Assembly (NCBI GenBank): GCA_964398415.1
Contig: CAYNOM010000002.1
Location: 4,292 to 44,068 of the forward strand
Source of the DNA: an uncultured Polyangiales bacterium
GTDB lineage: Bacteria; Myxococcota_A; Polyangia; Polyangiales; DASUME01
Length of the DNA stretch: 39,777 nucleotides
Reading direction: 5' to 3'
Shown: positions 1 to 39,777 of the stretch, piece after piece
How positions within the stretch are numbered: the first letter of the stretch is position 1
Layout: the number at the start of each line of letters is the position of its first letter
The notes under the pieces: model-generated
Seen by the model: the letters and a program-made list of their open reading frames with translations, nothing else
Databases searched by the model: none
Told to the model about the DNA's origin: nothing
Translations under genes and position numbers: made by a program

Positions 1-1141
1 CGCAGAAGTACCACTCGGGCTCGCACACGGTGGGCCAGGCCTCACCGCCGCCCGTGCAGGCGTACGCAATTTCCGAGCTTTGACGCTCGACGCAGTCCTG
101 CCACACCGCCATCTCGCCCGTGCAGGTCTCGATCTGCGTGGGGCAGCTACAGTCTGCGACCGACGTGGGGCCTTGGGAGCAGGCGGCATCCGTGAGCCCC
201 ACACACAGCGCGTCGCAGTCGGGCACGTTCGTCGAGTCGGGCGGCGCGCATTGGACCACCGCGAGCGAGGCATTCCAGGCGAGGCCCGGCGCGCGCCGTC
301 CTACGTGTTGGCAGGGGCGTCCGCCTACCTGGAAGCTGCCCTCGAAGTGGTCGTCGTCCGAGAAGGTGAGCGTGCCCGTGGTGCCCTCGCCGGTCACGCC
401 CAGTGTGCGATCGGTGAGCAGCGCGGTGTACATGCCCTCGGCGCCGATGCTGTAGGTGTCGCCTTCGCGCGTGATCTCCCACACGACAAAGCCGGAGGTG
501 CCTGGGCAATTGGTGTTCGAGGCCCACATGCCCGTGATGTCGCCGAGGGGCAGGGCCACGCTGCCACCGCCATCACGACCGCCCTCGCCCGTGCCCCCAT
601 CTCCGCCATCGCTGCCCCCGGCAGAAGGCGGGCGCGGCACGATCGCGTAGAAGCTGAAGTGATCGCTCTCGACCTTGGCTCTGCCGCCCTTCACCGGATC
701 GTCAGCGGTCATGACTTCGCCCCAGTCGGCGTCTTTCTCGTCATCTAGGACCACCACGGACAGCTGCTTTTCAGGCGTGTCCCGATACATGTCTGGCACG
801 GGCAAAGTGATTTCGACCGCCTTCTCGAACTTCGTGCCATGGGGCTCGAGCTTGACAGGCTTTTGCACCTCGCGACTTTCGTCGACTTGGGGCAGGTCCT
901 TGACCTTGTCGTCTGAGACCTCGGAAACCGTGATCTCGATCTCTTCCTTCAGTGCGTCCTTCGGAATCGACACGCGCACACCGGACTCGAGCGCGAGCTC
1001 AGCACCTGCAGGTCCAACCTTGGCCTTCACACTATCTCTGCCCGAGTAGACCTCGAGCTTGGGTGTGATGTCGTCGAACCAATCGCCACAGCCGGCCGAC
1101 ATGGTCAGCACAGCGCAGAGCATCACGTATGCGCGCATCAT
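1..1141 (-). CDS. Secreted lipoprotein with Cys-rich C-terminal part; 3' end lies outside the window
   Basis: The minus-strand frame is stop-free from ATG-ATG (1141/1138) to position 1, so it is absent from the ORF track. GGGGG Shine-Dalgarno at 1146-1150. N-terminus MMRAYVMLCAVLTMSAGC is a signal peptide plus lipobox. GC-rich third codon positions. Confidence 0.6.
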   Translation of the reverse strand, partial: MMRAYVMLCAVLTMSAGCGDWFDDITPKLEVYSGRDSVKAKVGPAGAELALESGVRVSIPKDALKEEIEITVSEVSDDKVKDLPQVDESREVQKPVKLEPHGTKFEKAVEITLPVPDMYRDTPEKQLSVVVLDDEKDADWGEVMTADDPVKGGRAKVESDHFSFYAIVPRPPSAGGSDGGDGGTGEGGRDGGGSVALPLGDITGMWASNTNCPGTSGFVVWEITREGDTYSIGAEGMYTALLTDRTLGVTGEGTTGTLTFSDDDHFEGSFQVGGRPCQHVGRRAPGLAWNASLAVVQCAPPDSTNVPDCDALCVGLTDAACSQGPTSVADCSCPTQIETCTGEMAVWQDCVERQSSEIAYACTGGGEAWPTVCEPEWYFC

Positions 1142-1225
1142 TTTCCCCCTCGTGCACGAGGCATTATCTCGCACTAGCGTACGTGCGCAGGACCGCGTTG
1201 AAAACCGGTGTGACGCATGCCTACA

Positions 1226-2803
1226 TCAGAGGAAGTCTCGGCCCCTGCCCGCTGCGCGTGCGACCGCCTCGAGCAAGTCTGCCGCGCGCACCGGCTTGTG
1301 CAGCACGGCGTCGTGGTGCTGCTCGATGAAGCTGCGCTGGTCTTGGCTCGCACCGCCCGAGGTCACGAAGACGATGCGATCTTTCAGATCGGGGCGCTCG
1401 GCCTCGAGCCACGCGTAGAGCTCACAGCCGTCGATCCCTGGCAGATCGACCTCGCACAGCAGCACATCGGCGTGGGAGCCCGACTCGAGCAACTCGATGG
1501 CTTCGCGACCCTCCCTGGCCACGAGCAAACGGTGCCCGCCCGACAGCACGCGCGCGTAGGCACGCAGCATGTGCGGATCTTCGTCGACGATCAGAACGCT
1601 CGGCATGCCGTGGTGTGAAGACGCGGGGATGGGCGTGCTCCTGCGCCTCACGGCATCACGCACGTCGTCCGGCCTCGCGACCGGCAAGAGGCACACGAAG
1701 GTCGCGCCCTCCTGGTACACGGATTCGACCGCCAACTCTCCGCCGATCTTGCGCAGGATCGAGCGTGAGATGGACAGACCTAGGCCCGTGCCCAGGTCCT
1801 GACGCTTGGTGGTGAAAAAGGGATCGAAGATGCGCTCGATCGATTCGGGCGCGATGCCTGGTCCGGTGTCGCTGATCGCGATGGCTACGTGCTCGTCGTC
1901 GGCGCGCGCGCTCACGCGGATGCGGTGCACGGGGCGCACAATCTCTTCGATCGCGTGGCCCGCATTGACGAGCACGTTGACGAGCACCTGCGTGATGCGA
2001 TGTCGCGGCAGGGCGAGCTTGGGCAGATGGGGTGCGTAGTCGCGCTCGAGCAGGGCCTTGCGCAGCACGTCACGGCCCGCCAGCCGCACCGCGTGATCGA
2101 TGAGCTCCGACACCTCCACGACCTCGAGCGGCTCATGCTCGTCGGTGCGGGCAAAGACCCGCAGATCGCGCACGATGGAGGCGATGGCGTCCGTGGCCGA
2201 AGAGAGATCGTCGAACAGCTGCGTGCTCGAGCGCGTGGTCTCGAGCTGCGCGACGCGCTTCAGGCGTGCGAGCGCTTCGCTCGGGGCGGCCTCGCCCGCC
2301 TCCGCGGCGCGCATCACCTCCCAGGCAGCCTCGAGTGCGGGCAGCAGGCGGGCGCGGGCGGCATCGAGCGACAGCATCACCGCGCTCAGGGGGTTGTTGA
2401 TCTCGTGGCCCACGCCCGCCACCAAAGTGCCGAGCGCAGTCAGCTTCTCAGAGTGGGCGAAGCTCTCGTAGAGCCGCTCCGTCTCGGCGCGCATGCCAGC
2501 GCGCACCCCGAGCCGGGCCACGAATGCGGCGAGCTCCGCGGGGTCGCTCGGCGACACGACGGCCGCCTCGTCTGCGCCAGCCGCGAGGGCCAAGAGCACC
2601 GTGGGTTCGTCGGGCGCCACGTAGCCGACGGGGGCGGTCGGCCACAGCGCGCGCGCCTCGGTCACCGCGGCCTGGGCGCCGCCGTCGAAGAACACCACAT
2701 GGAGACGCTTGCCGCGCGCCCAGGGCAACTCGTCCAGCACGCGAACGAGTCGCTCCCGCACGTCCGGGCTGTGGACCAGGAGCAGCGTGCGCACCTCAGA
2801 CAT
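1226..2803 (-). CDS. Hybrid sensor histidine kinase / response regulator (degenerate REC - HisKA - HATPase - REC), soluble
   Basis: H-box HEINNPLSAV. ATPase boxes NVLVNAGHA, DTGPGI, GTGLGLS. C-terminal receiver VLIVDEDP...LLCEVDLPGIDG...HKP. The N-terminal ~110 aa resembles a receiver lacking the acidic pair (LLLVHSPD). No TM helix seen. Confidence 0.9.
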   Translation of the reverse strand: MSEVRTLLLVHSPDVRERLVRVLDELPWARGKRLHVVFFDGGAQAAVTEARALWPTAPVGYVAPDEPTVLLALAAGADEAAVVSPSDPAELAAFVARLGVRAGMRAETERLYESFAHSEKLTALGTLVAGVGHEINNPLSAVMLSLDAARARLLPALEAAWEVMRAAEAGEAAPSEALARLKRVAQLETTRSSTQLFDDLSSATDAIASIVRDLRVFARTDEHEPLEVVEVSELIDHAVRLAGRDVLRKALLERDYAPHLPKLALPRHRITQVLVNVLVNAGHAIEEIVRPVHRIRVSARADDEHVAIAISDTGPGIAPESIERIFDPFFTTKRQDLGTGLGLSISRSILRKIGGELAVESVYQEGATFVCLLPVARPDDVRDAVRRRSTPIPASSHHGMPSVLIVDEDPHMLRAYARVLSGGHRLLVAREGREAIELLESGSHADVLLCEVDLPGIDGCELYAWLEAERPDLKDRIVFVTSGGASQDQRSFIEQHHDAVLHKPVRAADLLEAVARAAGRGRDFL

Positions 2804-2833
2804 CGAAGAGGTGATAGTCCTCCCCTGGCAGGC

Positions 2834-3925
2834 CTACCTCAAGGCAAATTTGCCTGTGACTTCCAAGACAGAGGCCGCACGGGTGAAGCCTGCGCCCTGG
2901 CCGTACAGTCCCACCCAAGCACCGCGCGAGAGTCGGCCGAGCGTGCGCGCACGCTCTAGGTTGATGATGGGACCACAGGCGCCCACATGTCCCGTCTCGG
3001 GGTAGGTCGTCATCGCGATCTCGCGGGCGAGGCCAAGCCGCTCGGCGATAGCTCCCGGAATGAAGCCGCGCGGCATCACGGAGGCGAGCACCGACAGGCG
3101 TGCGACATCGACTGTCGCGCACCGCGCCGCTTCGACCAGGGCTTCGGCGCCGAAGGTGACCGTCTCGCGCATCAGGGCTTTGGCGCGTTCGGGCGTGCGA
3201 CTGCCGAGGCGAAACGCGCCCCCGGCACACCACCAGGGCTTGTCGCTCTCATCGTCCATGCCGCGAATCCAGGTCACGGTGGAAGCGTGCTCGCCGTGCG
3301 TGACACCGAAGGCACCGCGCAACGTCAGCCCGTCGCCGCGTCCGAGCACGAGCGCAGTGGCCGCATCGCCGAGGCCTGGTGCGGCGGGATGCAAAAGCGG
3401 GAAGGTGCGTAGGAGCAGGTGCGACTGCGTGAGCAGCACGACGCGCGCGAGACCCGACGCAAGGTAAGCGCGTGCCACCTCGAGCTGGGCCACCGAGCTT
3501 GCGCAGCCGGCTTCGACGCCGAGCGCCATGGCGCGCGTCGCACCGATGCGCTGGGCCACCTCGCAACCCGTGGGCGGGATGATGCGCTCGGGTACCACCG
3601 CGTTCGAGAGCACGAGATCGACCTCGGCCGGATCGATGCCCGCATCGTCGAGCGCACGCAGCGCCGCGTGGGTCTCCGCCTCCGCGGCGGTCGTGGTGGC
3701 ATCTGCCACCCGACGCTCTCGGGCCCCCAGGAACGGATCGTCGGCCTCGCGGGCGAGGTCACGTGCGAGGATGCGTGCGGCCTCGGGATCGTGCGACTCG
3801 GGAATGTCGTTGAACGTGCGCTCGCCGACCTGCTCTTCGCGCCGGGTGAAGTTTTCGGGCCAGGCGTCGTTGCGTCGGATCTGAGCGGGCAGAAAACTGC
3901 CGATGCCGAGAATCGAGATGTTCAT
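2834..3925 (-). CDS. KASIII (FabH)-like thiolase-fold enzyme, atypical catalytic residues
   Basis: Starts at the internal ATG (MNISILGIGSFLP), not at the ORF start 4306. That ATG overlaps the upstream stop as ATGA (3922-3925), with GGGAGGA 6 nt upstream. Active-site Cys context GVEAGCASS. LGDAATALVL and C-terminal YGQGAGFT resemble FabH. By-eye alignment puts non-canonical residues at the FabH His/Asn positions. Confidence 0.8.
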   Translation of the reverse strand: MNISILGIGSFLPAQIRRNDAWPENFTRREEQVGERTFNDIPESHDPEAARILARDLAREADDPFLGARERRVADATTTAAEAETHAALRALDDAGIDPAEVDLVLSNAVVPERIIPPTGCEVAQRIGATRAMALGVEAGCASSVAQLEVARAYLASGLARVVLLTQSHLLLRTFPLLHPAAPGLGDAATALVLGRGDGLTLRGAFGVTHGEHASTVTWIRGMDDESDKPWWCAGGAFRLGSRTPERAKALMRETVTFGAEALVEAARCATVDVARLSVLASVMPRGFIPGAIAERLGLAREIAMTTYPETGHVGACGPIINLERARTLGRLSRGAWVGLYGQGAGFTRAASVLEVTGKFALR

Positions 3926-5751
3926 CGCGATCCTCCCTGCGTACGCAGCGACATTTGCTGCAGCGCCTCGACGCGTCCGCCACCGCGAATGCGTACGGAA
4001 GCGTCGATGCGCGCGTCGATCAGCGCGGGGCCTCCGCCGGCGAGCAGCTGATCGATGAGGGGTTTGGTGATCTGTGCGGGCCGAGATACGACCAGGCCCT
4101 GCATCCCGAGCGCACGCGCCCAGGCGGCGAAGTCGACCGGCGGAGTGTCGTAGTAGGCCGCGTGGCCGAAGAGCTGGCGCATGCCGTGGTGCACCATGTT
4201 GTAGCGACCGTCGTTGAACACCACGAACAACACCGGCAAGCGCTCGCGCACCGCCACCAGCGCCTCCATGCCGCTCATTTGCATGCAGCCGTCTCCGGTC
4301 ACGCACACCACGCGTCGCGTGGGATCGGCGATGGCGATGCCGATCGCGCTGGCGATGCCCGAGCCCATGCTGCCGAGGTTGAGCTGCATCTGAAACTGCG
4401 AGGGATCGGCCGCGGTGAGGTAGTGGAGGCAGAACAGCATGTGCTCGCCGATGTCCGTGACGAAGCGCGCGTCTGGGCCGGCGGCGCGCTGCAGATCGGA
4501 CAGCAGGCGGTGGGGGCGCACGGGGCTCGACTCATCGTGCGCGGCCTCGGGCACATCGAAGGGCGAGATGCTCTTGGCATCGCGTAGCGCGGCGCGTGCC
4601 GCGTCGTTCGTGCCGCCCTCGCGCATGAGGGTGCGCGTGAGGGCATCGACAAAGGTGCCCACCTCGGCGCGCAGGCCGAGCGTGGTGGCGAGGTTGCGAC
4701 CGAACACCGATGCGTCGAGATCGACGTGGTACAGGCGTCCGTCACGCCCGACGTAGGGCGTCATGCCCACCGAGGTGTCGTCGAGATCGGTGCCGAGGGC
4801 CACGCACACGTCGACGTGCCCCGCGGTATAGCGACGCGCCCACATCGATGCGGCCATGCCTCCGTTGCGCAGCGAGCGTGGATGTCGCTCGCTGACGAGG
4901 CCCTTTGCGCGTGGTGTCGTGACGAAGGGCAGATCTGCGGCGTCGACCAAGGCGCGCAGCTTTGCTTCGTGTCCACGGCAGCCGGCGCCGATCACGAGCA
5001 GCGGCCTCACGGCATCGAGCAGCGCGCGCGCCACGACCTCGATGCGCTCGGCGTCGACTTGGATGTCGACGTACAGCCGCGCGGTGCTGACCTCGAGGGG
5101 TGCGCACTCGGCCATGGCGTGATCGAGCGGCAGCACGAACAGGGCTGGCCCGGGGTGGAGCTCGTCGGTGGCGACGTCGAGTGCTGCGAGCGCTTGGCTG
5201 ACCACGCTACGCGGGTGTGCGGAGCGCACCTGAACACGCGTGATCGAGGCGTAGAGGGATTCGGCGGCCAGGCCCTCGGGGCCTGAATCTTGCGCCATGC
5301 GCCCGCCGCTCGAGGCCCACGCCACGTCGCCCGCAATGATCAGCATCGGCGTGCGCTCGAGGCTCGCCGAGGCGACGCCCGTCACTGCGTTGGTGATGCC
5401 GGGTCCGGCCGTGACCACCACGCACGGCACCCGACCGTTTGTGCGGTGGTAGGCTGTGGCCGCGAAGGCCGCGTGGCTCTCGTGGCGCGACTCGATCAAG
5501 CGCGCGTCGGGATGCAGGCGGATGGCTTCGAACACGGGGCAGATGGGGCCACCGGGGATGCCGAAGAACGTGTCGATGCCACGCTGCACGAGGGCTTCGA
5601 TCAGGTGTCGTGCTGCCGCCTGCGGTGAGAGGCGTGAGCGCTCGGTGTCCGCGTGTGCGCGGGGAGTGAGCTCTCGGATGTGGGAGTCGCGTGCTGTCGC
5701 GCTGCGCTCGAGTGGGTCGAGCGGTGCGACGTCGCATTCGTGGCTGGCCAT
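3922..5751 (-). CDS. Thiamine diphosphate-dependent enzyme, acetolactate synthase large-subunit-like
   Basis: N-terminal Pyr domain ALVQRGIDTFFGIPGGPICPVFEAI. ThDP-binding motif GDGCMQMSGMEAL...VVFNDGRYN. Start is uncertain: ATG 5751 (MASHECD) preferred, ORF start 5853 possible. Confidence 0.85.
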   Translation of the reverse strand: MASHECDVAPLDPLERSATARDSHIRELTPRAHADTERSRLSPQAAARHLIEALVQRGIDTFFGIPGGPICPVFEAIRLHPDARLIESRHESHAAFAATAYHRTNGRVPCVVVTAGPGITNAVTGVASASLERTPMLIIAGDVAWASSGGRMAQDSGPEGLAAESLYASITRVQVRSAHPRSVVSQALAALDVATDELHPGPALFVLPLDHAMAECAPLEVSTARLYVDIQVDAERIEVVARALLDAVRPLLVIGAGCRGHEAKLRALVDAADLPFVTTPRAKGLVSERHPRSLRNGGMAASMWARRYTAGHVDVCVALGTDLDDTSVGMTPYVGRDGRLYHVDLDASVFGRNLATTLGLRAEVGTFVDALTRTLMREGGTNDAARAALRDAKSISPFDVPEAAHDESSPVRPHRLLSDLQRAAGPDARFVTDIGEHMLFCLHYLTAADPSQFQMQLNLGSMGSGIASAIGIAIADPTRRVVCVTGDGCMQMSGMEALVAVRERLPVLFVVFNDGRYNMVHHGMRQLFGHAAYYDTPPVDFAAWARALGMQGLVVSRPAQITKPLIDQLLAGGGPALIDARIDASVRIRGGGRVEALQQMSLRTQGGSR

Positions 5752-5897
5752 GCGTTTCCTACTGCAAAGATGTAAGCGGAGTCGTGCGAGCGCGGTGCGC
5801 TGCGCAACGACGCGCCGGCCCTGAGCAGCTTTCGTGCCGACCTTCGAGTGCAAGCGGGCTTACGTGCAGGCGCGCTTTGCAGAGCTTGTGCGCCTCA

Positions 5898-5928
5898 GGC
5901 TCTCTTCAGATCTGAAAGATCGAGAGCC
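5898..5928. terminator. Stem-loop downstream of the DUF2378-like gene
   Basis: ggctctc (5898-5904) pairs with gagagcc (5922-5928). The 17-nt loop contains the perfect palindrome tcagatctga (5906-5915). It lies 22 nt beyond the minus-strand stop at 5950. No U-tract. Confidence 0.2.
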
Positions 5929-5949
5929 GGGTGCGCAAGGCGGTGCTGT

Positions 5950-6690
5950 TCACCAATGAAGCAGGTGGCGCCCACGGAAGCGATCTTCGAGGATCGCTTG
6001 GGCTTCGACACGCATGCCGATGGCCTCGAACGTGCCCGTCGCTGCGCCGAGCAGATGCGATTCGATGTAGAAGTACTCTTCCGTCATCGTCACGACCGCG
6101 CTGCGCTCGCCAGGGAACTCGAGGTCCCAATGACCGAAGCTGTAGCTCTGCCGTCTGCCCGCTGCGCCCTGTTGGAGCAGCCGCTTCGGATCGTGAGACA
6201 GAAACCGCAACAACGTGCGGCCCAGGATGCTCTCCGCGAACGCCACCGCGTTGCGCCGGCCGATCTCGAACATGCCGTCGTGCACGCGCTCTGGCCCCAA
6301 CAAGAGCCCGCCCGCAATCGCGAGCCGCACCAAGTACTCGCTCGCGGGCTGCCAGGCGATGGCGCTGACGCGCTCAGGAAACAGATGTCGATAGGGCTCG
6401 ACGCGGCCTTCTCGGGTCAGAACGGCCTCGATGCTGCGAAAGTATAACCCCCGCACCTTGGCCGACGGCGGCACGAGTGGCAGCCGCTCGGTGAGATCAC
6501 AGTAGCGGCTCACCTCTTCGATCGCGCGTGTCCGTTCCACCCTCTGCACGGCGGAACGATAGCCGAATGTGTGACGGAGTGCCTTGGTTGGGCGGCGAAA
6601 GCCAGAGCGGCGAGCGTACTCAGCGTGGCGCAGCTCACTGAAACGCGACTCTATGCGGCGTAGGGACTTGATCCCGCGGCGAGGGGACAC
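5950..6690 (-). CDS. DUF2378 / TIGR02265 (Myxococcus paralogous family)-like protein
   Basis: C-terminal ~190 aa (VRGLYFRSIEAVL...YLVRLAIAGG...GRRNAVAFAESILGRTLL...HLLGAATGTFEAIG) resembles the myxobacterial DUF2378 family from memory. Good GC3. The true start is probably downstream of 6690 (non-ATG), because only 31 bp separate it from the divergent AraC gene. Confidence 0.55.
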   Translation of the reverse strand: MSPRRGIKSLRRIESRFSELRHAEYARRSGFRRPTKALRHTFGYRSAVQRVERTRAIEEVSRYCDLTERLPLVPPSAKVRGLYFRSIEAVLTREGRVEPYRHLFPERVSAIAWQPASEYLVRLAIAGGLLLGPERVHDGMFEIGRRNAVAFAESILGRTLLRFLSHDPKRLLQQGAAGRRQSYSFGHWDLEFPGERSAVVTMTEEYFYIESHLLGAATGTFEAIGMRVEAQAILEDRFRGRHLLHW

Positions 6691-6721
6691 GTAGCGTCAA
6701 GACAGCCTGCCCCAGACACTC

Positions 6722-7711
6722 ATGCGCGTCTCCACCGCCTTTCTGCGAACGTTTCAGGGCATCCTGCGCGAGCTCGGCGTGCAGGAGAGCGCGCTCTTGC
6801 CACTGCCCACCGCTGCCGATTCGATGGGCTGGGATGAGTGTCAGAAGCGCCTCGCGTTCACGCTGCGCCACGCGGAGGAGCCGGCGCTCGGGTTACGCGT
6901 GGGCGAGCGCATCAGCGTGTCTGCGCTCCACGTCGTCGGACATCTCATGCGAGCTGGCACCACCTTGCGCGAGGCGACGGGCCAGTTCTCGCGCTTTGCA
7001 CCGCTCGTGTGGGCGGGTGCGGCGTTCGTGCTGCGCGAGCAGGGCGACGAGGCCGCGTTCGGTTTTCGTCCGCCGAGCATCGATCGTGCAGGAGAGCGCT
7101 TCTGCACTGAGGCTGCGCTCACCGCCATCGTGCACGTCATCACGGCCACCCACCCATCGGGACGCGCCCCCCTACGCGTCGAGCTCGCCTACCCTCCACC
7201 CGACCATGATGCCGAGTATCCTCGAGCCTTCGGCTGTCCTGTGGTGTTCGACTGCGAGTGGAGCTGTGTCGTGTTTCCGCGCACGATGCTCGATGAGCGC
7301 CGCCACATGGCGGGCGACCCGCTCAAGCTGCGCTTGTTCGAGCGTGCGGAGCGTTTGCTTGCGACCAAGGAGCGCGGGCGCGATCTCGTGCTGCGCGTGA
7401 GCGAGGCCCTGCGCTCGGCCAGCCTCGGGCGCTTCGACGCAGAGAGCGTCGCGCGCACACTTGGGATGAGCCCGCGCGTGTTACGTCACAAGCTGCGCGA
7501 GCGCGGCACGTCCTTCGCAGGGCTCGTCGACGATGCGCGTCGCGAGATCGCCTGCGAGGCCCTGCGCTGCAATAGCTTGGACATCAAGGAGATTAGCGGT
7601 CGACTCGGCTTCTCCGAGCCTCGGGCATTTCACCGGGCCTTTCGGCGCTGGACGGGCACGACGCCGGCCCGCTTTCGCGCCGCCCACGGCATGTCGGCGT
7701 CTGGCGCATGA
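6722..7711 (+). CDS. AraC family transcriptional regulator
   Basis: C-terminal double HTH with signature LGFSEPRAFHRAFRRWTGTTPARFR. N-terminal AraC-type ligand/dimerisation-like domain. Confidence 0.9.
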   Translation: MRVSTAFLRTFQGILRELGVQESALLPLPTAADSMGWDECQKRLAFTLRHAEEPALGLRVGERISVSALHVVGHLMRAGTTLREATGQFSRFAPLVWAGAAFVLREQGDEAAFGFRPPSIDRAGERFCTEAALTAIVHVITATHPSGRAPLRVELAYPPPDHDAEYPRAFGCPVVFDCEWSCVVFPRTMLDERRHMAGDPLKLRLFERAERLLATKERGRDLVLRVSEALRSASLGRFDAESVARTLGMSPRVLRHKLRERGTSFAGLVDDARREIACEALRCNSLDIKEISGRLGFSEPRAFHRAFRRWTGTTPARFRAAHGMSASGA

Positions 7712-7766
7712 CCGACATCGCCGGGCCAGGGGCGCTTCACCCTCGGCGCGCGGCTATACTGCGCGG

Positions 7767-9224
7767 ATGGTGCGTTCTACATGGTTGTGCTTGGGTGTGC
7801 TCCTCGCCTGCGGGGATTCCGAGTCGGGCAAAAAGCTCCCGCAGATCGATGCGGGAGTCACAGATGGGGGCGTCGACGGCGGGGCGGCGGGTGAGGGCTT
7901 GCGCCTGCATCCCGACGGGCGCTTCTTCCGCGATGGCGCGGGGCGTGCGGTCATCTTTCGTGGGCTGAACGCGCGCATCGAGGGCGTGTTCGACGTCACC
8001 TTCGACGACGGGCGCATGCCGGTCGAGACGGTTCCGAGCTTCGGGGAGGCCGATTGTCGGCGCATGGCCGAGCTCGGGTTCACGTTGCTGCGCCTGCCCA
8101 TCAATTGGAGCGGCATCGAACCAGAAAAAGATCGCTTCGACGAGGCCTACCTGAAGCGCGTCGACGCCGTCATCGCCTGCCTGAAGCAGCAGGGCATCTA
8201 CACGCTGGTCGATCTGCATCAGGACGCCTATTCGAAAGAGATCGGCGAGGATGGTGCGCCGCTTTGGGCGATCGTGCCCGAGCCCGAGATGCTGCTCGAA
8301 GGGCCGCTCACAGAGGGTGAGCTCACGGGTCGCCGCATTTCAGCGCCTGTGGTCGCGGCGTTTCAGTCGTTCTTCGCAGACGGCGATCCGCACGGCCTCC
8401 AGGCCCAGTACATCGAGATGCTCGAGCACGTGGCTGCACGTTATGCCGACGAGCCCTTCGTGGTCGGCCTCGATCTGTTCAACGAGCCCTTCACGTCGCC
8501 GAAAACGCTCGCGCCATTCAACGCCCGCGCGGGAGCGGCAGTGCGCAAGGTGGCTCCCGACTTGACGGTGGTGTTCGAGCCCACCGGAGCCTGGAGTCGT
8601 GCGGGCGGAGAGGCCGTAGCGGGCCCCTTCCCCGTCGACAACGCCGTGTTCGCGCCGCACCTCTACGCGGTGTCGATCGAAGGCACCGACGAGGAGCGCG
8701 CGAACGTGACGCGCGAAGCGCTGCTTCCGAGCTTTCAGGCGGCAACGCGCGAAGCCCAAGCCTGGGGCACGGCCTGGCTGATCGGTGAGCTCGGCGCCGG
8801 ACCGAGCACCGCGAACTACGAGACGATCCTGCGCCTGTACTACGACCTGCAGGACGAGTTCTTGGTGTCGTCGGCGCTGTGGCTGTGGAAGGAAAACAGC
8901 CAAGGCAGCTGGGGTCTGTTCGACGATGTCGACGGCACCTGGGTTGAGCGGCCCAGGATGGTCGAGCTCGTCTCGAGGCCCTACGCCACGCGCATCGCCG
9001 GCACGCCCACCCAGATGGGCTTTTCGGGCACGACGTTCAGCCTCGACTACCAGGATGCGCTCGACGCACCCAACGTGATCTTCGTGCCCGAGCGCTTCGC
9101 GGTCGATGCGGTCACCTGCGACGGCCAGGCCGTCGAGGCCTCCGCAACGCATGGGATGCTGCACATCGTCTGCCCTGAGGGCAGTGCCCACGCCCTGCGC
9201 GTCGAGCTCACGAACGCGGAGTGA
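7767..9224 (+). CDS. Glycoside hydrolase family 5 (cellulase / endoglycoceramidase-like) lipoprotein
   Basis: Internal ATG at 7767 gives MVRSTWLCLGVLLACG (lipobox). LRLPINWSGIEPE, VDLHQD, acid/base motif LFNEP, nucleophile motif IGELG. Confidence 0.85.
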   Translation: MVRSTWLCLGVLLACGDSESGKKLPQIDAGVTDGGVDGGAAGEGLRLHPDGRFFRDGAGRAVIFRGLNARIEGVFDVTFDDGRMPVETVPSFGEADCRRMAELGFTLLRLPINWSGIEPEKDRFDEAYLKRVDAVIACLKQQGIYTLVDLHQDAYSKEIGEDGAPLWAIVPEPEMLLEGPLTEGELTGRRISAPVVAAFQSFFADGDPHGLQAQYIEMLEHVAARYADEPFVVGLDLFNEPFTSPKTLAPFNARAGAAVRKVAPDLTVVFEPTGAWSRAGGEAVAGPFPVDNAVFAPHLYAVSIEGTDEERANVTREALLPSFQAATREAQAWGTAWLIGELGAGPSTANYETILRLYYDLQDEFLVSSALWLWKENSQGSWGLFDDVDGTWVERPRMVELVSRPYATRIAGTPTQMGFSGTTFSLDYQDALDAPNVIFVPERFAVDAVTCDGQAVEASATHGMLHIVCPEGSAHALRVELTNAE

Positions 9225-9227
9225 ACG

Positions 9228-10196
9228 TCAGAATCGCCCCTGCATGCTCACGGAGCCGAGTCCGACCCCAAAGTGAACGCGCGCCGTAGCCGGCGGCTCA
9301 TCCGCCGTGGCTTCGTTCTCGCCACCCATGATCCAAAGCACCACACCCGCGGTGACGGCGCCCAGGGCGACCACGCTCATGATGTCGCTCGTCAGTGCCA
9401 TGCTCTGGGCCGAGTCGCCGAGATCATTCACCTCGCCTGGGTCGGGCAGGGGCTTTTTGAGCTCGGCGCTGCGGTCATCGGCATCGCCCTGGGCCGTGAG
9501 CCCCGCCCACACGGCCACGCCCGCCGCGGCCGCGCCGGCGGCCCAGCTCGCGATGGCGATCTTGCGCTTCAAGGGCAGTGGCTTTCGCTTCTCCGCGACG
9601 ATGGTGGTCTTGACCTCGGGGGCGACCAAGGTGAGCTCCACCTCGATCAAGTCGCCGCCTGCGATGTCCAACACCTGGGAGGCCTCCGCGCCATCGCTGG
9701 TGCGCGCGTACACGCGGTGACGGCCCACGTTGACGGCCACCGTCGAGGGCATGGGCGTGACGCCCGCGCGCTGCTCGTCGATGAAGACCTCTGCGCCGTC
9801 CAGATTCGTCGTCACGCCGATGCGTCCCACGCGCTCGCGCAGGATCTGGAACGCCCGCTCGACGTCTTCGCGCCGCGCTTCTGGAATATCGGCGCCGCCC
9901 TCGGCGAGGTAGCGCTCGTAGCTCTGGGTGGCGCCCAGATAGTCTTGGAGCTGCAGCTTCGTCTGCCCGATGTTGTAGAGCAGGCGGTAGTCGGGAGCGA
10001 CCTCGTTGGCGCGCTCGAATTCGACGAGCGCAGCTCTAAAGGCACCCTCCTGGAACAGGGCCACACCGCGCTGGAAGTGGGCGCTTGCGGTCTTGAGTCG
10101 TTCGTCTTCCGAAGGCGCCTGTGCCGACGTGACAGAAGTGAACAACAGGCTCAGCACGAAGATGACGCTGAAAATCCGAGCGCGTCGTTGACGCAT
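9228..10196 (-). CDS. TPR + PEGA domain protein with C-terminal membrane anchor
   Basis: Internal ATG 10196 gives MRQRRARIFSVIFVLSLLFTSVTSAQA (signal peptide). TPR-like FQRGVALFQEGAFRAALVEFERA...YNIGQ. PEGA-like IGVTTNLDGAEVFIDEQRAGVTPMP. Hydrophobic C-terminal segments. Confidence 0.75.
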   Translation of the reverse strand: MRQRRARIFSVIFVLSLLFTSVTSAQAPSEDERLKTASAHFQRGVALFQEGAFRAALVEFERANEVAPDYRLLYNIGQTKLQLQDYLGATQSYERYLAEGGADIPEARREDVERAFQILRERVGRIGVTTNLDGAEVFIDEQRAGVTPMPSTVAVNVGRHRVYARTSDGAEASQVLDIAGGDLIEVELTLVAPEVKTTIVAEKRKPLPLKRKIAIASWAAGAAAAGVAVWAGLTAQGDADDRSAELKKPLPDPGEVNDLGDSAQSMALTSDIMSVVALGAVTAGVVLWIMGGENEATADEPPATARVHFGVGLGSVSMQGRF

Positions 10197-10416
10197 GGAC
10201 GGGATCCTCTCCTTCAGGTGGCGTGACGATCGAGCGCGAGGCGTCTCGCAGCAACATCGTCTGCACGAGCGTAACAAATCCGACAGCGATGCGAGCGCTT
10301 TGTGTGCTCAACCCGGTGAGTCAATTGTGCGCGTTCACGGTGTTTGGCCGCGCATGTGGGGAGCGCGCGCGTACTCGTCGACCTGCAGCAGGTTTTGGGT
10401 GTACCTTCGCCACCTC

Positions 10417-11022
10417 ATGGCGCCACCACACCGTGTGACCGACCTTCGCGATTTACTCGAGGCCGACGGCAAGCCCGCCGCCCCGGTGCGTAGGCTTGCC
10501 CTGTGGCTCGGCTCCATCGTCGAGTGCGTGACCAGCATGGGCGACCAGGAACGCTGGGTCCCCGTGGCGGTGGGCTGTGCCCATTGTGACGCTGGACGCA
10601 TGGCCCCCCTCGCGGTGCGCTGCGTGGGTCCTGGGATCGAATGGCTGTGCTCCGAGTGCCGGGCCTCCGGCACGCTGCGCGGTTTTCAGGGCACGCCCTT
10701 CGACCTCAGCGACGTGGACGACGACCTGGCCGAAGACGCCGACGTCGCGGTGTTTGCGCGCCTGCCCGAGCTCGACGCGGTGCGCCAACTCGAGCTCTCG
10801 CCAGGCGACCGCCGCGCCCTCTCCCTTGCGGTGCTCGTGCGTGAGCACGTCGTGCTCGGACTGACCACGGCCGAGCTCGCGCATCTCATCGATTCGGTAC
10901 GCCGCGGCGCGGCAGGCGCCACGGGCCCCCTGCGTCACGCTGCCGAGCGTTTCGTGGGTCGTTGCGACGCCGCCCAGCTCATGTTCGAGGCGCGCGGGAC
11001 GCAGACGCCCCTCGTGCACTGA
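10417..11022 (+). CDS. Hypothetical protein with 4-Cys zinc-ribbon-like motif
   Basis: ATG at 10417 (MAPPHRVTDL). CAHC...x23...CSEC motif. Coding-like GC3. No family recognised. The 3' end overlaps the convergent MauE-like gene by 44 nt. Confidence 0.5.
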   Translation: MAPPHRVTDLRDLLEADGKPAAPVRRLALWLGSIVECVTSMGDQERWVPVAVGCAHCDAGRMAPLAVRCVGPGIEWLCSECRASGTLRGFQGTPFDLSDVDDDLAEDADVAVFARLPELDAVRQLELSPGDRRALSLAVLVREHVVLGLTTAELAHLIDSVRRGAAGATGPLRHAAERFVGRCDAAQLMFEARGTQTPLVH

Positions 11023-11428
11023 AGCCGGGGCCCTGGCGCACGAGCGCGATGCTCACGGCCAGCAAGACGAGATTTCGGCCGAGCGTCAGCCAGGTGACCT
11101 GACCGCTGCCTTCGCCGAAGCAGCCGCACTCGATGTCGAGCCCGCGCAGGACGGCGCTCGCGGCAGCCGCGGTGAATCCTACGAGCATGCCGGCAGCGGC
11201 CAGAGCAGCGGGGCGTCGAAGGCCCGCAGGAAAGAACACGATGCCGAGCGCGACGAGCAACTCCGCGGCCGGCAACGTGGCGGCGGCGTAGCCTGCGTAC
11301 TGGGGAAGGAGCTCGTAGCGCGAGATTTCGAGCGCGAAGGCGCTCGGGTCGAGGATCTTCTGCCCACCTGCGTAGAAGAAGAGGCCGGCGAGCAAGAGCC
11401 GCATGGCCCACATCACGGCTTCGCGCAT
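10979..11428 (-). CDS. MauE/DoxX family redox-associated membrane protein
   Basis: Four hydrophobic helices. LLLAGLFFYAGGQKILDP and ECGCFG motifs are typical of the MauE/DoxX family. ATG at 11428; an alternative TTG at 11452 overlaps the upstream stop. Confidence 0.7.
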   Translation of the reverse strand: MREAVMWAMRLLLAGLFFYAGGQKILDPSAFALEISRYELLPQYAGYAAATLPAAELLVALGIVFFPAGLRRPAALAAAGMLVGFTAAAASAVLRGLDIECGCFGEGSGQVTWLTLGRNLVLLAVSIALVRQGPGFSARGASASRAPRT

Positions 11429-11448
11429 GCGGCTTTGGCTCGCCGCGC

Positions 11449-12018
11449 TCAATGGGCGTGCTCCTCACCGCACTGGGGACAGCCGCCCGATGCACAGGCG
11501 AGGTTTGCGTCGCGCCAGGCCGCGAAGCCGCCGTCGAGCACCGCGATGCGCTGATCGGGCGAAGCGAGCCGCTTCTGGAGCTCGCGTGCAACGAGCATGG
11601 CTTCCTCGGTGGAGTTGGCGTAGACGAGCAAGAGGCGCCCTTCGCCCAGACCGCTCTCTGCCACGCGGGCGGCGTCGTCCGAGGCGCTGCAGGGCAAGTG
11701 TAAGGCGCCCGCGATGTGCCCCTGCGCAAAGGCCGAGGCTTTTCGCGCATCGATGATCAACGCAGGCACCTCGCTGCACAGGGTGGCAGCGGCGTTCGCG
11801 CCCAGCACCTCGATCTCACGCAAGGTCGCTGGACCGTCGTCGAGCCCGCACACCACGGGCGCCGCAAAATCGAGCGCAACGCCGTCCGAGCGCACGGCGT
11901 TGAACCCGAGCCCGAGGGCGGCGCCCAGCGCGACGAGCGCGAATGCACGCGTGACGAGCGTCGTCAGGCTGAGGTCTTCGGCGGGCACGGCTCGGCAGTC
12001 TAGCGTAGGCAGAGCCAC
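11449..12018 (-). CDS. Membrane-anchored rhodanese-homology domain protein (active-site Cys replaced)
   Basis: N-terminal TM helix (LVTRAFALVALGAALGLGF). Rhodanese-like core IIDARKASAFAQGHIAGALHLP...LLLVYANSTEEAMLVARELQ...VLDGGFAAW. C-terminal CASGGCPQC. Confidence 0.7.
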   Translation of the reverse strand: MALPTLDCRAVPAEDLSLTTLVTRAFALVALGAALGLGFNAVRSDGVALDFAAPVVCGLDDGPATLREIEVLGANAAATLCSEVPALIIDARKASAFAQGHIAGALHLPCSASDDAARVAESGLGEGRLLLVYANSTEEAMLVARELQKRLASPDQRIAVLDGGFAAWRDANLACASGGCPQCGEEHAH

Positions 12019-12045
12019 TTCTCACGTGCGGCGTCGGCGGCCCCG

Positions 12046-13095
12046 GTGCACGATCGGCGCATGCTCAAGGAGCTCGTTCGTAGCGTGGTTGCGGAGGGTG
12101 CGCGCTGTTCGTGGCTGCTTTCAGCCACGGAGGCTTCGCTCACGCGGCGGCTGACCGTCGTCTGTTACCCCCGCATCCTGCCGGCAGGCGAGAAGGCGGG
12201 CTATTTCCTTCCAGATCTGGTGGTGACGCCCGAGGCGTTCGACGCGCACTGCGCGACCTTCGCCCGGCGCTTTCACGTGCTGCCTCTCGACGCTGCCTAC
12301 GCCGCATTTCGCGCGGGGCAAAGCTTCGAGAGGCCCTTGCTAGCCATCACTTTCGACGACGGCTATGTGGACAACCACGACTTGGCTGCGCCGATTCTCG
12401 CGTCCCACCGCTTGCACGCCACGTTCTTCGTCATCGCAGGCCTCGTGGGCACGTCGCAGGCGCCCTGGTACGACCGCGTGGGTCGCGCCGTCCAGCACCT
12501 GAGTGGGCTCGGACGGGCTGTGAGCGCGGCGGGTGAGCTGCTAGCGCAACCATCTTCGGGCGTGAGTGGACGTGCCCTGGTGCAGAACGCCAAGACCCTC
12601 GCGCCCGAGGCGCGCCGAGAGCTCGTGGAACGTCTCCTCGACGCTGTGGGCGATGCAGAGATCACCGACCGCGATCGCTTGATGAGCTGGGAGCAGGTGC
12701 GCTCGCTCGCGTGCGCCGGACACGAAATCGGCTCCCACTCCGTGTCCCACGAGATCCTGCCTTCGCTCGACGACGCGACGCTGGCGCGCGAGCTCCACGA
12801 TTCGCGCGCGATCCTCGAGCGCGAGCTCGGGCGTCCCGTGACGTCGCTGTGCTACCCCAACGGCGACTACGACGCGCGCACCACGGCGCTCGCAGCCGAG
12901 GCGGGCTATGCCTGTGCGGTGACCACCCAGTGCGGCACCAACCGCTGGGGTGAGCGTCCCTTCGAGCTCAAGCGCTGGTTCATCCACGAAGGACGGCTCT
13001 CGCACCCGGGTGGCCAGCCCTCTTCCGCACAGCTACGACTCGAGCTTGCGGGCCTCGCCGAGCGGGTGTTTCGTCGGTCCGACGCCGCGCGGTGA
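12046..13095 (+). CDS. Polysaccharide deacetylase (NodB homology domain)
   Basis: Motifs AITFDDGYVDNH, HEIGSHSVSHE, LCYPNGDYD. GTG at 12046 or ATG at 12061 as start. Confidence 0.85.
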   Translation: MHDRRMLKELVRSVVAEGARCSWLLSATEASLTRRLTVVCYPRILPAGEKAGYFLPDLVVTPEAFDAHCATFARRFHVLPLDAAYAAFRAGQSFERPLLAITFDDGYVDNHDLAAPILASHRLHATFFVIAGLVGTSQAPWYDRVGRAVQHLSGLGRAVSAAGELLAQPSSGVSGRALVQNAKTLAPEARRELVERLLDAVGDAEITDRDRLMSWEQVRSLACAGHEIGSHSVSHEILPSLDDATLARELHDSRAILERELGRPVTSLCYPNGDYDARTTALAAEAGYACAVTTQCGTNRWGERPFELKRWFIHEGRLSHPGGQPSSAQLRLELAGLAERVFRRSDAAR

Positions 13096-13099
13096 CGTC

Positions 13100-14290
13100 A
13101 TGAAGATCGCCTACCTCACGAGTCTCTACCCCGCTGTCTCCCATACGTTCATCATGCGCGAGGTGCTGTCGTTGCGCGCCCGCGGCCACGACATCGGTAC
13201 CTTCTCGGTGCGTCGTGCCGAGCCAGAGGACATCAAAGGTAAGGACGCCGAGGAGGAGGCTCGCGGCACGCGTTTTCTCTTGCCTCCCGACCCGCGAAAG
13301 TACGCGCAGGCTGCGCGCTGGCTCGCGACGCGCACGGGCCTCGCGTTCGATGCGGGCAGACATCACGCGCTCGCCCAAGCGAGCGGCCTCCGAGATCGTG
13401 CGAAATGGGCCGCTTACTACGTCGAGGCCGTGCAGCTCGCGCACGTTCTGCACAGCGAGGGTTACGAGCACCTGCACTGCCACTTCGGCAACGCCGGCTC
13501 GAACACGGGCATGCTGGCCGCGCGCCTCGCGCGCATTCCGTTCTCGATCACGTGCCACGGCTCCGAGCTCAACGAGCCCGAGAAGTTTCGTCTCGCTCAG
13601 AAGGCGCGCGAGGCCAAGGCCATGGTGTGCGTCAGCAAGTTCGGGCGCGCGCGGCTCATGCACCTCACCGAGCCCGAGCTGTGGCCGCGGTTTCAGGTCG
13701 TCCGTTGCGGCGTCGAGGGCATCGAAGACAGCCCCATGCCTGAGCGAAAGGGCCCTCTTCGCATCGCCTGCGTCGCGCGGCTTTCGGTCGAGAAGGGGCA
13801 CCTCGTGCTGCTCGATGCGGTGTCGCGACTTCGCGCGCGCGGTCTCGCGTTGCGTCTGAGCCTGATCGGTGAGGGGCCCATGCGGGGCGCGATCGAGGCG
13901 CGCGTGCAGAGCTTGGGCCTCGAAGCACTCGTCGAGCTCACGGGGGCCCTCGAGCCAAGACGGGTGGCCGAGCACTATCGTGCCGCTGACCTCGTGGTGC
14001 TCGCGAGCTTCTCCGAGGGCGTGCCCGTGGTGTTGATGGAAGCCATGGCTCACGGGCGCCCGGTGGTGGCCACGCGCGTCGGAGGCGTGCAGGAGCTCGT
14101 GATCCACGAACGCACGGGTCTGACCGTGGCACCGGGCGACGCCGACGAGCTGGCCCAGGCCATCCAGATCATCGCGGACGATCCTGCCCGGGCGGGTGAC
14201 ATGGCCAAGGCGGGAGTCGAGCTCGTGGCGCGCGAGTTCAGCGTGGCGCGTTCGGCGGCACAGCTCGAAGCGCTCTTTGCCGCGCGCTGA
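13100..14290 (+). CDS. Glycosyltransferase family 4 (GT-B fold)
   Basis: Internal ATG 13100 (MKIAYLTSLYP), 4 nt after the deacetylase stop. EX7E region EGVPVVLMEAMAHGRPVVATRVGGVQELV. Confidence 0.9.
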   Translation: MKIAYLTSLYPAVSHTFIMREVLSLRARGHDIGTFSVRRAEPEDIKGKDAEEEARGTRFLLPPDPRKYAQAARWLATRTGLAFDAGRHHALAQASGLRDRAKWAAYYVEAVQLAHVLHSEGYEHLHCHFGNAGSNTGMLAARLARIPFSITCHGSELNEPEKFRLAQKAREAKAMVCVSKFGRARLMHLTEPELWPRFQVVRCGVEGIEDSPMPERKGPLRIACVARLSVEKGHLVLLDAVSRLRARGLALRLSLIGEGPMRGAIEARVQSLGLEALVELTGALEPRRVAEHYRAADLVVLASFSEGVPVVLMEAMAHGRPVVATRVGGVQELVIHERTGLTVAPGDADELAQAIQIIADDPARAGDMAKAGVELVAREFSVARSAAQLEALFAAR

Positions 14291-14291
14291 G

Positions 14292-15503
14292 CTACGAGCC
14301 GTACTTCCAGGGCCAGAAGTGGATGTAAGTGACGTAGCCGGCGAGCGGTTTGACCACGAACGACGTGATCTTCTTGCCGTCGGCCACGCGGGTGAGCGTG
14401 ACATTGCTGTTCACGTCGGTCGGGACGTTCACGACTCCGGCGCGTCCGGCCGTGGTGGCGACCGCATCCACGTCGGGCGTCCAGCCGGAGGTCGGGTAGA
14501 ACGGGGCGGTGCGACAGGTGGCGCTGCCCCCGCCGCAGCCAGCTACCGGCTTGTCCGTCGCGACTGACACGCCCTCGACCTCGCGGTCGCTGCAGTCGAA
14601 GATGCGCATGAGGAGAAAGCCCAGGCTGGGGTCGATCTGTGCCCCCGCGCCGCTCGCCGCAAGATCGCGGAACTGCGGGAGGAACATCAGAATGGGCAAG
14701 GGGTCTTCCGTGACCCCGTAGGCGGGGCGGTACATCAGGTACTCGCCTGGCAGAAGGGGCTCGTTCTGCGGGCTCTCGCCCCGCAGCTGAATGCGAAACA
14801 GCTTGCCCGCCTCCAGGCCCTCGATGACCACGTACCGATTCTCATCGTAGGTCCACTTGACGTTGAACGGGCTGCTGCACGTCGCATCGAGCGGTGCGCA
14901 GACCTTCACGCTCAGGTCTTGGACCCTGACCTGCTCACCTGGTGCGAAAAGCACCTGGAGCCTGAGTGTCGCAGTCTCAGAGCTGTTCTGTGCGCGACGA
15001 GGGTCTTCCACGCCTAGGCAATCCCAGGTGTCGTCCACGCAGGCGCCCGCCTCGCAGGTCGCCGTGGGGCTGTCTCGCGTGCAGTCGGCCTTGGTGCTGC
15101 ACTCAGCCCCGCCACAGCGCTCCTCGGAGCGGATGCAGACCTTCGCACCGTCAAAGGGAGCGCAGTCTTCTGGCGTCTTGCAGGTCGCTGTGGTGGCCCG
15201 CACGCACCGCCCGCTCACGACGTTGCACAGCTCGTTCGAGTCGCAGTCGCCATCCGTCGTCTCGCACTCGGGGGGCTTACACATGCCGTCGATGCAGATG
15301 CCGGGCTGTCTGCAGTCTTCGCTCGTCTCGCAGCCGGTCTTCACACTACAGATCCCCTGGCTGCCACACACGTAGGGAGCCGTGCACTGGGTGTCCTTGC
15401 TGCACTGCTTCTCGTCCGCGTCGATCAATATGGTGCAACCACCAGCCAACAGCGCGAGCACTGCCCAGGGCAGTTCCCACGTTCTATGCGCATTCGCCAA
15501 CAT
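14292..15503 (-). CDS. Cys-rich secreted lipoprotein with five tandem Cys modules
   Basis: Signal peptide plus lipobox WAVLALLAGGC. Repeated C-x3-5-D-C-x4-8-C-x4-6-C modules (CSKDTQC.., CETSEDC.., CETTDGDC.., CKTPEDC.., CSTKADC..). High GC3. Confidence 0.7.
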   Translation of the reverse strand: MLANAHRTWELPWAVLALLAGGCTILIDADEKQCSKDTQCTAPYVCGSQGICSVKTGCETSEDCRQPGICIDGMCKPPECETTDGDCDSNELCNVVSGRCVRATTATCKTPEDCAPFDGAKVCIRSEERCGGAECSTKADCTRDSPTATCEAGACVDDTWDCLGVEDPRRAQNSSETATLRLQVLFAPGEQVRVQDLSVKVCAPLDATCSSPFNVKWTYDENRYVVIEGLEAGKLFRIQLRGESPQNEPLLPGEYLMYRPAYGVTEDPLPILMFLPQFRDLAASGAGAQIDPSLGFLLMRIFDCSDREVEGVSVATDKPVAGCGGGSATCRTAPFYPTSGWTPDVDAVATTAGRAGVVNVPTDVNSNVTLTRVADGKKITSFVVKPLAGYVTYIHFWPWKYGS

Positions 15504-15745
15504 TCGAAATGCCCCCTGGCGTAACTACCGCAAAGCCGCCGCCCCGTGGCCTCGCTCACGCCAGCGTACCAAAGCCCGCGAAGATGCGGCTACTTCTTCT
15601 GGGACCCTGTCACGGATGGGCGATTCGCTGGCCCGCGTCGGCCATCACGGCGCGCGACGTCCATGGCAGGGGAGCCCCAAGTGGGGAGAAGGTCATGCTC
15701 GCCGAATCGTGGTAGCGCTGAGCAGAGCAGGAAAGGAGGAAGGCC

Positions 15746-16093
15746 ATGGCATCCACAGCGCTTCCGACCCAAGCCGAGCGTTACCATCGAACTCGCGTCT
15801 TCACGAGCGTGCCCCTCGGACAGCGGCACGTTCATCGGATGCGACGCGGCACGTGGTCGCGCGTACACGTGCTCGACGGAGCACTCGCCGTCGTCGACGA
15901 CGCGCGGCACGATCGGCACGTGCTGTTTCGCGGGGAGTGGTTCGACCTGCCTCCGGGAGTCGATCACCACGTCGAGCCCTGGGGACCACGCGTGCGCTTC
16001 TTCCTCGATCTGTTCCGTGTGGAACCCCAAGAAAGCACGGGCGACGCAGCGATCATGCGTTGGGAAGGTGAGGGCGGTGCCTCGAACGATTGA
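15746..16093 (+). CDS. DUF1971 (YeaR / TehB C-terminal-like, cupin-like) protein
   Basis: Strong SD AGGAGGAAGG just upstream of the ATG. Pattern HRTRVFT..P.G....H....GTWSRVHVLDGAL...L..GEWFDLPPGVDHHVE...FFLDLF resembles DUF1971 from memory. Confidence 0.5.
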   Translation: MASTALPTQAERYHRTRVFTSVPLGQRHVHRMRRGTWSRVHVLDGALAVVDDARHDRHVLFRGEWFDLPPGVDHHVEPWGPRVRFFLDLFRVEPQESTGDAAIMRWEGEGGASND

Positions 16094-16121
16094 GGGCTGT
16101 TGGCCCGCGCTGCCGTGATCG

Positions 16122-16541
16122 TCACGCCCTGCGTCGCAGGGGGCGCGCGAACGGCGTCGGGACGCCGCGCTTGACTAGGCGTCGTACGCCCGACGCCGAC
16201 TCGGTGAAGACTGGGGGCTCCATGACCGGTTGACCCGACGCCAGCTCGGCAGGTGGGGGTCTGAGCGTGTGCATGTCGTCGAAGTCGAGCTCGCCTCCGC
16301 GGCTCTCGAGGTCGCCGATGACGACGAATCCGCGACGTTGGAGGTTGAACAGGCGCCGGGTCACGAGCACGGCGTCCTCGTCTAGCTCTTCGAGTAAGGT
16401 TGCAAACAGTATGGGCGTCTCGAGCAGGGCGAGCACGCGCTGGCTCTCGGCATCGAGGTCACGTACGAGAGCGGTGTCGAGCGAGCGACTCTTCCAGACG
16501 TGCACGGCGGGGGCTCCACGAAGACGGGGTGTGTCCATCAT
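16122..16541 (-). CDS. Hypothetical protein (downstream of Ser/Thr kinase)
   Basis: ATG-ATG start, coding-like GC3, same strand as and 130 nt downstream of the kinase. No family recognised with confidence. Confidence 0.5.
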   Translation of the reverse strand: MMDTPRLRGAPAVHVWKSRSLDTALVRDLDAESQRVLALLETPILFATLLEELDEDAVLVTRRLFNLQRRGFVVIGDLESRGGELDFDDMHTLRPPPAELASGQPVMEPPVFTESASGVRRLVKRGVPTPFARPLRRRA

Positions 16542-16671
16542 AAGGGACAGGCCGGCCCGTTCGTCTATCCACCCAGCTCACAGAACGGCGCTTTGCGCAA
16601 GAGTTTTTGCGTGGGTAGGCGTGGGCGGTCGTGCACGGTGCAGGTACGTCACCTACAAGCGAGGCTCGTGC

Positions 16672-17694
16672 TCAGTCGTGCTCGTGCAGCATCAACAGCT
16701 CGCTCGCTTCATGCGCGCTCTGCGCGATGGCCGTGCCGTCGGTGGGCGAGTCTTGCGTGCGCAAAAAGCCAGACAGGGCGTCGATCATTTCTGTGGCGCG
16801 CTGAAAGCGGCGCTGCGGATCGCGTGCCAGGGCCTTCTGCACGATCGCCTCGAGTGCCGGCGGCACCTCGGGCCTCAACGCGCGAAGCGACGGCACCTTG
16901 CATTCCATGACACGCAAGGCGGCGTCCACGTCCGTGCCCTTGCCGCCAAACAAGCGTCGCACCGCCAAGGCCTCCCAGAGCGTGACGCCGACGCTGAAGA
17001 TGTCGCAGCGTGGGTCGGGCTTGGGCTGTTCGAACAGCTCCGGCGCCATGTAGGCGATCTTGCCCTTCACGACGTCGGGATCCGTGGTGCCGGGTCGATC
17101 AAGGGCGCGCGAAAGCCCGAAGTCGGTGAGCTTCACGCAGCCGTTGAAGCCGACCATGATGTTGGCGGGCGTCACGTCGCGGTGAATGATCGGTGAAAGC
17201 CGTCCGGTGCTCGTCCGACGCAAGTGTGCCGCAGACAGCGCGCGCAGCACTTCGATCGCGATCGCGGAAACGAGGGTGAGTGGTGGCGCCCTGCGATCGA
17301 GCGAGTAGGCGCGCACGTAGTGGGCGAGCGTCAGGCCCGACACCCACTCCATCACGATGAAGTAGCCGCCCTCGGCGTCGCGACCGAAGTCGTGGATCTG
17401 GGCGATGTTCGGGTGATCGAGCTCGGAGACGATGCGCGCCTCATCCACGAACATGCGCTCGAACTTCTCGTCGCTCACCAGGTGTCGCAGCACGCGCTTG
17501 ATGCCGACCTTGCGTCGAAAGCCCGCTTCACCGTGGGTGTAGCCGAGCCAAACGCTGGCCATGCCGCCTTCGCCCGCGGGGCTCACGGGCTCGTACTTGC
17601 CGCCGAGCAGCAGCGGCGCGCCAGCGCTCGACTCGGACGAGCTCTTCGTCCGCAGCATGGCCGAGTTTGCTAGCGAGTCGCGGCGTCTGCCCAT
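16672..17694 (-). CDS. Ser/Thr protein kinase (Hanks type), kinase domain only
   Basis: G-loop GEGGMASVW, Lys in VGIKRV, catalytic loop HRDVTPANIM, DFGLSR, YMAPE. Confidence 0.9.
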   Translation of the reverse strand: MGRRRDSLANSAMLRTKSSSESSAGAPLLLGGKYEPVSPAGEGGMASVWLGYTHGEAGFRRKVGIKRVLRHLVSDEKFERMFVDEARIVSELDHPNIAQIHDFGRDAEGGYFIVMEWVSGLTLAHYVRAYSLDRRAPPLTLVSAIAIEVLRALSAAHLRRTSTGRLSPIIHRDVTPANIMVGFNGCVKLTDFGLSRALDRPGTTDPDVVKGKIAYMAPELFEQPKPDPRCDIFSVGVTLWEALAVRRLFGGKGTDVDAALRVMECKVPSLRALRPEVPPALEAIVQKALARDPQRRFQRATEMIDALSGFLRTQDSPTDGTAIAQSAHEASELLMLHEHD

Positions 17695-17795
17695 GCTTGA
17701 AGCATACTCGAAGGGTGGGACGGACGGGGTCGCTCCGCGCCAGTCACCCGCGCGTGTGTCCGCCGTTTGTAGGGCGAAACGCTACGCTGTGGACG

Positions 17796-18071
17796 TCAGT
17801 TTTGCAGGCTGTTCTTGATACGCTCGTAGCCGGTCTTCAGCTCATCGAACAGGCCCCGCGCCGCCGCGCCGAGCTCCTTCAGGGGCTCTTTGGCGTCGCC
17901 GCTCACGCGCTTCAGCTCGTCCTGCACGCTGAGCCAGTTCTTCTCAAGCTTCGCCCATTCGTCCTTCGCATCGGCCTTGGCGAGGTGCATCTGCACCTTC
18001 AGCTCGTCGCGCATCTTGGTCAACAGCTCGAGCTCGCGCTCAAGGGTCTCCTTGTAGCGATTGGTGTCCAT
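17796..18071 (-). CDS. Small coiled-coil protein
   Basis: Internal ATG 18071 (MDTNRYKETLERELELL...). Heptad-like charged helical sequence. Same strand as and upstream of the kinase. Confidence 0.55.
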   Translation of the reverse strand: MDTNRYKETLERELELLTKMRDELKVQMHLAKADAKDEWAKLEKNWLSVQDELKRVSGDAKEPLKELGAAARGLFDELKTGYERIKNSLQN

Positions 18072-18259
18072 GGTCACGCCCTTTCGTGGCCCGCACGGGA
18101 CGGGCATTGTCTGTAATACAACCTATGCACCATGACGCGATGCGCAATGGGGCACACCCGTCTTTCTTGGCGTGAGGGGGCGGCCTGCCCGCATTTGTCC
18201 CGCTTTCCGCGGCCTGGAAATGATGTTAGTGAGTAATCACTACAGTTGTGGAGGATCCG

Positions 18260-19717
18260 ATGCTCGTGCAATCCCGCTCTGCGGTGTCCGCGCCCACCGT
18301 CGCCTCGCTCGCGGGGACGCGCGCGACCACGCCCGATGCCAGCATCTGGGAGAACTGTCGCGAGGTGGACGTCCCGCTCACCGACATCGAGGGCACGCTG
18401 CCCCCCGATCTCGTGGGCCGACTGTTGCGCAATGGCCCGGCCAAGCGCGACCTCGGCTCGTGCTTCTGGGATGGCGACGCCATGGTGCGCGAGCTGAGCT
18501 TTCAGGCCGGCGGCAAGGCTCGCTACCGTGGCCGCTACATCGAGACCGAGAAGTACTTGGCGGAGAAGCACGCGACGCGGCCCCTGTTTCGCACCGCGGG
18601 CACCCAGCGGCCGGGCGGCATCCTGAGCAACGCCTTTCGCATCCCGGTGAGCGAGCCCAACACGCACCTCTTGCCGTTTGCCGGCAAGTTGCTCGCGCTC
18701 CACGAGGGCGGACATCCCGTCGCGCTCGATCCCGTCACGCTCGCCACGCACGGGCCCTTTCACTTCGACGGCAAGCTCTCGCGGCTCGTCACCTTTGCGG
18801 CCCATCCGCATCGCGATCCGGAGACCTTCGACGTGTTCAACTTTGGTGTGCGCGGTGCTGGTCTGGGGGGGCCTGCCGTGATCGGCTATCGCCTCACGCC
18901 CCAGGGTCGGCTCGTGACGATTGGCGAGCTGCCCCTGCCTTCGATCACGTTCATGCACGACTTCGCCGTCACGCAGAACTGGCTCGTGTTCTTCGTGCCC
19001 CCCGTGTCGTTCAGCATGGCGCGCATGCTGCTTGGCGTCGGCCCGGTGTTCGACGCGTTTCGCTGGCAGAAGGGGCGCGCTGCCCAGGTGCTGATGTTGT
19101 CGAAGGATGGCACGCAGACGCGGCGCTTCGAGATCGAGCCCATGATCCTCGGCCACGTGTCGGCGACGCGCGAGCGGGGGGATGAGGTGGTGGTCGACTT
19201 CGTGCGCGGGCCGACCTGGGACAAGATCGGCAAGGGTCTGTACTCGTACCAAACCGATGGCTTCGATTTCACGGAAGACATGTGCCAGTGGCGCATGCGC
19301 TTCGACACGCGTACCAAGCGCGTGCAGAGCGAGGAGCTCTGTGCGCTGCCCGGCGACTTTCCGCGCGGCAACGAGACGCGCGCGCTGCACGCGAGGCGCT
19401 TCGCTTACCTCGCTGCCAATCCGGCGCCTTCCATGTGTGGTTTCTTTCGCGGCACGCTCAAGCTCGATCTCGACACGGGGCGCGACGAGCTCTTCGACTT
19501 CGGGCAGGGCGCGGTCACCCATGAGCCCATCTTCGTGCCGGCCCGAGGTGCGAGCAGCGAAGATCATGGTTACCTCGTGCAGCTCGTGCACAACAGCGCG
19601 CGGCGCGCGACCGATTGCGTGGTGTTTGATGCCCGTCGCGTCAGCGATGGCCCGGTGTGCACACTGCGTCTGCCGGTCAGCGCTGGCATGACCTTCCATG
19701 GCACCTGGATGGCCTGA
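18260..19717 (+). CDS. Carotenoid oxygenase family (carotenoid/apocarotenoid cleavage dioxygenase, RPE65-like)
   Basis: GGAGGA SD before ATG 18260. Four conserved His contexts (FAAHPH, FMHDFAVT, LGHVSAT, FHGTW). LRNGPA and HEPIFVP motifs. Confidence 0.9.
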   Translation: MLVQSRSAVSAPTVASLAGTRATTPDASIWENCREVDVPLTDIEGTLPPDLVGRLLRNGPAKRDLGSCFWDGDAMVRELSFQAGGKARYRGRYIETEKYLAEKHATRPLFRTAGTQRPGGILSNAFRIPVSEPNTHLLPFAGKLLALHEGGHPVALDPVTLATHGPFHFDGKLSRLVTFAAHPHRDPETFDVFNFGVRGAGLGGPAVIGYRLTPQGRLVTIGELPLPSITFMHDFAVTQNWLVFFVPPVSFSMARMLLGVGPVFDAFRWQKGRAAQVLMLSKDGTQTRRFEIEPMILGHVSATRERGDEVVVDFVRGPTWDKIGKGLYSYQTDGFDFTEDMCQWRMRFDTRTKRVQSEELCALPGDFPRGNETRALHARRFAYLAANPAPSMCGFFRGTLKLDLDTGRDELFDFGQGAVTHEPIFVPARGASSEDHGYLVQLVHNSARRATDCVVFDARRVSDGPVCTLRLPVSAGMTFHGTWMA

Positions 19718-19837
19718 GCGTGGCCTGAGCGCGTACGCGGTTACCTCAGCGGAAAAATGCACGTAGGATGAGCCGTCCGAGGGCCTACCTGGCTCTACAC
19801 GGGCGCCTTGGCTGCTGAACGCCTAGGGGGGAGATCC

Positions 19838-20554
19838 ATGATGCGTTCGACGTGGTGTGGTCTGTCGTGGGTGATGCTGATGGCAGGTGCCGGCTGTGCC
19901 CGTGGCGACGGCGAGACAGGCTCGCGAGGGGTTTACGGCTCCTTCGACGACGACATCGCGGCGGAGGCGGATGCCGGCGCGGATGGGGGCGAGGACAGCG
20001 ACGCAGACGGCCCCTACGCGCAGGGTACGGACGCGGCCACGTCGGGCAGCGATGCGAGCACGGGCGCGTCGGGCTCGGGCAACCAGGCGGCCGGCGAAGA
20101 GCCTGCCGAAAACCCGGACGTGGCTGAGTTTCCCGTCGATCCAAAGCTCGCCTGCGCCGCGCTCTCGAGCTGCTACCAGGCACGCTACGTGGGCGAGCTT
20201 TCGGGGGATGAGTCTGGCGCGCCGCTCGTGGCGACGGGCACGCGCTCGGAGTGGGTGACCGTGCGCGTACGCGAGGACAGTGGCCTGGCGCGCGGCCTCG
20301 ACGTCGTGCTCGAGCTCAAGGGCGAGGTGGGGGCCAACTACGATCTCTTCGTGTACCGTCCCGATGATGCCAGCAGCATGCAATGCACGGGCGAAGCCCA
20401 GGCGAGCGCGCAGCCCGGAGATCGTCCCGAGTCACTTTCGCTCTCCTGGAGAGACAGGTACCTCGGTCGCGACGACACGCGCACGCTGAGTGTGGAGATC
20501 CGGCACGTGGACGGTGACTGCAAGCCCTGGGTTTTGTCGGTCTATCGGCCCTGA
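19838..20554 (+). CDS. Lipoprotein with acidic low-complexity linker and possible PPC-like beta domain
   Basis: ATG 19838 gives MMRSTWCGLSWVMLMAGAGC (lipobox). D/G/A/S-rich linker. The C-terminal WVTVRVRED...LDVVLELKGEVGANYDLFVYRPDD is reminiscent of pre-peptidase C-terminal domains (weak). Confidence 0.6.
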   Translation: MMRSTWCGLSWVMLMAGAGCARGDGETGSRGVYGSFDDDIAAEADAGADGGEDSDADGPYAQGTDAATSGSDASTGASGSGNQAAGEEPAENPDVAEFPVDPKLACAALSSCYQARYVGELSGDESGAPLVATGTRSEWVTVRVREDSGLARGLDVVLELKGEVGANYDLFVYRPDDASSMQCTGEAQASAQPGDRPESLSLSWRDRYLGRDDTRTLSVEIRHVDGDCKPWVLSVYRP

Positions 20555-20600
20555 CGCGCTCGGCCCACCCAAGGCTGCGAGCCTCTGCTACAGCTCGGCC

Positions 20601-21344
20601 ATGACGCTGCGAGTGGCGATCTTCGGCGCGACCTCGGCCATCGCGGGTGATGTGGCGCGCCTGTATCACGCACGTGGCGCAAGGCTCGTGCTCGTGGGCA
20701 GAAATGCCGACAAGCTCGCGCGGCTCGCGGCCGAGCTCAAGGGCTCCGTCGTAGCCACGATCGTGCAGGACTTCGACCGCACCGACGAGGCCGAGGCCTG
20801 CGTGCGTGGGGCGGTGACGGCGCTCGGCGAGATCGACGTGGCCTTGATCGCCCACGGCTTGCTCGGAGATCAGCTGGCGAGTGAACGGCAGGTGCCGGTC
20901 GCCATGCAGACGCTGCACACCAACGCCCTGAGCGTCGTGGCACTGCTCGTGCCGCTTTCGAATCAGCTCGAGGCGCAGCGCGGGGGCCACCTCGCCGTGA
21001 TGTCGTCGGTGGCCGCCGAGCGCGGCCGCCCTCGCAACTACACCTATGCGGCAGCCAAAGCGGCGCTCAACGTGTATCTGCAGGGCGTGCGCAGTCGCCT
21101 GGTTGCAGCAGGCGTCGAGGTGCACACCTTGAAGCTCGGTCCCGTCGATACGCCGATGACGCACAACCACGAGAAGAACGCCGTGTTCGCGCGTTCGCCC
21201 GACGTGGCCCGGGCCATCGTGCGCGCGATCGACCGCGGCGTCGACGAGGTCTACGTGCCCGGTTTCTGGCGTCTGATCATGTTTTTCGTGCGCCACATGC
21301 CCGAGGCCGTGTTTCAGCGCCTCGCATTTCTCTCGGGTCGCTGA
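20601..21344 (+). CDS. Short-chain dehydrogenase/reductase (SDR)
   Basis: Internal ATG 20601. Cofactor motif IFGATSAIAG. Catalytic Ser (MSSVAA) and YTYAAAK (YxxxK). Confidence 0.9.
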   Translation: MTLRVAIFGATSAIAGDVARLYHARGARLVLVGRNADKLARLAAELKGSVVATIVQDFDRTDEAEACVRGAVTALGEIDVALIAHGLLGDQLASERQVPVAMQTLHTNALSVVALLVPLSNQLEAQRGGHLAVMSSVAAERGRPRNYTYAAAKAALNVYLQGVRSRLVAAGVEVHTLKLGPVDTPMTHNHEKNAVFARSPDVARAIVRAIDRGVDEVYVPGFWRLIMFFVRHMPEAVFQRLAFLSGR

Positions 21345-21354
21345 CGCGCGCGTC

Positions 21355-21762
21355 TCACGCGGGGAAATCGCGACGCAGCTGCTCGGCGAGGGCGCGGCAC
21401 ACGTCGACGGTGGTGAGCACGCCGACCACGTGACGTCGATCGAGCACCACGGCGCAGCCGTATTTGTGCTCGGCCATTTCGTACACGACCTCGTCCATCG
21501 GTGCGTCGGGCGAGACGGTGTACGGCATGGGCGTCATGGCTTCTTCGACCCTGACTTCCTCGGGGTCGACGTCCTTGAGCGACTCGACGAGGTGCAGATC
21601 ACGGTCGGTGACCACGCCGAGCAGCTTGCCCGCCTCGAGCACGGGCAGGTGGCGGATCTTGTTCTTCGACATCATCGCATGCGCCTGCGCGAGCGGCTGA
21701 TCGATCCCGATCGTGTGAGGGCTGGTGCTCATGTACTTCTGAACGGTAGGCATGCCCTTCAT
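21355..21762 (-). CDS. CBS domain pair protein
   Basis: Internal ATG 21762 (MKGMPTVQKYMSTSPHTI). Two CBS repeats (HLPVLEAGKLLGVVTDRDL; GCAVVLDRRHVVGVLTTVDV). Confidence 0.85.
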   Translation of the reverse strand: MKGMPTVQKYMSTSPHTIGIDQPLAQAHAMMSKNKIRHLPVLEAGKLLGVVTDRDLHLVESLKDVDPEEVRVEEAMTPMPYTVSPDAPMDEVVYEMAEHKYGCAVVLDRRHVVGVLTTVDVCRALAEQLRRDFPA

Positions 21763-21854
21763 GACGCACTCTCTTTCCACTACGCGAATTTCCCCGCGTT
21801 GGGATAGGTATGCCCCACCTCTTTGCGCGCAACCGGTCTCGAGGCGCTGCGCGC

Positions 21855-22457
21855 CTATGCAGTCAGTCGCTCGAGCCCTTCGGACAGGCGTTGCACGGCG
21901 CTGCCCAAGAAGTAGTGGTTGAGCCCATGCAGCATCTCGAGGCGCGTCTTTTCGCGCGCGCCGAAGGTGCGCTTGAGCCACTCCGCGGGGACGAGCTCAT
22001 CGTGGGCACCGGCGATCACGCGTAGCTCGCCGGAGTAGTCCGCGAGGGCCTTGTCATCGAACAGCGGCATGGCCGGCGCGACGAGCAGCGCTGCAGGCAC
22101 GGCGAGCTTCACCGCGGCGCCGAGGGCGGCGATCGCACCGAAGGAGTAGCCGGTCACCCAGTGCAGGGGCATGTCGAGCGCCTTGGCGGCGGCGAGGTAG
22201 TCTTCGAGGGCCTCGTCGCGATCTTCGCTCGGTGTGCCGTCGCTGTCCCCCACGCCGCGCCAGTTGAACGCGAGCGTGCTCAGCCCCAGCACGGCCATGC
22301 GTGTCTCAAGGGCGCGCACCACGGGGTTGCCGATGCTCCCTCCGTAGACAGGGTGCGGAGGGGCGATGATCGCCCCCGCGTCGCCGTGCTTCCACAGGCG
22401 ACCTTCGAGGGTCAGTCCGTCTCGGACGGGGATGCGGAGCGTGGTCGGCGCGGCCAT
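21855..22457 (-). CDS. Alpha/beta hydrolase fold protein
   Basis: Nucleophile elbow GYSFGA. ~200 aa with HPVYGGS and a late His (LHGLNHYF). Confidence 0.75.
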   Translation of the reverse strand: MAAPTTLRIPVRDGLTLEGRLWKHGDAGAIIAPPHPVYGGSIGNPVVRALETRMAVLGLSTLAFNWRGVGDSDGTPSEDRDEALEDYLAAAKALDMPLHWVTGYSFGAIAALGAAVKLAVPAALLVAPAMPLFDDKALADYSGELRVIAGAHDELVPAEWLKRTFGAREKTRLEMLHGLNHYFLGSAVQRLSEGLERLTA

Positions 22458-22558
22458 CTTCCGAGTGTCGATGGCGCGCTTGTCCTGCGCAAGCCCAGGG
22501 TGTGCGGCAACCCCATTGCCGAAAAGCGCTCGGCCGGCGTAGGGTCCAGGGCTTGGAC

Positions 22559-23317
22559 GTGTCGAGAGCCCAGCTTTGCGGCGTGTCGTGCGTAGCGCTG
22601 TTGTTAGGTGGTTGTCAGACGACGATCGCGCTCGGCTCCGATTGTCCGCCGCTAGGCGCCATCTGCGACACGCGCGGAGGATCGAACGGCGGTGGCGTGC
22701 GCGATGCGGGCGTGGAACCCCCTCGCGACGCGGCGCTGCCCGATGGGGGCCCGACCGGGCCCGAGGCTGGTCCCCTCGACGCGGGCTCGGATGCGGCGGT
22801 CGAGCTCATCGACAACGGGTCCTTCGAGATCACCTCGGGCGACGGGGGACCCGTCGGTATCACGTGGCCCACGCGCATCGACCCATGGGGCGTGTGCGCG
22901 GGCGAGGTCGTCGCGGGCCCCGAAGCCGATCAGGGAAGCGCCCTCGACGGCGAGGGCAACCCTACGGATGGCGCGAGCTTCGTGAGCCTGTCCTTCGGAC
23001 TGACCGGGCCAGGCACGCTGTCGGTGCAGCTCAACGCACCGCTCGAGGCGGGACGCGAGTACGCGCTCGCGGTGGACGTGGCGCGGGCGCGCAATGCACC
23101 CACGCTCTCGTCCTTGAGCATCTCGGGCTCGACCTTTGCGTGCGCGGCAGGCGCCGAGCTGCTCTCCGCGGAGCCGCTCGACACCAGCTTTCAGACCTTC
23201 TGCATGCCGTTCACGCCTTCGACGACCTTCAGCGGCCTCGTCGTGCAGGCCCAGCCCTCGTCTTTCGGCGTTCGGGTGTTCGTCGACAACCTGCGCTTCG
23301 TCGACGCCTGCCCCTGA
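22559..23317 (+). CDS. Secreted lipoprotein, hypothetical
   Basis: Lipobox CVALLLGGC. Start is uncertain: GTG 22559 preferred, since it gives a 19-aa signal peptide, while the ORF begins at GTG 22502. NGSFE-containing beta-rich C-terminal region. Confidence 0.55.
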   Translation: MSRAQLCGVSCVALLLGGCQTTIALGSDCPPLGAICDTRGGSNGGGVRDAGVEPPRDAALPDGGPTGPEAGPLDAGSDAAVELIDNGSFEITSGDGGPVGITWPTRIDPWGVCAGEVVAGPEADQGSALDGEGNPTDGASFVSLSFGLTGPGTLSVQLNAPLEAGREYALAVDVARARNAPTLSSLSISGSTFACAAGAELLSAEPLDTSFQTFCMPFTPSTTFSGLVVQAQPSSFGVRVFVDNLRFVDACP

Positions 23318-23319
23318 GC

Positions 23320-23336
23320 TCGAGCGCTGCGCTCGA
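23320..23336. terminator. Short GC-rich hairpin between convergent lipoprotein genes (possible bidirectional terminator)
   Basis: tcgagcg-ctg-cgctcga forms a 7-bp perfect stem with a 3-nt loop, in the 23-nt gap between stops at 23317 (+) and 23341 (-). No T-tract. Confidence 0.25.
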
Positions 23337-23340
23337 TGGC

Positions 23341-24051
23341 TCAGCCGCCCGCGTCGCCCATGCCCGCGTCGCCCATGCCCGCGTCGCCCATGCCCGCGTC
23401 GCCCATGGTGCTGGCATCCATGCCCGCGTCGTCGGGTGTCAATCCTTGGCGTGGCAAGCAATAGCGGGCGAGAAAGCCTGACGGAATGGGAAACTGCGCT
23501 CCGAGACCCGCTGCGTCGACGATGGTTTGGCACCGGTAGCCGTCGCGACAGGTGCTGTTGGATGCGCACAAGCGCAGGCACTGCGACGGGAACTGGCTCG
23601 CGTCGATGGCGGGCGCGCCCATTTGCGCGAGGATGGGCTCGAGGTCCTTGAGCAGCTCCGTGACGCCACATTCGGCGGTTCCGCCGCACTGCGCGCTCGC
23701 GGTGCAGTTGGCGGTGCAATAGCCGCCTGGGAAGTTGATCTCGCGTGATGCCATGGGCGCGCCGCCGGGAGGCCCTCCCGCAGGCAGCTCGAGCATGGTC
23801 ATGCAGACGGGGCTTGGGCCCTCGCAATCGGACTCTGTCTCGCAGGCGTCGCCAGTGTTCAGTACGAGGGGCTCGAGGGGCATCGCGGCGTCGACGTCCT
23901 GAGTGCGCCCCGCGTCGATACCTGCGTCCATGTTGGCGGGCTTTTCGGTCTTGGGGTCGTCGCTGCAGCCAGGCAGCCAAGCAGCCAAGCTGAGCAGACA
24001 ACCCAGCAAGCGCCCAGAGCGGCGCCAAGAGTGGCTAAGGCGTCGAGACAT
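23341..24051 (-). CDS. Cys-rich lipoprotein with C-terminal (MGDAG)n repeat
   Basis: GAGGAG SD. Lipobox AAWLPGCS. Cys-rich body. The C-terminus ...DDAGMDASTMGDAGMGDAGMGDAGMGDAGG is encoded by the 15-bp tandem repeat. Confidence 0.65.
   Translation of the reverse strand: MSRRLSHSWRRSGRLLGCLLSLAAWLPGCSDDPKTEKPANMDAGIDAGRTQDVDAAMPLEPLVLNTGDACETESDCEGPSPVCMTMLELPAGGPPGGAPMASREINFPGGYCTANCTASAQCGGTAECGVTELLKDLEPILAQMGAPAIDASQFPSQCLRLCASNSTCRDGYRCQTIVDAAGLGAQFPIPSGFLARYCLPRQGLTPDDAGMDASTMGDAGMGDAGMGDAGMGDAGG
23347..23436. repeat. 15-bp tandem repeat (gcccgcgtcgcccat): 4 perfect copies plus 2 degenerate copies, in-frame in a CDS
   Basis: Perfect units at 23347-23361, 23362-23376, 23377-23391 and 23392-23406, followed by ggtgctggcatccat and gcccgcgtcgtcggg. 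The minus strand encodes MGDAG repeats. Confidence 0.95.
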
Positions 24052-24170
24052 CCGGAGCTCCTCGTGAAGAATGCGTCCTTCGCTCTAATGGAGTTGTTCG
24101 CCGATTTCAAACGAACTCAGCATGGGCAGCGCGTGCTGGGCGCGTTCGAGCAGGTCTGCGATACTCGGGC

Positions 24171-25070
24171 ATGCCCGTTTCGCGTCATGTGTGCATGCTC
24201 GTCGCTCCCGTGCTGCTTTCGGCGCTGTCGGCCTGCGGCTCCATCTCGAATGCGAAAACGAGTGCGCAGGAGCTCGGGGCTCCGTTCGTGTCTCGCGAAC
24301 AATTTGTAGCGGCGCGCGCGACGGGGGCGCTCGTGCTCGATGCGCGGGCCACCTCCGACTACGCAGGGGGCCACATCGCCGGCGCCGTGAGCGCACCGTG
24401 GCAAGCTTTCGTCGAGGGTGAGAAGAGCGGGCTGTTGGCCCCGACAAGGGCGCTCGAGCGGTTGCTACGCGAGCGCGGTGTATCCGCCGAACGCGCGGTG
24501 CTCGTCTACGGCGCCTGGGATGACGCGTGGGGCGAAGAGGGCCGCCTGTTCTGGATGCTCGAGTATCTCGGCCATCGCGACGTGCGCATTCTGGAGGGTG
24601 GCTACGGCGCGTGGCGCGCAGAGGGCCTTGCGACGGATGTCGAAGTGGTTCGGCCGCGGCAGGGTGACTTCGTGGCCCGCCCGCGGGCTGAGCTGCGCGC
24701 GCTCGCCGACGACGTGAAGCGTGCGATCGAAGCCGGTGACGCCGTGATCCTCGACACGCGCACGCTCCCCGAATACATGGGCGTCACTTCGTTCGGCGAG
24801 GCGCGCGGGGGCCACATCCCGAAGGCCGTGCACTTCGCGTGGTCGAACGTGTTCGATAGCCAGGGCGCGCTGCGCGCAAAGCACGATCTCGAGGCGCAGC
24901 TCAAACAGCTCGGCATCGGCCCAGATACCCAGGTCATCGCCTACTGCACGGGCGGCATTCGCTCGGGCTTTCTATACGCCATCTTGCGTTGGCTCGGGCA
25001 CCCGCACGCGCGAAACTACGATGGATCCTACTGGGAGTGGGCGCGCCTTCAGGAGCTGCCGGTGGAGTAG
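24171..25070 (+). CDS. Two-domain rhodanese sulfurtransferase, lipoprotein
   Basis: Lipobox LLSALSACGS. Two rhodanese repeats. Catalytic loop IAYCTGGIRSG in the second repeat. Confidence 0.85.
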   Translation: MPVSRHVCMLVAPVLLSALSACGSISNAKTSAQELGAPFVSREQFVAARATGALVLDARATSDYAGGHIAGAVSAPWQAFVEGEKSGLLAPTRALERLLRERGVSAERAVLVYGAWDDAWGEEGRLFWMLEYLGHRDVRILEGGYGAWRAEGLATDVEVVRPRQGDFVARPRAELRALADDVKRAIEAGDAVILDTRTLPEYMGVTSFGEARGGHIPKAVHFAWSNVFDSQGALRAKHDLEAQLKQLGIGPDTQVIAYCTGGIRSGFLYAILRWLGHPHARNYDGSYWEWARLQELPVE

Positions 25071-25098
25071 CCCAACGCAGCCAACGTGATGCATCGAC

Positions 25099-25698
25099 AT
25101 GGCTCGGCGCGGGAGTAAGCTGCGGCCCTTGCTTGCCGAGGACTCCGTGGGCGCGCACGTCTACCCATTGCCGTTCGATGACACCGAGCACGCCGAGTTG
25201 CAGCGCGCCCTGGGGTGTCGATCCGTGGATGCTTTGCTCGGGTTCATGACCGCGCTCGTGAGCTTGCCCGAGGTGATCCCCACGGGAGCCTGGCTCGGCG
25301 AGCTGCTCAAGGACGCAGACCTCTCCGATGGGCCGCACATCGAGCGCGTCGCTTCGCACCTCGCGCGGCTCAACAACTTGATCGCGAGCGCGCTGAGCTT
25401 CTCCGAGATCGAGCGCTTCTGTCCGGCTGCGAGCGATGAGCCAGCCTGTCGTGCTTGGGCCCAGGGCTATCTCGACGTCATCGATCAGATCGACCTCGAG
25501 GGTGAGAGTGATGAGGTCCACGAGGACGTGGTGGCGCTGTCGTCGGTGGCGTTGCGCGTCGACGACGCGTTGCTCGCGCCCGAGCTCGAGGGCATGACGC
25601 CCGAGGCCTATCGTGCGGCGAGTCGCAAGGAGCTCGCGGCCATCGCCGCAGAGCTGCACCAGACGTGGCACAAGCGGCGCGCCGGACGGCGTCGCTAA
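25099..25698 (+). CDS. UPF0149 (YecA/YgfB N-terminal-like) family protein
   Basis: Pattern LLGFMTALVSLPEVIPTGAWLGELL...CRAWAQGYL resembles UPF0149 from memory. Coding-like GC3. Confidence 0.6.
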   Translation: MARRGSKLRPLLAEDSVGAHVYPLPFDDTEHAELQRALGCRSVDALLGFMTALVSLPEVIPTGAWLGELLKDADLSDGPHIERVASHLARLNNLIASALSFSEIERFCPAASDEPACRAWAQGYLDVIDQIDLEGESDEVHEDVVALSSVALRVDDALLAPELEGMTPEAYRAASRKELAAIAAELHQTWHKRRAGRRR

Positions 25699-25768
25699 AT
25701 CCGCTTCGTGCTTGGTTGGCGCGAGATCCCTCGATAAGGTGATCCGAGGGACAGGGCCAAGGGGGACG

Positions 25769-27061
25769 ATGGTGGCAGAGCGAGCCGACGAGGAGCTGTT
25801 GCCGGGACGGGCGGCAGAGCCCGATCGCTTCGAATTCCGGGGCGAGATCGCCTGCGGGGGCATGGGCAGCATCTACGACGTCGTCGATCGCACCTTGCGT
25901 CGCCGCCTGGCCATGAAGGTGCTGCATCCGCTGATGGCGGGCAGCGCCACCGAGCTCAACACCTTCGTGCGCGAGGCGCGACGCACGGCCAAGCTCGAGC
26001 ACCCGAGCATCGTGCCCGTGCACGACCTCTTCGCCGATCAGGCGAGCGAGAGCGCTTCGTTCGTGATGAAGTTCGTCGAGGGCGAGACCCTCTCGGCGTG
26101 GATTCAGCGCGAAGGGACGGCCGGCGGGATCCGCGGGCGCACGCTGGAGCGCGCGCTGCAGATCATCACCAAGGTGTGTGATGCCGTCGAGTTCGCCCAC
26201 AGTCGCGAGGTCTTGCACCTCGATTTGAAGCCCGACAACGTGATGATCGGCGAGCACGGCGAGGTGTACCTGATGGATTGGGGCATCTCCGTCGACTGCG
26301 AGCGCAACGCCGAAGGGCGGCTCGTGCCCCGCCTCGAGCGGCCCGGGGCGCGCGGCACACTCAGCCACATGGCGCCCGAGCAGCTCGACATGCTGCTGGC
26401 GCGCGTCGATGAGCGCGCCGACATCTACGGCCTCGGCGGGCTGCTCTACGAGGTGCTCACGGGTCGGGCGCCGTTCGTGCCCACTGGAGCTCCCGAAGAC
26501 CTCTTGCGTCTGCGCGAGCATCGGGTGCCGGCGCCCGAGGACGTGGCTCCGAGCCACGCCCTGCCGCCCGGCCTCGTGGCCATCGCCATGCGCTGTCTCG
26601 CCTTCGAGCGCGACGCGCGCTACCCGAGCGTGGGCGCGCTCAAGGTCGACCTCGAGAGCTTTCTGCGCGGCGGTGGCTGGTTTCAGACGAAGGCCTTCGC
26701 CGCCTCGGAAGACTTGGTGCGGGAGGGAGAGAAGGGCGACGCCGCCTACATTCTCGTCGAGGGCGAGTGCGACATCATCAAGGGCCACGGCGAGCACGCG
26801 CGCGTGGTGGGGCGCATCGGAGCGGGCGAAATCACCGGCGAGACCGCCTTGCTCGCGACAGGCACTCGCACCGCAACCGTGCGTGCGGTGACTTTCGTGC
26901 GGGTGCTCGTGGTGACGCGCGAGACGCTGGAGCGCGAGCTCGAGGGGCGCGGCTGGCTCGAAACCCTGGTACGCGCCCTGGCGCGCCGCTTCGCCGAGGC
27001 AGACAACGAGCGCACGAACCTGCGCGAGCAGCTCAGGCAACGTGGCTCGATCCCAGGCTAG
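25769..27061 (+). CDS. Ser/Thr protein kinase fused to a C-terminal cyclic-nucleotide-binding domain
   Basis: Internal ATG 25769 after AAGGGGGA. GGMGSIYDV, AMKVL, HLDLKPDNVMI, MDWGIS, HMAPEQ. The C-terminal cNMP-like region reads FAASEDLVREGEKGDAAYILVEGEC...GEITGETALL...RTATVRA. Confidence 0.9.
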   Translation: MVAERADEELLPGRAAEPDRFEFRGEIACGGMGSIYDVVDRTLRRRLAMKVLHPLMAGSATELNTFVREARRTAKLEHPSIVPVHDLFADQASESASFVMKFVEGETLSAWIQREGTAGGIRGRTLERALQIITKVCDAVEFAHSREVLHLDLKPDNVMIGEHGEVYLMDWGISVDCERNAEGRLVPRLERPGARGTLSHMAPEQLDMLLARVDERADIYGLGGLLYEVLTGRAPFVPTGAPEDLLRLREHRVPAPEDVAPSHALPPGLVAIAMRCLAFERDARYPSVGALKVDLESFLRGGGWFQTKAFAASEDLVREGEKGDAAYILVEGECDIIKGHGEHARVVGRIGAGEITGETALLATGTRTATVRAVTFVRVLVVTRETLERELEGRGWLETLVRALARRFAEADNERTNLREQLRQRGSIPG

Positions 27062-27066
27062 GCACC

Positions 27067-27426
27067 ATGATGGGCGGACCCATGGCCGATGCGCTCAAGA
27101 TCTTTCGTTTGGTCGACAGTTACGACGTACACCTCGAGCTCGGCGGTGAGCTCGAGGAGGTGCGGGTCGAGCTCCTGCAAAAGCGCGGCGTGCCCCGTCG
27201 CTTCCTCGTGCGCCTGTTTCGAACCACGGTGGTGCAAGCGCTCGTCGGCTTCGACGAAGACCGAGAGCAGGTCGAGGTCGAGCCGACTCAGGTGCTCGAG
27301 GACTTCAGCGAGCTGCTCGACGACTCCGATCTCGATTTCGAAGCCGACGACGCCGAAGCCGCGATCGAGCGCGTGTTCGGCGCGCTCAGGCGCCGCATGA
27401 ACGAGGCCGCCTGGGCCAAGAATTGA
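27067..27426 (+). CDS. Small acidic hypothetical protein
   Basis: ATG 27067 lies 5 nt after the kinase stop. 119 aa, E/D-rich, coding-like GC3. No family recognised. Confidence 0.5.
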   Translation: MMGGPMADALKIFRLVDSYDVHLELGGELEEVRVELLQKRGVPRRFLVRLFRTTVVQALVGFDEDREQVEVEPTQVLEDFSELLDDSDLDFEADDAEAAIERVFGALRRRMNEAAWAKN

Positions 27427-27433
27427 GCCTTGG

Positions 27434-28105
27434 TCACGGGGGCGGTGCGACAGACGCGGTCGGGCAGACGGAGTTTCGCGCGCATCGCGCGTGCTCGAAC
27501 AGCGCCTCGAACACCGAGCGCACGTCTTCGAAGGCCCGCACAGCGCCCTGCCGCGCGCTCTCCCGCAGGGGCATGGCGTCTAGTCTCTGATCGAGCTCGT
27601 GACGAAAGCGCTGAAAGCGAGCCATGGTCTCCTTACCGTGTCCCCTGAAGTAGCGCGTGCTCCCGTCATCGAGCGCGAGACGAGCCGAGATCATGGGATA
27701 GAGCATGGCTGAGCCCAGTGCCGAGCCTTCGAGCACGTAGAGCCGACCGAGCAGGCTGGCCTCATCGAGCAGGCTCGTGTCTACGGTGCAGGCGCGGGCG
27801 ATCGCGGCGCGGAGCGACCTCGGCAGGCTGTGGGTGGCGCATCCGAGCGCCGCAAGATCCTGGTCCGCGAGCGCACTCTTGCGGGGCGTGCTGAGCAGAT
27901 GGGAGAGGCCCTTGGCTTCGAGCGCCCACTCGAGGTGACGATGGAGCTCCGCGTAGGCGCACAAGAGCTCGGCGTAGCTCGTGCGCGAGATCTCGCCCTT
28001 CGCGAGCAGCTCGGCGAACGCCGTCGACTCGGTCTGCTTGTGCTCGACCTGGGTCACCGCCTTGAGCCAAAGCGAGGCCTGCGGGATCAATGGGTGGAGT
28101 TCCAT
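27434..28105 (-). CDS. Heme oxygenase family protein (last gene of the operon)
   Basis: Internal ATG 28105 (MELHPLIPQ). LKAVTQVEHKQTESTAF matches the proximal-His helix (HO-1 LKEATKEVHTQAENAEF, from memory). LYVLEGSALGS matches the bacterial HO distal-helix motif YVLEGS.LGG. 223 aa. Confidence 0.75.
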   Translation of the reverse strand: MELHPLIPQASLWLKAVTQVEHKQTESTAFAELLAKGEISRTSYAELLCAYAELHRHLEWALEAKGLSHLLSTPRKSALADQDLAALGCATHSLPRSLRAAIARACTVDTSLLDEASLLGRLYVLEGSALGSAMLYPMISARLALDDGSTRYFRGHGKETMARFQRFRHELDQRLDAMPLRESARQGAVRAFEDVRSVFEALFEHARCARNSVCPTASVAPPP

Positions 28106-28554
28106 CTGCGAAGCTCCTCGATGAAGGCGTGAAGGTAAGGCTCGAAGGCGTAGGTGTCGGCCTCGTTCAACACCTCGGCCATGGCCTCGCGCAGGGTCTC
28201 GAAGCTCGACACGAGCGCGGCTGGCTCGATCAGTTGGCACAGCTGCTCGGCGACCCATTCGGCGTGGGCCTCCACGAAGTGCGTGAGGTCGGCCCGCACG
28301 TGCGCGAGCGCCACGCGCCTGAGCATGTGGCGCAGCTCTTCGATCCCCTCGGCACGGCCACCGTGAAGACGTCTCACGTCACCGAGGCGCTCGAGCGCGC
28401 GCACGTAGATGCGCTCTTCGGCAGCTTGCATGCGGCGCGCGGCAGACAGACGTTGGCCCATACCGGTTGCATACTCGCGTAACGCGTCGACCTCCTGGTC
28501 GCTCAAGAAGCGCCCCTCGGCGTTGACGATCATCGATCTGAGCTCGGTGTTCAT
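28087..28554 (-). CDS. Phycobiliprotein-like (phycobilisome protein family, globin fold) protein A
   Basis: ATG 28554 overlaps the kinase stop as ATGA. MNTELRSMIVNAEGRFLSDQEVDAL...RLSAARRMQAAEERI aligns by eye with phycocyanin/allophycocyanin N-termini (..AD.QGRFLS..EL...). C-terminal YLHAFIEEL resembles YIDYAINAL. 155 aa. Confidence 0.6.
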   Translation of the reverse strand: MNTELRSMIVNAEGRFLSDQEVDALREYATGMGQRLSAARRMQAAEERIYVRALERLGDVRRLHGGRAEGIEELRHMLRRVALAHVRADLTHFVEAHAEWVAEQLCQLIEPAALVSSFETLREAMAEVLNEADTYAFEPYLHAFIEELRRWNSTH

Positions 28555-30146
28555 GCGTCTCCCCCTGAAAATGGAATGCGTTCGACGCGTCCCTGTGCGT
28601 CGACCCACGCGAGGCTCGAGGCATTGGCCGCGAGCCCCACGATGGGTTGATCGAGTGCGGTGCGTGCCCGTGCGCCCGTACGCACGTCGAAACTGTAGAG
28701 CGAGCCTTCCTTCTCGATGCCGTACAGGCGCTGCCCGTCGAAGGCTGAGGGTCGCGCGGGCAAGCGCACGCTCCTCGTGCCCGCGGCGCTGAGCAGCAGC
28801 ACACGGCCTTCGGCGCCAGACACATCTGCCACCAAGATCTGGCCGTCATCGTGGACCCACAGGCGCTGCACGTGTGCATCGACAGCGATCTTGCGAGCTT
28901 CGAACATCACGCATGCGCCCCCACCCGCAACCCCCGCGAGTGCGAGCGCGCCGCTCGCGCCGACTGCGAGGGCGGTGATGCGCTGGCCGAGCTCGACTGG
29001 AGCACGCTGCTCCTCTCTACCGCCCGCGATGCGGGCCTTGCCCTCCGTGGCCACTGCGATCTCACCACGCGGACCGAGCGCGATGCACGCACCAGGTCGG
29101 ACGCGCATGCCACGCACGGGGCCGTGGGGGCCATGGACGCGCACTTCGTTGCCATGGCGCAGCGCGAAGTACTCTCCATGGGCCAGCATTTCGTCTACGT
29201 CGCTGTGGGCTTCCTGCGCGTCGCCGCGCGGCCCATGACGCGAGACATCGCGGCCCGTGCGCAGCAGCAATGCGTAAGGCGTGAGGGCCAGCTCCTCGAC
29301 GCCGGGTGCGTAGAGCGGCCAACGCTCGTTCACGAACTCGGAGGCTTCGTCACGCAGCGCGAGCGTCAGGGCGGAGATCCACGCGTCCACCGTATCGAAG
29401 CGATCTTCGGGCCGTTTGGCCAAGCTCCGCTCGAGCAAGAGGCGCATGCGCGGTGGCAGCCACTCAGGAAGCACCGGCTCGCGCTCCAGGTGCGCCAGCA
29501 TGATTTGGGCCGGCGTGCCCGCGAAAGGTCTTTGCCCGCACAGGATCTCGTAGACCACGACGCCCAGCGAGTAGACGTCCACGCGTCTGTCGTAGGAGTC
29601 GTAGAACTGCTCAGGCGCCATGTACGCAGGAGAGCCGCTGTTGCTACGCGTGGCCGCCTCCACGCCGAGCGCAGAGATGCCGAAGTCGGTGACTTTGGCG
29701 CGCAGGCCGCCGCCGCTGCGCGTGACGAGGATGTTCTCGGGCTTCAAGTCGCGGTGCAGCACGTTGCGCGCATGGGCGTACGCCACGCCCGCCGCGGCCT
29801 CGCGCACGAGCTCGAGCGTGGCCACTACCTCTGTGCCGAGGTTGATGCGCTCACGCAGGGAGCCGAGCTCCATGTATTCGTACACGAGGTAGCGCAGGCC
29901 CTGCTCCATGAACACCGAATCCGCGCGTACCACCGCGGGATGGGCGAGGTCGAAGACGGCCCCGATCTCACGCATGAAGGTGTCTTCGCCCGCGAGCGCC
30001 GAGAACTCCTTGAGCGCCACACGACGCTGGGCCTTGACGTCGTGCGCGAGGTAGACGCGTCCGTGGGCGCCTTGTCCGAGCACGCGCTCGGTGGCGTAAC
30101 GCCCGCCGAGTAAGCGTCTCTCTCTCTCGTAGCCCGCGAGATTCAA
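28551..30146 (-). CDS. Ser/Thr protein kinase with ~250-aa beta-rich C-terminal domain
   Basis: GQGAHGRVYLA, VALKEF, HRDLKPENILV, DFGIS, AYMAPEQ. The proposed TTG start at 30146 overlaps the upstream stop as TTGA, with AAGGGGG 10 nt upstream. The ORF start 30482 and ATG 30257 would overlap the V4R gene extensively. Confidence 0.9.
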   Translation of the reverse strand: MNLAGYERERRLLGGRYATERVLGQGAHGRVYLAHDVKAQRRVALKEFSALAGEDTFMREIGAVFDLAHPAVVRADSVFMEQGLRYLVYEYMELGSLRERINLGTEVVATLELVREAAAGVAYAHARNVLHRDLKPENILVTRSGGGLRAKVTDFGISALGVEAATRSNSGSPAYMAPEQFYDSYDRRVDVYSLGVVVYEILCGQRPFAGTPAQIMLAHLEREPVLPEWLPPRMRLLLERSLAKRPEDRFDTVDAWISALTLALRDEASEFVNERWPLYAPGVEELALTPYALLLRTGRDVSRHGPRGDAQEAHSDVDEMLAHGEYFALRHGNEVRVHGPHGPVRGMRVRPGACIALGPRGEIAVATEGKARIAGGREEQRAPVELGQRITALAVGASGALALAGVAGGGACVMFEARKIAVDAHVQRLWVHDDGQILVADVSGAEGRVLLLSAAGTRSVRLPARPSAFDGQRLYGIEKEGSLYSFDVRTGARARTALDQPIVGLAANASSLAWVDAQGRVERIPFSGGDA

Positions 30147-30802
30147 GACGCTGAGACCCCCTTCAGCTTGTCTAGGATCTCGCTTGCCGGGCGCTTCTGC
30201 TTCACCCACGCGGACGCTGGTGCGAGCCGGTCTGTCATTCCAACTACGAACTTGCATGACTCGTCTCCCTGGCTTCGACACGCGATCTCGACACAGCTCA
30301 GATCCCGCCCCGAGATGTGTGAGATCAGAGATCCCAAGACACCGGCGACGAGGTGATCCGAGGGCCTGTCGAGCTTGCCTACACTCGCGCTGTAGGGGGC
30401 TCCGCTCACGTCGGCGACGATGAAGCCCTGCGCTGCGAGGTCGAAGGACAGCTCGAGATTGCCCCAGCCGAGCAGGCCCCACGAGCGGCGCAGGCTCTGC
30501 ACGTACATGGCGAGCGGGATTTCGTGGAGCGCCCGTCCATGGAAGGCGCGCACCTCATCCGAGTGTCTTTGGGCGTAGCGCGCCCCCCACCACTTGCCGA
30601 CGCTGTAGAGGACCACGGGAGCGGCGCTGCCCGTCTCTTCTTCGAGGCCCTTGTGAAGGCCCTGGATCAGCTGTTCTGGAATCGCGAGCATGCGCGTCCC
30701 CATCGGGCTTCGGATCACGCCCTTTCTGACGTCGAGCTTCAGGTAGCTCTCGGCGCGGTAGGGATTGGTGGCCATGCTCGCGGGATCGTCGGGGCGGTTC
30801 AT
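30143..30802 (-). CDS. V4R (4-vinyl reductase-type small-molecule-binding) domain protein 1
   Basis: The ATG overlaps the upstream stop as ATGA (30799-30802). C-terminal V4R signature HLVAGVLGSLISHISGRDLSCVEIACRSQGDESCKFVVG. Paralogous to 31650-32294. Confidence 0.7.
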   Translation of the reverse strand: MNRPDDPASMATNPYRAESYLKLDVRKGVIRSPMGTRMLAIPEQLIQGLHKGLEEETGSAAPVVLYSVGKWWGARYAQRHSDEVRAFHGRALHEIPLAMYVQSLRRSWGLLGWGNLELSFDLAAQGFIVADVSGAPYSASVGKLDRPSDHLVAGVLGSLISHISGRDLSCVEIACRSQGDESCKFVVGMTDRLAPASAWVKQKRPASEILDKLKGVSAS

Positions 30803-31290
30803 GCGTCACTCCTTTCGTGCTCGAGCTCGGTGATGATGAGCTCGATGTAGGGAGCGAGGCGTCTTCCGCGCTCCGCTCCGAGATGCGTGATCGCGGCGTC
30901 GACCAGTCGTTTGTAGCCGTAGATCATCGGTTCTTTCGGCATCAGCGCGACCACGATGGTCTTCATCCAGATCGCGAGCTTGTCGCGGACGAAGTCGGGG
31001 TCGGACAGCAGCATGCCCAGCACCGCGTAGCGGTACACGAAGGTCATGTCGCGGCGCCCGCGCAGCTCGCTGTCTGCTCCGTGATTGCGCGCGAGCTCGG
31101 GGTGACGAGCCATCAGCGCCGAGAGCGCGTCATCGATGATGAGCTTCTCCTGGGCTTCGAGCTCGCGAACCGAGGGCAACGCGACGAGCAAGCTCTCCGT
31201 GTAGGCACGAATCTCGGCCTCTTCGGTCTCCGTGAAGTAGCGACTCTGGGCGCCGTAGAGCGCCTTTCTGACATCGGCCTGCATACTCAT
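30799..31290 (-). CDS. Phycobiliprotein-like (globin fold) protein B
   Basis: Start ATG 31290 or 31284, with GAGGAG directly upstream. ...ALYGAQSRYFTETEEAEIRAY...ELEAQEKLIIDDALSAL parallels protein A and phycobiliprotein N-termini. GRRDMTFVYRYAVLGML aligns by eye with the C-A-R-D-x3-Y-L-R chromophore-site helix. ~162 aa. Confidence 0.55.
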   Translation of the reverse strand: MSMQADVRKALYGAQSRYFTETEEAEIRAYTESLLVALPSVRELEAQEKLIIDDALSALMARHPELARNHGADSELRGRRDMTFVYRYAVLGMLLSDPDFVRDKLAIWMKTIVVALMPKEPMIYGYKRLVDAAITHLGAERGRRLAPYIELIITELEHERSDA

Positions 31291-31294
31291 CTCC

Positions 31295-31636
31295 TCACGT
31301 CCAGTTGAAGGCGCCGAACACGGCATCCACCGTTTGACCCTGCTGATGATCGGTCGGGCCATCGGCCTTACCCGTCCAATTCACGGTCGAGAACACGAGA
31401 CCCACGGGTCTTGCGGCATCGGCGAGGCGCACGCGCTTCTGATCGTCGGGCAAGACGCCCCAGCGCACGTGGCGCGCGAACACCGAGCCTGCCGGGCGCG
31501 CCATCAAGGGGTCGACCCTGTGGGGCTCGATGCGCGGGGGAAGGCTTCTCGTCGTGCGCGCGAGGCGACTCGTCTCGGGCCTTTGCGGCTCGTCGCTGCG
31601 CGCGGGAGGCGGAAGGGTTGCGGCGTGCATGCTCAT
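31295..31636 (-). CDS. Orphan 113-aa protein
   Basis: GAGGAAAG SD 3 nt before ATG 31636. GC-rich third positions. The stop lies 4 nt before the next start. Pro/Arg-rich N-terminal half, beta-like C-terminal half with VNWT/FNWT. No family recognised. Confidence 0.45.
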   Translation of the reverse strand: MSMHAATLPPPARSDEPQRPETSRLARTTRSLPPRIEPHRVDPLMARPAGSVFARHVRWGVLPDDQKRVRLADAARPVGLVFSTVNWTGKADGPTDHQQGQTVDAVFGAFNWT

Positions 31637-31649
31637 GGACTTTCCTCGC

Positions 31650-32294
31650 TCACAGCCGCCCGATGACGTCGTTGGCGCTCGCGCCCTCTTCGAGCCAGAA
31701 CTGCACGGCGTTGATCTTCTGCTCGGCGCCGATGACGAAGCGGCAGTAGGTCGCGCCCATGGCGTAACACTGGATTTCGATGCCGCTCAGATCGCGCTTG
31801 GCGAGGTGCGTCAGGGCGCCCGCCAGCATGCCGGCGTAGAGGTGACACACGGGCTTTCCCACTTCGCCTAGGGTCTTCGCTACGGCTGAGTCGAAGAGGT
31901 TCACGAGGATGAGGCCCTGATCGCGCTTGCCATCGAGGTCGACCTCCCATGCGCCCCAGCCCATGGTCTGCAGCGGCCACCACCACTCCTCGAGCACGAA
32001 CTTCACGTTCATCTGCCGCATGTCGCGTCCAAACTCGCGCAGCATGTTGCTCTCGAAGCGCTTGAGGTCGGTGAGCCCCCACTGAAAGCCGCAGCGATAG
32101 AGGACTACGGCCGAGGCATCGCCCACCTCCTGCTCGAGGCCCGCCTGCAGGCCAACGATGAAATCCTCCGAAGCGAAGAACGCGAGCTCGTCGTTTCGAG
32201 TGCGCACGCTTCCGCCCTTCGGGTCGAAGCGGAAGTAGTCTTCGAGGGTGAAGTAGTTGTGCTTCTTGGGTTGCTGTCCGATGATCACGCTCAC
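31650..32294 (-). CDS. V4R domain protein 2
   Basis: GTG start 32294, with GGGGGA 4 nt upstream. V4R signature KPVCHLYAGMLAGALTHLAKRDLSGIEIQCYAMGATYCRFVIG. Confidence 0.7.
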   Translation of the reverse strand: MSVIIGQQPKKHNYFTLEDYFRFDPKGGSVRTRNDELAFFASEDFIVGLQAGLEQEVGDASAVVLYRCGFQWGLTDLKRFESNMLREFGRDMRQMNVKFVLEEWWWPLQTMGWGAWEVDLDGKRDQGLILVNLFDSAVAKTLGEVGKPVCHLYAGMLAGALTHLAKRDLSGIEIQCYAMGATYCRFVIGAEQKINAVQFWLEEGASANDVIGRL

Positions 32295-32304
32295 GGTTTC
32301 CCCC

Positions 32305-32784
32305 TCACGCGTCTCGCGTGTCCTTCATGACCCTCTGCAGATCGGCTTCGACCTGCATCAGCTGCTGCGCGGTGCTGCGCGTGATGATCTTGCCGGCCTG
32401 AACCAGGACGCGGCCATCGACGGGGTGCAGCACGCGTAGCTCGGCGCGACGGCCCACGAGCTCGTCGATGTCCGCGTGTTGGGCCACGTACAAACCTTCA
32501 GGCAGCCTGATGACCACGCCGTCACGCAGCACCTTGGCCTGGCAGGCAAGTCGAGACTCGGAGGTTGCCTCGCCGATCAGCGATAGCGTGCGCTCTTCGC
32601 GCTTCGTGCGCGGCGTGATGCAGTTGTCTCCACTCTGCACGTAGACGTGGCAGGTGGCACAGATGCCGCGTCCACCGCAGGCCATCTTCACCGGCACGCG
32701 CTCCGCAAGCAGAGCTTGAAGCACGTTGGCTTCGGTCTTCACTTCCACGATCTTTGCGGTGCCCGCGAACTGGACGGTCTTCAT
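32305..32784 (-). CDS. [2Fe-2S] ferredoxin, adrenodoxin-type spacing, with ~60-aa C-terminal extension
   Basis: C-x5-C-x2-C-x35-C pattern (MACGGRGICATCHV...SRLACQA). The ATG overlaps the upstream stop as ATGA (32781-32784). Confidence 0.85.
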   Translation of the reverse strand: MKTVQFAGTAKIVEVKTEANVLQALLAERVPVKMACGGRGICATCHVYVQSGDNCITPRTKREERTLSLIGEATSESRLACQAKVLRDGVVIRLPEGLYVAQHADIDELVGRRAELRVLHPVDGRVLVQAGKIITRSTAQQLMQVEADLQRVMKDTRDA

Positions 32785-33701
32785 CGTCGTGCCTCCCCCG
32801 GTTTCGAATCGACAGCGTGGCCCTGCGCGTACGTCTCAGACTCGGCGGCGGCGCTACGCGAAAGCGCATCGAGATCGAGATCGCGGATCGACGGATCGAG
32901 GTCCGACACCAGGGCGATGAAAGCCTCGCACCAGCGCCGCACCATGACGCTCGCGCGTGAGAGCTCGAGCTCATCGGGGCGGCTGCAACGCACGCTGCCA
33001 TCGAGGTCGACCTCGAACGGATCCAGCGTTCCGTCGCTACACACGGCCTTGCGGGCGCGATTCAGATAGTTGCGCCGAACTGCACCACCGAGGTTCTTAC
33101 CCGCGTGCGCCGACAGGGCGGCCACCTGTGCGAGCAGACCCTGCGCGTCGAGCTCGCTCGGCCCATCGCTCGTGCGCGTGAACGCGAGAGGTGCCTCGCG
33201 TGGGGCATTCGATCTCGCGAGCAGCGCCGACGGAGAGAGCGGCTCGAGCTTGAGCGACGACGGTGGCGGTACGGTGGCTACGTCTTCGGGCTCGGGTGCA
33301 GGGACAGTGATGGTGGCGGGGCGTGACGCGGGTGAGGACGACCGAAGCGGGCCCCCGTCGCCACTGAGAGCCGATCCCACCGCATCGACGAGCGACGGTA
33401 CCGACAGGGCGACCCGGCTGACCACGGCGTGGAGGTGTGCTCCCTCCCTGACGCGCAGCGCGACGCTGCCCTTGCCGGCTCTGAGCCATACGATGCGGCA
33501 CGTGGCCGTCTCCACCTCCAGAAAACGCGCATCGGGCTGACGCTCGAAGAGCTGACTCAGGATGGGTAGGGCCTGAGAGAGCGCATCGGCATGGGCGTCG
33601 AGGCGCGCGCAGTAGGTGGAGCCATCCTCTGCGAAGAAGGCGACGCCGTCGACGTCTGGAACAGCAAGCATTCCGCTCAGGGTGTCGATCAATCCGAGCA
33701 T
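32781..33701 (-). CDS. Roadblock/LC7 (MglB-like) N-terminal domain protein with Pro/Ser-rich linker and C-terminal domain
   Basis: N-terminal MLGLIDTLSGMLAVPDVDGVAFFAEDGS...CRIVWLRAGKGSVALRVREGAHL fits the Roadblock/LC7 pattern by eye. The start overlaps the upstream gene by 13 nt. Confidence 0.5.
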   Translation of the reverse strand: MLGLIDTLSGMLAVPDVDGVAFFAEDGSTYCARLDAHADALSQALPILSQLFERQPDARFLEVETATCRIVWLRAGKGSVALRVREGAHLHAVVSRVALSVPSLVDAVGSALSGDGGPLRSSSPASRPATITVPAPEPEDVATVPPPSSLKLEPLSPSALLARSNAPREAPLAFTRTSDGPSELDAQGLLAQVAALSAHAGKNLGGAVRRNYLNRARKAVCSDGTLDPFEVDLDGSVRCSRPDELELSRASVMVRRWCEAFIALVSDLDPSIRDLDLDALSRSAAAESETYAQGHAVDSKPGEARR

Positions 33702-34276
33702 GTGAGCCCCTTCAGGGTGCTCTCGAGCAGGTCACGACTGGGCGGTCTGCCGACGTCGGTGAGGCACACCGCTGCGTCGCGGCCGCGGGGACGCAGCACG
33801 GCCATCACCCGGTCGTCGCACAGGCTGGCCGAAAGCGCCTCGGTCTCGCCCAGGGCGTGCGCCGTGGCGGCCGCGATCTGCTGAGTCAGGTTCATCGCAT
33901 CGAGCCAACGCGGTGAGAGCGAGAGCTGAGAGAGCTCTTGTCGCGAGGGCGGCGCACTCAACGTGAAGCTGCACAGGATGCCCGGCGCGATGGGGCGAAC
34001 CGTGGGCGTTGCGCTCGTATCGATGTGGATCTCCCGTGACATGACGCTCCGTAGGGCGTGAAGGTGGGTGGCATTCAGCGCGCGCGCCAAGCGTGCTGAC
34101 TTGCGCGGGCCGTCCCGGCTCGCGTCCTCGTCGAGCTCGTGCCGGGTCGTAGACAGCGTGATGCCGTCTTGTTGAACGGTGGTGACGAGGTGTGCAGGGT
34201 CGCTCTCACTCGCCACGGTCTTGACCTCGAGCGTGCGATCGGAAAGCTCGACGCTGGACTGCCTGTGCATGCTCAT
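33689..34276 (-). CDS. Hypothetical protein, possible divergent Roadblock-like C-terminal half
   Basis: The ATG overlaps the GTPase stop as ATGA (34273-34276). Coding-like GC3. The C-terminal AAATAHALGETEALSASLCDDRVMAVLRPRGRDAAVCLTD weakly resembles the second half of a Roadblock fold. Confidence 0.45.
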   Translation of the reverse strand: MSMHRQSSVELSDRTLEVKTVASESDPAHLVTTVQQDGITLSTTRHELDEDASRDGPRKSARLARALNATHLHALRSVMSREIHIDTSATPTVRPIAPGILCSFTLSAPPSRQELSQLSLSPRWLDAMNLTQQIAAATAHALGETEALSASLCDDRVMAVLRPRGRDAAVCLTDVGRPPSRDLLESTLKGLTCSD

Positions 34277-35397
34277 GCTCCCGCCGAGCGGAACCAGCCG
34301 CGTCGCTTGCGCGTGTCGTTCGACAGCTCTTCGAGGGACTCCTGTAGATTTTGGAGGTCGCGATGCAGTGCACCCTGACCTGCCCGCACCTGGGCATCGA
34401 CCTCGCGGAGGCTGTCACTCAGATCGTGCAGGTCGGCCAGCTCCTTGCGAATGTCCGCGATCAGCTCCCCCCGCAGCAACGGAAGTTGGTCGAGCCGCTC
34501 CACGACACTTTGGTGCAGGCGGTCGTTGGCGACGGGCACCACGGCCACGGCTTCCTTCAGGGTCTCTCCCGTCTGGTGAATGAGCTTTCGAGTTCCGATG
34601 GTCTGCTCTTCGAGCGCGCGTCGTAGACTACGCATGTCGCGCTCACGGGCTTCGGCGTCGACCTTCAGCGCGTCGATGGTCTGGTGGGCAGCGTCGACGC
34701 GTGCGTGCAGGGCAACGAAGCGTTCTGCCAGGCTGTCGAGGGCGCCCACGATGCGATCGAGCTTGCTCGAGGTGCGCTCCCCTTCGAGTCTCTGTCTCAG
34801 GCCACTCGTCTGGGGATCCTGAAATGCTCGGCGCGCCGCCTGTTCGTAAGCGCACTGCAGCGCAGCGACGACGCCCTGTCCGGTGCTCGCCACGCTCTCG
34901 AAGCACAACGCGTCGGGCATGCCGATGCTGCGCAGAAGCTCCTCACGCGAGCTCGGGTCTGGGTCGTCGGCATGGTTGAGCTGTACCACCACCGGCAGCG
35001 TGCTGAGGGTTTGACCCTGGCGACTCAGATCATCGAACAAGCGCTGCGCCGCCTGCTCGTTGGCCGGGCCATGCGCCTTGCCTGAGTGCAGCACCAGCAC
35101 GACCGCATCGGCGCCCTGCAACAGACGCTCGGTGGTGGTCCGCTGCCGAGCCTCGCCCACGAGACCCCGCACGCGGACCAGCACTTGTGCCCCTTCGAGC
35201 GCATCGCGTTGATTGGGCACCCAATCAAACATCGCCGTGCGATCGCCGTTCTGGTTGAGCGAGATAAGCTCGGTGGCTCTGCCGGCCTCGGTGGCGCGCC
35301 GCACCGCTTCGAGTGCCGCGAGCTTGCCCGCGCCCTCGGGCCCCAAGTAGGCAATACACAGCTCCACCGAGCCGCGCTCCACATCCACGCGTGGCAT
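34273..35397 (-). CDS. MglA-like small GTPase domain (degenerate G motifs) fused to ~190-aa coiled-coil tail; first gene of the operon
   Basis: ATG 35397, with GAGGGGGG 4 nt upstream. ELCIAYLGPEGAGKLAAL / LISLNQNGDRTAMFDWVP / GADAVVLVLHSG / LPVVVQLNHADDP / ASTGQGV are collinear with M. xanthus MglA (IVYYGPGLCGKTTNL / LISLSTETDRTLFFDFLP / GVDGVVFVADSQ / IPYVIQYNKRDLP / APTGVGV, from memory). Confidence 0.75.
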   Translation of the reverse strand: MPRVDVERGSVELCIAYLGPEGAGKLAALEAVRRATEAGRATELISLNQNGDRTAMFDWVPNQRDALEGAQVLVRVRGLVGEARQRTTTERLLQGADAVVLVLHSGKAHGPANEQAAQRLFDDLSRQGQTLSTLPVVVQLNHADDPDPSSREELLRSIGMPDALCFESVASTGQGVVAALQCAYEQAARRAFQDPQTSGLRQRLEGERTSSKLDRIVGALDSLAERFVALHARVDAAHQTIDALKVDAEARERDMRSLRRALEEQTIGTRKLIHQTGETLKEAVAVVPVANDRLHQSVVERLDQLPLLRGELIADIRKELADLHDLSDSLREVDAQVRAGQGALHRDLQNLQESLEELSNDTRKRRGWFRSAGA

Positions 35398-35801
35398 GGT
35401 TCCCCCCTCATGCGCGCCCATCTGCCGGGCGTCTATCCCGTAACAGGGATGTCCTAAGTTAAACAGCAGCCATGGACAAAGTCTATGTTTGCCTAGGGTG
35501 TGGACCGATTTTGGTGGCAGGCCTTGAGGCGACCAGCGCTGGCATGCGCTGTGGGATCACACCACTTATTCTGAGTAGTTGCGATGCCATGAGTGGGCGC
35601 GCATGCAGTCTTGCGCAGCTGCTCTGGCGCTCACCGTGGGTCACTGTTTGTTCATTGTTTGGTTCGGGTAGGGTGGTTGTGCAGGGCAACCACGCGGGCG
35701 CGCCTTGTAGGCCGTGACCCGCGTGTGCACTGGGCGGCTTGGGGGCTTGTCCCCATAGTTGCGTCTCGAGGCGCTGAGCCTTCGTGAGAAGGAGAGGACG
35801 A
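35398..35801. promoter_or_regulatory. ~400-bp divergent intergenic region between the 11-gene operon and the LLM oxidoreductase gene
   Basis: Longest non-coding gap in the window and visibly less GC-rich than its surroundings. Contains a TGTTTG direct repeat 11 bp apart (35645-35650, 35656-35661) and a 7-bp-stem hairpin/palindrome gtggttg-N7-caaccac (35673-35693). No confident -35/-10 or sigma-54 element identified. Confidence 0.4.
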
Positions 35802-36872
35802 GTGCAAAAACCGCGTGTGGGAGTCGTCGCCTATTGGAAGGGCTACGACCGCAAGATCTATCTCAAGGCCGCGAAGCTGGCGGACGAGCTCGGCTACGAG
35901 TCGTTCTGGGTGCCCGAGGCCTGGGGCTACGACGTGTTTCCTCTACTCACGGAGATGGCGAAGGAGACGAAGCGCATCAAGCTCGGCACGGGCATCGTCA
36001 ACGTGTACAGCCGTTCGCCGGGCCTCATCGCCATGAGCTCCGCCACGCTCGACGAGATCAGCGACGGCCGCTTCATCCTCGGCATCGGCACGAGCGCCCA
36101 TCGTGTGATCGAGGGCTTTCACGGCGTGCCCTACGACAAGCCCCTGAGCCGAACGCGAGACGTGCTGAGGATCGTGCGCGGTTTGCTGAACGGCGAGTCG
36201 CTCGATCGGGTGGGTGCGGAGATGGTGCGCTATCGCCCCTTCAAGCTCGCCACGAAAGCCGGCCAACATCGGGTGCCGATCTACGTCGCAGCGCTCAAAC
36301 AGAAGTCGATCGAGAGCGTCGGCGAGCTCGCTGATGGTTGGATGCCCGCCTTTTGGCCTTACCAAGAGCTTTCGCGTGGCCTCACGTTCTTGCACAACGG
36401 TGCACGTCGTGCGGGGCGAGATCCTGCGAGTCTCGAGGTGGCGCTCGTGACGGCGGCGATTCCCATCGGGAAAAAGCGCGCGATGGTGATGGCCAAGGAC
36501 ATCATCTCCTTCTACGTCGGCGGCATGGGAGACTTCTATCGCGAGCTGCTCAGCGAGTCTGGCTTCGCCGACGACTGCGACCGCATCGCCCAGCTCTACC
36601 AAAACCACGAGACGCGCTCGAAGGCGAGGGATGCCGTGCCCGATGCGCTGGTCGAGGCGATGACGGCCTCGGGGGATCCCCTGTCTTGCCGCGCCAAGCT
36701 ACGCGAGCTTTCCGCGCTCGGCGTGACGCAGCCGTTGCTCGGCCTGCCCGCAGCCGCGTCGTGGCCTGCGATCGCGGCCTATCTCTACGCCATGGCGCCC
36801 GGGCGTACGCCCAGCCTCTTGCAGCTCATGACCACGGGTGCCGTGCGCGTCGCCACGCAGCTCGAGAGCTAG
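35802..36872 (+). CDS. Luciferase-like monooxygenase (LLM) class flavin/F420-dependent oxidoreductase
   Basis: AAGGAGAGG SD before GTG 35802. [46 protein letters not shown] are typical LLM motifs. Confidence 0.9.
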
Positions 36873-36886
36873 AGTACCGCGCGGCA

Positions 36887-37144
36887 CTAGAGCGTCTCCG
36901 GGTGTGGCATGGGGCCGGCCCAGCGCAGGTGCGGCTGCTTCGGTGGCGCGAGGTCGATCATGAGCTCGTGCTCGCTCTCGTAGAGCATGAAGGGGATCAC
37001 GAAGGGCAGCACGAAGACGAAGAACGCGGCGACGAACAGCAGGATGGGAAGCAGCACGCCCAGGAGCGAAAGGCTGCCGATCAGGATGCCCATGGGCTTC
37101 CAGAGACCCGGATCTCGACGCTGTGGAATGGCGAGGACTTGCAT
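36887..37144 (-). CDS. Small integral membrane protein
   Basis: Internal ATG 37144 (MQVLAIPQRRDPGLWKP...). Two hydrophobic helices (GILIGSLSLLGVLLPILLFVAAFFVFVLPFVIPFML). Strongly GC-rich third positions. Confidence 0.55.
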   Translation of the reverse strand: MQVLAIPQRRDPGLWKPMGILIGSLSLLGVLLPILLFVAAFFVFVLPFVIPFMLYESEHELMIDLAPPKQPHLRWAGPMPHPETL

Positions 37145-37361
37145 GACCACCTCCGTGGCGCGGCGTTCGAAGCGCATGCGCCGCATGAGGGTTCACGCTC
37201 GCCCCGCATCCCATGCGACGCAAGGTCCCGGCTGGGGAGGTCTCGGCTGGGGGTAGCGTACCTGGGCTCGAGGCGGCGCCACCTTCGGCGGCTACACCCG
37301 TCAGCCATGGGCTGCTAGCGTCACCCCAGAGACGTGAACCGCGCGCCAAAAGGGGGCAAGG

Positions 37362-37970
37362 ATGGAGTCTGTGCAGCAGTTCCTGAGTGACACGTTCGGC
37401 AAGGCTTGGGACACCTTCAAAGGCGATCCACTGACCTACGTCGTCGCTTCTCTGATCCTGGGCTTTGTAACCATGATTTCGCTCGGCTTGCTCGCCGGGC
37501 CGCTCACCGTGGGCTTCATCCGCATCATCAAGCACAAGCGCGAGGGACGCGAGGCGGGCATCGGTGACGTGTTCGACTTCTCGAGCTTCGTCAGCAGCTT
37601 GCTCGTGATGGTGATCCTCGGCGTGGCGATCTTCATCGGGACGCTCTTGCTCGTCATCCCCGGGCTCGTGGTGGCCGTGTTCGGCGTGTTCGCCATCTAC
37701 GAGGTGGCCTACACGGACGTGGGCCCGATTGAAGCCATCCAAAACAGCATCTCGCTCGTCAAGGAGCACTTCCTCAACGTGCTCGTGCTGATGATCGTCG
37801 TCATCGCGATCAACATGGTAGGTGGCTCGGTCATGCTCGGCGCCCTGCTCACGGTGCCCTTCGGCATGATCATGCTGTCCATCGCCTACGAGAAGATGAC
37901 CGACAAGACGAGCGCGCTCGATCCCAGCACAGCGCCGCGTTTCGACCAGGTGCCGCCCCAGGGCCTGTGA
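37362..37970 (+). CDS. Integral membrane protein (4-5 TM helices), unknown function
   Basis: AAGGGGGCAAGG before the ATG. Multiple long hydrophobic segments. No family assigned. Confidence 0.7.
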   Translation: MESVQQFLSDTFGKAWDTFKGDPLTYVVASLILGFVTMISLGLLAGPLTVGFIRIIKHKREGREAGIGDVFDFSSFVSSLLVMVILGVAIFIGTLLLVIPGLVVAVFGVFAIYEVAYTDVGPIEAIQNSISLVKEHFLNVLVLMIVVIAINMVGGSVMLGALLTVPFGMIMLSIAYEKMTDKTSALDPSTAPRFDQVPPQGL

Positions 37971-38007
37971 TGTCTCTTCCACCGCGCACGGGCGGGGCTG
38001 CTACGGT

Positions 38008-39330
38008 GTGCGCGTGGTGCGTCGTGACGAAGAGCCCGCCGAACGCGAACCCCAGGTCCTGCGCAACCTGAGCTGGCTCGTCAGGCTGCGCTGGGTGGCC
38101 GTCGTCGGGCAGGCCCTTGCGATCGGCGTCGCGGCGGCCCTCGTCGGCCTCGCCCACGACACGGCCTCGTGGATGGGGCTCATCGTGCTCGCGAACGCGC
38201 TGCTCAACGGGGCGCTCAGCCTATGGCTGCGCTCAGCCAAGCGCGCGTCACCCTTCATGTTGACGTCGCTGCTCGCAGTCGATCTCGTGCTGTTGACGGG
38301 CCTTCTGGCCTTGTCGGGCGGGCCATCCAACCCCTTCAGCGTGCTCTACCTCGTCAATGTGGCGCTCGGTGCCGTGGTCTTGCGTCCGCGGGACGCCTGG
38401 GTGCTCGTCGCCCTGTCGACGCTCTCATTTGCGGCGCTGTTCGCGCGCCTCGACCCGCACGCCATGCACATGCACGATGGAAACGAGATGCGCCTGCACC
38501 TGCAGGGCATGTGGCTCGCCTTTGCGATCGCCGCCGCAGTCATCGGCTACTTCGTCACACGTGTCACCCGCGACCTCGAAGAAGAGCGCGCACGCTCGGT
38601 GCAGGCCCAGCTCGACGCGGCGCGCAACGAGCGACTCGCTTCCCTCGCCACGCTTGCAGCGGGCGCCGCCCACGAGCTCGCCACGCCCCTGTCCACGATC
38701 GCGGTCGTCGCCAAAGAGCTGTCGAACGCGCTTCGTGCGCGCGAGTCCGACCTCGTGCCCGACATCGCCCTGATCCGCGAGGAGGTGGGACGCTGCCGCG
38801 CCATCCTGCAGGACATGTCGAGCGATGCGGGCGAGAGCGCAGGCGATCCGTTTCGCGAGCTGACCGCCGACGAGCTCGTCACGCGGATTCTCGAGGGCGT
38901 GTCGCAGCGCGAGCGGGTTCACACGCAGGTGAGCGACTCGGCGCGGCGCGTCACCGTCCCGCCCCGTGCGCTGTCGCGGGCCGTGCGCGGCCTCATCAAG
39001 AACGCGCTCGAGGCGTCGTCCGCGAAGGTCACGCTTTCGGCCCACTTTCAGGGCGACGAGCTGGTCTTGGGCGTGCGTGATCAAGGGCCTGGGATGGGTG
39101 CGGACGTGCTCGCGCGGGTGGGCGAGCCCTTCTTCAGCACCAAGGCCGCGGGGACAGGCATGGGGCTCGGGGTGTTTCTGGCACGGGCCACCGTCGAGCG
39201 CTTGGGCGGTACGTTTGCGCTTCGCTCCGAACCCGGGAAGGGCACGGAGGTCACGCTCGTGCTGCGACCAAATGCCACATGGCAGGCACGGCCGGTGCAC
39301 GGCAGAAAGAGCGAAGATGGTGGCGACTGA
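38008..39330 (+). CDS. regB: Redox-sensing sensor histidine kinase, RegB/PrrB/ActS family
   Basis: Polytopic N-terminus containing the family-specific quinone motif GGxxNPF (GGPSNPF). H-box AHELATPLSTI. Redox-box Cys context EEVGRCRAIL. DQGPGMG, GTGMGLG. Confidence 0.9.
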   Translation: MRVVRRDEEPAEREPQVLRNLSWLVRLRWVAVVGQALAIGVAAALVGLAHDTASWMGLIVLANALLNGALSLWLRSAKRASPFMLTSLLAVDLVLLTGLLALSGGPSNPFSVLYLVNVALGAVVLRPRDAWVLVALSTLSFAALFARLDPHAMHMHDGNEMRLHLQGMWLAFAIAAAVIGYFVTRVTRDLEEERARSVQAQLDAARNERLASLATLAAGAAHELATPLSTIAVVAKELSNALRARESDLVPDIALIREEVGRCRAILQDMSSDAGESAGDPFRELTADELVTRILEGVSQRERVHTQVSDSARRVTVPPRALSRAVRGLIKNALEASSAKVTLSAHFQGDELVLGVRDQGPGMGADVLARVGEPFFSTKAAGTGMGLGVFLARATVERLGGTFALRSEPGKGTEVTLVLRPNATWQARPVHGRKSEDGGD

Positions 39331-39777
39331 CGAGCCAGGCGACGCGCCTCTGATCCTCGTCGTCGATGACGACACGCGTTTTCGCGAGCAACTCGCGCGG
39401 GCCTTCGTACGCCGCGGCTTTGGTGTGGTCAGCGCCGCGAGCTACGACGAAGCACTTACACTCGCAAAGCGCGAGAGCCCCGAGTTTGCGGTGGTCGATC
39501 TGCGGATGCCTGGGCCCGGTGGCATCGAAGTGTTGAAGGCCCTGCGCGAGATCGATCCGGAGACGCGGGTGGTGATGCTCTCGGGCTACGGCTCGATCGC
39601 GACGGCGGTGGAAGCCGTGCACCTCGGGGCGCTGAACTTTCTGCAGAAGCCCGCAGACGCCGACGAAGTCCTTTCTGCGCTGGGGCTCGCCGACGAAAAA
39701 ACCGACGACACGAGCGAGCCTCAGACGCCGTCCCTCGAGCGCGTCAAGTGGGAGCACATGCAGCGCGTGCTCGCCGA
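39317..39777 (+). CDS. regA: Response regulator, RegA/PrrA/ActR family (C-terminus outside the window)
   Basis: ATG 39317 overlaps the regB 3' end by 14 nt. The frame is open to the window edge, so it is not in the ORF track. LILVVDDD...AVVDLRMPGPGGIEV...VMLSGYGSIATAVEAVHLGALNFLQKPADADEV closely parallels RegA receivers. Confidence 0.85.
   Translation, partial: MVATDEPGDAPLILVVDDDTRFREQLARAFVRRGFGVVSAASYDEALTLAKRESPEFAVVDLRMPGPGGIEVLKALREIDPETRVVMLSGYGSIATAVEAVHLGALNFLQKPADADEVLSALGLADEKTDDTSEPQTPSLERVKWEHMQRVLA

What the first reader, a model, noticed from the sequence alone, without database searches (positions are those of the whole stretch)
2834..5751. Translationally coupled ThDP-dependent carboligase-like enzyme and atypical KASIII-like enzyme: possible small-molecule (signal?) biosynthesis pair
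Seen: an acetolactate-synthase-like ThDP enzyme (GDG...NDGRYN motif) ends in an ATGA overlap (3922-3925) with a FabH-like gene. The FabH-like protein retains the nucleophilic Cys (GVEAGCASS). By-eye alignment to E. coli FabH (sequence recalled from memory) shows VLASVMPRG where FabH has LVPHQANLR. It shows TGHVGACG where FabH has HGNTSAAS. The canonical His-Asn of the Cys-His-Asn triad therefore appears to be replaced. Established: ThDP carboligases form acyloins (alpha-hydroxyketones). KASIII-like enzymes with altered triads act as acyltransferases or head-to-head condensing enzymes and make bacterial signals such as photopyrones and dialkylresorcinols. Inference: the pair may build an alpha-hydroxyketone or pyrone-like metabolite. 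No ACP, PKS or NRPS gene is nearby.
Basis: partly seen in the sequence, partly recalled or inferred. Interest (0 to 1): 0.6.

Follow-up and report, generated by a model that had tools for sequence, protein, structure and literature searches.

The report
Myxobacterial furanolide-like synthase and sensor-kinase cassette
Two translationally coupled enzymes, related to the pair that builds furanolide (butenolide) lactones but with a rebuilt active site, belong to a four-gene cassette with an H-NOX-shaped protein and a soluble kinase that is conserved in dozens of uncultured myxobacteria, so the cassette probably makes an unknown small molecule and is tied to signalling.

Summary
On the minus strand, a ThDP enzyme (3922-5751) overlaps a KASIII-like gene (2834-3925) by ATGA. 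The KASIII-like protein keeps Cys141, but FabH His244 is Val283 and FabH Asn274 is His313.

The pair is not an isolated oddity. The ThDP gene lies directly upstream of the KASIII-like gene in 50 of 52 related loci. In 39 of 44 loci with enough flank the pair travels with a DUF2378 protein and a soluble histidine kinase, in four gene orders. All 61 loci come from uncultured Polyangia-type MAGs.

The DUF2378 protein folds like an H-NOX sensor (Z 15) but shows no heme-binding signature. [quoted passage not shown]

The closest known logic is CybE/CybF (furanolide biosynthesis); carbazole CqsB3/CqsB1 comes second. A sister clade with Cys-Asn-Asn sits in the same cassette. A third clade sits in a different two-component cassette.

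Best reading: the pair makes an acylated acyloin or butenolide-type molecule that is functionally coupled to the DUF2378-kinase module, probably as its signal. No product, ligand or binding has been shown. The scan met this cassette before in another genome (e1-2445895). It is a new variant of a known kind.

The parts
5950..6549 (-). DUF2378 protein with an H-NOX-like fold, the putative ligand sensor. The start is uncertain: the ORF is open up to 6690, while orthologues are 195-230 aa.
   Evidence: Pfam DUF2378, E 6.5e-13. AF2 model has pLDDT 95.2. Foldseek's top 45 hits are H-NOX domains, TM 0.6-0.67. VIA Z 15.0, rmsd 2.6 over 162 residues, to S. oneidensis H-NOX 4u99. Present in 40 of 44 related loci.
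5752..5949 (-). 198-nt intergenic region upstream of the ThDP gene. It holds a sigma54-like GG-N10-GC element (CGGCACGAAAGCTGCT, about 5824-5839), 88 nt before the ATG.
   Evidence: Sequence; motif scan. The motif is not conserved across loci (3 of 53 at the same score, background 2.7%), so it is only a lead.
3922..5751 (-). ThDP-dependent alpha-hydroxy-beta-keto acid (acyloin) synthase-like enzyme, 609 aa. Glu91 is the cofactor-activating Glu; the ThDP motif is residues 486-515 (nt 4207-4296).
   Evidence: Pfam TPP_N/M/C. Below every NCBIfam acetolactate-synthase cut-off. Best solved relatives are CsmA (E 1.7e-71) and BbmA (1e-62), ahead of E. coli AHAS I (6e-57).
2834..3925 (-). KASIII-fold enzyme, 363 aa, with Cys141 (nt 3503-3505), Val283 in place of the catalytic His (nt 3077-3079) and His313 in place of the catalytic Asn (nt 2987-2989). 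Clade-specific invariants are Ser168-His169, His179-Pro180 and Pro285-Arg286.
   Evidence: AF2 model has pLDDT 84.6 and its top Foldseek hits are FabH, TM 0.75/0.86.
3922..3925 (-). ATGA stop/start overlap that couples translation of the ThDP and KASIII-like genes.
   Evidence: The same 4-nt overlap occurs in 31 of 56 related loci, and 54 of 56 have a gap between -10 and +30 nt.
1226..2803 (-). Soluble histidine kinase, 525 aa. It has an about 100-aa N-terminal domain of no known family (conserved GADE motif), then HisKA (His133), HATPase, and a C-terminal receiver-like domain with Glu451 at the phospho-acceptor position.
   Evidence: Pfam. No Pfam hit for residues 1-125. Alignment A4. Coordinates. 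Present in 39 of 44 related loci.

Best explanation
Window 1226-6549 (minus strand) is one copy of a conserved four-gene cassette of uncultured Polyangia-type myxobacteria. The proposed steps are below.

1. [quoted passage not shown] The family assignment is shown; the substrates are unknown.
2. The translationally coupled KASIII-fold enzyme takes an acyl group from an acyl-thioester onto Cys141 and transfers it to that unstable intermediate. It lacks the His/Asn pair that drives decarboxylative Claisen condensation, so O-acylation followed by ring closure is the more likely route. That route would give a butenolide/furanolide-like lactone, as CybF does, or simply an acylated acyloin. This step is inferred.
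3. The product is functionally tied to the other two genes. The H-NOX-fold DUF2378 protein shows no heme-ligand signature. It most likely binds the metabolite and modulates the sensor-less soluble kinase, as H-NOX proteins modulate their partner kinases. The cassette would then be a make-and-sense signalling module. This step is inferred from gene linkage and fold only.
For: Pair linkage:
- The ThDP gene lies directly upstream of the KASIII-like gene in 50 of 52 loci.
- A 4-nt or 1-nt overlap occurs in 43 of 56 loci.

Cassette linkage:
- All four genes are present in 39 of 44 loci with enough flank.
- They occur in four gene orders with unrelated flanking genes, which argues for selection on linkage.
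- The sister KASIII clade (Cys-Asn/Ala-Asn) sits in the same DUF2378-ThDP-KAS-kinase order.
- A third clade (Cys-His-Asn/Ser/Thr) sits between a receiver gene and a hybrid kinase of about 1000 aa.
- ThDP-KASIII pairs in this class are therefore repeatedly embedded in two-component cassettes.

Enzymes:
- CsmA and BbmA are the best solved relatives of the ThDP enzyme. [quoted passage not shown]
- A relative's locus inserts a Glu/Leu/Phe/Val dehydrogenase, which makes 2-oxo acids, between the two genes.
- The KASIII fold and Cys141 are kept, while His244 is Val and Asn274 is His.

Sensor and kinase:
- The DUF2378 model matches H-NOX with Z 15.
- The kinase has no recognisable sensor domain.

Published precedent:
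- CybE plus CybF build the furanolide core. Homologous pairs exist in the myxobacteria Plesiocystis and Enhygromyxa (PMC8777810, PMC12395478).
- The furanolides nostoclide N1/N2 are cell-density-dependent chemical mediators in Nostoc (PMC9324945).
Against: - No product, substrate, ligand or protein contact has been observed.
- I could not obtain a CybF or CybE sequence, so homology to them rests on shared architecture, literature descriptions and unchecked earlier notes.
- The window holds no aryl-CoA supply genes (ammonia-lyase, CoA ligase) of the kind furanolide clusters carry.
- The catalytic make-up (Cys-Val-His) differs from that reported for CybF-type enzymes, so the chemistry may differ.
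- Gene linkage fits equally well with the kinase regulating production rather than sensing the product.
- The cassette has no DNA-binding output.
- Four clade members have the enzyme pair without DUF2378 or kinase nearby.
- I had no model coordinates, so the positions of His169, His179 and His313 relative to Cys141 are unverified.
Confidence: 0.5

Rival explanations
1. Regulated secondary metabolite. The pair makes a bioactive (antibiotic or algicidal-type) furanolide or acyloin. DUF2378 and the kinase sense some other cue, possibly a gas or redox signal through a cofactor in the H-NOX-like pocket, and only control production. The product is not their ligand.
For: Furanolides are described mainly as antibiotic, cytotoxic or algicidal compounds (PMC12395478). 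H-NOX proteins classically sense NO/O2 next to kinases, and the fold match is strong. Some relatives of the KASIII-like gene lie in BGC-like contexts with an NRPS condensation domain and a Trp halogenase.
Against: The canonical proximal His and the YxSxR heme motif are not matched in the DUF2378 family, although that alignment is weak. The cassette carries no transcription factor. There are no tailoring, export or resistance genes conserved around it; flanks differ between loci.
Confidence: 0.25
2. Carbazole-type chemistry. [quoted passage not shown] The product is an open-chain alpha-hydroxy-diketone or rearranged ester, not a lactone.
For: The same two-enzyme logic is documented for CqsB3/CqsB1 (PMC7466098). 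An earlier scan note on the same cassette in another genome chose this as its closest known system.
Against: CqsB1 is thought to use the normal KASIII decarboxylative mechanism (PMC7466098). Here the His of that machinery is Val and the Asn is His. No ACP and no carbazole-synthase (CqsB2/NzsI-type) gene was found among the ORFs scanned.
Confidence: 0.15
3. Ordinary primary metabolism. The genes are an acetolactate synthase for branched-chain amino acids and a FabH that starts fatty-acid synthesis, and they happen to be adjacent.
For: Automatic annotation of relatives calls them 3-oxoacyl-ACP synthase III. The ThDP enzyme hits acetolactate-synthase models at E 1e-74.
Against: Both proteins score far below every curated equivalog cut-off: 249 vs 509 bits and 94 vs 249 bits. 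The Cys-His-Asn triad is absent. The genome has three canonical FabH-type genes elsewhere. The family is confined to Polyangia-type MAGs and is always linked to the ThDP gene.
Confidence: 0.03

Closest known systems
CybE/CybF of furanolide biosynthesis (cyanobacterin; nostoclide and maculalactone clusters; proposed (deoxy)enhygrolide pairs of the myxobacteria Plesiocystis pacifica and Enhygromyxa salina)
   Same: [quoted passage not shown] The catalytic His of FabH is missing; for CybF this rests on earlier scan notes that I did not check. Furanolides have a documented mediator role in Nostoc (PMC9324945).
   Different: The active site here is Cys-Val-His, not the Cys-Asn-Asn reported for CybF-type enzymes. 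There are no ammonia-lyase, CoA-ligase or tailoring genes. The pair is fixed in a cassette with DUF2378 and a kinase, which the furanolide papers I read do not describe. I could not make a direct sequence comparison to CybE or CybF.
CqsB3/CqsB1 (NzsH/NzsJ) of bacterial carbazole biosynthesis
   Same: [quoted passage not shown]
   Different: The carbazole system needs an ACP and the cyclase CqsB2/NzsI, and its KASIII-like enzyme keeps the catalytic residues. Here no ACP or cyclase was found and the His/Asn pair is replaced.
CsmA and BbmA (PDB 8x3z, 8x3x), ThDP-dependent alpha-hydroxy-beta-keto acid synthases
   Same: They are the best solved relatives of the ThDP enzyme, aligned over residues 46-597. 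The cofactor-activating Glu and the GDG...N(D/N)G motif are conserved.
   Different: They score only 216-245 bits. The window's protein has a 45-residue N-terminal extension, and its substrates are unknown.
H-NOX sensor with partner histidine kinase (for example the Shewanella/Vibrio H-NOX-kinase pairs; recalled from my own knowledge)
   Same: A stand-alone protein of about 190 aa with the H-NOX fold is encoded next to a kinase that has no sensor domain of its own.
   Different: There is no significant sequence similarity to H-NOX (hhalign probability 1%). The heme-ligating His and YxSxR are not matched. The family is DUF2378, whose function is unknown.
FabH (KAS III) of type II fatty-acid synthesis
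   Same: The thiolase/KASIII fold (TM 0.75-0.87), the nucleophilic Cys and the C-terminal glycine-rich loop.
   Different: His244 is Val and Asn274 is His. There is an N-terminal insertion of about 40 residues with its own conserved motifs (N19, W22, D63-P64-F65). The context is not a fatty-acid one.

Membership tests
FabH / KAS III (fatty-acid initiation) | Cys-His-Asn catalytic triad | tested here: not met
   Cys141 is kept. The His position is Val283 and the Asn position is His313, both in HMMER alignments to solved FabH and in an MSA with the genome's own FabH genes. The change is conserved in 58 members.
FabH / KAS III (fatty-acid initiation) | Score above the curated NCBIfam cut-off | tested here: not met
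   Best score is 93.9 bits against a cut-off of 249 (NF006829); TIGR00747 gives 81 against 292.
FabH / KAS III (fatty-acid initiation) | KASIII fold | tested here: met
   AF2 model pLDDT 84.6. Top Foldseek hits are FabH, E 8e-30, TM 0.75/0.85.
CybF-type furanolide synthase | KASIII-like protein encoded next to a CybE-type ThDP enzyme | tested here: met
   ATGA overlap in the window. The ThDP gene is directly upstream in 50 of 52 loci. The architecture is as described in PMC8777810.
CybF-type furanolide synthase | Sequence similarity to CybF itself | not testable with these tools
   No CybF sequence could be fetched: the alignments in PMC8777810 are images and the original paper is not held. 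The only lead is an Atlas neighbour cluster of 379 aa, commonest in Cyanobacteriota.
CybF-type furanolide synthase | Cys-Asn-Asn active-site signature (as stated in earlier scan notes, unchecked) | tested here: not met
   The window's clade has Cys-Val-His. The sister clade has Cys-Asn/Ala-Asn. The signature itself comes from notes e1-3741064 and e1-2694374.
CybF-type furanolide synthase | Acyl-CoA supply genes (ammonia-lyase, CoA ligase) in the cluster | tested here: not met
   None among the 30 ORFs of the window scanned with Pfam. The flanks of related loci also lack them.
[quoted passage not shown] | Three ThDP-enzyme domains, cofactor-activating Glu and ThDP-binding motif | tested here: met
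   Pfam TPP_N/M/C. Glu91 aligns with the Glu of CsmA and BbmA. GDG-X24-NDG spans residues 486-515.
[quoted passage not shown] | Closer to characterised members than to acetolactate synthases | tested here: met
   CsmA 244.6 bits and BbmA 215.8 bits, against 196.6 bits for the best AHAS. All acetolactate-synthase equivalog cut-offs are missed.
[quoted passage not shown] | [quoted passage not shown] | not testable with these tools
   This needs an enzyme assay.
H-NOX (heme-NO/O2 binding) sensors | H-NOX fold | tested here: met
   VIA Z 15.0, 13.9 and 13.3 to three H-NOX proteins over 162-164 residues. Foldseek's top 45 hits are all H-NOX.
H-NOX (heme-NO/O2 binding) sensors | Proximal heme-ligating His and the YxSxR motif | tested here: inconclusive
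   Profile comparison with eight canonical H-NOX proteins of the same class is insignificant (probability 1.2%). In its register the His falls on Leu/Gln and YxSxR is not matched. There is no conserved His in model helix 121-135. I had no residue-level structural alignment.
Hybrid histidine kinase | HisKA with phospho-acceptor His, HATPase boxes, and a receiver with phospho-acceptor Asp | tested here: not met
   His133 and the N/G boxes are invariant. The receiver column four residues before the conserved Pro is Glu451 in the window and in most orthologues, and Asp in four of them. The mapping to CheY Asp57 is from my own knowledge.

The most novel reading that the evidence does not exclude
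The cassette is a self-contained butenolide/furanolide-type signalling circuit. In it a non-heme H-NOX-fold protein (DUF2378) is the receptor for the lactone made by the neighbouring enzymes and gates a soluble kinase. That would give DUF2378 its first function, provide the first receptor for furanolide-class mediators, and show an H-NOX scaffold re-used for an organic ligand. Sister cassettes, including a third architecture with a 1000-aa hybrid kinase, would make this a whole family of myxobacterial chemical languages.
Probability: 0.3. Interest if true: 0.8.

Novelty: new variant of a known kind. Interest (0 to 1): 0.62.

Why it matters
Furanolides such as the nostoclides act as cell-density-dependent mediators in cyanobacteria. 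The paper that shows this (PMC9324945) names no receptor. Here a related enzyme pair is linked, across dozens of species and several gene orders, to a ligand-sensor-shaped protein and a kinase.

That linkage gives a concrete and cheap hypothesis to test: which protein senses this class of lactones, and what DUF2378 does. It also marks a KASIII clade with a Cys-Val-His active site whose chemistry is unknown. All carriers found are uncultured MAGs, which may be why nobody has described the cassette.

Tried and rejected
- Complex prediction with the kinase (residues 1-390, two copies) and DUF2378 scored 0.20 against a mark of 0.32. That is no verdict, and I do not count it either way.
- The sigma54-type promoter upstream of the ThDP gene is present in the window, but it is not enriched across 53 loci.
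- The sigma70 promoter and terminator scan of 900-6900 found nothing above shuffles.
- The AraC regulator (6722-7711) and the ZU5 protein (2-1174) next to the cassette are not conserved near it elsewhere, so I excluded them from the unit.
- The other six DUF2378 paralogues of the genome showed no kinase or ThDP match within 1.5 kb.
- tblastn of the KASIII-like protein against plasmids gave no match.
- Attempts to obtain CybF/CybE sequences or the original cyanobacterin paper failed.
- Two literature searches for BbmA and xenocyloin were uninformative. The xenocyloin XclA/XclB/XclC parallel is therefore only my recollection.
- I could not inspect the active site in three dimensions because model coordinates are not exposed.
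Full report
**What is in the sequence**

The window has 65-70% G+C. The finding's two genes lie on the minus strand.

- P0001 (window 3922-5751, 609 aa) has the three ThDP-enzyme domains and the motif GDG-X24-NDGRYN at residues 486-515.
- P0002 (window 2834-3925, 363 aa) matches the two KASIII Pfam domains only weakly.
- The stop of the first gene and the start of the second share ATGA.
- Both proteins score far below every curated NCBIfam cut-off: 249 vs 509 bits for acetolactate synthase and 94 vs 249 bits for KAS III.

**The active site of the KASIII-like protein**

- HMMER alignments to solved FabH chains put 'svmprg' under 'phqanl' and 'ghvgac' under 'gntsaa'.
- I repeated the test with the three canonical FabH-type genes of the same genome in one MAFFT alignment. 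The register is the same: FabH His244 corresponds to Val283 and FabH Asn274 to His313, while Cys141 is kept.
- Across 58 full-length members these residues are at least 97% conserved: Cys141, Ser168-His169, His179-Pro180, Asp187, Arg221, Pro285-Arg286, His313 and the C-terminal Y-x-QGAGF-x-R loop.
- The AF2 model (pLDDT 84.6) has the FabH fold.
- I had no coordinates, so I could not check where the clade-specific histidines sit relative to Cys141.

**Relatives and co-occurrence**

- The word-index search found more than 120 proteins at 57-76% identity, nearly all metagenomic.
- A scan of one genome per species found 61 loci. Every record is a MAG labelled Polyangiaceae, Sandaracinaceae, Polyangiales, Myxococcales or similar.
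- A script over these loci gave the following counts:
  - The ThDP gene lies within 200 nt upstream of the KASIII-like gene in 50 of 52 loci.
  - The 4-nt overlap occurs in 31 of 56 loci and a 1-nt overlap in 12 more.
  - A DUF2378 gene and a soluble kinase are present in 39 of 44 loci that have enough flanking DNA.
- The four genes occur in four orders:

| Order (D = DUF2378, T = ThDP, K = KASIII-like, H = kinase) | Loci |
|---|---|
| D>T>K>H> | 19 |
| T>K><H<D | 12 |
| T>K>H><D | 6 |
| T>K>D>H> | 2 |

- Genes outside the four differ from locus to locus. The window's AraC and ZU5 neighbours are not conserved.
- Linkage that survives rearrangement is good evidence that the four genes work together.

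**The other two genes**

*DUF2378 protein*
- The model is very confident (pLDDT 95.2).
- It matches H-NOX domains over its whole core: Foldseek's top 45 hits, and VIA Z 15.0, rmsd 2.6 over 162 residues to 4u99.
- The next matches are other ligand-binding members of that fold class: TRAPP Bet3, V4R, and the sensor domains of PoxR/DmpR and VirS.
- A profile comparison with eight canonical H-NOX proteins from the same bacterial class was insignificant. In its register neither the proximal His nor YxSxR is matched.
- I read this as probably not a heme protein, with low certainty.
- The only open papers that mention DUF2378 are one transcriptome study and its preprint.

*Kinase*
- It has an invariant His133 and invariant ATP-binding boxes, and an N-terminal domain of about 100 residues with no Pfam match.
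- Its C-terminal receiver-like domain carries Glu451 in the column that holds the phospho-acceptor Asp. Four orthologues have Asp there.

**The wider family**

- An exhaustive profile-free search found full-length relatives down to about 26% identity.
- In 301 genomes sampled from the same class, 75 had a hit at E 1e-15 or better. Most of those hits are full-length.
- Motifs and a quick maximum-likelihood tree separate three clades:

| Clade | Active-site positions | Support (SH-aLRT) |
|---|---|---|
| a | Cys-His-Asn/Ser/Thr | 97 |
| b | Cys-Asn/Ala-Asn | 99 |
| c (the window's) | Cys-Val-His, on a long stem | 100 |

- Clades b and c are sisters, with SH-aLRT 82.
- I searched larger fetched regions with HMMs built from my own alignments.
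  - Clade b sits in the same D>T>K>H> cassette. One of its DUF2378 genes matches the window's family at 99.6% probability.
  - Clade a sits in a different two-component setting: receiver, ThDP, KAS, a hybrid kinase of about 1000 aa, then a receiver-HATPase protein.
- Two relatives differ in context:
  - One locus has a Glu/Leu/Phe/Val dehydrogenase between the pair.
  - Another has an NRPS condensation domain and a Trp halogenase beside the KASIII-like gene.

**Comparison with what is known**

- *ThDP enzyme.* Its best solved relatives are CsmA and BbmA. [quoted passage not shown]
- *Two-enzyme systems.* Two described systems join such an enzyme to a KASIII-like one.
  - Furanolides: CybE makes the acid. 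CybF, annotated as 3-oxoacyl-ACP synthase, O-acylates it with an aryl-CoA and closes the lactone. Homologous pairs are reported in the myxobacteria Plesiocystis pacifica and Enhygromyxa salina (PMC8777810, PMC12395478, PMC13288894).
  - Carbazoles: CqsB1/NzsJ performs a decarboxylative condensation with an acyl-ACP, and the cyclase CqsB2 follows (PMC7466098).
- *Which system fits.* The window has no ACP, cyclase, ammonia-lyase or CoA ligase among the ORFs scanned. The enzyme lacks the His/Asn pair used for decarboxylative condensation. Acyl transfer followed by ring closure is therefore the better guess.
- *The Cys-Asn-Asn signature.* Earlier notes of this scan say that CybF-type enzymes carry Cys-Asn-Asn. 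I could not check that on CybF itself. It does match my clade b, which would make the window's clade a derived sister of the CybF type.
- *Signalling precedent.* The furanolides nostoclide N1/N2 are cell-density-dependent chemical mediators in Nostoc punctiforme (PMC9324945). The word 'receptor' does not occur in that paper.

**Verdict**

The new points are these:
- The unit is four genes, not two.
- The pair has a Cys-Val-His active site that I did not find described in the papers I read.
- An H-NOX-fold DUF2378 protein and a sensor-less kinase are its constant partners.

Everything about product and sensing is inference. An earlier agent reached a similar reading of this cassette in another genome (e1-2445895).

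Noticed in passing
window 1451-1453 (Glu451 of the kinase, gene 1226-2803 minus strand): The C-terminal receiver-like domain of the kinase has Glu, not Asp, at the phospho-acceptor column in the window and in most orthologues. Four orthologues (L043, L044, L052, L054) have Asp. It may be a phosphomimetic pseudo-receiver.
   Followed up: partly
window about 5824-5839, minus strand: A sigma54-like element, CGGCACGAAAGCTGCT (GG-N10-GC), lies 88 nt upstream of the ThDP start codon. Several orthologous loci have GGCA(C/T)...TGC at 30-120 nt, but the motif is not statistically enriched.
   Followed up: partly
L135, L137, L138, L139, L140, L071 (other Polyangia genomes): A second, DUF2378-free cassette: a stand-alone receiver, a ThDP enzyme, a KASIII-like enzyme with Cys-His-Asn/Ser/Thr, a hybrid kinase of about 1000 aa, and a receiver-HATPase protein. 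It recurs in at least three family-level groups.
   Followed up: partly
L073:2492-3736: A Glu/Leu/Phe/Val dehydrogenase gene sits between the ThDP and KASIII-like genes of a clade-c relative. This hints that the 2-oxo acid substrate comes from an amino acid.
   Followed up: no
L112:1-3830: A 376-aa relative of the KASIII-like protein lies between an NRPS condensation-domain gene and a tryptophan-halogenase gene. This is a natural-product context unlike the signalling cassettes.
   Followed up: no
window 6722-7711 (+): An AraC-type regulator with an Arabinose_bd sensor domain lies divergent from the DUF2378 gene. AraC-family sensor domains (VirS, CdpR) also appear among the structural neighbours of the DUF2378 model. 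The regulator is not conserved beside the cassette in other loci.
   Followed up: partly
G000 contigs C379, C629, C408, C930, C20, C52 (loci L115-L119, L121): The genome has six further DUF2378 paralogues. The cassette's copy is among the weakest matches to the Pfam model (49 bits; five paralogues score 60-75, one 24). The others showed no kinase or ThDP gene within 1.5 kb.
   Followed up: partly
window 2-1174 (-), 18248-19717 (+), 27434-28258 (-), 25613-27061 (+): Other notable genes: a ZU5-domain protein just downstream of the kinase, an RPE65-type carotenoid oxygenase, a heme oxygenase, and a Ser/Thr kinase fused to a cyclic-nucleotide-binding domain. The window also holds two more Ser/Thr kinases.
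   Followed up: no

What the first reader, a model, noticed from the sequence alone, without database searches (positions are those of the whole stretch)
27434..35397. Eleven-gene translationally coupled operon joining heme oxygenase, ferredoxin, two phycobiliprotein-like globins, two V4R proteins, a Ser/Thr kinase and an MglA/Roadblock GTPase module
Seen in sequence: eleven same-strand ORFs run from 35397 down to 27434 with almost no intergenic space. The junctions are ATGA (34273-34276), a 13-nt overlap (33689-33701), ATGA (32781-32784), 10-nt and 13-nt spacers carrying GGGGGA / GAGGAAAG Shine-Dalgarno motifs, a 4-nt spacer, ATGA (30799-30802), TTGA (30143-30146), ATGA (28551-28554) and a 19-nt overlap (28087-28105). 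The gene order is MglA-like GTPase with coiled coil, two Roadblock-like proteins, adrenodoxin-type 2Fe-2S ferredoxin, V4R, 113-aa orphan, phycobiliprotein-like B, V4R, Hanks kinase, phycobiliprotein-like A, heme oxygenase. Established knowledge: heme oxygenase opens heme to biliverdin and uses ferredoxin as reductant in cyanobacteria and plants. Phycobilisome-family proteins are bilin carriers. V4R is named after BchJ and is regarded as a tetrapyrrole or small-molecule-binding domain. MglA/MglB (Roadblock) is a GTPase/GAP switch. Streptomyces conservons likewise combine a kinase, a Roadblock protein and an MglA-like GTPase. Inference: this looks like a self-contained module that makes a bilin (or handles heme or another tetrapyrrole), binds it on globin-like and V4R proteins, and signals through a kinase and a GTPase switch. 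The host otherwise looks like a non-photosynthetic myxobacterium. No phytochrome/GAF domain, ferredoxin-dependent bilin reductase or bilin lyase is present in the window. I know of no characterised system with this composition.
Basis: partly seen in the sequence, partly recalled or inferred. Interest (0 to 1): 0.92.

Follow-up and report, generated by a model that had tools for sequence, protein, structure and literature searches.

The report
Myxobacterial bilin-globin/V4R signalling operon
This is a real, conserved 11-gene operon: a myxobacterial version of an already described but functionally unsolved gene cluster (haem oxygenase, ferredoxin, two V4R proteins, phycobiliprotein-like "BBAG" globins). 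Comparative data add a dedicated protein kinase, a Roadblock protein, a small repeat protein and, in one myxobacterial clade, an MglA-type GTPase that has decayed in this genome.

Summary
Eleven minus-strand ORFs (35397→27434) have exactly the reported overlaps and spacers. All are under purifying selection, and the whole order recurs in a divergent relative with different flanks.

Pfam supports Fer2, 2×V4R, 2×Phycobilisome, Pkinase and Heme_oxygenase.

The core (HO + Fe-S + two V4R + phycobiliprotein-like globins) is not unknown. It is the BBAG / pre-PcyA-type cluster of Rockwell et al. 2023, homologous to the cyanobacterial slr0144–slr0152 operon, which ends in the kinase gene spkG.

Differences in this window:
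- no bilin reductase anywhere in the 39.8 kb;
- neither globin has the chromophore cysteine;
- the MglA-like protein has degenerate G motifs, so it is probably a pseudo-GTPase.

New from comparison of about 90 loci:
- a WD40-tailed Ser/Thr kinase is present in 61 of 65 informative loci, so it is part of the conserved core;
- the "orphan" is present in 75 loci;
- a Roadblock-domain protein paired with the ferredoxin is present in 37 loci;
- the GTPase and G2 are confined to one Myxococcota clade.

Most likely function is a biliverdin-making, bilin/redox-sensing protein complex with kinase output; this is inferred.

Verdict: new variant of a known kind, interest about 0.6.

The parts
34273..35397 (-). 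G1: MglA-derived G domain (aa ~9-182) plus a ~190-aa coiled-coil-like tail; G motifs degenerate, so a probable pseudo-GTPase or scaffold
   Evidence: phmmer vs PDB: MglA (6hjh, 3t12), E=8e-17. Window motifs are GPEGAGKL / GLVGE / NHAD, against GAGLSGKT / TVPGQ / NKRD in the L007, L008, L011, L013 and L021 orthologues. The L001 orthologue has no P-loop Lys. L003 has SHTD at the G4 motif. pN/pS 0.21. The tail gives only coiled-coil noise in Pfam.
33689..34276 (-). G2: fast-evolving partner that always follows the GTPase gene; fold unresolved (possibly MglB/MglC-like C-terminal half)
   Evidence: No Pfam, PDB or NCBIfam hit. In the family-profile search vs PDB, the only hits below E=10 are MglC (0.09) and MglB (0.6-1.2). 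AF2 pLDDT is 62 and Foldseek finds nothing meaningful. hhalign vs G3 is negative. An exhaustive phmmer search finds 2 real homologues. Found in 14 loci, all Myxococcota-type.
32781..33701 (-). G3: N-terminal Roadblock/LC7 domain (aa 1-113), Pro-rich linker, and a conserved C-terminal alpha/beta domain (aa ~185-298) with no recognised family; paired with the ferredoxin gene
   Evidence: Profile vs PDB: Roadblock 7f8m, E=3e-4, and dynein LC7. AF2 model: pLDDT 71 overall and ~90 in the C-domain. Foldseek top 50 are all Roadblock/LAMTOR/MglB, prob 1.0, TMt 0.6-0.69. No Pfam family for any of 29 members. Family found in 37 loci, including cyanobacteria.
32305..32784 (-). G4: 2Fe-2S ferredoxin (CX5CX2C...C, ISC/adrenodoxin-like) with a ~70-aa C-terminal extension; the cluster's 'Fe-S protein'
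   Evidence: Pfam Fer2 4e-11. NCBIfam nearest is fdx_isc, 3e-14, below cut-off. Cys at 36, 42, 45 and 81. 79% identical in L001. No non-synonymous change vs L003.
31650..32294 (-). G5: V4R protein 'a' (first of the pair)
   Evidence: Pfam V4R 5e-19. 633 homologues; 52-59% identical in Acidobacteriota, Sumerlaeota and cyanobacterial loci. Invariant Cys150, Glu173, Cys176 and Cys184.
31295..31636 (-).
   Evidence: Iterated HMM finds the family in 75 loci. Present in 46 of 46 cyanobacterial loci that have both V4R genes. Alignment A4 shows repeated 'SVxxFFxxxNWxG' motifs. 51% identical in L001, conserved over the C-terminal 70 aa. No Pfam family.
30799..31290 (-). G7: phycobiliprotein-like globin (BBAG), first copy; Arg-Asp of the CXRD motif kept, Cys replaced by Gly, no Cys in the whole protein
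   Evidence: Pfam Phycobilisome 5.5e-17. PDB allophycocyanin alpha-B 2e-6, with RGRRD aligned to QCLRD. Motif table. Cys count.
30143..30802 (-). G8: V4R protein 'b' (second of the pair)
   Evidence: Pfam V4R 3.5e-10. Weak NCBIfam hits to BchJ and MsvR. Labelled V4Rb by best HMM in every locus.
28551..30146 (-). G9: Hanks Ser/Thr kinase with intact catalytic motifs plus a C-terminal WD40-like beta-propeller; the cluster-specific kinase family
   Evidence: Pfam Pkinase 2e-45. Motifs GQGAHG, ALK, HRDLKPEN, DFG and APE are present. C-terminal profile vs PDB hits WD40/WRAP-T at 7e-10. Kinases next to the clusters score 336-770 bits on the family HMM, against 110-156 for other kinases in the same loci. 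Present in 61 of 65 informative loci.
28087..28554 (-). G10: second, more derived phycobiliprotein-like globin; lacks both the Cys and the Arg-Asp at the canonical site
   Evidence: Pfam Phycobilisome 2e-9. 'EGIEE' at the CXRD column. Single Cys, at position 106. 74% identical in L001.
27434..28105 (-). G11: canonical-fold heme oxygenase (HemO/HmuO/HO-1 type)
   Evidence: Pfam Heme_oxygenase 1e-14. Family profile vs PDB: HemO 4e-21, and HO-1, HO-2 and HmuO at 1e-13 to 1e-18. His22 aligns with the His in HemO's TTAVHDSVD segment. Invariant His22...Glu26 and YVxEGSxLG.
35398..35777 (.). 380-bp upstream intergenic region shared with a divergent luciferase-like monooxygenase gene; presumed promoter region
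   Evidence: It is the only sizeable non-coding gap flanking the block. The sigma-70 consensus scan found nothing. The promoter type is unknown.

Best explanation
SHOWN. The region is one tightly packed, conserved 11-gene unit. It belongs to the BBAG / V4R / Fe-S gene-cluster family first described around pre-PcyA bilin reductases in non-photosynthetic bacteria, which is homologous to the cyanobacterial slr0144-slr0152 operon. Its conserved core is V4Ra - small repeat protein (G6) - BBAG globin - V4Rb - WD40 Ser/Thr kinase, plus a Roadblock-domain protein (G3) paired with a 2Fe-2S ferredoxin. The myxobacterial version adds a second globin, a heme oxygenase and, in one clade, an MglA-type GTPase with a coiled-coil tail plus G2. 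This window is a derived form. It has no bilin reductase, its globins lack the canonical Cys, and its GTPase G motifs have decayed.

INFERRED MECHANISM. The heme oxygenase opens haem to biliverdin, using O2 and electrons from the cluster ferredoxin. Biliverdin is held non-covalently by the globin(s), most plausibly G7, within a soluble complex with the two V4R proteins, G6 (whose three short motifs act as docking peptides) and the Roadblock protein. The complex reports haem, O2, redox or bilin status to the cluster kinase. The kinase phosphorylates cluster components, by analogy with SpkG-dependent phosphorylation of ferredoxin 5. G1 and G2 no longer act as a nucleotide switch here. They serve as a coiled-coil scaffold or localisation module. 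In relatives with intact motifs, the same position is a true MglA-type output alongside PATAN and sigma-54 regulators.
For: Operon and conservation.
Domain identities.
Family membership and published biochemistry (bilin binding by BBAG-1 and BBAG-3; cluster composition): PMC10151467.
The Slr0144-Slr0149 proteins co-purify: PMC9880817.
spkG is the last gene of that operon, and Fd5 phosphorylation is lost in the spkG mutant: PMC11863333.
Cross-phylum linkage from my annotation of 79 GTDB loci: the cluster-type kinase is in 61 of 65 informative loci, G6 in 46 of 46 cyanobacterial loci, and G3 in 11 of 12 Myxococcota, 2 of 2 Acidobacteriota and 9 of 39 cyanobacterial loci.
Myxococcota relatives carry PatA_N, sigma-54 activator, canonical MglA-like GTPase, G2 and G3 upstream of the same core, with or without Fe_bilin_red.
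Kinase catalytic motifs are intact.
The HO proximal His and distal-helix motif are invariant.
The G7 Arg-Asp pair is retained.
Against: Nothing here shows a transcript, a complex, a pigment or phosphorylation.
- Neither globin has the canonical chromophore Cys, G10 also lacks Arg-Asp, and the BBAGs that bound bilins in the literature carried CXRD. Bilin binding by G7 or G10 is therefore not assured.
- Published BBAG holoproteins were photoinert and weakly fluorescent, and their function is stated to be unknown.
- SpkG activity is only indirectly supported, and I could not test orthology of G9 with SpkG directly.
- My 80 GTDB loci are the 80 of 497 most similar to the window's V4Ra, so the kinase linkage may be weaker in more distant clusters. 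Rockwell et al. state that the genes adjacent to the Synechocystis core are often absent.
- G1 is still under purifying selection (pN/pS 0.21), so some nucleotide-dependent function cannot be excluded.
Confidence: 0.6

Rival explanations
1. Protective haem and oxygen detoxification unit with no signalling role. HO removes free haem and O2, the globins and V4R proteins simply sequester the photoreactive bilin or tetrapyrrole, and the kinase and G1-G3 only tune expression or stability.
For: Rockwell et al. propose exactly this as the ancestral role of HO plus a bilin-binding globin. BBAGs are photoinert. The lack of a reductase means only biliverdin is made.
Against: A dedicated WD40 kinase is conserved with the cluster across five phyla. 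PATAN, sigma-54 and MglA-type regulators sit beside it in Myxococcota. Cyanobacterial versions keep the V4R, globin and kinase genes but have no HO at all, so haem breakdown is not the conserved function.
Confidence: 0.15
2. Light-input module. The bilin-loaded globin/V4R complex acts as a non-phytochrome photoreceptor or light-dependent redox sensor that controls motility or polarity (MglA/PATAN branch) or carotenogenesis.
For: In Myxococcota relatives, PATAN proteins lie next to the cluster, and MglA groups are known to occur near PATAN genes (PMC4316618). In L007 the cluster abuts carotenoid genes and a MerR/B12-binding regulator. The window has an RPE65-type carotenoid oxygenase 8 kb away.
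Against: Tested BBAGs showed no photoconversion. In this window the PATAN and sigma-54 genes are absent and the GTPase is degenerate. The carotenoid linkage is seen in one locus only.
Confidence: 0.12
3. Tetrapyrrole or cofactor handling chaperone, analogous to the photosystem II assembly/repair role proposed for slr0144-slr0149. The complex delivers or recycles haem or another tetrapyrrole for client proteins.
For: The cyanobacterial homologues have been implicated in PSI/PSII assembly and repair. V4R proteins have hydrophobic ligand cavities (PMC10933270). The ferredoxin could supply electrons.
Against: The closest relatives of every cluster gene are in non-photosynthetic lineages, which have no photosystems. 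Rockwell et al. note that the PSII phenotypes may stem from adjacent genes. This does not explain the kinase or GTPase linkage.
Confidence: 0.1
4. Fortuitous juxtaposition of unrelated genes, or spurious ORFs in high-GC DNA.
For: High-GC DNA yields many long ORFs. G2, G3 and G6 have no Pfam family.
Against: All eleven are conserved in order in a 26-81% identical relative with different flanks. All are under purifying selection. The G3 and G6 families are found in 37 and 75 loci.
Confidence: 0.01

Closest known systems
BBAG / pre-PcyA-associated gene clusters, especially the pre-3 type of Myxococcales (Rockwell, Martin & Lagarias, PNAS 2023, PMC10151467)
   Same: HO, Fe-S protein, two V4R proteins and one or two phycobiliprotein-like globins in one cluster, in non-photosynthetic bacteria. 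The closest relatives of the window's genes sit in Myxococcota and Polyangiaceae clusters, several of which carry Fe_bilin_red.
   Different: No ferredoxin-dependent bilin reductase in the cluster or anywhere in the 39.8-kb window. Both globins lack the CXRD Cys. The paper does not mention the kinase, the small repeat protein, the Roadblock protein or the GTPase. I did not place the window's proteins in their trees.
Cyanobacterial slr0144-slr0152 ('Pap', PSII assembly protein) operon of Synechocystis, including Fd5 (slr0148) and the kinase SpkG (slr0152)
   Same: V4R, globin, V4R, 2Fe-2S ferredoxin and a Hanks kinase in one operon. In 46 cyanobacterial loci examined here the order V4Ra-G6-globin-V4Rb matches the window, usually followed by the same kinase family. 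The proteins co-purify in Synechocystis. Fd5 phosphorylation depends on SpkG.
   Different: Cyanobacterial clusters have no HO, FDBR or GTPase. Synechocystis has extra PetF-like Fd and TPR genes that are absent here. The closest relatives of the window's cluster genes are in non-photosynthetic lineages. Direct orthology of G9 to SpkG and of G6 to slr0145 is inferred from other cyanobacterial loci, not tested on Synechocystis itself.
MglA/MglB polarity switch of Myxococcus and Thermus, and MglA-PATAN neighbourhoods (Wuichet & Sogaard-Andersen 2014, PMC4316618)
   Same: The G1 G domain is MglA-like (E=8e-17). Orthologues with intact motifs are 44-48% identical to ordinary MglA. A Roadblock-fold protein (G3) is encoded next to it, and PATAN genes lie upstream in relatives.
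   Different: G1 carries a long coiled-coil tail. In this window its P-loop Thr, switch II Gln and NKxD Lys are lost. G3 is a two-domain protein that also occurs without any GTPase (cyanobacteria, Acidobacteriota). G2's fold is unresolved. 80 ordinary MglA loci had no BBAG-cluster genes.
Streptomyces conservons (CvnA-D)
   Same: A kinase, a Roadblock/LC7 protein and an MglA-family GTPase encoded together.
   Different: The conservon kinase is a membrane histidine kinase, whereas here it is a soluble Hanks kinase with a WD40 tail. No CvnC/DUF742 equivalent was detected. There is no tetrapyrrole component in conservons.
TRAPP and Ragulator type GTPase-regulatory platforms (Bet3/TRAPPC3-fold plus longin/Roadblock subunits)
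   Same: V4R belongs to the TRAPPC3/Bet3 superfamily, and Roadblock dimers are GTPase platforms (PMC10933270). Here two V4R proteins, a Roadblock protein and, in relatives, a functional small GTPase are in one operon.
   Different: This is a resemblance of parts only. No evidence of GEF or GAP activity. The V4R-Roadblock pairing persists where no GTPase is present.

Membership tests
BBAG / pre-PcyA-associated cluster (PMC10151467) | Fe-S (2Fe-2S) protein encoded in the cluster | tested here: met
   G4: Pfam Fer2 4e-11, four Cys ligands
BBAG / pre-PcyA-associated cluster (PMC10151467) | Two V4R proteins, one from each of two clades | tested here: met
   G5 and G8 both hit Pfam V4R. Two separate HMM families label V4Ra and V4Rb consistently in 89 loci. 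Identity with the paper's clades A and B was not checked on their tree.
BBAG / pre-PcyA-associated cluster (PMC10151467) | One or two globins homologous to phycobiliproteins | tested here: met
   G7 and G10: PF00502, 5.5e-17 and 2e-9. G7 hits allophycocyanin structures.
BBAG / pre-PcyA-associated cluster (PMC10151467) | Ferredoxin-dependent bilin reductase (pre-PcyA) in or near the cluster | tested here: not met
   No PF05996 hit on any window ORF scanned. No hit of an FDBR HMM on any window ORF of 60 aa or more. Relatives L008, L011, L012, L021 and the P0030 locus do have it. The rest of the genome is unseen.
BBAG / pre-PcyA-associated cluster (PMC10151467) | Heme oxygenase (typical, not universal) | tested here: met
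   G11: PF01126 1e-14; family profile vs HemO 4e-21; invariant His22 and Glu26
BBAG / pre-PcyA-associated cluster (PMC10151467) | Globin binds bilin (CXRD motif in the characterised BBAG-1 and BBAG-3) | tested here: not met
   Motif test only. G7 has RGRRD (Gly for Cys, Arg-Asp kept, no Cys in the protein). G10 has EGIEE. Actual binding is not testable with these tools.
Cyanobacterial slr0144-slr0152 type operon | Collinear V4R - small protein - globin - V4R block with ferredoxin and a Hanks kinase | tested here: met
   The same order is seen in the cyanobacterial loci among L027-L088. G6 family in 46 of 46 and kinase family in 38 of 39 informative loci. Not compared with the Synechocystis sequence itself.
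Cyanobacterial slr0144-slr0152 type operon | TPR protein (Slr0151) and PetF-type ferredoxin (Slr0150) | tested here: not met
   No TPR protein or second Fer2 protein among the eleven products
MglA-type small GTPase | Sequence homology of the G domain to MglA | tested here: met
   E=8e-17 to four MglA structures over aa 9-182
MglA-type small GTPase | Intact G1 (GxxxxGK[ST]), switch II (TVPGQ) and G4 (NKxD) motifs | tested here: not met
   Window: GPEGAGKL, GLVGE, NHAD. L003: SHTD. L001: no P-loop. Five orthologues from other Myxococcota are canonical.
MglB / Roadblock-LC7 partner | Roadblock/LC7 fold protein encoded beside the GTPase | tested here: met
   G3 N-domain: profile hit to 7f8m at 3e-4; Foldseek top 50 all Roadblock family. 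G2 is inconclusive.
MglB / Roadblock-LC7 partner | GAP or GEF activity on the GTPase | not testable with these tools
   Needs biochemistry. G3 also occurs in clusters that have no GTPase, which argues against a dedicated GAP role.
Streptomyces conservon | CvnA-type histidine kinase and CvnC (DUF742) | tested here: not met
   The kinase is Hanks-type (PF00069). No DUF742 or HisKA in the eleven products.
Light-harvesting phycobiliprotein / phycobilisome | Cys-84-type covalent chromophore site, lyases, linkers | tested here: not met
   No Cys at the site. No lyase or linker family among the window ORFs scanned.

The most novel reading that the evidence does not exclude
The V4R pair, small repeat protein, BBAG globin, Roadblock protein, ferredoxin and WD40 kinase together form a widespread, previously unrecognised class of bilin- or redox-sensing signalling complex. 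It is unrelated to phytochromes and conserved from Myxococcota and Acidobacteriota to cyanobacteria. In one myxobacterial clade its native output is an MglA-type polarity GTPase working on a platform built from Bet3-like (V4R) and Roadblock subunits, a bacterial counterpart of TRAPP/Ragulator-style GTPase regulation. The window would then show that system in a state where the GTPase has become a pseudo-GTPase scaffold and the pigment is biliverdin.
Probability: 0.2. Interest if true: 0.85.

Novelty: new variant of a known kind. Interest (0 to 1): 0.6.

Why it matters
BBAG clusters are the proposed evolutionary source of both phycocyanobilin synthesis and phycobiliproteins, yet the authors who defined them state that their function is unknown.

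This locus and its relatives show that the published five-gene description is incomplete. A dedicated WD40 Ser/Thr kinase, a Roadblock-domain protein and a small repeat-motif protein travel with the core across phyla. In one Myxococcota clade an MglA-type GTPase, PATAN and sigma-54 regulators are attached.

That points to signalling rather than light harvesting or simple detoxification. It also gives concrete, testable partners:
- kinase to ferredoxin;
- globin to V4R to G6;
- Roadblock to GTPase.

The reductase-less, Cys-less, GTPase-decayed form in this window is a natural 'minimal' variant. It could show which parts are essential.

Tried and rejected
1. Single-sequence searches of G2 and G3 against PDB, Pfam and NCBIfam found nothing. 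Only family profiles and a model resolved G3.
2. G2 remains unresolved. The profile gave only sub-threshold MglC/MglB hits. AF2 with a 3-sequence alignment gave pLDDT 62 and Foldseek noise. hhalign of G2 against G3 was negative. The exhaustive phmmer search found only two true homologues.
4. The metagenome scan with a G1 alignment was meant to test whether G1-type GTPases always sit in BBAG clusters. It yielded only one short G1-type contig, L101, preceded by a PATAN gene. The reverse association therefore remains untested.
5. phmmer of the HO against PDB found nothing; the family profile did.
6. The sigma-70 promoter and terminator scan was uninformative. A sigma-54-like TGGCAT...CTAC upstream of G1 was judged too weak to claim.
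7. I tested whether loss of the globin Cys tracks loss of the reductase. It does not: Cys is sporadic in clusters with and without FDBR.
8. I considered the conservon and haem-uptake readings. I rejected them on missing defining genes: no histidine kinase or DUF742, and no transporter or receptor.
9. I could not obtain the Synechocystis slr0144-slr0152 or MBL9008304-307 sequences, so orthology to the experimentally studied proteins is inferred from gene order and intermediates.

Full report
**1. Observation**

The block 27434-35397 holds eleven minus-strand ORFs. Successive gaps are -4, -13, -4, +10, +13, +4, -4, -4, -4 and -19 nt. Third-position GC is 0.76-0.87 in every called frame. No terminator-like hairpins above shuffle expectation and no sigma-70-like sites lie inside the block. 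The only sizeable non-coding stretch is 380 bp upstream of the first gene. Co-transcription is inferred from packing and conservation, not shown.

**2. What the products are**

Pfam gives above-threshold hits for seven products:

| Gene | Pfam family | E-value |
|---|---|---|
| G4 | Fer2 | 4e-11 |
| G5 | V4R | 5e-19 |
| G8 | V4R | 3.5e-10 |
| G7 | Phycobilisome | 5.5e-17 |
| G10 | Phycobilisome | 2e-9 |
| G9 | Pkinase | 2e-45 |
| G11 | Heme_oxygenase | 1e-14 |

G1, G2, G3 and G6 have no Pfam or NCBIfam family.

- **G1.** Residues 9-182 match MglA structures at E=8e-17. The remaining ~190 residues give only coiled-coil noise.
- **G11.** A profile of its family hits HemO (4e-21), and HO-1, HO-2 and HmuO. 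His22 aligns with the His in HemO's TTAVHDSVD segment. His22...Glu26 and YVxEGSxLG are invariant in the family.
- **G9.** All catalytic motifs are present. The 270-residue tail is a WD40-like beta-propeller (profile vs PDB, 7e-10).
- **G4.** It has the CX5CX2C...C ligand pattern and is nearest to ISC-type ferredoxins.

**3. The core is already in the literature**

Rockwell, Martin and Lagarias (PNAS 2023, PMC10151467) described clusters in non-photosynthetic bacteria that contain:
- a heme oxygenase;
- an Fe-S protein;
- two V4R proteins, one from each of two clades;
- one or two phycobiliprotein-like globins, which they named BBAGs;
- a pre-PcyA bilin reductase.

The 'pre-3' type is largely confined to Myxococcales. 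They showed bilin binding by BBAG-1 and BBAG-3 representatives, both of which carry CXRD. The holoproteins were photoinert, and the authors state that BBAG functions 'are not yet known'. They also showed that the cyanobacterial slr0144-slr0149 cluster descends from these clusters.

In Synechocystis that cluster is part of the slr0144-slr0152 operon:
- its last gene is the Hanks kinase gene spkG;
- Fd5 (slr0148) phosphorylation is lost in a spkG mutant (PMC11863333);
- the Slr0144-Slr0149 proteins interact physically (PMC9880817).

Neither the 2023 paper nor a 2026 follow-up (PMC13446030) mentions a GTPase in these clusters. The 2023 paper also has no mention of Roadblock, and 'kinase' occurs only in its reference list; the follow-up has no mention of a kinase.

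**4. Conservation of the whole unit**

- The window's G7 has only three word-indexed homologues, but their contigs are decisive.
- L003-L006 are ~94.5% identical sister strains.
- L001/L002 carry all eleven genes in the same order with unrelated flanks.

Protein identities between the window and L001:

| Gene | Identity to L001 (%) |
|---|---|
| G5 (V4Ra) | 81 |
| G4 (ferredoxin) | 79 |
| G10 | 74 |
| G8 (V4Rb) | 64 |
| G7 | 58 |
| G9 (kinase) | 52 |
| G6 | 51 |
| G11 (HO) | 43 |
| G3 | 36 |
| G1 | 32 |
| G2 | 26 |

Against L003 every gene has pN/pS of 0.3 or less; G6 is 0.57 on few sites.

**5. The wider family**

V4Ra is highly conserved, with 633 hits. Three Myxococcota contigs and 80 GTDB species representatives were annotated with iterated HMMs built from the window proteins.

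The cross-phylum core is V4Ra - G6 - globin - V4Rb - kinase.
- The cluster-type kinase is present in 61 of 65 loci that have at least 2 kb downstream of V4Rb. It is directly adjacent in 46.
- Sampled cluster kinases score 336-770 bits on the family HMM, against 110-156 bits for other kinases in the same loci.
- The G6 family is in 75 loci, and in 46 of 46 cyanobacterial loci that have both V4R genes.
- The G3 family precedes the ferredoxin in 37 loci. Among loci with enough upstream sequence that is 11 of 12 Myxococcota, 2 of 2 Acidobacteriota and 9 of 39 cyanobacteria.
- HO occurs in about 20 loci and Fe_bilin_red in 11. None of these loci is cyanobacterial.

The GTPase and G2 are restricted to Myxococcota loci whose V4Ra is at least 64% identical to the window's. 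There they usually sit with an upstream PATAN-domain gene and a sigma-54 activator. The window lacks both of those genes.

One caveat applies. The 80 loci are the closest 80 of 497, so linkage frequencies may fall in more distant clusters.

**6. The GTPase/Roadblock part**

- **G1.** Orthologues in L007, L008, L011, L013 and L021 have canonical MglA motifs: GAGLSGKTTN, DRTLFFD, TVPGQ, NKRD. L007 and L008 hit Pfam Arf. Ordinary MglA genes are 44-48% identical to them. The window protein instead reads GPEGAGKL, GLVGE and NHAD. Its sister strain reads SHTD at the last motif, and the L001 orthologue has no P-loop lysine. The lineage that lost the reductase, PATAN and sigma-54 genes thus also let the nucleotide motifs decay while keeping the protein (pN/pS 0.21). 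This is the signature of a pseudo-GTPase.
- **G3.** A family profile hits Roadblock proteins (7f8m at 3e-4; dynein LC7). An AlphaFold model built on 29 homologues shows the alpha-beta-beta-alpha-beta-beta-beta-alpha Roadblock fold in residues 1-113 and a confident C-terminal domain (pLDDT ~90). All top 50 Foldseek matches are Roadblock, LAMTOR or MglB (prob 1.0, TMt 0.6-0.69). The C-domain has no match, and no Pfam family covers any member. Because G3 occurs with the ferredoxin in clusters that have no GTPase, it is a core subunit rather than a dedicated GAP.
- **G2.** It always follows the GTPase gene, but its fold is unresolved.

**7. The globins and the 'orphan'**

- **G7** aligns with allophycocyanin alpha-B. 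RGRRD lies opposite QCLRD, so the Arg-Asp pair is kept and Cys becomes Gly. G7 has no cysteine at all.
- **G10** has EGIEE at that site and a single cysteine elsewhere.
- Across the family, Cys at this column is sporadic and does not track the presence of a reductase.
- With HO but no reductase, the only bilin the operon can make is biliverdin. Any binding must be non-covalent at the canonical site.
- **G6** is a low-complexity protein with three short hydrophobic-Trp motifs: SVFARHVRWG, LVFSTVNWTG and VDAVFGAFNWT. They correspond to the repeated 'SVxxFFxxxNWxG' motifs of the family. I read them as docking peptides; this is an inference.

**8. Mechanism**

*Shown:* gene content, conservation, the folds listed above, intact catalytic motifs in HO, ferredoxin and kinase, and degenerate GTPase motifs.

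*From established knowledge:* canonical heme oxygenases convert haem to biliverdin using O2 and reducing equivalents, which in cyanobacteria and plants are supplied by ferredoxin. BBAG relatives bind bilins. The cyanobacterial homologues form a complex, and Fd5 phosphorylation needs SpkG.

*Inferred:*
- A soluble complex of V4Ra, G6, globin(s), V4Rb, G3 and the ferredoxin binds biliverdin made in situ.
- It controls, or is controlled by, the WD40 kinase.
- G1 and G2 act as a coiled-coil scaffold here.
- They are a genuine MglA-type output in relatives with intact motifs.

The sensed variable (haem, O2, redox or light) is unknown. Rivals are pure detoxification or sequestration, a light sensor for motility or carotenogenesis, and a tetrapyrrole chaperone. 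They are weighed in the rival section. The strongest argument against detoxification is that the V4R, globin and kinase genes persist in cyanobacteria without any HO.

**9. Comparison and novelty**

The locus passes the membership tests for the BBAG cluster family on the Fe-S, two-V4R, globin and HO features. It fails on the reductase and on the CXRD motif.

It matches cyanobacterial clusters in gene order and kinase family. It lacks the TPR and PetF genes of Synechocystis.

It is related to MglA/MglB and only superficially to conservons, because it has no histidine kinase and no DUF742.

V4R belongs to the TRAPPC3/Bet3 superfamily. Asgard GTPase, Roadblock and TRAPPC3 genes are reported not to share operons (PMC10933270). 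MglA neighbourhood surveys mention PATAN but not V4R (PMC4316618). In the literature I could search, the operon-level linkage of two V4R proteins, a Roadblock protein and an MglA-type GTPase therefore appears undescribed.

I rate this a new variant of a known kind. The extended, signalling-flavoured architecture gives a handle on an open question, namely what BBAG clusters do. Interest is 0.6.

**10. Limits**

- No experiment and no transcript data are available.
- Orthology to SpkG, slr0145 and MBL9008307 is inferred.
- The organism is known only as Myxococcota-like. Its best relatives are Myxococcota/Polyangiaceae MAGs, and a DUF2378 gene lies in the window.
- An unlinked reductase elsewhere in the genome cannot be excluded.

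Noticed in passing
window 18233-19717 (+) and 20490-21344 (+): An RPE65-type carotenoid cleavage oxygenase (Pfam 1e-101), with a short-chain dehydrogenase downstream after one unassigned ORF. This is a possible apocarotenoid or retinal-type pathway about 8 kb from the bilin operon.
   Followed up: no
L007 16163-20645 (GCA_039194325.1): In this reductase-less relative, the BBAG cluster abuts two SQS_PSY (phytoene synthase-type) genes, an amine-oxidase-family flavoprotein (PF01593, the family of phytoene desaturases) and a MerR/B12-binding regulator of the CarH type. This hints at a light or carotenoid context but is seen in one locus only.
   Followed up: no
window 25598-27061 (+), 16672-17781 (-): Two further Hanks kinases lie in the window. 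One is fused to a cyclic-nucleotide-binding domain and lies convergent to the heme oxygenase gene. It is conserved in the sister strain L003 but not in L001.
   Followed up: partly
L053 15693-18581, L054 and L024 (Sumerlaeota and an unclassified proteobacterial MAG): Very long ORFs of ~960-970 aa carry a BBAG/phycobiliprotein-like region next to a normal-sized BBAG and the cluster kinase. They may be multidomain or fused globins, or over-extended ORF calls.
   Followed up: no
L007 9166-9507, L008 9056-9511, P0030 locus: A third small protein (113-151 aa, no Pfam family) sits between G3 and the ferredoxin in several Myxococcota clusters. It is absent from the window and from L001.
   Followed up: partly
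alignment A1 (V4Ra), window G5 residues 150, 173, 176, 184: Cys150, Glu173, Cys176 and Cys184 are invariant across 15 V4Ra proteins from three phyla. This may correspond to the structural Zn site described for V4R/TRAPPC3 folds. The best NCBIfam hit for both V4R proteins is MsvR.
   Followed up: no
L051 (MAG labelled Actinomycetota): Its cluster has exactly the Microcoleus-type layout and similar identity levels. This suggests a mis-binned cyanobacterial contig rather than an actinobacterial BBAG cluster.
   Followed up: no
window 5950-6696 (-), 2-1225 (-), 37900-39330 (+): Three further genes: a DUF2378 protein; a ZU5-domain protein that runs off the window start; and a PilS-like histidine kinase, which in L003 is followed by a response regulator with an HTH_8 domain.
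   Followed up: no
L101 1-1445 (metagenome contig ERZ724520): This was the only G1-type GTPase recovered by the metagenome scan (69% identity to L007 over 111 aa). It is directly preceded by a PATAN-domain gene, and the contig is too short to show a BBAG cluster.
   Followed up: partly

What the first reader, a model, noticed from the sequence alone, without database searches (positions are those of the whole stretch)
28087..28554. Phycobiliprotein-like protein A: GRFLS N-terminal signature but no cysteine at the canonical bilin-attachment position
Seen: the 155-aa product begins MNTELRSMIVNAEGRFLSDQEVDALREY...RLSAARRMQAAEERI. By eye this lines up with the N-terminal helices of phycocyanin/allophycocyanin subunits (from memory ..AD.QGRFLS..EL......R..A.EAA..L..). 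It ends ..YLHAFIEEL, like the ..YIDYAINAL C-terminal helix. The position aligned with the chromophore motif K-C-x-R-D reads A-E-G-I-E, and the only Cys (EQLCQLI) lies elsewhere. Inference: this is a divergent member of the phycobilisome-protein/globin fold outside a photosynthetic context. Any bilin binding would have to be non-covalent or use a different site. Such homologues are relevant to how light-harvesting phycobiliproteins arose.
Basis: partly seen in the sequence, partly recalled or inferred. Interest (0 to 1): 0.75.

Follow-up and report, generated by a model that had tools for sequence, protein, structure and literature searches.

The report
Cysteine-less phycobiliprotein relative in myxobacterial bilin operon
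This is a real gene for a protein with the fold of a cyanobacterial light-harvesting phycobiliprotein, sitting in a heme-oxygenase operon of a non-photosynthetic myxobacterium; it has lost the usual pigment-attachment site, and it belongs to a family (BBAGs) already described in 2023.

Summary
Window 28087-28554 (minus strand) encodes a 155-aa protein that passes Pfam PF00502 (37.8 bits against a cut-off of 22.2). Its AlphaFold model (pLDDT 87) matches allophycocyanin subunits over the full length (TM 0.70-0.76). The canonical C-x-R-D bilin motif reads G70-I71-E72-E73, and the only Cys is C106.

The gene is under purifying selection (dN/dS 0.20). It is translationally coupled to an upstream Ser/Thr kinase and a downstream heme oxygenase. 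The operon order is ferredoxin, V4R, small protein, globin B, V4R, kinase, globin A, HO. I found this operon in 13 independent loci, and those that carry an organism name are Myxococcota or Polyangiaceae MAGs.

This is the gene-cluster type that Rockwell, Martin and Lagarias (PNAS 2023) described as pre-PcyA/BBAG clusters, so the kind is known.

Three points are not in the papers I read:
- Globin A belongs to a separable "A-type" paralogue group of 41 distinct sequences. None has the canonical Cys, and only about 45% keep the Arg-Asp pair. Its operon partner, globin B, always keeps Arg-Asp.
- The kinase is a constant cluster member.
- This cluster carries HO but no bilin reductase.

Most likely globin A is a site-degenerate accessory or regulatory subunit. 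Non-covalent or Cys106-linked biliverdin binding is not excluded.

The parts
28087..28554 (-). Globin A: 155-aa phycobiliprotein-fold protein (A-type BBAG paralogue). CxRD is replaced by G70-I71-E72-E73, and the sole Cys is C106.
   Evidence: PF00502 at 37.8 bits. AF2 and Foldseek match allophycocyanin. dN/dS is 0.20.
27434..28105 (-). Heme oxygenase (223 aa from the ATG at 28105). Its start overlaps the last 19 nt of globin A.
   Evidence: PF01126, E 2.2e-14. The same 19-nt overlap occurs in L001. A proximal-His motif VEHKQTE and YVLEGSALGS were read by eye in the translation.
28551..30146 (-). Ser/Thr protein kinase (about 531 aa, TTG start) with an uncharacterised C-terminal domain of about 280 aa. 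Its TGA stop overlaps the globin A ATG (ATGA).
   Evidence: PF00069, E 2.9e-45. The length matches the 532-aa L001 orthologue. A kinase is present in all 13 type-I loci.
30143..30802 (-). V4R-domain protein 2
   Evidence: PF02830, E 3.5e-10. Its position is conserved.
30799..31290 (-). Globin B: second phycobiliprotein-fold protein (about 161-163 aa; start at M25 or M27 of the ORF). It has G-R-R-D at the canonical site (no Cys, Arg-Asp kept).
   Evidence: PF00502, E 8.8e-17. PDB best hits are ApcD and ApcB. Arg-Asp is kept in 18 of 18 B-type sequences.
31295..31636 (-). Small conserved protein (113 aa) with repeated F-x-x-(V/F)-N-W-(T/S)-G motifs
   Evidence: No Pfam hit. Positional homologues in L001, L006, L007, L017 and L018 carry the same motif.
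31650..32294 (-). V4R-domain protein 1, the best conserved gene of the cluster
   Evidence: PF02830, E 5.2e-19. It is 57-81% identical across loci.
32305..32784 (-). 2Fe-2S ferredoxin
   Evidence: PF00111, E 4.1e-11. It resembles the ISC-type ferredoxin family.
32781..35421 (-). Three upstream co-oriented overlapping genes (306, 195 and 382 aa). The 382-aa protein has a Ras/Arf-like GTPase-related N-terminus with a degenerate P-loop, followed by a coiled coil.
   Evidence: They are conserved in L001. The 382-aa protein is 32% identical (E 2e-25) to a PF00025-positive GTPase in L018. None of the three has its own Pfam hit.

Best explanation
Globin A is a bilin-biosynthesis-associated globin (BBAG), a non-photosynthetic paralogue of phycobiliproteins. 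It belongs to a distinct "A-type" paralogue group found in the Myxococcota version of the HO / ferredoxin / V4R / globin cluster.

Shown here: it has the full phycobiliprotein fold, including the N-terminal X-Y helical hairpin. It is under purifying selection. It is translationally coupled to a Ser/Thr kinase upstream and a heme oxygenase downstream. Its canonical bilin site is gone: Cys, Arg and Asp are replaced by Gly, Glu and Glu, and the B-E loop before the site is 6-7 residues shorter than in ApcA.

Inferred: the operon makes biliverdin IXalpha, with HO as the enzyme and the 2Fe-2S ferredoxin as a plausible electron donor. Globin B, which always keeps the Arg-Asp pair, is the main bilin holder. 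Globin A acts as a chromophore-poor accessory or regulatory subunit of a ferredoxin/V4R/globin complex whose state is read or set by the kinase. This is by analogy with the physically interacting Slr0144-Slr0149 proteins and the SpkG kinase of Synechocystis. Any bilin that globin A does bind must be held non-covalently or through Cys106.
For: Family and fold:
- PF00502 scores above its cut-off.
- The family profile reaches ApcA at E 1e-13.
- The AF2 model and Foldseek match allophycocyanin subunits.

Cluster identity:
- The order Fer2, V4R, small ORF, globin B, V4R, kinase, globin A, HO or FDBR recurs in 13 independent loci.
- PF05996 bilin reductases sit next to globin A or HO in 5 of them.
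- This composition (HO, Fe-S protein, two V4R proteins, one or two globins) matches the published pre-1/pre-3 BBAG clusters, apart from the reductase missing in this window (PMC10151467).

Degenerate site:
- Cys at the C81-equivalent position: 0 of 41 A-type, 1 of 18 B-type, 27 of 88 other BBAG-like sequences.
- Arg at the R83-equivalent position: 18 of 41 A-type against 18 of 18 B-type.
- Asp at the D84-equivalent position: 19 of 41 A-type against 18 of 18 B-type.
- Conservation in A-type sequences is concentrated in the N-terminal MNT...AEGRYL hairpin, in R79, D89 and W100, and not at the bilin motif.

Real, selected gene: dN/dS is 0.20, and the junctions are ATGA, TTGA and a 19-nt overlap.

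Complex and kinase analogy: Slr0144-Slr0149 interact with one another (PMC9880817). spkG is the last gene of that operon and is needed for Fd5 phosphorylation (PMC11863333).

A pairing of one Arg-Asp-retaining globin with one site-degenerate globin also occurs in a second, distant cluster type.
Against: - No binding, complex formation or phosphorylation was tested.
- Cys-less phycobiliproteins (ApcD3, ApcE2) bind phycocyanobilin non-covalently (PMC10810746), so loss of Cys alone does not mean loss of pigment.
- E73 keeps a carboxylate where Asp normally contacts the pyrrole nitrogens.
- Cys106 is invariant in the six closest relatives and present in 14 of 41 A-type sequences. It lies one helical turn from the ApcE Cys196-equivalent position, which could mark a relocated attachment site.
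- About 45% of A-type proteins still have Arg-Asp.
- The A/B heteromer is inferred only from co-occurrence. The tools gave no model coordinates, so pocket geometry could not be examined.
- The kinase is not always adjacent to globin A (L011, L014).
Confidence: 0.5

Rival explanations
1. Globin A is itself a genuine biliverdin-binding chromoprotein. It holds the bilin non-covalently (as ApcD3 and ApcE2 hold phycocyanobilin) or through a thioether to Cys106 on the helix that precedes the ApcE Cys196-equivalent position. It then acts as the light, redox or bilin sensor that controls the co-translated kinase.
For: - It is translationally coupled to HO.
- The phycobiliprotein fold is intact, with high model confidence.
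- Non-covalent binding in Cys-less allophycocyanin subunits, which also have shortened B-E loops, is a precedent (PMC10810746).
- Cys106 is invariant in the six closest relatives and present in 14 of 41 A-type sequences. It lies three residues before the ApcE Cys196 column, and 6 of 18 B-type globins carry a Cys in that column.
- BBAG-2 proteins bind biliverdin through a non-canonical RGMC cysteine (PMC10151467).
Against: - The Arg and Asp that hold the bilin in phycobiliproteins are both replaced (E72, E73). Arg to Glu reverses the charge that would face a propionate.
- The motif is evolutionarily labile across A-type proteins. That is not expected for a working site.
- Cys106 aligns with ApcA R117, not with a known attachment residue, and 27 of 41 A-type sequences lack it.
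Confidence: 0.33
2. It is a heme-binding sensor globin rather than a bilin-related protein.
For: Phycobiliproteins have a globin-like fold, and the neighbouring HO handles heme.
Against: - No His is conserved across the A-type family. H85 is 59% conserved and no other His is conserved.
- The profile matches listed in PDB are all phycobiliprotein chains. So are the 50 Foldseek hits listed.
Confidence: 0.05
3. It is a true light-harvesting phycobiliprotein (allophycocyanin) acquired from a cyanobacterium.
For: The best solved-structure matches are ApcA and ApcD.
Against: - NCBIfam ApcA, ApcB and CpcB equivalog models score 12-17 bits against cut-offs of 228-279.
- Identity to allophycocyanins is 16-26%.
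- There is no Cys, Arg or Asp at the chromophore site.
- There is no adjacent alpha/beta gene pair, and no linker or lyase among the operon genes.
- The relatives that carry an organism name are in Myxococcota MAGs.
Confidence: 0.01
4. It is a decaying duplicate with no function of its own.
For: The canonical site is lost and the motif varies within the family.
Against: - dN/dS is 0.20.
- The ORF is intact and has the same length in the 13 loci where both globins were found, with identity to the window protein down to about 32%.
- It has a strong ribosome-binding site and coupled junctions.
- The N-terminal hairpin and core residues are strongly conserved.
Confidence: 0.03

Closest known systems
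BBAG-1 / BBAG-3 (bilin biosynthesis-associated globins; Rockwell, Martin & Lagarias, PNAS 2023, PMC10151467)
   Same: It is a phycobiliprotein paralogue in heterotrophic bacteria. It is encoded in a cluster with HO, a 2Fe-2S protein, two V4R proteins and one or two globins. Related loci also carry a pre-PcyA-type bilin reductase. The taxon is Myxococcota, as for pre-3 clusters.
   Different: [quoted passage not shown] This protein has G-I-E-E at that site. This cluster has no FDBR within the 39.8-kb window. A Ser/Thr kinase is an integral, translationally coupled member, and the papers I read do not discuss a kinase for these clusters. Whether A-type sequences were in the published tree could not be checked, because the figures are not held.
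Synechocystis slr0144-slr0152 operon (Slr0149 globin, two V4R proteins, ferredoxin Fd5, SpkG kinase)
   Same: The set of families is the same: globin, two V4R proteins, a 2Fe-2S ferredoxin and a Ser/Thr kinase in one operon. The Synechocystis proteins interact physically, and SpkG is needed for Fd5 phosphorylation.
   Different: The Synechocystis operon is cyanobacterial and linked to photosystem assembly. Per PMC10151467, the cyanobacterial clusters lack HO and FDBR. Orthology of the two kinases was not tested.
Allophycocyanin alpha-type subunits (ApcA, ApcD)
   Same: These are the best sequence and structure matches. The fold matches over the full length, including the X-Y hairpin (TM 0.70-0.76).
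   Different: Identity is 16-26%. There is no chromophore cysteine or Arg-Asp pair. The B-E loop is 6-7 residues shorter. The protein fails the NCBIfam equivalog cut-offs and lies in no phycobilisome context.
ApcD3 / ApcE2 (far-red allophycocyanin subunits with non-covalent phycocyanobilin) and ApcE Cys196
   Same: They lack the canonical Cys yet are functional, and the far-red alpha subunits have shortened B-E loops. ApcE uses a Cys on the neighbouring helix or loop instead of the helix-E Cys.
   Different: ApcE keeps Arg-Asp (K-S-L-R-D). Whether ApcD3 and ApcE2 keep it was not checked here. Cys106 of globin A is three residues before the ApcE Cys196 column, not at it.
Photoglobin / BBAG-2 (B12-associated bilin-binding globins)
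   Same: They are non-heme globins related to phycobiliproteins and are found in Myxococcota. BBAG-2 binds biliverdin through a non-canonical Cys.
   Different: They are defined by a B12-binding partner or fusion and by CXQD or RGMC motifs. Neither is present here.

Membership tests
Pfam PF00502 (Phycobilisome protein superfamily) | Score above the Pfam gathering threshold over most of the profile | tested here: met
   37.8 bits against 22.2, profile positions 7-155 of 155.
Pfam PF00502 (Phycobilisome protein superfamily) | Globin-like helical fold with an N-terminal X-Y hairpin | tested here: met
   AF2 pLDDT is 86.9 with eight helices. Foldseek TM is 0.70-0.76 to ApcA, ApcB and ApcD over 155-164 columns.
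Light-harvesting phycobiliprotein (ApcA/ApcB/CpcB equivalogs) | Score above the NCBIfam equivalog cut-off | tested here: not met
   12-17 bits against cut-offs of 228-279.
Light-harvesting phycobiliprotein (ApcA/ApcB/CpcB equivalogs) | Chromophore Cys (C81/84) with the Arg-Asp pair (CXRD) | tested here: not met
   The site reads G70-I71-E72-E73.
Light-harvesting phycobiliprotein (ApcA/ApcB/CpcB equivalogs) | Phycobilisome context (adjacent alpha/beta genes, linkers, lyases; phototroph) | tested here: not met
   The operon genes are HO, a kinase, V4R proteins, a ferredoxin and unknowns. The relatives that carry an organism name are Myxococcota MAGs.
BBAG (bilin biosynthesis-associated globin, PMC10151467) | Phycobiliprotein/globin homologue genomically associated with bilin biosynthesis (HO and/or FDBR) | tested here: met
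   HO overlaps the 3' end of the gene. FDBR lies next to the orthologue or its HO in L006, L011, L013, L018 and L021.
BBAG (bilin biosynthesis-associated globin, PMC10151467) | Pre-1/pre-3-type cluster partners: an Fe-S protein plus two V4R proteins | tested here: met
   PF00111 and two PF02830 genes lie in the same operon.
BBAG (bilin biosynthesis-associated globin, PMC10151467) | Pre-PcyA FDBR in the cluster | tested here: not met
   There is no PF05996 hit among the operon ORFs. tblastn with three FDBRs from related loci finds no match in the window. The paper does not require an FDBR for every BBAG.
BBAG (bilin biosynthesis-associated globin, PMC10151467) | Bilin binding | not testable with these tools
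   This needs co-expression with HO and spectroscopy. The sequence argues against canonical binding.
BBAG (bilin biosynthesis-associated globin, PMC10151467) | [quoted passage not shown] | tested here: inconclusive
   hhalign gives A-type against B-type 184 and A-type against CxRD-type 180. The narrow A1 profile listed no canonical phycobiliprotein motif among its best 150 hits. NJ support for A-type monophyly is only 32 of 60 replicates.
Photoglobin / BBAG-2 | B12-binding partner or fusion; CXQD or RGMC motif | tested here: not met
   No B12-binding domain is found among the operon genes. The only Cys lies in EQLCQL.
Heme globin | Conserved proximal histidine | tested here: not met
   No His is conserved across the 41 A-type sequences.

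The most novel reading that the evidence does not exclude
The A-type and B-type globins form a two-subunit, alpha/beta-like module. One subunit keeps the bilin-holding Arg-Asp pair. The other has given it up, or uses Cys106, and instead couples bilin, heme or oxygen status to a Ser/Thr kinase. Through the upstream GTPase-like, PatA_N and PilZ genes, this signal reaches cell behaviour in non-photosynthetic Myxococcota. If so, a heteromeric phycobiliprotein architecture with division of labour exists outside cyanobacteria, and BBAG clusters are signalling devices rather than pigment stores.
Probability: 0.2. Interest if true: 0.65.

Novelty: new member of a known kind. Interest (0 to 1): 0.35.

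Why it matters
The function of BBAG clusters is explicitly unknown (PMC10151467), and they bear on how phycobiliproteins and phycocyanobilin synthesis arose.

This locus adds three concrete handles:
- A second, systematically site-degenerate globin paralogue always accompanies an Arg-Asp-retaining one.
- A Ser/Thr kinase is a fixed, translationally coupled member, echoing SpkG in the cyanobacterial cluster.
- Natural HO-only variants lack the reductase, which suggests that biliverdin itself is the working bilin.

Together these make a signalling role testable. They do not change the published picture of the family.

Tried and rejected
- A genome-collection scan with the close-relative alignment found nothing. 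Broader globin alignments were too diverse for the pattern search. I switched to the well-conserved V4R protein, which worked.
- The second word-indexed protein search added little.
- I tested whether globin A maps to alpha subunits and globin B to beta subunits. It does not. The A-type profile hits ApcA and ApcD first, but globin B also hits ApcD first and then ApcB.
- I tested whether the degenerate first globin of the distant tandem-globin clusters is orthologous to A-type. This is not supported: hhalign gives 108 to A-type and 131 to the CxRD type.
- I looked for a hidden bilin reductase among the unannotated operon ORFs. There are no Pfam or tblastn hits.
- I tested heme binding through a conserved His and rejected it.
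- My NJ tree was too weak to place the A-type group.
- The promoter and terminator scan found nothing above the shuffled expectation.
- The N-terminus of the 306-aa upstream protein looked Roadblock/LC7-like by eye, but Pfam found nothing, so I make no claim.
- I looked for a link between Arg-Asp retention or Cys106 in globin A and the presence of HO or FDBR. None is apparent in the 13 loci.
Full report
**The gene.** On the minus strand, 28554 to 28087 is an ATG-initiated ORF of 155 codons. A GGGGGAG Shine-Dalgarno sequence lies 5 nt upstream. The mechanical ORF list extends it to a GTG at 28608. The shorter form is right, because MNT(E/Q)L is the N-terminus of nearly all relatives. Against the 73%-identical orthologue in locus L001, dN/dS is 0.20 and GC3 is 0.83. 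It is therefore a selected coding gene, not a chance ORF of a 67% GC genome.

**What it resembles.**
- Pfam PF00502 (Phycobilisome protein) matches at E 2.3e-9 and 37.8 bits (gathering score 22.2) over profile positions 7-155.
- phmmer against PDB sequences finds allophycocyanin alpha chains best, at E 8.8e-5.
- A profile of 36 relatives reaches ApcA at E 1.1e-13 and the ApcE bilin domain at E 1.1e-8.
- An AlphaFold2 model built on six close relatives has pLDDT 86.9 and pTM 0.77, with eight helices.
- The 50 Foldseek hits listed from the PDB are all allophycocyanin-type subunits or ApcE. TM-scores are 0.66-0.76 over the full length, so the phycobiliprotein-specific N-terminal hairpin is included.
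- It is not a bona fide light-harvesting subunit. The NCBIfam ApcA, ApcB and CpcB equivalogs score 12-17 bits against cut-offs of 228-279.

**The chromophore site.**
- HMMER and MAFFT agree that ApcA D84 aligns with E73, R83 with E72 and C81 with G70.
- The loop before the site (the B-E loop) is 6-7 residues shorter than in ApcA (my count on the alignment) and four shorter than in the nearest outgroup, P0006.
- The only cysteine, C106, aligns with ApcA R117.
- I recovered the true ApcE sequence from PDB alignments. The ApcE attachment residue Cys196 corresponds to I109 of globin A. C106 therefore lies three residues, about one helical turn, before that column.

**Context in the window.** All genes below lie on the minus strand and abut or overlap. 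In transcription order they are:
- three unannotated genes (382, 195 and 306 aa);
- a 2Fe-2S ferredoxin;
- V4R protein 1;
- a 113-aa protein;
- globin B (PF00502, E 8.8e-17);
- V4R protein 2;
- a Ser/Thr kinase;
- globin A;
- a heme oxygenase.

The junctions are ATGA (globin B to V4R2), TTGA (V4R2 to kinase), ATGA (kinase to globin A) and a 19-nt overlap (globin A to HO). No ferredoxin-dependent bilin reductase is present in the 39.8-kb window by Pfam or by tblastn with three reductases from related loci.

**Relatives and their contexts.**
- The word-indexed search found only five close relatives.
- An exhaustive profile search of 1.84 billion cluster representatives found 181 proteins at E <= 1e-3, and 68 at E <= 1e-10.
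- Using the well-conserved V4R protein as bait, I retrieved loci from genomes and metagenomes. Gene orders came from tblastn and from precomputed Pfam annotation.
- Thirteen independent loci share the core Fer2, V4R1, (small ORF), globin B, V4R2, kinase, globin A. HO, FDBR or both follow globin A.
- The loci that carry an organism name are Myxococcota or Polyangiaceae MAGs, including a 9.9-Mb Polyangiaceae chromosome.
- A PF05996 reductase is present in five loci (L006, L011, L013, L018, L021).
- No reductase lies within the sequence held in five others, including this window. Three are cut by contig ends.
- In two loci the kinase lies a gene or two away from globin A (L011, L014).
- NCBI annotates these proteins as hypothetical.

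**Two paralogue groups.**
- HMMs built from context-verified globin A and globin B sequences separate the collected proteins cleanly. There are 41 distinct A-type sequences, 18 B-type, and 88 other BBAG-like sequences.
- The canonical Cys occurs in 0 of 41 A-type, 1 of 18 B-type and 27 of 88 others.
- The Arg is kept in 18 of 41, 18 of 18 and 61 of 88. The Asp is kept in 19 of 41 (plus 9 Glu), 18 of 18 and 77 of 88.
- The bilin-holding pair is therefore invariant in B-type globins and evolutionarily labile in A-type globins.
- A-type conservation lies in the N-terminal MNT...AEGRYL hairpin, R79, D89, F93 and W100.
- Cys106 occurs in 14 of 41 A-type sequences. Six of 18 B-type sequences carry a Cys exactly at the ApcE Cys196 column, though the window's globin B has Met there.
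- The two globins of this window share no BLASTP-detectable similarity.
- Profile comparison puts B-type closest to the CxRD-bearing BBAG-like proteins (score 240). A-type is about equally distant from both (184 and 180).
- My neighbour-joining tree recovered A-type monophyly in only 32 of 60 bootstraps, so I do not claim a placement.

**What is already known.**
- Rockwell, Martin and Lagarias (PMC10151467) described this cluster type around pre-PcyA reductases in heterotrophic bacteria. It contains HO, an Fe-S protein, two V4R proteins and "one or two" phycobiliprotein homologues.
- They named the globins BBAGs and showed that representatives bind bilins. They noted that only some carry CXRD. 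They found pre-3 clusters mainly in Myxococcales, with a distinct HO. They stated that BBAG function is unknown.
- A 2026 follow-up characterises the reductases (PMC13446030).
- The main text of neither paper discusses a kinase in these clusters.
- The related cyanobacterial operon slr0144-slr0152 ends with the kinase gene spkG, which is needed for phosphorylation of the operon's ferredoxin Fd5 (PMC11863333). Slr0144-Slr0149 co-purify (PMC9880817).
- Cys-less allophycocyanin subunits ApcD3 and ApcE2 hold phycocyanobilin non-covalently. Far-red alpha subunits have shortened B-E loops (PMC10810746).

**Interpretation.**
- *Membership.* The protein meets the defining features of a BBAG that can be tested in silico: phycobiliprotein homology, linkage to HO, and Fe-S and V4R partners. 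It fails those of a light-harvesting phycobiliprotein, a photoglobin and a heme globin.
- *Mechanism, shown.* The fold, selection, coupling and loss of the canonical site are shown.
- *Mechanism, inferred.* The rest is inference. I think it most likely (about 0.5) that globin A is a chromophore-poor accessory or regulatory subunit. It would work alongside the Arg-Asp-retaining globin B in a ferredoxin/V4R/globin assembly that handles HO-derived biliverdin and is wired to the kinase.
- *Main rival.* The main rival (about 0.33) is that globin A still binds biliverdin, either non-covalently or through Cys106. The tools gave no model coordinates, so I could not examine the pocket.
- *Supporting pattern.* A pairing of one Arg-Asp-retaining and one degenerate globin also appears in a distant cluster type with tandem globins. 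Orthology of the degenerate members is not supported.

**Verdict.** However, the finding is a new member, in a so far uncharacterised paralogue group, of a family and cluster type published in 2023. Interest is moderate-low at 0.35.

Noticed in passing
window 31295-31636 (minus); also L001 6924-7259, L007 2608-2949, L006 6023-6130, L017 7443-7913, L018 6795-7202: A small protein always sits between V4R1 and globin B. It has no Pfam hit. It carries 2-3 copies of a short motif, F/L-x-x-(V/F/M)-(N/A/D/R)-W-(T/S/D/E/G)-G, with the last copy at the extreme C-terminus (for example AVFGAFNWT). It is conserved across very divergent clusters.
   Followed up: partly
window 34273-35421 (minus): The N-terminus of the 382-aa protein is 32% identical (E 2e-25) to an Arf/Ras-like GTPase domain of a 715-aa GTPase plus coiled-coil protein in L018. 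Its P-loop reads GPEGAGKL and its NKxD motif reads NHAD, so it may be a pseudo-GTPase. PatA_N and PilZ genes lie upstream of the related clusters (L006, L011-L014, L018).
   Followed up: partly
B-type globins in L011, L012, L014, L022 and proteins P0048, P0055, P0063: A third of B-type globins (6 of 18) have a Cys exactly at the column of ApcE Cys196, the non-canonical bilin attachment site of the phycobilisome core-membrane linker. They lack the canonical Cys. The window's own globin B has Met at this column.
   Followed up: partly
window 28551-30146 (minus), C-terminal ~280 residues: After its catalytic domain, the cluster kinase has a long C-terminal region with no Pfam match. It is rich in short repeats that look like beta-strands, so it may be a propeller-like sensor or docking domain.
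   Followed up: no
L035-L038, L041, L043, L045, L048 (metagenome loci): A second, distant cluster architecture reads Fer2, V4R, V4R, globin, globin, HO, Fer2. Its two adjacent globins differ: the first has a degenerate site (for example F-A-Q-D) and the second keeps G-H-R-D. Neither has the canonical Cys.
   Followed up: partly
L017 (Deltaproteobacteria MAG, protein TNE49175.1): This related cluster has only one globin. The globin carries a canonical K-C-T-R-D motif and sits at the globin B position. The cluster also has a ParA/MinD-like ATPase, a Ser/Thr kinase and HO. The kinase association therefore extends beyond clusters that have an A-type globin.
   Followed up: partly
window 25613-27061 (+), 25099-25698 (+), 24171-25070 (+): Just downstream of the operon, on the opposite strand, lie a second Ser/Thr kinase fused to a cyclic-nucleotide-binding domain, a UPF0149 protein and a tandem rhodanese protein.
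   Followed up: no
window 31650-32294 (minus) and orthologues: V4R protein 1 is far better conserved (57-81% identity) than either globin. It has three invariant cysteines (GKPVC, IQCY, CRF) and an invariant WWWPLQxMGWG motif.
   Followed up: no

What the first reader, a model, noticed from the sequence alone, without database searches (positions are those of the whole stretch)
30799..31290. Phycobiliprotein-like protein B: completely Cys-free but keeps an Arg-Asp pair where phycobiliproteins contact the bilin
Seen: the ~162-aa product (..ALYGAQSRYFTETEEAEIRAY...ELEAQEKLIIDDALSAL...) parallels protein A and the phycobiliprotein N-termini. The segment LRGRRDMTFVYRYAVLGML aligns by eye with K-C-A-R-D-I-G-Y-Y-L-R-M-V-T-Y. 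That places Gly at the attachment-Cys position while retaining the R-D pair. In phycobiliproteins that pair contacts the bilin propionate and pyrrole nitrogens (established knowledge, alignment by eye). The protein contains no Cys at all. Two distinct paralogues (A and B) in one operon recall the alpha/beta heterodimer of phycobiliproteins (inference).
Basis: partly seen in the sequence, partly recalled or inferred. Interest (0 to 1): 0.75.

Follow-up and report, generated by a model that had tools for sequence, protein, structure and literature searches.

The report
Cys-free bilin-associated globin (BBAG) gene
This gene encodes a real but non-photosynthetic relative of the phycobiliproteins, belonging to the "BBAG" family described in 2023; its lack of the pigment-attachment cysteine is common in that family, so it is a new member of a known kind.

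Summary
Window 30799-31290 (minus strand) encodes a 163-aa, Cys-free protein that matches Pfam Phycobilisome PF00502 (E 5.5e-17). Pairwise and profile alignments to solved allophycocyanins put G78-R79-R80-D81 on the C-x-R-D bilin site. An AlphaFold model (pLDDT 86) matches only phycobiliprotein chains.

It is not a light-harvesting phycobiliprotein. It is a bilin biosynthesis-associated globin (BBAG; Rockwell, Martin and Lagarias, PNAS 2023). It lies in the published cluster type: 2Fe-2S ferredoxin, two V4R proteins, one or two globins and a heme oxygenase. Here these form a tightly packed 11-gene operon that also holds a Ser/Thr kinase and a GTPase-like module.

Orthologous operons in Myxococcota MAGs keep the same gene order. 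Two of them add a ferredoxin-dependent bilin reductase after the heme oxygenase. The window has none.

Losing the Cys is not special. Only 44 of 140 family representatives have Cys there and 27 have Gly, while Arg (117) and Asp (131) are kept.

Most likely protein B binds biliverdin non-covalently, without a lyase, inside a V4R/ferredoxin/kinase complex. The proposed alpha/beta pairing with protein A is untested and weakened. Interest is moderate.

The parts
30799..31290 (-). Protein B: a Cys-free BBAG (phycobiliprotein-fold globin), 163 aa. The G78-R79-R80-D81 motif is encoded at 31048-31059.
   Evidence: PF00502 E 5.5e-17. PDB alignments. AF2 model pLDDT 85.9 and Foldseek top 50 hits all phycobiliprotein chains (allophycocyanin, phycocyanin, phycoerythrin), TM 0.64-0.72. 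Orthologues in L001, L004, L006, L008 and L011.
28087..28554 (-). Protein A: the second, divergent globin paralogue, 155 aa. It has E-E in place of R-D and one Cys (C105).
   Evidence: PF00502 E 2.3e-9. Orthologues are 34-74% identical in L001/L004/L006. R-D is lost in 5 of 6 A-type sequences.
27434..28105 (-). Heme oxygenase, 223 aa, the last gene of the operon.
   Evidence: PF01126 E 1.2e-14. It has a T-x-x-x-H-x-x-x-E proximal-His motif and an LEGSALG motif (read). It is conserved at the same position in L001, L004, L006 and L011.
28551..30146 (-). Ser/Thr protein kinase, 531 aa, with a ~280-aa C-terminal domain. Its TTG start overlaps the V4R stop.
   Evidence: Pkinase E 1.9e-45. Full-length orthologues (alignments of 512-520 aa) are 35-52% identical. 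A kinase follows the second V4R gene in 10 of 12 evaluable loci.
30143..30802 (-). V4R protein (downstream copy), 219 aa. Its ATGA start overlaps the stop of B.
   Evidence: PF02830 E 3.5e-10. It is 27-30% identical to the other V4R's orthologues, i.e. a second clade.
31295..31636 (-). Small conserved protein, 113 aa, with three short Trp motifs (VFARHVRWG, VFSTVNWTG, VFGAFNWT).
   Evidence: GC3 0.81. Conserved at the same position in L001, L003, L004, L006, L008, L011, L013, L016 and L017. Motif count is 26 against 2.1 expected. No Pfam or NCBIfam hit.
31650..32294 (-). V4R protein (upstream copy), 214 aa, the most conserved gene of the cluster.
   Evidence: PF02830 E 5.2e-19. It is 64-80% identical in L001/L004/L006.
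32305..32784 (-). 2Fe-2S ferredoxin with a C-terminal extension, 159 aa.
   Evidence: PF00111 E 4.1e-11. It is 61-79% identical in orthologous loci.
32781..33701 (-). Conserved protein of unknown function, 306 aa.
   Evidence: No Pfam hit. It has an orthologue in L001 (36%) and a partial one in L006. It overlaps Fer2 by 4 bp.
33689..34276 (-). Conserved protein of unknown function, 195 aa.
   Evidence: No Pfam hit. It has an orthologue in L001 (26%, E 9e-15).
34273..35421 (-). GTPase-like protein with a coiled-coil tail, 382 aa, the first gene of the operon.
   Evidence: Orthologues in L001, L004 and L011. The L004 orthologue carries Arf/GTP_EFTU Pfam hits. It has a GPEGAGKL P-loop and an NHAD motif (read).

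Best explanation
Protein B is a bilin biosynthesis-associated globin (BBAG), a non-photosynthetic paralogue of the phycobiliproteins. [quoted passage not shown] B most likely holds that bilin non-covalently and without a lyase in the conserved helix-E pocket. Arg80 would bind a propionate and Asp81 the pyrrole N-H groups, with Arg87, Tyr88 and Trp108 also conserved. No thioether bond is possible because the protein has no Cys. B probably works in a complex with the two V4R proteins and the ferredoxin, as Slr0144-Slr0149 do in Synechocystis. The adjacent Ser/Thr kinase and the upstream GTPase-like module would provide a signalling output. Shown here: homology, fold, motif placement, operon structure and its conservation. 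Inferred: bilin binding, its non-covalent nature, the complex and the signalling role.
For: Fold and motif. Family constraint on the pocket: R 117/140, D 131/140, R87 128/140 and W108 99%, and RGRRDMTFVYRYA is invariant at 57% overall identity. Context: 11 tightly packed genes, several with overlapping start and stop codons. The order Fer2-V4R-small-B-V4R-STK-A-HO is repeated in L001, L004, L006 and L011, and in L008 until its contig ends after A. An FDBR (PF05996) follows HO in L006 and L011. The family includes Thermostichus cyanobacterial globins with CRRD. Literature: BBAG-1, -2 and -3 bind bilins without lyases, and the cluster is Fe-S + BBAG + two V4R +/- HO (PMC10151467). Slr0144-Slr0149 co-purify (PMC9880817). 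ApcD3 and ApcE2 bind phycocyanobilin non-covalently when the Cys is absent (PMC10810746; the 8uhe ApcD3 chain has the highest TM, 0.72).
Against: [quoted passage not shown] No ligand can be seen from sequence. The family-invariant Trp108, absent from phycobiliproteins, could fill the pocket. No FDBR lies in the 39.8-kb window, so the cognate bilin is uncertain. The function of the whole cluster is unknown even in Synechocystis.
Confidence: 0.6

Rival explanations
1. B and A form an alpha/beta-type heterodimer like phycobiliprotein protomers. The pair would be the functional bilin-binding unit.
For: Both match PF00502 over nearly its full length, including the N-terminal helix hairpin that forms the alpha/beta interface in phycobiliproteins. 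A and B co-occur in the same operon in all six Myxococcota lineages examined.
Against: A has lost the R-D pair in 5 of 6 lineages. B-type globins occur alone in the Blastocatellia, Alcaligenaceae and Verrucomicrobiales loci. Cyanobacterial clusters have a single BBAG (PMC10151467). A and B are separated by two genes rather than adjacent. Pairwise BLASTP of A against B is not significant.
Confidence: 0.2
2. B is a bilin carrier or sink in heme catabolism rather than a sensor. It would take biliverdin off the heme oxygenase, whose product release is slow, and pass it to an FDBR or to V4R proteins.
For: B is in the same operon as HO and ferredoxin, and an FDBR lies directly after HO in L006 and L011. 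BBAGs accept several bilins (PMC10151467, PMC13446030).
Against: The kinase is conserved next to the cluster across phyla. The GTPase-like module lies upstream in the window, L001, L004 and L011. Both point to signalling. No iron-uptake or heme-transport genes lie in the operon.
Confidence: 0.15
3. B binds no tetrapyrrole and is a ligand-free helical regulatory or scaffold domain, like the non-heme globin domain of RsbR.
For: There is no Cys, and Trp108 is family-invariant but absent from phycobiliproteins. The characterised BBAG-1 was poorly chromophorylated (PMC10151467).
Against: R-D, Arg87 and Tyr88 are retained under strong constraint, whereas the neighbouring paralogue A has lost R-D. 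B is linked to HO. Three BBAG lineages bind bilins experimentally (PMC10151467).
Confidence: 0.12
4. B is a heme-binding globin, either a heme sensor or a heme donor to the heme oxygenase.
For: The phycobiliprotein fold derives from the globin fold, and the operon encodes a heme-consuming enzyme.
Against: No His reaches 60% conservation in the family. The conserved residues are those of the bilin site. All PDB matches by sequence and the top 50 by fold are phycobiliproteins, not hemoglobins.
Confidence: 0.05

Closest known systems
[quoted passage not shown] MBL9008307, POZ53552, Synechocystis Slr0149; Rockwell, Martin and Lagarias 2023, PMC10151467)
   Same: Same phycobiliprotein-like globin fold. 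Same cluster of Fe-S protein, two V4R proteins of two clades, one or two globins and a heme oxygenase. Myxococcota host, as for the pre-3 clusters. The R-D pair is retained. The family found with B includes Thermostichus BBAG-like proteins.
   Different: The characterised members carry CXRD, whereas B has GRRD and no Cys at all. The window has no FDBR within 39.8 kb. The Ser/Thr kinase, the Trp-motif small protein and the GTPase-like module are not among the cluster genes named in the parts of that paper read here, and 'kinase' and 'GTPase' are absent from its held supplement.
Allophycocyanin subunits (ApcD, ApcF, ApcA, ApcB)
   Same: Best sequence and structure matches. Same length, N-terminal hairpin, R-D pair and the following L-R-Y.
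   Different: No attachment Cys. NCBIfam apcB scores 28 bits against a cutoff of 228, and apcA 16 against 270. The B-E loop is 4-5 residues shorter. Trp108 is family-specific. The genomic context is non-photosynthetic, with no lyase or linker genes found.
Far-red allophycocyanin ApcD3 / ApcE2 (PDB 8UHE; PMC10810746)
   Same: Phycobiliprotein-fold subunits that lack the Cys and hold the bilin non-covalently. ApcD3 has the highest TM-score to the B model (0.72). The paper reports a short B-E loop for far-red alpha subunits, and B also has a short loop.
   Different: They are part of a phycobilisome core in cyanobacteria, bind phycocyanobilin made by PcyA, and function in light harvesting.
BBAG-2 / photoglobin-photocobilin globins
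   Same: Bilin-binding globins of Myxococcota. [quoted passage not shown]
   Different: They carry RGMC or CXQD motifs and sit beside a B12-binding protein (PMC10151467). B has neither motif, and no B12-binding gene is in the window.

Membership tests
BBAG (bilin biosynthesis-associated globin), BBAG-1/3/cyanobacterial lineage | Globin of the phycobiliprotein superfamily (PF00502-type fold) | tested here: met
   PF00502 E 5.5e-17. AF2 plus Foldseek matches phycobiliprotein chains at TM 0.64-0.72.
BBAG (bilin biosynthesis-associated globin), BBAG-1/3/cyanobacterial lineage | Encoded next to bilin-biosynthesis genes (heme oxygenase and/or a pre-PcyA FDBR) | tested here: met
   HO lies in the same operon. 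An FDBR lies directly after HO in the orthologous operons L006 and L011. No FDBR is in the window itself.
BBAG (bilin biosynthesis-associated globin), BBAG-1/3/cyanobacterial lineage | Cluster with an Fe-S protein and two V4R proteins of distinct clades | tested here: met
   Fer2 at 32305-32784. V4R genes at 31650-32294 and 30143-30802, whose orthologue sets are only 27-30% identical to each other.
BBAG (bilin biosynthesis-associated globin), BBAG-1/3/cyanobacterial lineage | CXRD chromophore motif (present in 'some' members, so not strictly defining) | tested here: inconclusive
   R-D is present, but Cys is replaced by Gly. Family-wide, 44 of 140 representatives have Cys.
BBAG (bilin biosynthesis-associated globin), BBAG-1/3/cyanobacterial lineage | Lyase-independent bilin binding | not testable with these tools
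   This needs co-expression and spectroscopy. No lyase genes were found in the window.
Light-harvesting phycobiliproteins (allophycocyanin, phycocyanin, phycoerythrin) | Cys81/84 thioether attachment site | tested here: not met
   Gly78 sits at that column and the protein has no Cys.
Light-harvesting phycobiliproteins (allophycocyanin, phycocyanin, phycoerythrin) | Scores above the equivalog cutoffs of the ApcA, ApcB or CpcB models | tested here: not met
   apcB scores 28.4 bits against 228, and ApcA 16 against 270.
Light-harvesting phycobiliproteins (allophycocyanin, phycocyanin, phycoerythrin) | Accompanied by linker and lyase genes in a photosynthetic genome | tested here: not met
   No such Pfam families were found among the window genes. 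Relatives come from Myxococcota MAGs. Only the window was tested, not the whole genome.
Light-harvesting phycobiliproteins (allophycocyanin, phycocyanin, phycoerythrin) | Alpha/beta protomer assembling into trimers | not testable with these tools
   No multimer prediction was available.
BBAG-2 / photoglobin | RGMC or CXQD motif and an adjacent B12-binding protein | tested here: not met
   Neither motif occurs in B. There is no PF02310/PF02607 hit in the window.

The most novel reading that the evidence does not exclude
The Cys-free globin B, possibly with the R-D-less paralogue A, could be the chromophore subunit of an unrecognised sensor of light, redox state or heme status in non-photosynthetic bacteria. 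It would hold biliverdin non-covalently in a phycobiliprotein fold. The V4R proteins, the ferredoxin and the Trp-motif small protein would read its state. The output would run through the conserved Ser/Thr kinase and the GTPase-like module. This would give the BBAG/V4R/Fe-S cluster, the proposed ancestor context of phycobiliproteins, a signalling function.
Probability: 0.15. Interest if true: 0.8.

Novelty: new member of a known kind. Interest (0 to 1): 0.4.

Why it matters
BBAGs are the proposed pre-photosynthetic ancestors of phycobiliproteins, and the function of their ferredoxin/V4R cluster is unknown even in Synechocystis. This locus adds a clean example that has a heme oxygenase but no FDBR. 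Its globin cannot attach a bilin covalently, yet it keeps the R-D pocket under strong constraint. That makes it a good test of whether non-covalent biliverdin binding is the ancestral mode of the family. A Ser/Thr kinase sits next to the cluster in Myxococcota, Acidobacteriota, Betaproteobacteria and Verrucomicrobiota, paralleling SpkG and Fd5 in Synechocystis. A conserved small Trp-motif protein is also present. Together these give concrete, testable hints that the cluster is a signalling module.

Tried and rejected
The scan with patterns from B then matched 56 stretches but confirmed no relative. The V4R alignment was used instead and gave 10 loci.
- The word-indexed protein search returned only 3 and then 13 relatives. 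The exhaustive profile search was needed to see the family.
- Giant multi-stretch hits such as P0012 (4583 aa, 31 stretches) lack any R-D motif. They were set aside as probable helical-repeat noise.
- Pairwise BLASTP of A against B is not significant. Their relationship shows only against each other's orthologues and against profiles.
- The promoter and terminator scan of the operon was uninformative: 0 promoters, and terminators at shuffle level.
- The look-up of the NCBI member P0154 found nothing on record.
- The supplement of the BBAG paper does not mention kinases or GTPases.
- I searched for an FDBR in the window in two ways: Pfam on the GC3-supported genes, and a two-sequence FDBR profile on all six-frame ORFs of at least 60 aa. 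Neither found one.
- I considered predicting a fused A-linker-B chain. I rejected it because the tool returns no interface metrics.

Full report
**The observation**

- The finding's coordinates (30799-31290) are an ORF on the minus strand, stop codon included. A GAGGAG ribosome-binding site lies just before the ATG at 31290.
- The product is 163 aa. Homologues and metagenome gene callers start at the second Met, giving 161 aa.
- The coding signature is strong (GC by codon position 0.65/0.40/0.83), and the protein has no cysteine.
- It matches Pfam PF00502 (Phycobilisome protein) at E 5.5e-17, 62.6 bits against a gathering score of 22.2. The match covers almost the whole profile, positions 8-155 of 155.

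**Placement of the R-D pair**

- phmmer against all PDB sequences returns only phycobiliproteins, the best being ApcD (7ext_V3, E 2.3e-6). It aligns B 'r-g-r-r-d-m-t-f-v-y-r-y' with ApcD 'q-c-l-r-d-y-g-w-y-l-r-l'.
- An 18-sequence profile of the family hits 167 distinct phycobiliprotein sequences at E <= 1e-3, the best being ApcF at 3.5e-15. It puts the family's 'v-r-R-D-l-t-l-V-l-R-Y' on 'C-L-R-D-M-D-Y-Y-L-R-Y'.
- So Gly78 occupies the attachment-Cys column, and Arg80/Asp81 (window 31048-31059) are the R-D pair.
- An AlphaFold2 model built on 14 sequences is all-helical, with pLDDT 85.9 and pTM 0.80. Its 50 best Foldseek matches in the PDB are all phycobiliprotein chains, mostly allophycocyanin, at TM 0.64-0.72 over about 160 columns.

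**Operon context**

B is the seventh of eleven tightly packed minus-strand genes spanning 27434-35421. Several have overlapping start and stop codons. In order of transcription they are:
1. A GTPase-like coiled-coil protein (382 aa).
2. A conserved unknown protein (195 aa).
3. A second conserved unknown protein (306 aa).
4. A 2Fe-2S ferredoxin.
5. A V4R protein.
6. A 113-aa protein.
7. Protein B.
8. A second V4R protein.
9. A Ser/Thr kinase.
10. The second globin, A (PF00502, E 2.3e-9).
11. A heme oxygenase (PF01126, E 1.2e-14).

**What is already known**

- Rockwell, Martin and Lagarias (PNAS 2023, PMC10151467) described this kind of cluster. It contains an Fe-S protein, two V4R proteins of two clades, one or two phycobiliprotein-like globins, usually a heme oxygenase, and a pre-PcyA ferredoxin-dependent bilin reductase (FDBR).
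- They named the globins BBAGs, for bilin biosynthesis-associated globins.
- They showed that representatives of three lineages bind bilins in E. coli without lyases.
- A 2026 follow-up characterises the pre-PcyA enzymes and the BBAG MBL9008307 (PMC13446030).

**Relatives**

- An exhaustive profile search of 1.84 billion representative proteins finds a small family: 235 clusters at E <= 1e-3 and 74 at E <= 1e-10.
- Named members come from Myxococcota MAGs. One cluster comes from the cyanobacterium Thermostichus and carries CRRD.
- Contigs with orthologues 34-58% identical to B repeat the order Fer2-V4R-small-B-V4R-kinase-A-HO gene for gene. These are L001, L004, L006 and L011; L008 (35% by tblastn) matches until its contig ends after A.
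- Identities across L001, L004 and L006 are 61-79% for the ferredoxin, 64-80% for the upstream V4R and 41-52% for the kinase.
- In L006 and L011 an FDBR (PF05996) follows the heme oxygenase.
- In the window, L001 and L004 the operon stops at the heme oxygenase. Neither Pfam scans of the window's genes nor an FDBR mini-profile on all its six-frame ORFs finds an FDBR in the 39.8 kb.
- More distant loci were found through the V4R protein, in Blastocatellia, Alcaligenaceae, Verrucomicrobiales, Planctomycetota and Sumerlaeota. They retain the ferredoxin-V4R core with variations, and most also keep a BBAG and the second V4R gene.

**How unusual the missing Cys is**

- It is not unusual. In a MAFFT alignment of 140 family sequences, the Cys81-equivalent column reads C 44, G 27, A 16, T 16, V 9, L 9, W 6 and others.
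- The next-but-one columns are R in 117 of 140 and D in 131 of 140. Arg87 (128 of 140), Tyr88 (104 of 140) and Trp108 (99%) are also conserved.
- Nineteen of the 140 are entirely Cys-free.
- All nine cluster-linked BBAGs fetched from other loci have G, I, M or A at the site and keep R-D. This includes the two whose operons carry an FDBR.
- Among B's closest orthologues the block RGRRDMTFVYRYA is invariant at 57% overall identity. The pocket helix is therefore under strong constraint despite the absent Cys.

**Protein A and the alpha/beta idea**

- A and B are distant. Direct BLASTP is not significant, although each matches the other's orthologues at about 1e-10.
- A-type proteins have lost the R-D pair in five of six lineages. 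The window has E-E; only L008 keeps R-D.
- B-type globins stand alone in the Blastocatellia, Alcaligenaceae and Verrucomicrobiales loci.
- B therefore does not generally need an A-type partner. The heterodimer analogy remains possible in Myxococcota but is untested, because no multimer prediction was available.

**Most likely mechanism**

- Shown here: B has the phycobiliprotein fold with a conserved R-D site, no Cys, and sits in a conserved operon with a heme oxygenase, a ferredoxin, two V4R proteins and a kinase.
- Inferred: the heme oxygenase, reduced by the ferredoxin, makes biliverdin IX-alpha. B binds it non-covalently and without a lyase.
- Solved structures give a precedent. ApcD3 and ApcE2 of the far-red allophycocyanin core lack the Cys and hold phycocyanobilin non-covalently (PMC10810746). 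The 8uhe ApcD3 chain gives the highest TM-score to the B model.
- That paper reports a shortened B-E loop in far-red alpha subunits. The alignments place a 4-5-residue gap in the same loop of B.
- In Synechocystis, Slr0144-Slr0149 (V4R, Fe-S and BBAG proteins) co-fractionate and co-purify with Slr0149-GFP (PMC9880817). B probably also works in such a complex.
- A Ser/Thr kinase lies directly after the second V4R gene in 10 of 12 evaluable loci across four phyla. By the title of reference 58 of PMC10151467, the neighbouring kinase SpkG of Synechocystis is involved in phosphorylation of the cluster's ferredoxin Fd5. This points to a signalling role rather than a light-harvesting one.
- I put about 0.9 on BBAG membership, about 0.55 on non-covalent bilin binding and about 0.3 on the sensory-complex role.

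**Rival explanations**

The rivals are a bilin carrier for heme catabolism, a ligand-free scaffold and a heme-binding globin. No His reaches 60% conservation in the family, which argues against heme ligation. NCBIfam scores for apcB and ApcA are an order of magnitude below their cutoffs. No lyase, linker or B12-binding genes are in the window. B is therefore neither a true allophycocyanin nor a BBAG-2/photoglobin.

**Verdict**

This is a correct and careful observation of a protein that belongs to a recently described family. It is a new member of a known kind, not a new kind. Residual interest lies in three points:
- Only Cys-containing BBAGs have been tested experimentally.
- This operon lacks an FDBR.
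- The conserved kinase, the small Trp-motif protein and the GTPase-like module do not appear as cluster members in the parts of the two papers I read.

Noticed in passing
window 31295-31636 (-): A 113-aa ORF lies between the upstream V4R gene and B and is conserved at that position across Myxococcota, Alcaligenaceae and Planctomycetota loci. It carries 2-3 copies of a short motif, [FLV]-x-x-[VAF]-x-W-[TDS]-G, that contains every Trp of most of these proteins. There are 26 motif hits in 12 proteins against 2.1 expected from shuffles. It has no Pfam or NCBIfam match and may be a docking peptide for the V4R or BBAG proteins.
   Followed up: partly
window 28551-30146 (-); L010 12625-13416; L013 10616-11389; L015 13347-14111: A Ser/Thr kinase directly follows the second V4R gene in 10 of 12 evaluable loci, including Blastocatellia, Alcaligenaceae and Verrucomicrobiales. 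This parallels SpkG (slr0152) beside the Synechocystis slr0144-slr0149 cluster. Only the kinase domain is shared outside Myxococcota.
   Followed up: partly
window 32781-35421 (-): Three genes upstream in the same operon are conserved in L001, with the GTPase also in L004 and L011. They are a GTPase-like protein with a coiled-coil tail (P-loop GPEGAGKL, with Leu where Ser/Thr is usual, and an NHAD motif) and two proteins without any family match (195 and 306 aa).
   Followed up: partly
L012 10692-13643 (Sumerlaeota MAG): A 983-aa protein built of several BBAG-like globin domains (family HMM E 2e-31) sits between the V4R gene and a single-domain BBAG. P0072 and P0073 (973 and 978 aa, 5-6 matched stretches) look like the same kind.
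   Followed up: no
L004 15175-20489 (Myxococcota MAG JBCCWC010000046): In this relative the cluster lies about 1.2 kb from a group of carotenoid genes, beyond one intervening unannotated gene. The group holds two phytoene/squalene synthase-family genes, an amine-oxidase-type desaturase, and a MerR-B12-binding (CarH-like) regulator. This hints at a light-response neighbourhood, but it was seen in one locus only.
   Followed up: no
window 18233-21344 (+): An RPE65-family carotenoid cleavage oxygenase (E 1e-101) lies close to a short-chain dehydrogenase, with one unannotated ORF (19772-20554) between them, about 6 kb from the operon. Any functional link is unknown.
   Followed up: no
window 2-1225 (-): An ORF that runs off the window edge has a ZU5 domain (E 8e-8), a domain mostly known from animal ankyrin and netrin-receptor proteins.
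   Followed up: no
window 16672-17781 (-), 25598-27061 (+): Two further Ser/Thr kinases lie in the window. One is fused to a cyclic-nucleotide-binding domain and lies just past a 114-aa ORF that converges on the heme-oxygenase end of the operon. This density of kinases is typical of Myxococcota.
   Followed up: no
L010 14376-15215; L013 14936-15739: Weak FDBR-like ORFs (E 1e-5 and 2e-4 against a two-sequence profile) lie downstream of the kinase in the Blastocatellia and Alcaligenaceae loci. They are probably pre-1-type reductases.
   Followed up: no

What the first reader, a model, noticed from the sequence alone, without database searches (positions are those of the whole stretch)
34273..35397. 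MglA-like GTPase with degenerate nucleotide-binding motifs fused to a long coiled coil
Seen: the N-terminal ~185 aa are collinear with M. xanthus MglA (sequence recalled from memory), but key motifs differ. The P-loop GxxxxGK[ST] reads GPEGAGKL. The MglA TVPGQ switch-II region reads GLVGEA. The NKxD specificity motif reads NHAD. A ~190-aa heptad-like, charged helical tail follows (..LDSLAERFVALHARVDAAHQTIDALKVDAEARERDMRSLRRALEEQ...LQNLQESLEELS). MglA itself has no such tail. Inference: this may be a pseudo-GTPase or an altered-specificity NTPase acting as a scaffold or switch. It is probably regulated by the two downstream Roadblock-like proteins.
Basis: partly seen in the sequence, partly recalled or inferred. 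Interest (0 to 1): 0.65.

Follow-up and report, generated by a model that had tools for sequence, protein, structure and literature searches.

The report
Crippled MglA-type GTPase with coiled-coil tail
This soil-bacterium gene encodes a relative of the MglA molecular switch that has lost key catalytic residues yet is still kept by selection. It carries a helical tail and heads a conserved 11-gene operon for bilin-binding globins, so it may be a bacterial "pseudo-GTPase" wired to a sensing pathway of unknown function.

Summary
Window 34273-35397 (-) encodes a 374-aa protein. Residues 1-190 are an MglA-type G domain: HMMER E 3e-17 to solved MglA, and the AlphaFold model matches MglA at TM 0.88-0.91. 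Residue numbering is identical to MglA, so the changes read T26L, T78G, P80V, Q82E and K142H. K25, R53, T54, G81, N141 and D144 remain. Residues 195-372 are two long heptad-bearing helices ending in RKRRGWFRSAGA.

Of the 150 nearest relatives among 1.8 billion proteins, almost all keep intact motifs. Three relatives share the decay, and two of them have lost the P-loop entirely. The four form one clade (198/200 bootstraps). dN/dS is 0.15, so this is not a dying gene.

The tail is not unique: 140 of 151 relatives carry extensions. The closest intact ones (GTPase, coiled coil, C-terminal KKGWWR) head the same operon in Myxococcota: G, A, B, 2Fe-2S ferredoxin, V4R, globin, V4R, Ser/Thr kinase, globin, heme oxygenase. 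This matches the published BBAG cluster, where no GTPase was reported.

Protein B has weak but consistent Roadblock similarity. Protein A is inconclusive.

Best reading: a catalytically dead or nucleotide-insensitive scaffold or adaptor in this pathway. That function is inferred, not shown.

The parts
34273..35397 (-). Gene for the 374-aa MglA-derived G domain plus coiled-coil protein ('G').
   Evidence: ORF and Shine-Dalgarno-like run. Identical to the called protein P0001. dN/dS 0.15 against orthologue L002.
34828..35397 (-). G domain, aa 1-190, MglA fold.
   Evidence: phmmer E 3e-17 to MglA PDB chains. AlphaFold pLDDT >95. Foldseek 5ymx_A E 2.6e-19, TM 0.88.
35320..35343 (-). P-loop GPEGAGKL (aa 19-26). 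K25 is kept. The Mg-coordinating Thr26 is replaced by Leu.
   Evidence: Alignments. Coordinates. Role of Thr26 from PMC3199381.
35221..35247 (-). Switch I / beta2, GDRTAMFDW (aa 51-59). Arg53, Thr54 and Phe57 are kept. Phe59 is replaced by Trp.
   Evidence: Roles of R53, T54, F57 and F59 from PMC3199381.
35152..35166 (-). Switch II GLVGE (aa 78-82), against TVPGQ in MglA. The changes are T78G, P80V and catalytic Q82E. G81 is kept.
34966..34977 (-). G4 motif NHAD (aa 141-144), against NKRD in MglA. The change is K142H. N141 and D144 are kept.
34282..34815 (-). Helical tail, aa 195-372: two long helices (195-303 and 309-372). Heptad segments lie at aa 211-265 and 309-361. A variable, proline-containing middle part is deleted in orthologue P0002.
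   Evidence: AlphaFold secondary structure. Periodicity test. Alignment of the four orthologues.
34276..34311 (-). C-terminal basic-aromatic motif RKRRGWFRSAGA (aa 363-374). It is shared by all four degenerate orthologues. It resembles the KK[GS]W[WF]R end of the intact-motif coiled-coil relatives.
33689..34276 (-). Protein A (195 aa). Its start overlaps the G stop codon (ATGA). It is a fast-evolving, syntenic partner of unknown fold. Roadblock-like status is inconclusive.
   Evidence: Synteny. Reciprocal HMM hits, E 6e-6 and 1e-4. PDB profile best hit MglC, E 0.27.
32781..33701 (-). Protein B (306 aa). It has an N-terminal Roadblock/LC7-like domain (aa 1-110), a Pro-rich linker, and a conserved C-terminal domain (LGGxVRRNYL...) with no known relatives.
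   Evidence: Profile against PDB: 10 of 14 hits are dynein roadblock chains, best E 0.014. Homologous to B of the canonical operons, E 4e-23. Alignment A8.
32305..32784 (-). 2Fe-2S ferredoxin-like protein (159 aa).
   Evidence: Pfam Fer2, E 4e-11. 79% identical to the L003 orthologue.
31650..32294 (-). V4R-domain protein (214 aa).
   Evidence: Pfam V4R, E 5e-19. 81% identical to the L003 orthologue.
31295..31636 (-). Small conserved protein (113 aa) ending ...VFGAFNWT.
   Evidence: No Pfam hit. 54% identical to the 111-aa gene at the same position in L003.
30799..31290 (-). Phycobiliprotein-like globin (BBAG-like), copy 1.
   Evidence: Pfam Phycobilisome, E 9e-17. Start placed by the L003 orthologue and an upstream Shine-Dalgarno-like run.
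30143..30802 (-). Second V4R-domain protein (219 aa).
   Evidence: Pfam V4R, E 3.5e-10.
28551..30146 (-). Ser/Thr protein kinase. It has a conserved C-terminal region of about 270 aa with no Pfam hit.
   Evidence: Pfam Pkinase, E 3e-45. The TTG start overlaps the V4R stop codon. 51% identical to the L003 orthologue.
28087..28554 (-). Phycobiliprotein-like globin, copy 2.
   Evidence: Pfam Phycobilisome, E 3e-9. 74% identical to the L003 orthologue.
27434..28105 (-). Heme oxygenase, the last gene of the operon.
   Evidence: Pfam Heme_oxygenase, E 2e-14.

Best explanation
The gene encodes an MglA-family small G domain that has lost the chemistry needed to hydrolyse GTP, fused directly to a helical coiled-coil tail of about 180 aa.

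Lost residues: the Mg-coordinating Thr26 is now Leu. The catalytic Gln82 is now Glu. Switch II Thr78 and Pro80 are now Gly and Val. The base-stacking Lys142 is now His.

The tail ends in a short basic-aromatic motif.

The protein is the diverged orthologue of an intact-motif 'MglA-like GTPase + coiled coil + KKGWWR' protein. In Myxococcota that protein is the first gene of a translationally coupled operon. Two fast-evolving partner proteins follow, A and B; B starts with a Roadblock-like domain. After them come a 2Fe-2S ferredoxin, two V4R proteins, two bilin-binding-type globins, a Ser/Thr kinase and a heme oxygenase.

Shown here: the fold, the motif losses, their spread within one clade, purifying selection, and the operon and its conservation.

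Inferred: in the ancestral system the G protein is a GTP/GDP switch, handled by the Roadblock-type partners as MglB handles MglA. In this lineage the switch has been frozen. The window's protein, which keeps K25, R53, T54, N141 and D144, may still hold a nucleotide but not turn it over. Its sister orthologues, which lack any P-loop, cannot bind one.

On this reading the protein works as a constitutive adaptor. The G-domain face, with the retained beta2 aromatic residues F57 and W59, binds A and B. The coiled coil oligomerises or spaces the complex. The C-terminal basic-aromatic end tethers it, possibly to the membrane. The complex links the heme-oxygenase/globin/V4R/Fe-S sensing proteins to the kinase.
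For: - Homology to MglA by sequence: E 3e-17.
- Homology to MglA by predicted structure: TM 0.88-0.91, rmsd 1.8-2.0 A, with MglA far ahead of Arf/Ras at about 1e-8.
- Residue-for-residue motif mapping with MglA numbering.
- Published roles of the residues (PMC3199381). Thr26 and Thr54 coordinate Mg. [quoted passage not shown] Q82A abolishes intrinsic and GAP-stimulated hydrolysis. Phe57 and Phe59 contact MglB.
- T26N, P80A, Q82A/R and K142A MglA alleles are non-functional in vivo (PMC3000849).
- Nearly all of the 150 nearest relatives keep all motifs. Only P0002, P0005 and P0006 share the decay and align full length. P0005 and P0006 have no GK[ST], no switch II Gln and no NKxD. P0002 has also lost Thr54.
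- The four form a clade in 198 of 200 NJ bootstraps, on long branches.
- dN/dS is 0.15 overall, 0.14 for the G domain and 0.17 for the tail.
- The 11-gene order is the same in L003/L004, and partly in L005.
- The same order occurs behind intact-motif G proteins in L007/L008, L011, L012 and L013, all Myxococcota MAGs.
- A and B are homologous across both operon types.
- B has Roadblock profile hits.
- G, A and B are 26-36% identical between the window and L003, while Fer2 and V4R are 79-81% identical. The trio is the fast-evolving part.
- Start and stop codons of G/A, A/B and B/Fer2 overlap.
- The tail is helical with heptad periodicity.
- The C-terminal motif is shared by 24 proteins.
Against: - No biochemistry exists. 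The window's protein keeps the P-loop Lys, the Arg finger, the switch I Thr and the N/D of G4.
- MglA nucleotide affinity was reported not to depend on Mg (PMC3199381). Nucleotide binding, and conceivably slow or partner-assisted hydrolysis with Glu82, therefore cannot be excluded.
- The Roadblock assignment of B rests on sub-threshold E-values. That of A is unproven.
- No structural model of the complex could be made.
- The NJ tree does not place the degenerate clade inside the coiled-coil family (88 of 200). Orthology rests on synteny, the A/B homology and the C-terminal motif.
- The membrane-tether role of the C-terminal motif and the functional link to the globin/V4R/kinase genes are inferred from gene order only.
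Confidence: 0.6

Rival explanations
1. It is still a working GTP/GDP switch with unconventional chemistry. Nucleotide is held by K25, N141 and D144. Arg53 and Glu82 (as general base), or residues supplied by proteins A and B, catalyse hydrolysis. A/B act as GAP or GEF, as MglB does.
For: GxxxxGK, D52/R53/T54, G81, N141 and D144 are retained in the window's protein. The G domain is under strong purifying selection, dN/dS 0.14. MglA binds nucleotide independently of Mg (PMC3199381).
Against: The closest orthologue P0002 has also lost Thr54. The sister orthologues P0005 and P0006 occupy the same operon slot with no P-loop Lys, no G3 Gly-Gln and no NKxD, so the slot's function does not need nucleotide turnover. 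Q82A abolishes all hydrolysis in MglA. T26N, P80A and K142A alleles are dead in vivo.
Confidence: 0.2
2. It is an altered-specificity NTPase (for example ATP or XTP instead of GTP).
For: Only that the G4 motif reads NHAD rather than NKxD.
Against: The specificity-determining Asp144 and Asn141 are unchanged, and only the stacking Lys is replaced. The P-loop hydroxyl and the catalytic Gln are missing, which affects any NTP. The sister proteins lack the motif altogether.
Confidence: 0.04
3. It is a decaying, non-functional remnant (a pseudogene in the making) that is still annotated as an ORF.
For: Key motifs are lost. The clade sits on long branches. Identity to L003 is low, 32%, against about 80% for the neighbouring genes.
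Against: The 374-codon frame is intact. dN/dS is 0.15 at dS 0.63. Four orthologues from separate metagenomes keep full length, the conserved tail core (ARERDxRxLRRAxxEQ...TRKL) and the C-terminal motif. Translational coupling to A is preserved.
Confidence: 0.03
4. The protein is mainly a structural or cytoskeletal coiled-coil protein, with the G-like head acting only as a dimerisation or localisation knob. Its position in front of the globin/V4R genes has no functional meaning.
For: The tail is long and helical, with weak hits to SMC, EzrA and other coiled-coil families. Canonical relatives have 300-1100-aa tails.
Against: The gene order G-A-B-Fer2-V4R-globin-V4R-kinase-globin-HO recurs in at least seven separate contigs, counting the window (the window, L003, L005, L007, L011, L012, L013). 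These span deep divergence, with G-domain identity about 35%, and have overlapping start and stop codons.
Confidence: 0.1

Closest known systems
MglA (Myxococcus xanthus / Thermus thermophilus; PDB 5ymx, 6hjh, 3t12, 3t1q)
   Same: Same G-domain fold, with identical residue numbering through aa 1-190. The intrinsic Arg53, the switch I Thr54, the beta2 aromatic residues and the bacterial MglA-type insertion are all present. It is the best sequence and structure match.
   Different: MglA is a single domain of about 195 aa with GxxxxGKT, TVPGQ and NKxD, and it is a proven GTPase regulated by MglB. This protein has T26L, T78G, P80V, Q82E and K142H. It also has a 180-aa coiled-coil tail, and its genomic context is not the mglBA motility locus.
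Intact-motif 'MglA-like GTPase + coiled coil + C-terminal KK[GS]W[WF]R' proteins of Myxococcota (P0007-P0010, P0013 and others; loci L007, L011-L013). No published name was found.
   Same: Same architecture and the same C-terminal basic-aromatic ending. Same first position in the same operon, followed by homologous A and B proteins and then Fer2, V4R, globin, kinase and HO.
   Different: These keep GAGLSGKT, DRT, TVPGQ and NKRD. They have a Pro/Ala/Ser-rich linker and much longer tails (protein lengths 490-1290 aa). Tail sequence similarity to the window's tail is marginal, best E 4e-6.
BBAG / pre-PcyA gene clusters (Rockwell et al. 2023, PMC10151467) and the cyanobacterial slr0144-slr0149 cluster
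   Same: The downstream half of the operon has the defining set: an Fe-S protein, two V4R proteins, one or two phycobiliprotein-like globins and a heme oxygenase. It occurs in Myxococcota, as do the pre-3 clusters.
   Different: No ferredoxin-dependent bilin reductase occurs in the window, or downstream of HO in L003 and L013. The paper and a 2026 preprint do not mention a GTPase, MglA or Roadblock component.
Actinobacterial conservons (CvnA-D) and other MglA-family signalling modules (Wuichet and Sogaard-Andersen 2014, PMC4316618)
   Same: An MglA-type G protein is encoded with a Roadblock-type protein, an uncharacterised protein and a kinase, in a signalling rather than motility context.
   Different: Conservon GTPases are single-domain with intact motifs, and the kinase is a histidine kinase. 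No Pfam DUF742 or Robl_LC7 hit reaches significance here.
Eukaryotic pseudoGTPases (for example CENP-M, Rnd/RhoH-type proteins). This comparison is from my own knowledge and was not tested here.
   Same: A G-domain fold is retained under selection while the catalytic and/or nucleotide-binding motifs are lost. The proteins are used as constitutive binding modules.
   Different: Different subfamily and a different domain of life. No bacterial MglA-family pseudoGTPase turned up in my literature search.

Membership tests
MglA family (Ras superfamily, group 1) | G-domain sequence and fold closest to MglA. | tested here: met
   phmmer E 3e-17. Foldseek top 14 hits are all MglA, TM 0.87-0.91.
MglA family (Ras superfamily, group 1) | P-loop GxxxxGK[ST] with a Mg-coordinating Thr26. 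| tested here: not met
   The motif reads GPEGAGKL. Leu is at position 26.
MglA family (Ras superfamily, group 1) | Intrinsic Arg finger Arg53 and switch I Thr54. | tested here: met
   GDRT at aa 51-54. Thr54 is lost in orthologues P0002, P0005 and P0006.
MglA family (Ras superfamily, group 1) | G3 motif TxxGQ with the catalytic Gln82. | tested here: not met
   The motif reads GLVGE: T78G, P80V, Q82E.
MglA family (Ras superfamily, group 1) | G4 motif NKxD. | tested here: not met
   The motif reads NHAD. N141 and D144 are kept and K142 is His.
MglA family (Ras superfamily, group 1) | GTP binding and MglB-stimulated hydrolysis. | not testable with these tools
   Needs purified protein.
Pseudo-GTPase (functional class) | G fold retained, catalytic motifs lost, gene maintained by selection. 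| tested here: met
   Fold. Motifs. dN/dS 0.15. The clade contains members with no P-loop.
Pseudo-GTPase (functional class) | Absence of GTP hydrolysis and/or nucleotide binding. | not testable with these tools
   Inferred from the T26L and Q82E changes and from published MglA mutant data.
MglA-like coiled-coil family with C-terminal KKGWWR-type motif (unnamed) | N-terminal MglA-like G domain, a long helical tail and a C-terminal basic-aromatic motif. | tested here: met
MglA-like coiled-coil family with C-terminal KKGWWR-type motif (unnamed) | First gene of the G-A-B-Fer2-V4R-globin-V4R-STK-globin-HO operon. | tested here: met
Coiled coil | Long helices with heptad hydrophobic periodicity. | tested here: met
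   Helices 195-303 and 309-372. Period 3.50, p = 0.0005, and period 3.55, p = 0.036.
Coiled coil | Oligomerisation into a supercoil. | not testable with these tools
   Only a monomer model was available.
Roadblock/LC7 (MglB-like) - protein B, window 32781-33701 | Significant match to a Roadblock/LC7 profile or structure. | tested here: inconclusive
   A 7-sequence profile against PDB gives 10 of 14 hits to dynein roadblock chains, full domain, best E 0.014. Pfam Robl_LC7 reaches E 0.12 in 2 of 7 members, below threshold.
Roadblock/LC7 (MglB-like) - protein A, window 33689-34276 | Significant match to a Roadblock/LC7 profile or structure. | tested here: inconclusive
   The best PDB profile hit is MglC 7ct3 at E 0.27. 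There is no Pfam hit. hhalign against the N-terminal domain of B gives E 0.02 and probability 2%. The AlphaFold model has pLDDT 40.
BBAG / pre-PcyA cluster (PMC10151467) | An Fe-S protein, two V4R proteins and phycobiliprotein-like globin(s), with or without heme oxygenase. | tested here: met
   Pfam Fer2, two V4R, two Phycobilisome and Heme_oxygenase.
BBAG / pre-PcyA cluster (PMC10151467) | An associated ferredoxin-dependent bilin reductase (pre-PcyA). | tested here: not met
   No Fe_bilin_red hit in any likely gene of the window.

The most novel reading that the evidence does not exclude
The G-A-B trio (MglA-like GTPase with coiled coil, plus two partner proteins) is the previously unnoticed regulatory or output module of the myxobacterial globin (BBAG) / V4R / Fe-S / heme-oxygenase cluster. 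That would make the cluster a small-GTPase-coupled bilin, heme or redox (possibly light) sensing pathway that also uses a Ser/Thr kinase. The window's lineage would then record a bacterial small GTPase being converted step by step into a nucleotide-independent pseudoGTPase while its partners co-evolve rapidly. The steps are intact, then T26L/Q82E/K142H, then no P-loop at all.
Probability: 0.35. Interest if true: 0.8.

Novelty: new variant of a known kind. Interest (0 to 1): 0.62.

Why it matters
- Pseudo-GTPases are well documented in eukaryotes. I found no description of one in the bacterial MglA family. Here a graded series exists in nature: intact, partly degenerate and fully degenerate proteins at the same operon position. 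That makes it directly testable how a switch becomes a scaffold.
- The function of the BBAG / V4R / Fe-S clusters is an open question. These clusters are the proposed ancestors of the phycobiliprotein and PcyA systems. Finding that in Myxococcota they are headed by a small-GTPase module and contain a Ser/Thr kinase argues that they are signalling systems, and it gives handles for testing this: interaction assays, phosphorylation targets and localisation.
- The wider family of MglA-like proteins with coiled-coil tails and a KKGWWR-type end appears undescribed. So does a second group with tail-anchor-like ends. Both fell outside the single-domain survey of prokaryotic Ras-like GTPases.

Tried and rejected
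- The word-indexed homology search (5.8 billion proteins) found only one true orthologue for G and none for A or B. The exhaustive representative search was needed.
- A genome-contig scan with the window's protein found nothing. A second scan with the canonical coiled-coil alignment gave the Myxococcota loci.
- Pfam and NCBIfam give no significant G-domain hit for the window's protein. They give only marginal coiled-coil families.
The single-sequence model of A was unusable at pLDDT 40, so no fold search was run on it.
- I tried to harvest MglB/Roadblock references from neighbours of canonical mglA-like genes in 70 loci. This failed: the recurrent neighbour is PilZ-like, not Roadblock.
- The C-terminal domain of B and all of A have no detectable relatives in Pfam or PDB.
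- P0003 (an MglA-like domain with a histidine kinase) and P0004 (a frameshifted canonical mglA in a chemotaxis locus) were rejected as irrelevant.
- The NJ tree could not place the degenerate clade within the coiled-coil family, probably because of long branches.
- An HMM of the tails finds only marginal similarity to canonical tails.
- The pseudogene and altered-specificity readings were rejected (see the rival explanations).
Full report
**1. What is at the coordinates**

Window 34273-35397 on the minus strand is a 374-codon gene. The ATG at 35397 follows a GAGGGGGGA run and matches an independently called protein, P0001. A longer ORF from 35421 is unlikely to be the real start. GC3 is 0.77 for the gene as a whole, and the neighbouring genes are similar. 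The next gene starts at 34276 and overlaps the stop codon (ATGA).

**2. The G domain**

phmmer against all PDB sequences gives Thermus MglA 3t12 at E 3.3e-17 over residues 7-189. It gives Myxococcus MglA (5ymx, 6hjh, 6h17) at about 9e-17. Nothing else scores below 0.02.

I built an AlphaFold2 model from a 147-sequence alignment. Mean pLDDT is 86.7, and the G domain is mostly above 95. Its 14 best Foldseek matches in the PDB are all MglA structures, with E 2.6e-19 to 5e-14, TM 0.87-0.91 and rmsd 1.8-2.8 A. Arf, Arl and Ras follow at about 1e-8.

The alignment is gap-free enough that residue numbers coincide with MglA.
- P-loop: G19-P-E-G-A-G-K25-L26. MglA has T26.
- Switch I: G51-D-R53-T54.
- Beta2: F57 and W59. 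MglA has F57 and F59.
- Switch II: G78-L-V80-G81-E82. MglA has T78-V-P80-G81-Q82.
- G4: N141-H142-A-D144. MglA has N-K-x-D.

Published work gives these residues their meaning.
- Thr26 and Thr54 coordinate Mg (PMC3199381).
- Arg53 is the intrinsic arginine finger.
[quoted passage not shown] Q82A abolishes both intrinsic and MglB-stimulated hydrolysis.
- Phe57 and Phe59 contact MglB after the beta2 screw.
- T26N, P80A, Q82A/R and K142A alleles fail to support motility in M. xanthus (PMC3000849).

**3. Is the degeneracy unusual?**

An exhaustive phmmer search of 1.84 billion representative proteins returned 2928 hits at E <= 1e-3. In the best 150, the G1, G2, G3 and G4 motifs are almost uniformly GxxxxGKT, DRT, TVPGQ and NKRD.

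Only three proteins align over the full length and share the decay.
- P0002: 73-81% identity, from a soil-type Logan contig. It has the same GxxGAGKL, GLVGE and NHAD, and switch I Thr54 is replaced by Ile.
- P0005: 359 aa.
- P0006: 384 aa.

In P0005 and P0006 the P-loop reads GAHPTTSA and GSDTTLLS. Switch II reads AMLCAPQ and TEVGTRS. G4 reads LDVDD and LESDG. They have no GK[ST], no catalytic Gln and no NKxD.

The four proteins form one clade in 198 of 200 neighbour-joining bootstraps, on long branches.

The gene is not decaying. Against its orthologue on L002, dS is 0.63 and dN/dS is 0.15. The G domain gives 0.14 and the tail 0.17.

**4. The tail**

AlphaFold predicts helices 195-303 and 309-372. 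Hydrophobic periodicity peaks at 3.50 residues for aa 309-372 (p = 0.0005 against 2000 shuffles). It peaks at 3.55 for aa 195-303 (p = 0.036). The strongest heptad windows are aa 211-266 and 309-364.

The proline-containing middle part (about aa 281-309) is missing in P0002. P0002 instead has a 25-aa insertion earlier in the tail. Tail length is therefore plastic.

Two elements are conserved in all four orthologues.
- A core, ARERDxRxLRRAxxEQ...TRKL.
- The extreme C-terminus, RKRRGWFRSAGA / QKRRGFWRSAGT.

Pfam and NCBIfam give only marginal coiled-coil hits, to CEP85, SMC and EzrA.

**5. The tail is not a peculiarity of this protein**

Of the 151 closest MglA-like proteins, 140 are at least 250 aa long (median 462). 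Twenty-four end in a basic-aromatic motif (KKGWWR, KKSWWR, KKGWFR and similar). Another 29 end in a hydrophobic, tail-anchor-like stretch.

The top intact-motif hits are P0007-P0010, P0013 and P0014. They have GAGLSGKT, TVPGQ and QLNKRDL, then a Pro/Ala/Ser-rich linker, then 300-1100 aa of helical repeats, then KK[GS]W[WF]R.

The 2014 survey of prokaryotic Ras-like GTPases dealt with single-domain proteins. In the passages I searched it does not describe such fusions.

**6. Genomic context**

The gene heads an operon on the minus strand. Genes and Pfam evidence are; start coordinates for globin 1, the kinase, globin 2 and heme oxygenase are.

| Gene | Window coordinates |
|---|---|
| G | 34273-35397 |
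| A, 195 aa | 33689-34276 |
| B, 306 aa | 32781-33701 |
| 2Fe-2S ferredoxin | 32305-32784 |
| V4R | 31650-32294 |
| 113-aa protein | 31295-31636 |
| Phycobiliprotein-like globin 1 | 30799-31290 |
| V4R | 30143-30802 |
| Ser/Thr kinase | 28551-30146 |
| Phycobiliprotein-like globin 2 | 28087-28554 |
| Heme oxygenase | 27434-28105 |

Several junctions overlap by 4-13 nt.

The same order occurs behind P0005 on a 127-kb JGI contig (L003) and on a Logan contig (L004). It also occurs, as far as the contig reaches, behind P0006 (L005).

The same order also follows intact-motif G proteins in Myxococcota MAGs. These are L007/L008/L009 (P0008), L011, L012 (Polyangiaceae) and L013.

HMMs built from the A and B proteins of the canonical operons find the window's B at E 4e-23 and its A at E 6e-6. 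Both are the top non-self hits among 4046 ORFs, and the reverse searches agree.

Between the window and L003, Fer2 and V4R are 79-81% identical. G, A and B are only 32, 26 and 36% identical. The trio evolves together and fast.

The window's source is soil metagenomes. DUF2378 and the many Ser/Thr kinases in the window fit Myxococcota.

**7. What the downstream genes are**

An Fe-S protein, two V4R proteins, one or two phycobiliprotein-like globins and a heme oxygenase is the cluster that Rockwell et al. (2023, PMC10151467) found around pre-PcyA bilin reductases. Its globins (BBAGs) bind bilins. The pre-3 type is largely myxobacterial. A related cluster, slr0144-slr0149, exists in cyanobacteria.

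That paper, and a 2026 preprint on pre-PcyA enzymes, contain no occurrence of 'GTPase', 'MglA' or 'Roadblock'.

The window contains no bilin reductase. In L003 and L013 the operon also ends at heme oxygenase. So the only bilin the operon can make by itself is biliverdin. This last point is inference.

**8. Are A and B Roadblock-like?**

Single-sequence and three-sequence searches found nothing.

A 7-sequence profile of B's N-terminal 110 residues hits 14 PDB sequences at E <= 10. Ten of them are dynein light chain roadblock/LC7 proteins, aligned over the whole domain. The best E-values are 0.014, 0.085 and 0.15. Pfam Robl_LC7 appears at E 0.12 in 2 of 7 members. I rate this as weak but consistent support.

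For A, the best profile hit is MglC, itself a Roadblock protein, at E 0.27 over 50 residues. Pfam finds nothing. hhalign of A against B's domain gives E 0.02 but probability 2%. The single-sequence AlphaFold model has pLDDT 40. A is inconclusive.

B's conserved C-terminal domain (LGGxVRRNYL...) has no detectable relatives.

**9. Mechanism**

Shown:
- An MglA fold.
- Loss of the Mg-coordinating hydroxyl, the catalytic Gln, two switch II residues and the G4 Lys.
- Further loss in sister lineages.
- Purifying selection.
- A conserved, coupled operon with homologous partners.

Inferred, with about 0.6 confidence overall. The ancestral protein is a GTP/GDP switch whose partners A and B bind the switch I / beta2 face, as MglB binds MglA. 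In this clade the cycle has been abandoned and the protein is a constitutive adaptor.

The window's version keeps K25, R53, T54, N141 and D144. MglA's nucleotide affinity is reported to be Mg-independent. So the window's version may still hold a nucleotide without turning it over. The P0005 and P0006 versions cannot. The retained F57 and W59 fit a preserved partner interface.

The coiled coil would oligomerise or space the complex. The basic-aromatic C-terminus may tether it to the membrane. Relatives that end in hydrophobic anchors make this plausible, but it is untested.

The link to the globin, V4R, Fe-S and kinase proteins rests on gene order only.

**10. Rivals**

- A still-active unconventional GTPase: 0.2.
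- A structural coiled-coil protein with no functional tie to the operon: 0.1.
- An altered-specificity NTPase: 0.04. The specificity Asp is unchanged.
- A dying gene: 0.03. This is contradicted by dN/dS and by four intact orthologues.

**11. Novelty and verdict**

The protein is a new variant of a known kind: an MglA-family G protein that has become, or is becoming, a pseudo-GTPase. It sits inside an apparently undescribed family of MglA-like coiled-coil proteins. That family heads the myxobacterial BBAG/V4R/Fe-S/kinase/heme-oxygenase operon.

Interest is 0.62. The catalytic state and the pathway role need experiments. The graded natural series and the tie to an open question about BBAG clusters make those experiments straightforward to design.

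Noticed in passing
window 27434-32784 (-): A complete BBAG-type cluster: 2Fe-2S ferredoxin, V4R, globin, V4R, Ser/Thr kinase, globin and heme oxygenase. No ferredoxin-dependent bilin reductase occurs anywhere in the 39.8-kb window. The same holds in L003 and L013. On its own the operon could make only biliverdin.
   Followed up: partly
window 31295-31636 (-); L003:10752-11087; L007:6784-7101: A small conserved protein (113 aa) with no Pfam hit, ending ...VFGAFNWT. In the intact-GTPase operons a gene of about 110 aa ending ...FAAFGW sits between B and the ferredoxin. L013 has one at both positions.
   Followed up: partly
window 28551-30146 (-): The operon's Ser/Thr kinase has a conserved C-terminal region of about 270 aa with no Pfam match. 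It is 51% identical overall to the L003 orthologue.
   Followed up: no
window 34351-34626 (+): A 91-aa antisense ORF inside the coiled-coil coding region has GC3 of 0.82. It is probably an artefact of the repetitive codon pattern and not a gene.
   Followed up: no
L007:458-3280, L008:78-2900: In the intact-GTPase operon of P0008, the G gene is preceded by a sigma54-type response regulator, a PatA_N-domain protein and a PilZ protein. The window instead has a divergently oriented luciferase-like monooxygenase at 35784-36872.
   Followed up: no
loci L020-L089 (Desulfobacterales, Nitrospirota and other MAGs): In 43 loci the most recurrent neighbour of the MglA-like genes is a small PilZ-like protein rather than an MglB/Roadblock gene. 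Separately, 29 of the 151 nearest MglA-like proteins end in a hydrophobic, tail-anchor-like segment.
   Followed up: partly
window 25613-27061 (+), 18248-19717 (+), 5950-6690 (-): Other genes in the window: a Ser/Thr kinase fused to a cyclic-nucleotide-binding domain, an RPE65-type carotenoid oxygenase, and a DUF2378 protein (a myxobacterial paralogous family). These are consistent with a Myxococcota origin.
   Followed up: no
L001:8001-8804: P0004 is a canonical mglA broken by a frameshift, in a noisy 234-kb ENA contig. It lies inside a chemotaxis (che) and TPR gene region. It is unrelated to the finding.
   Followed up: no
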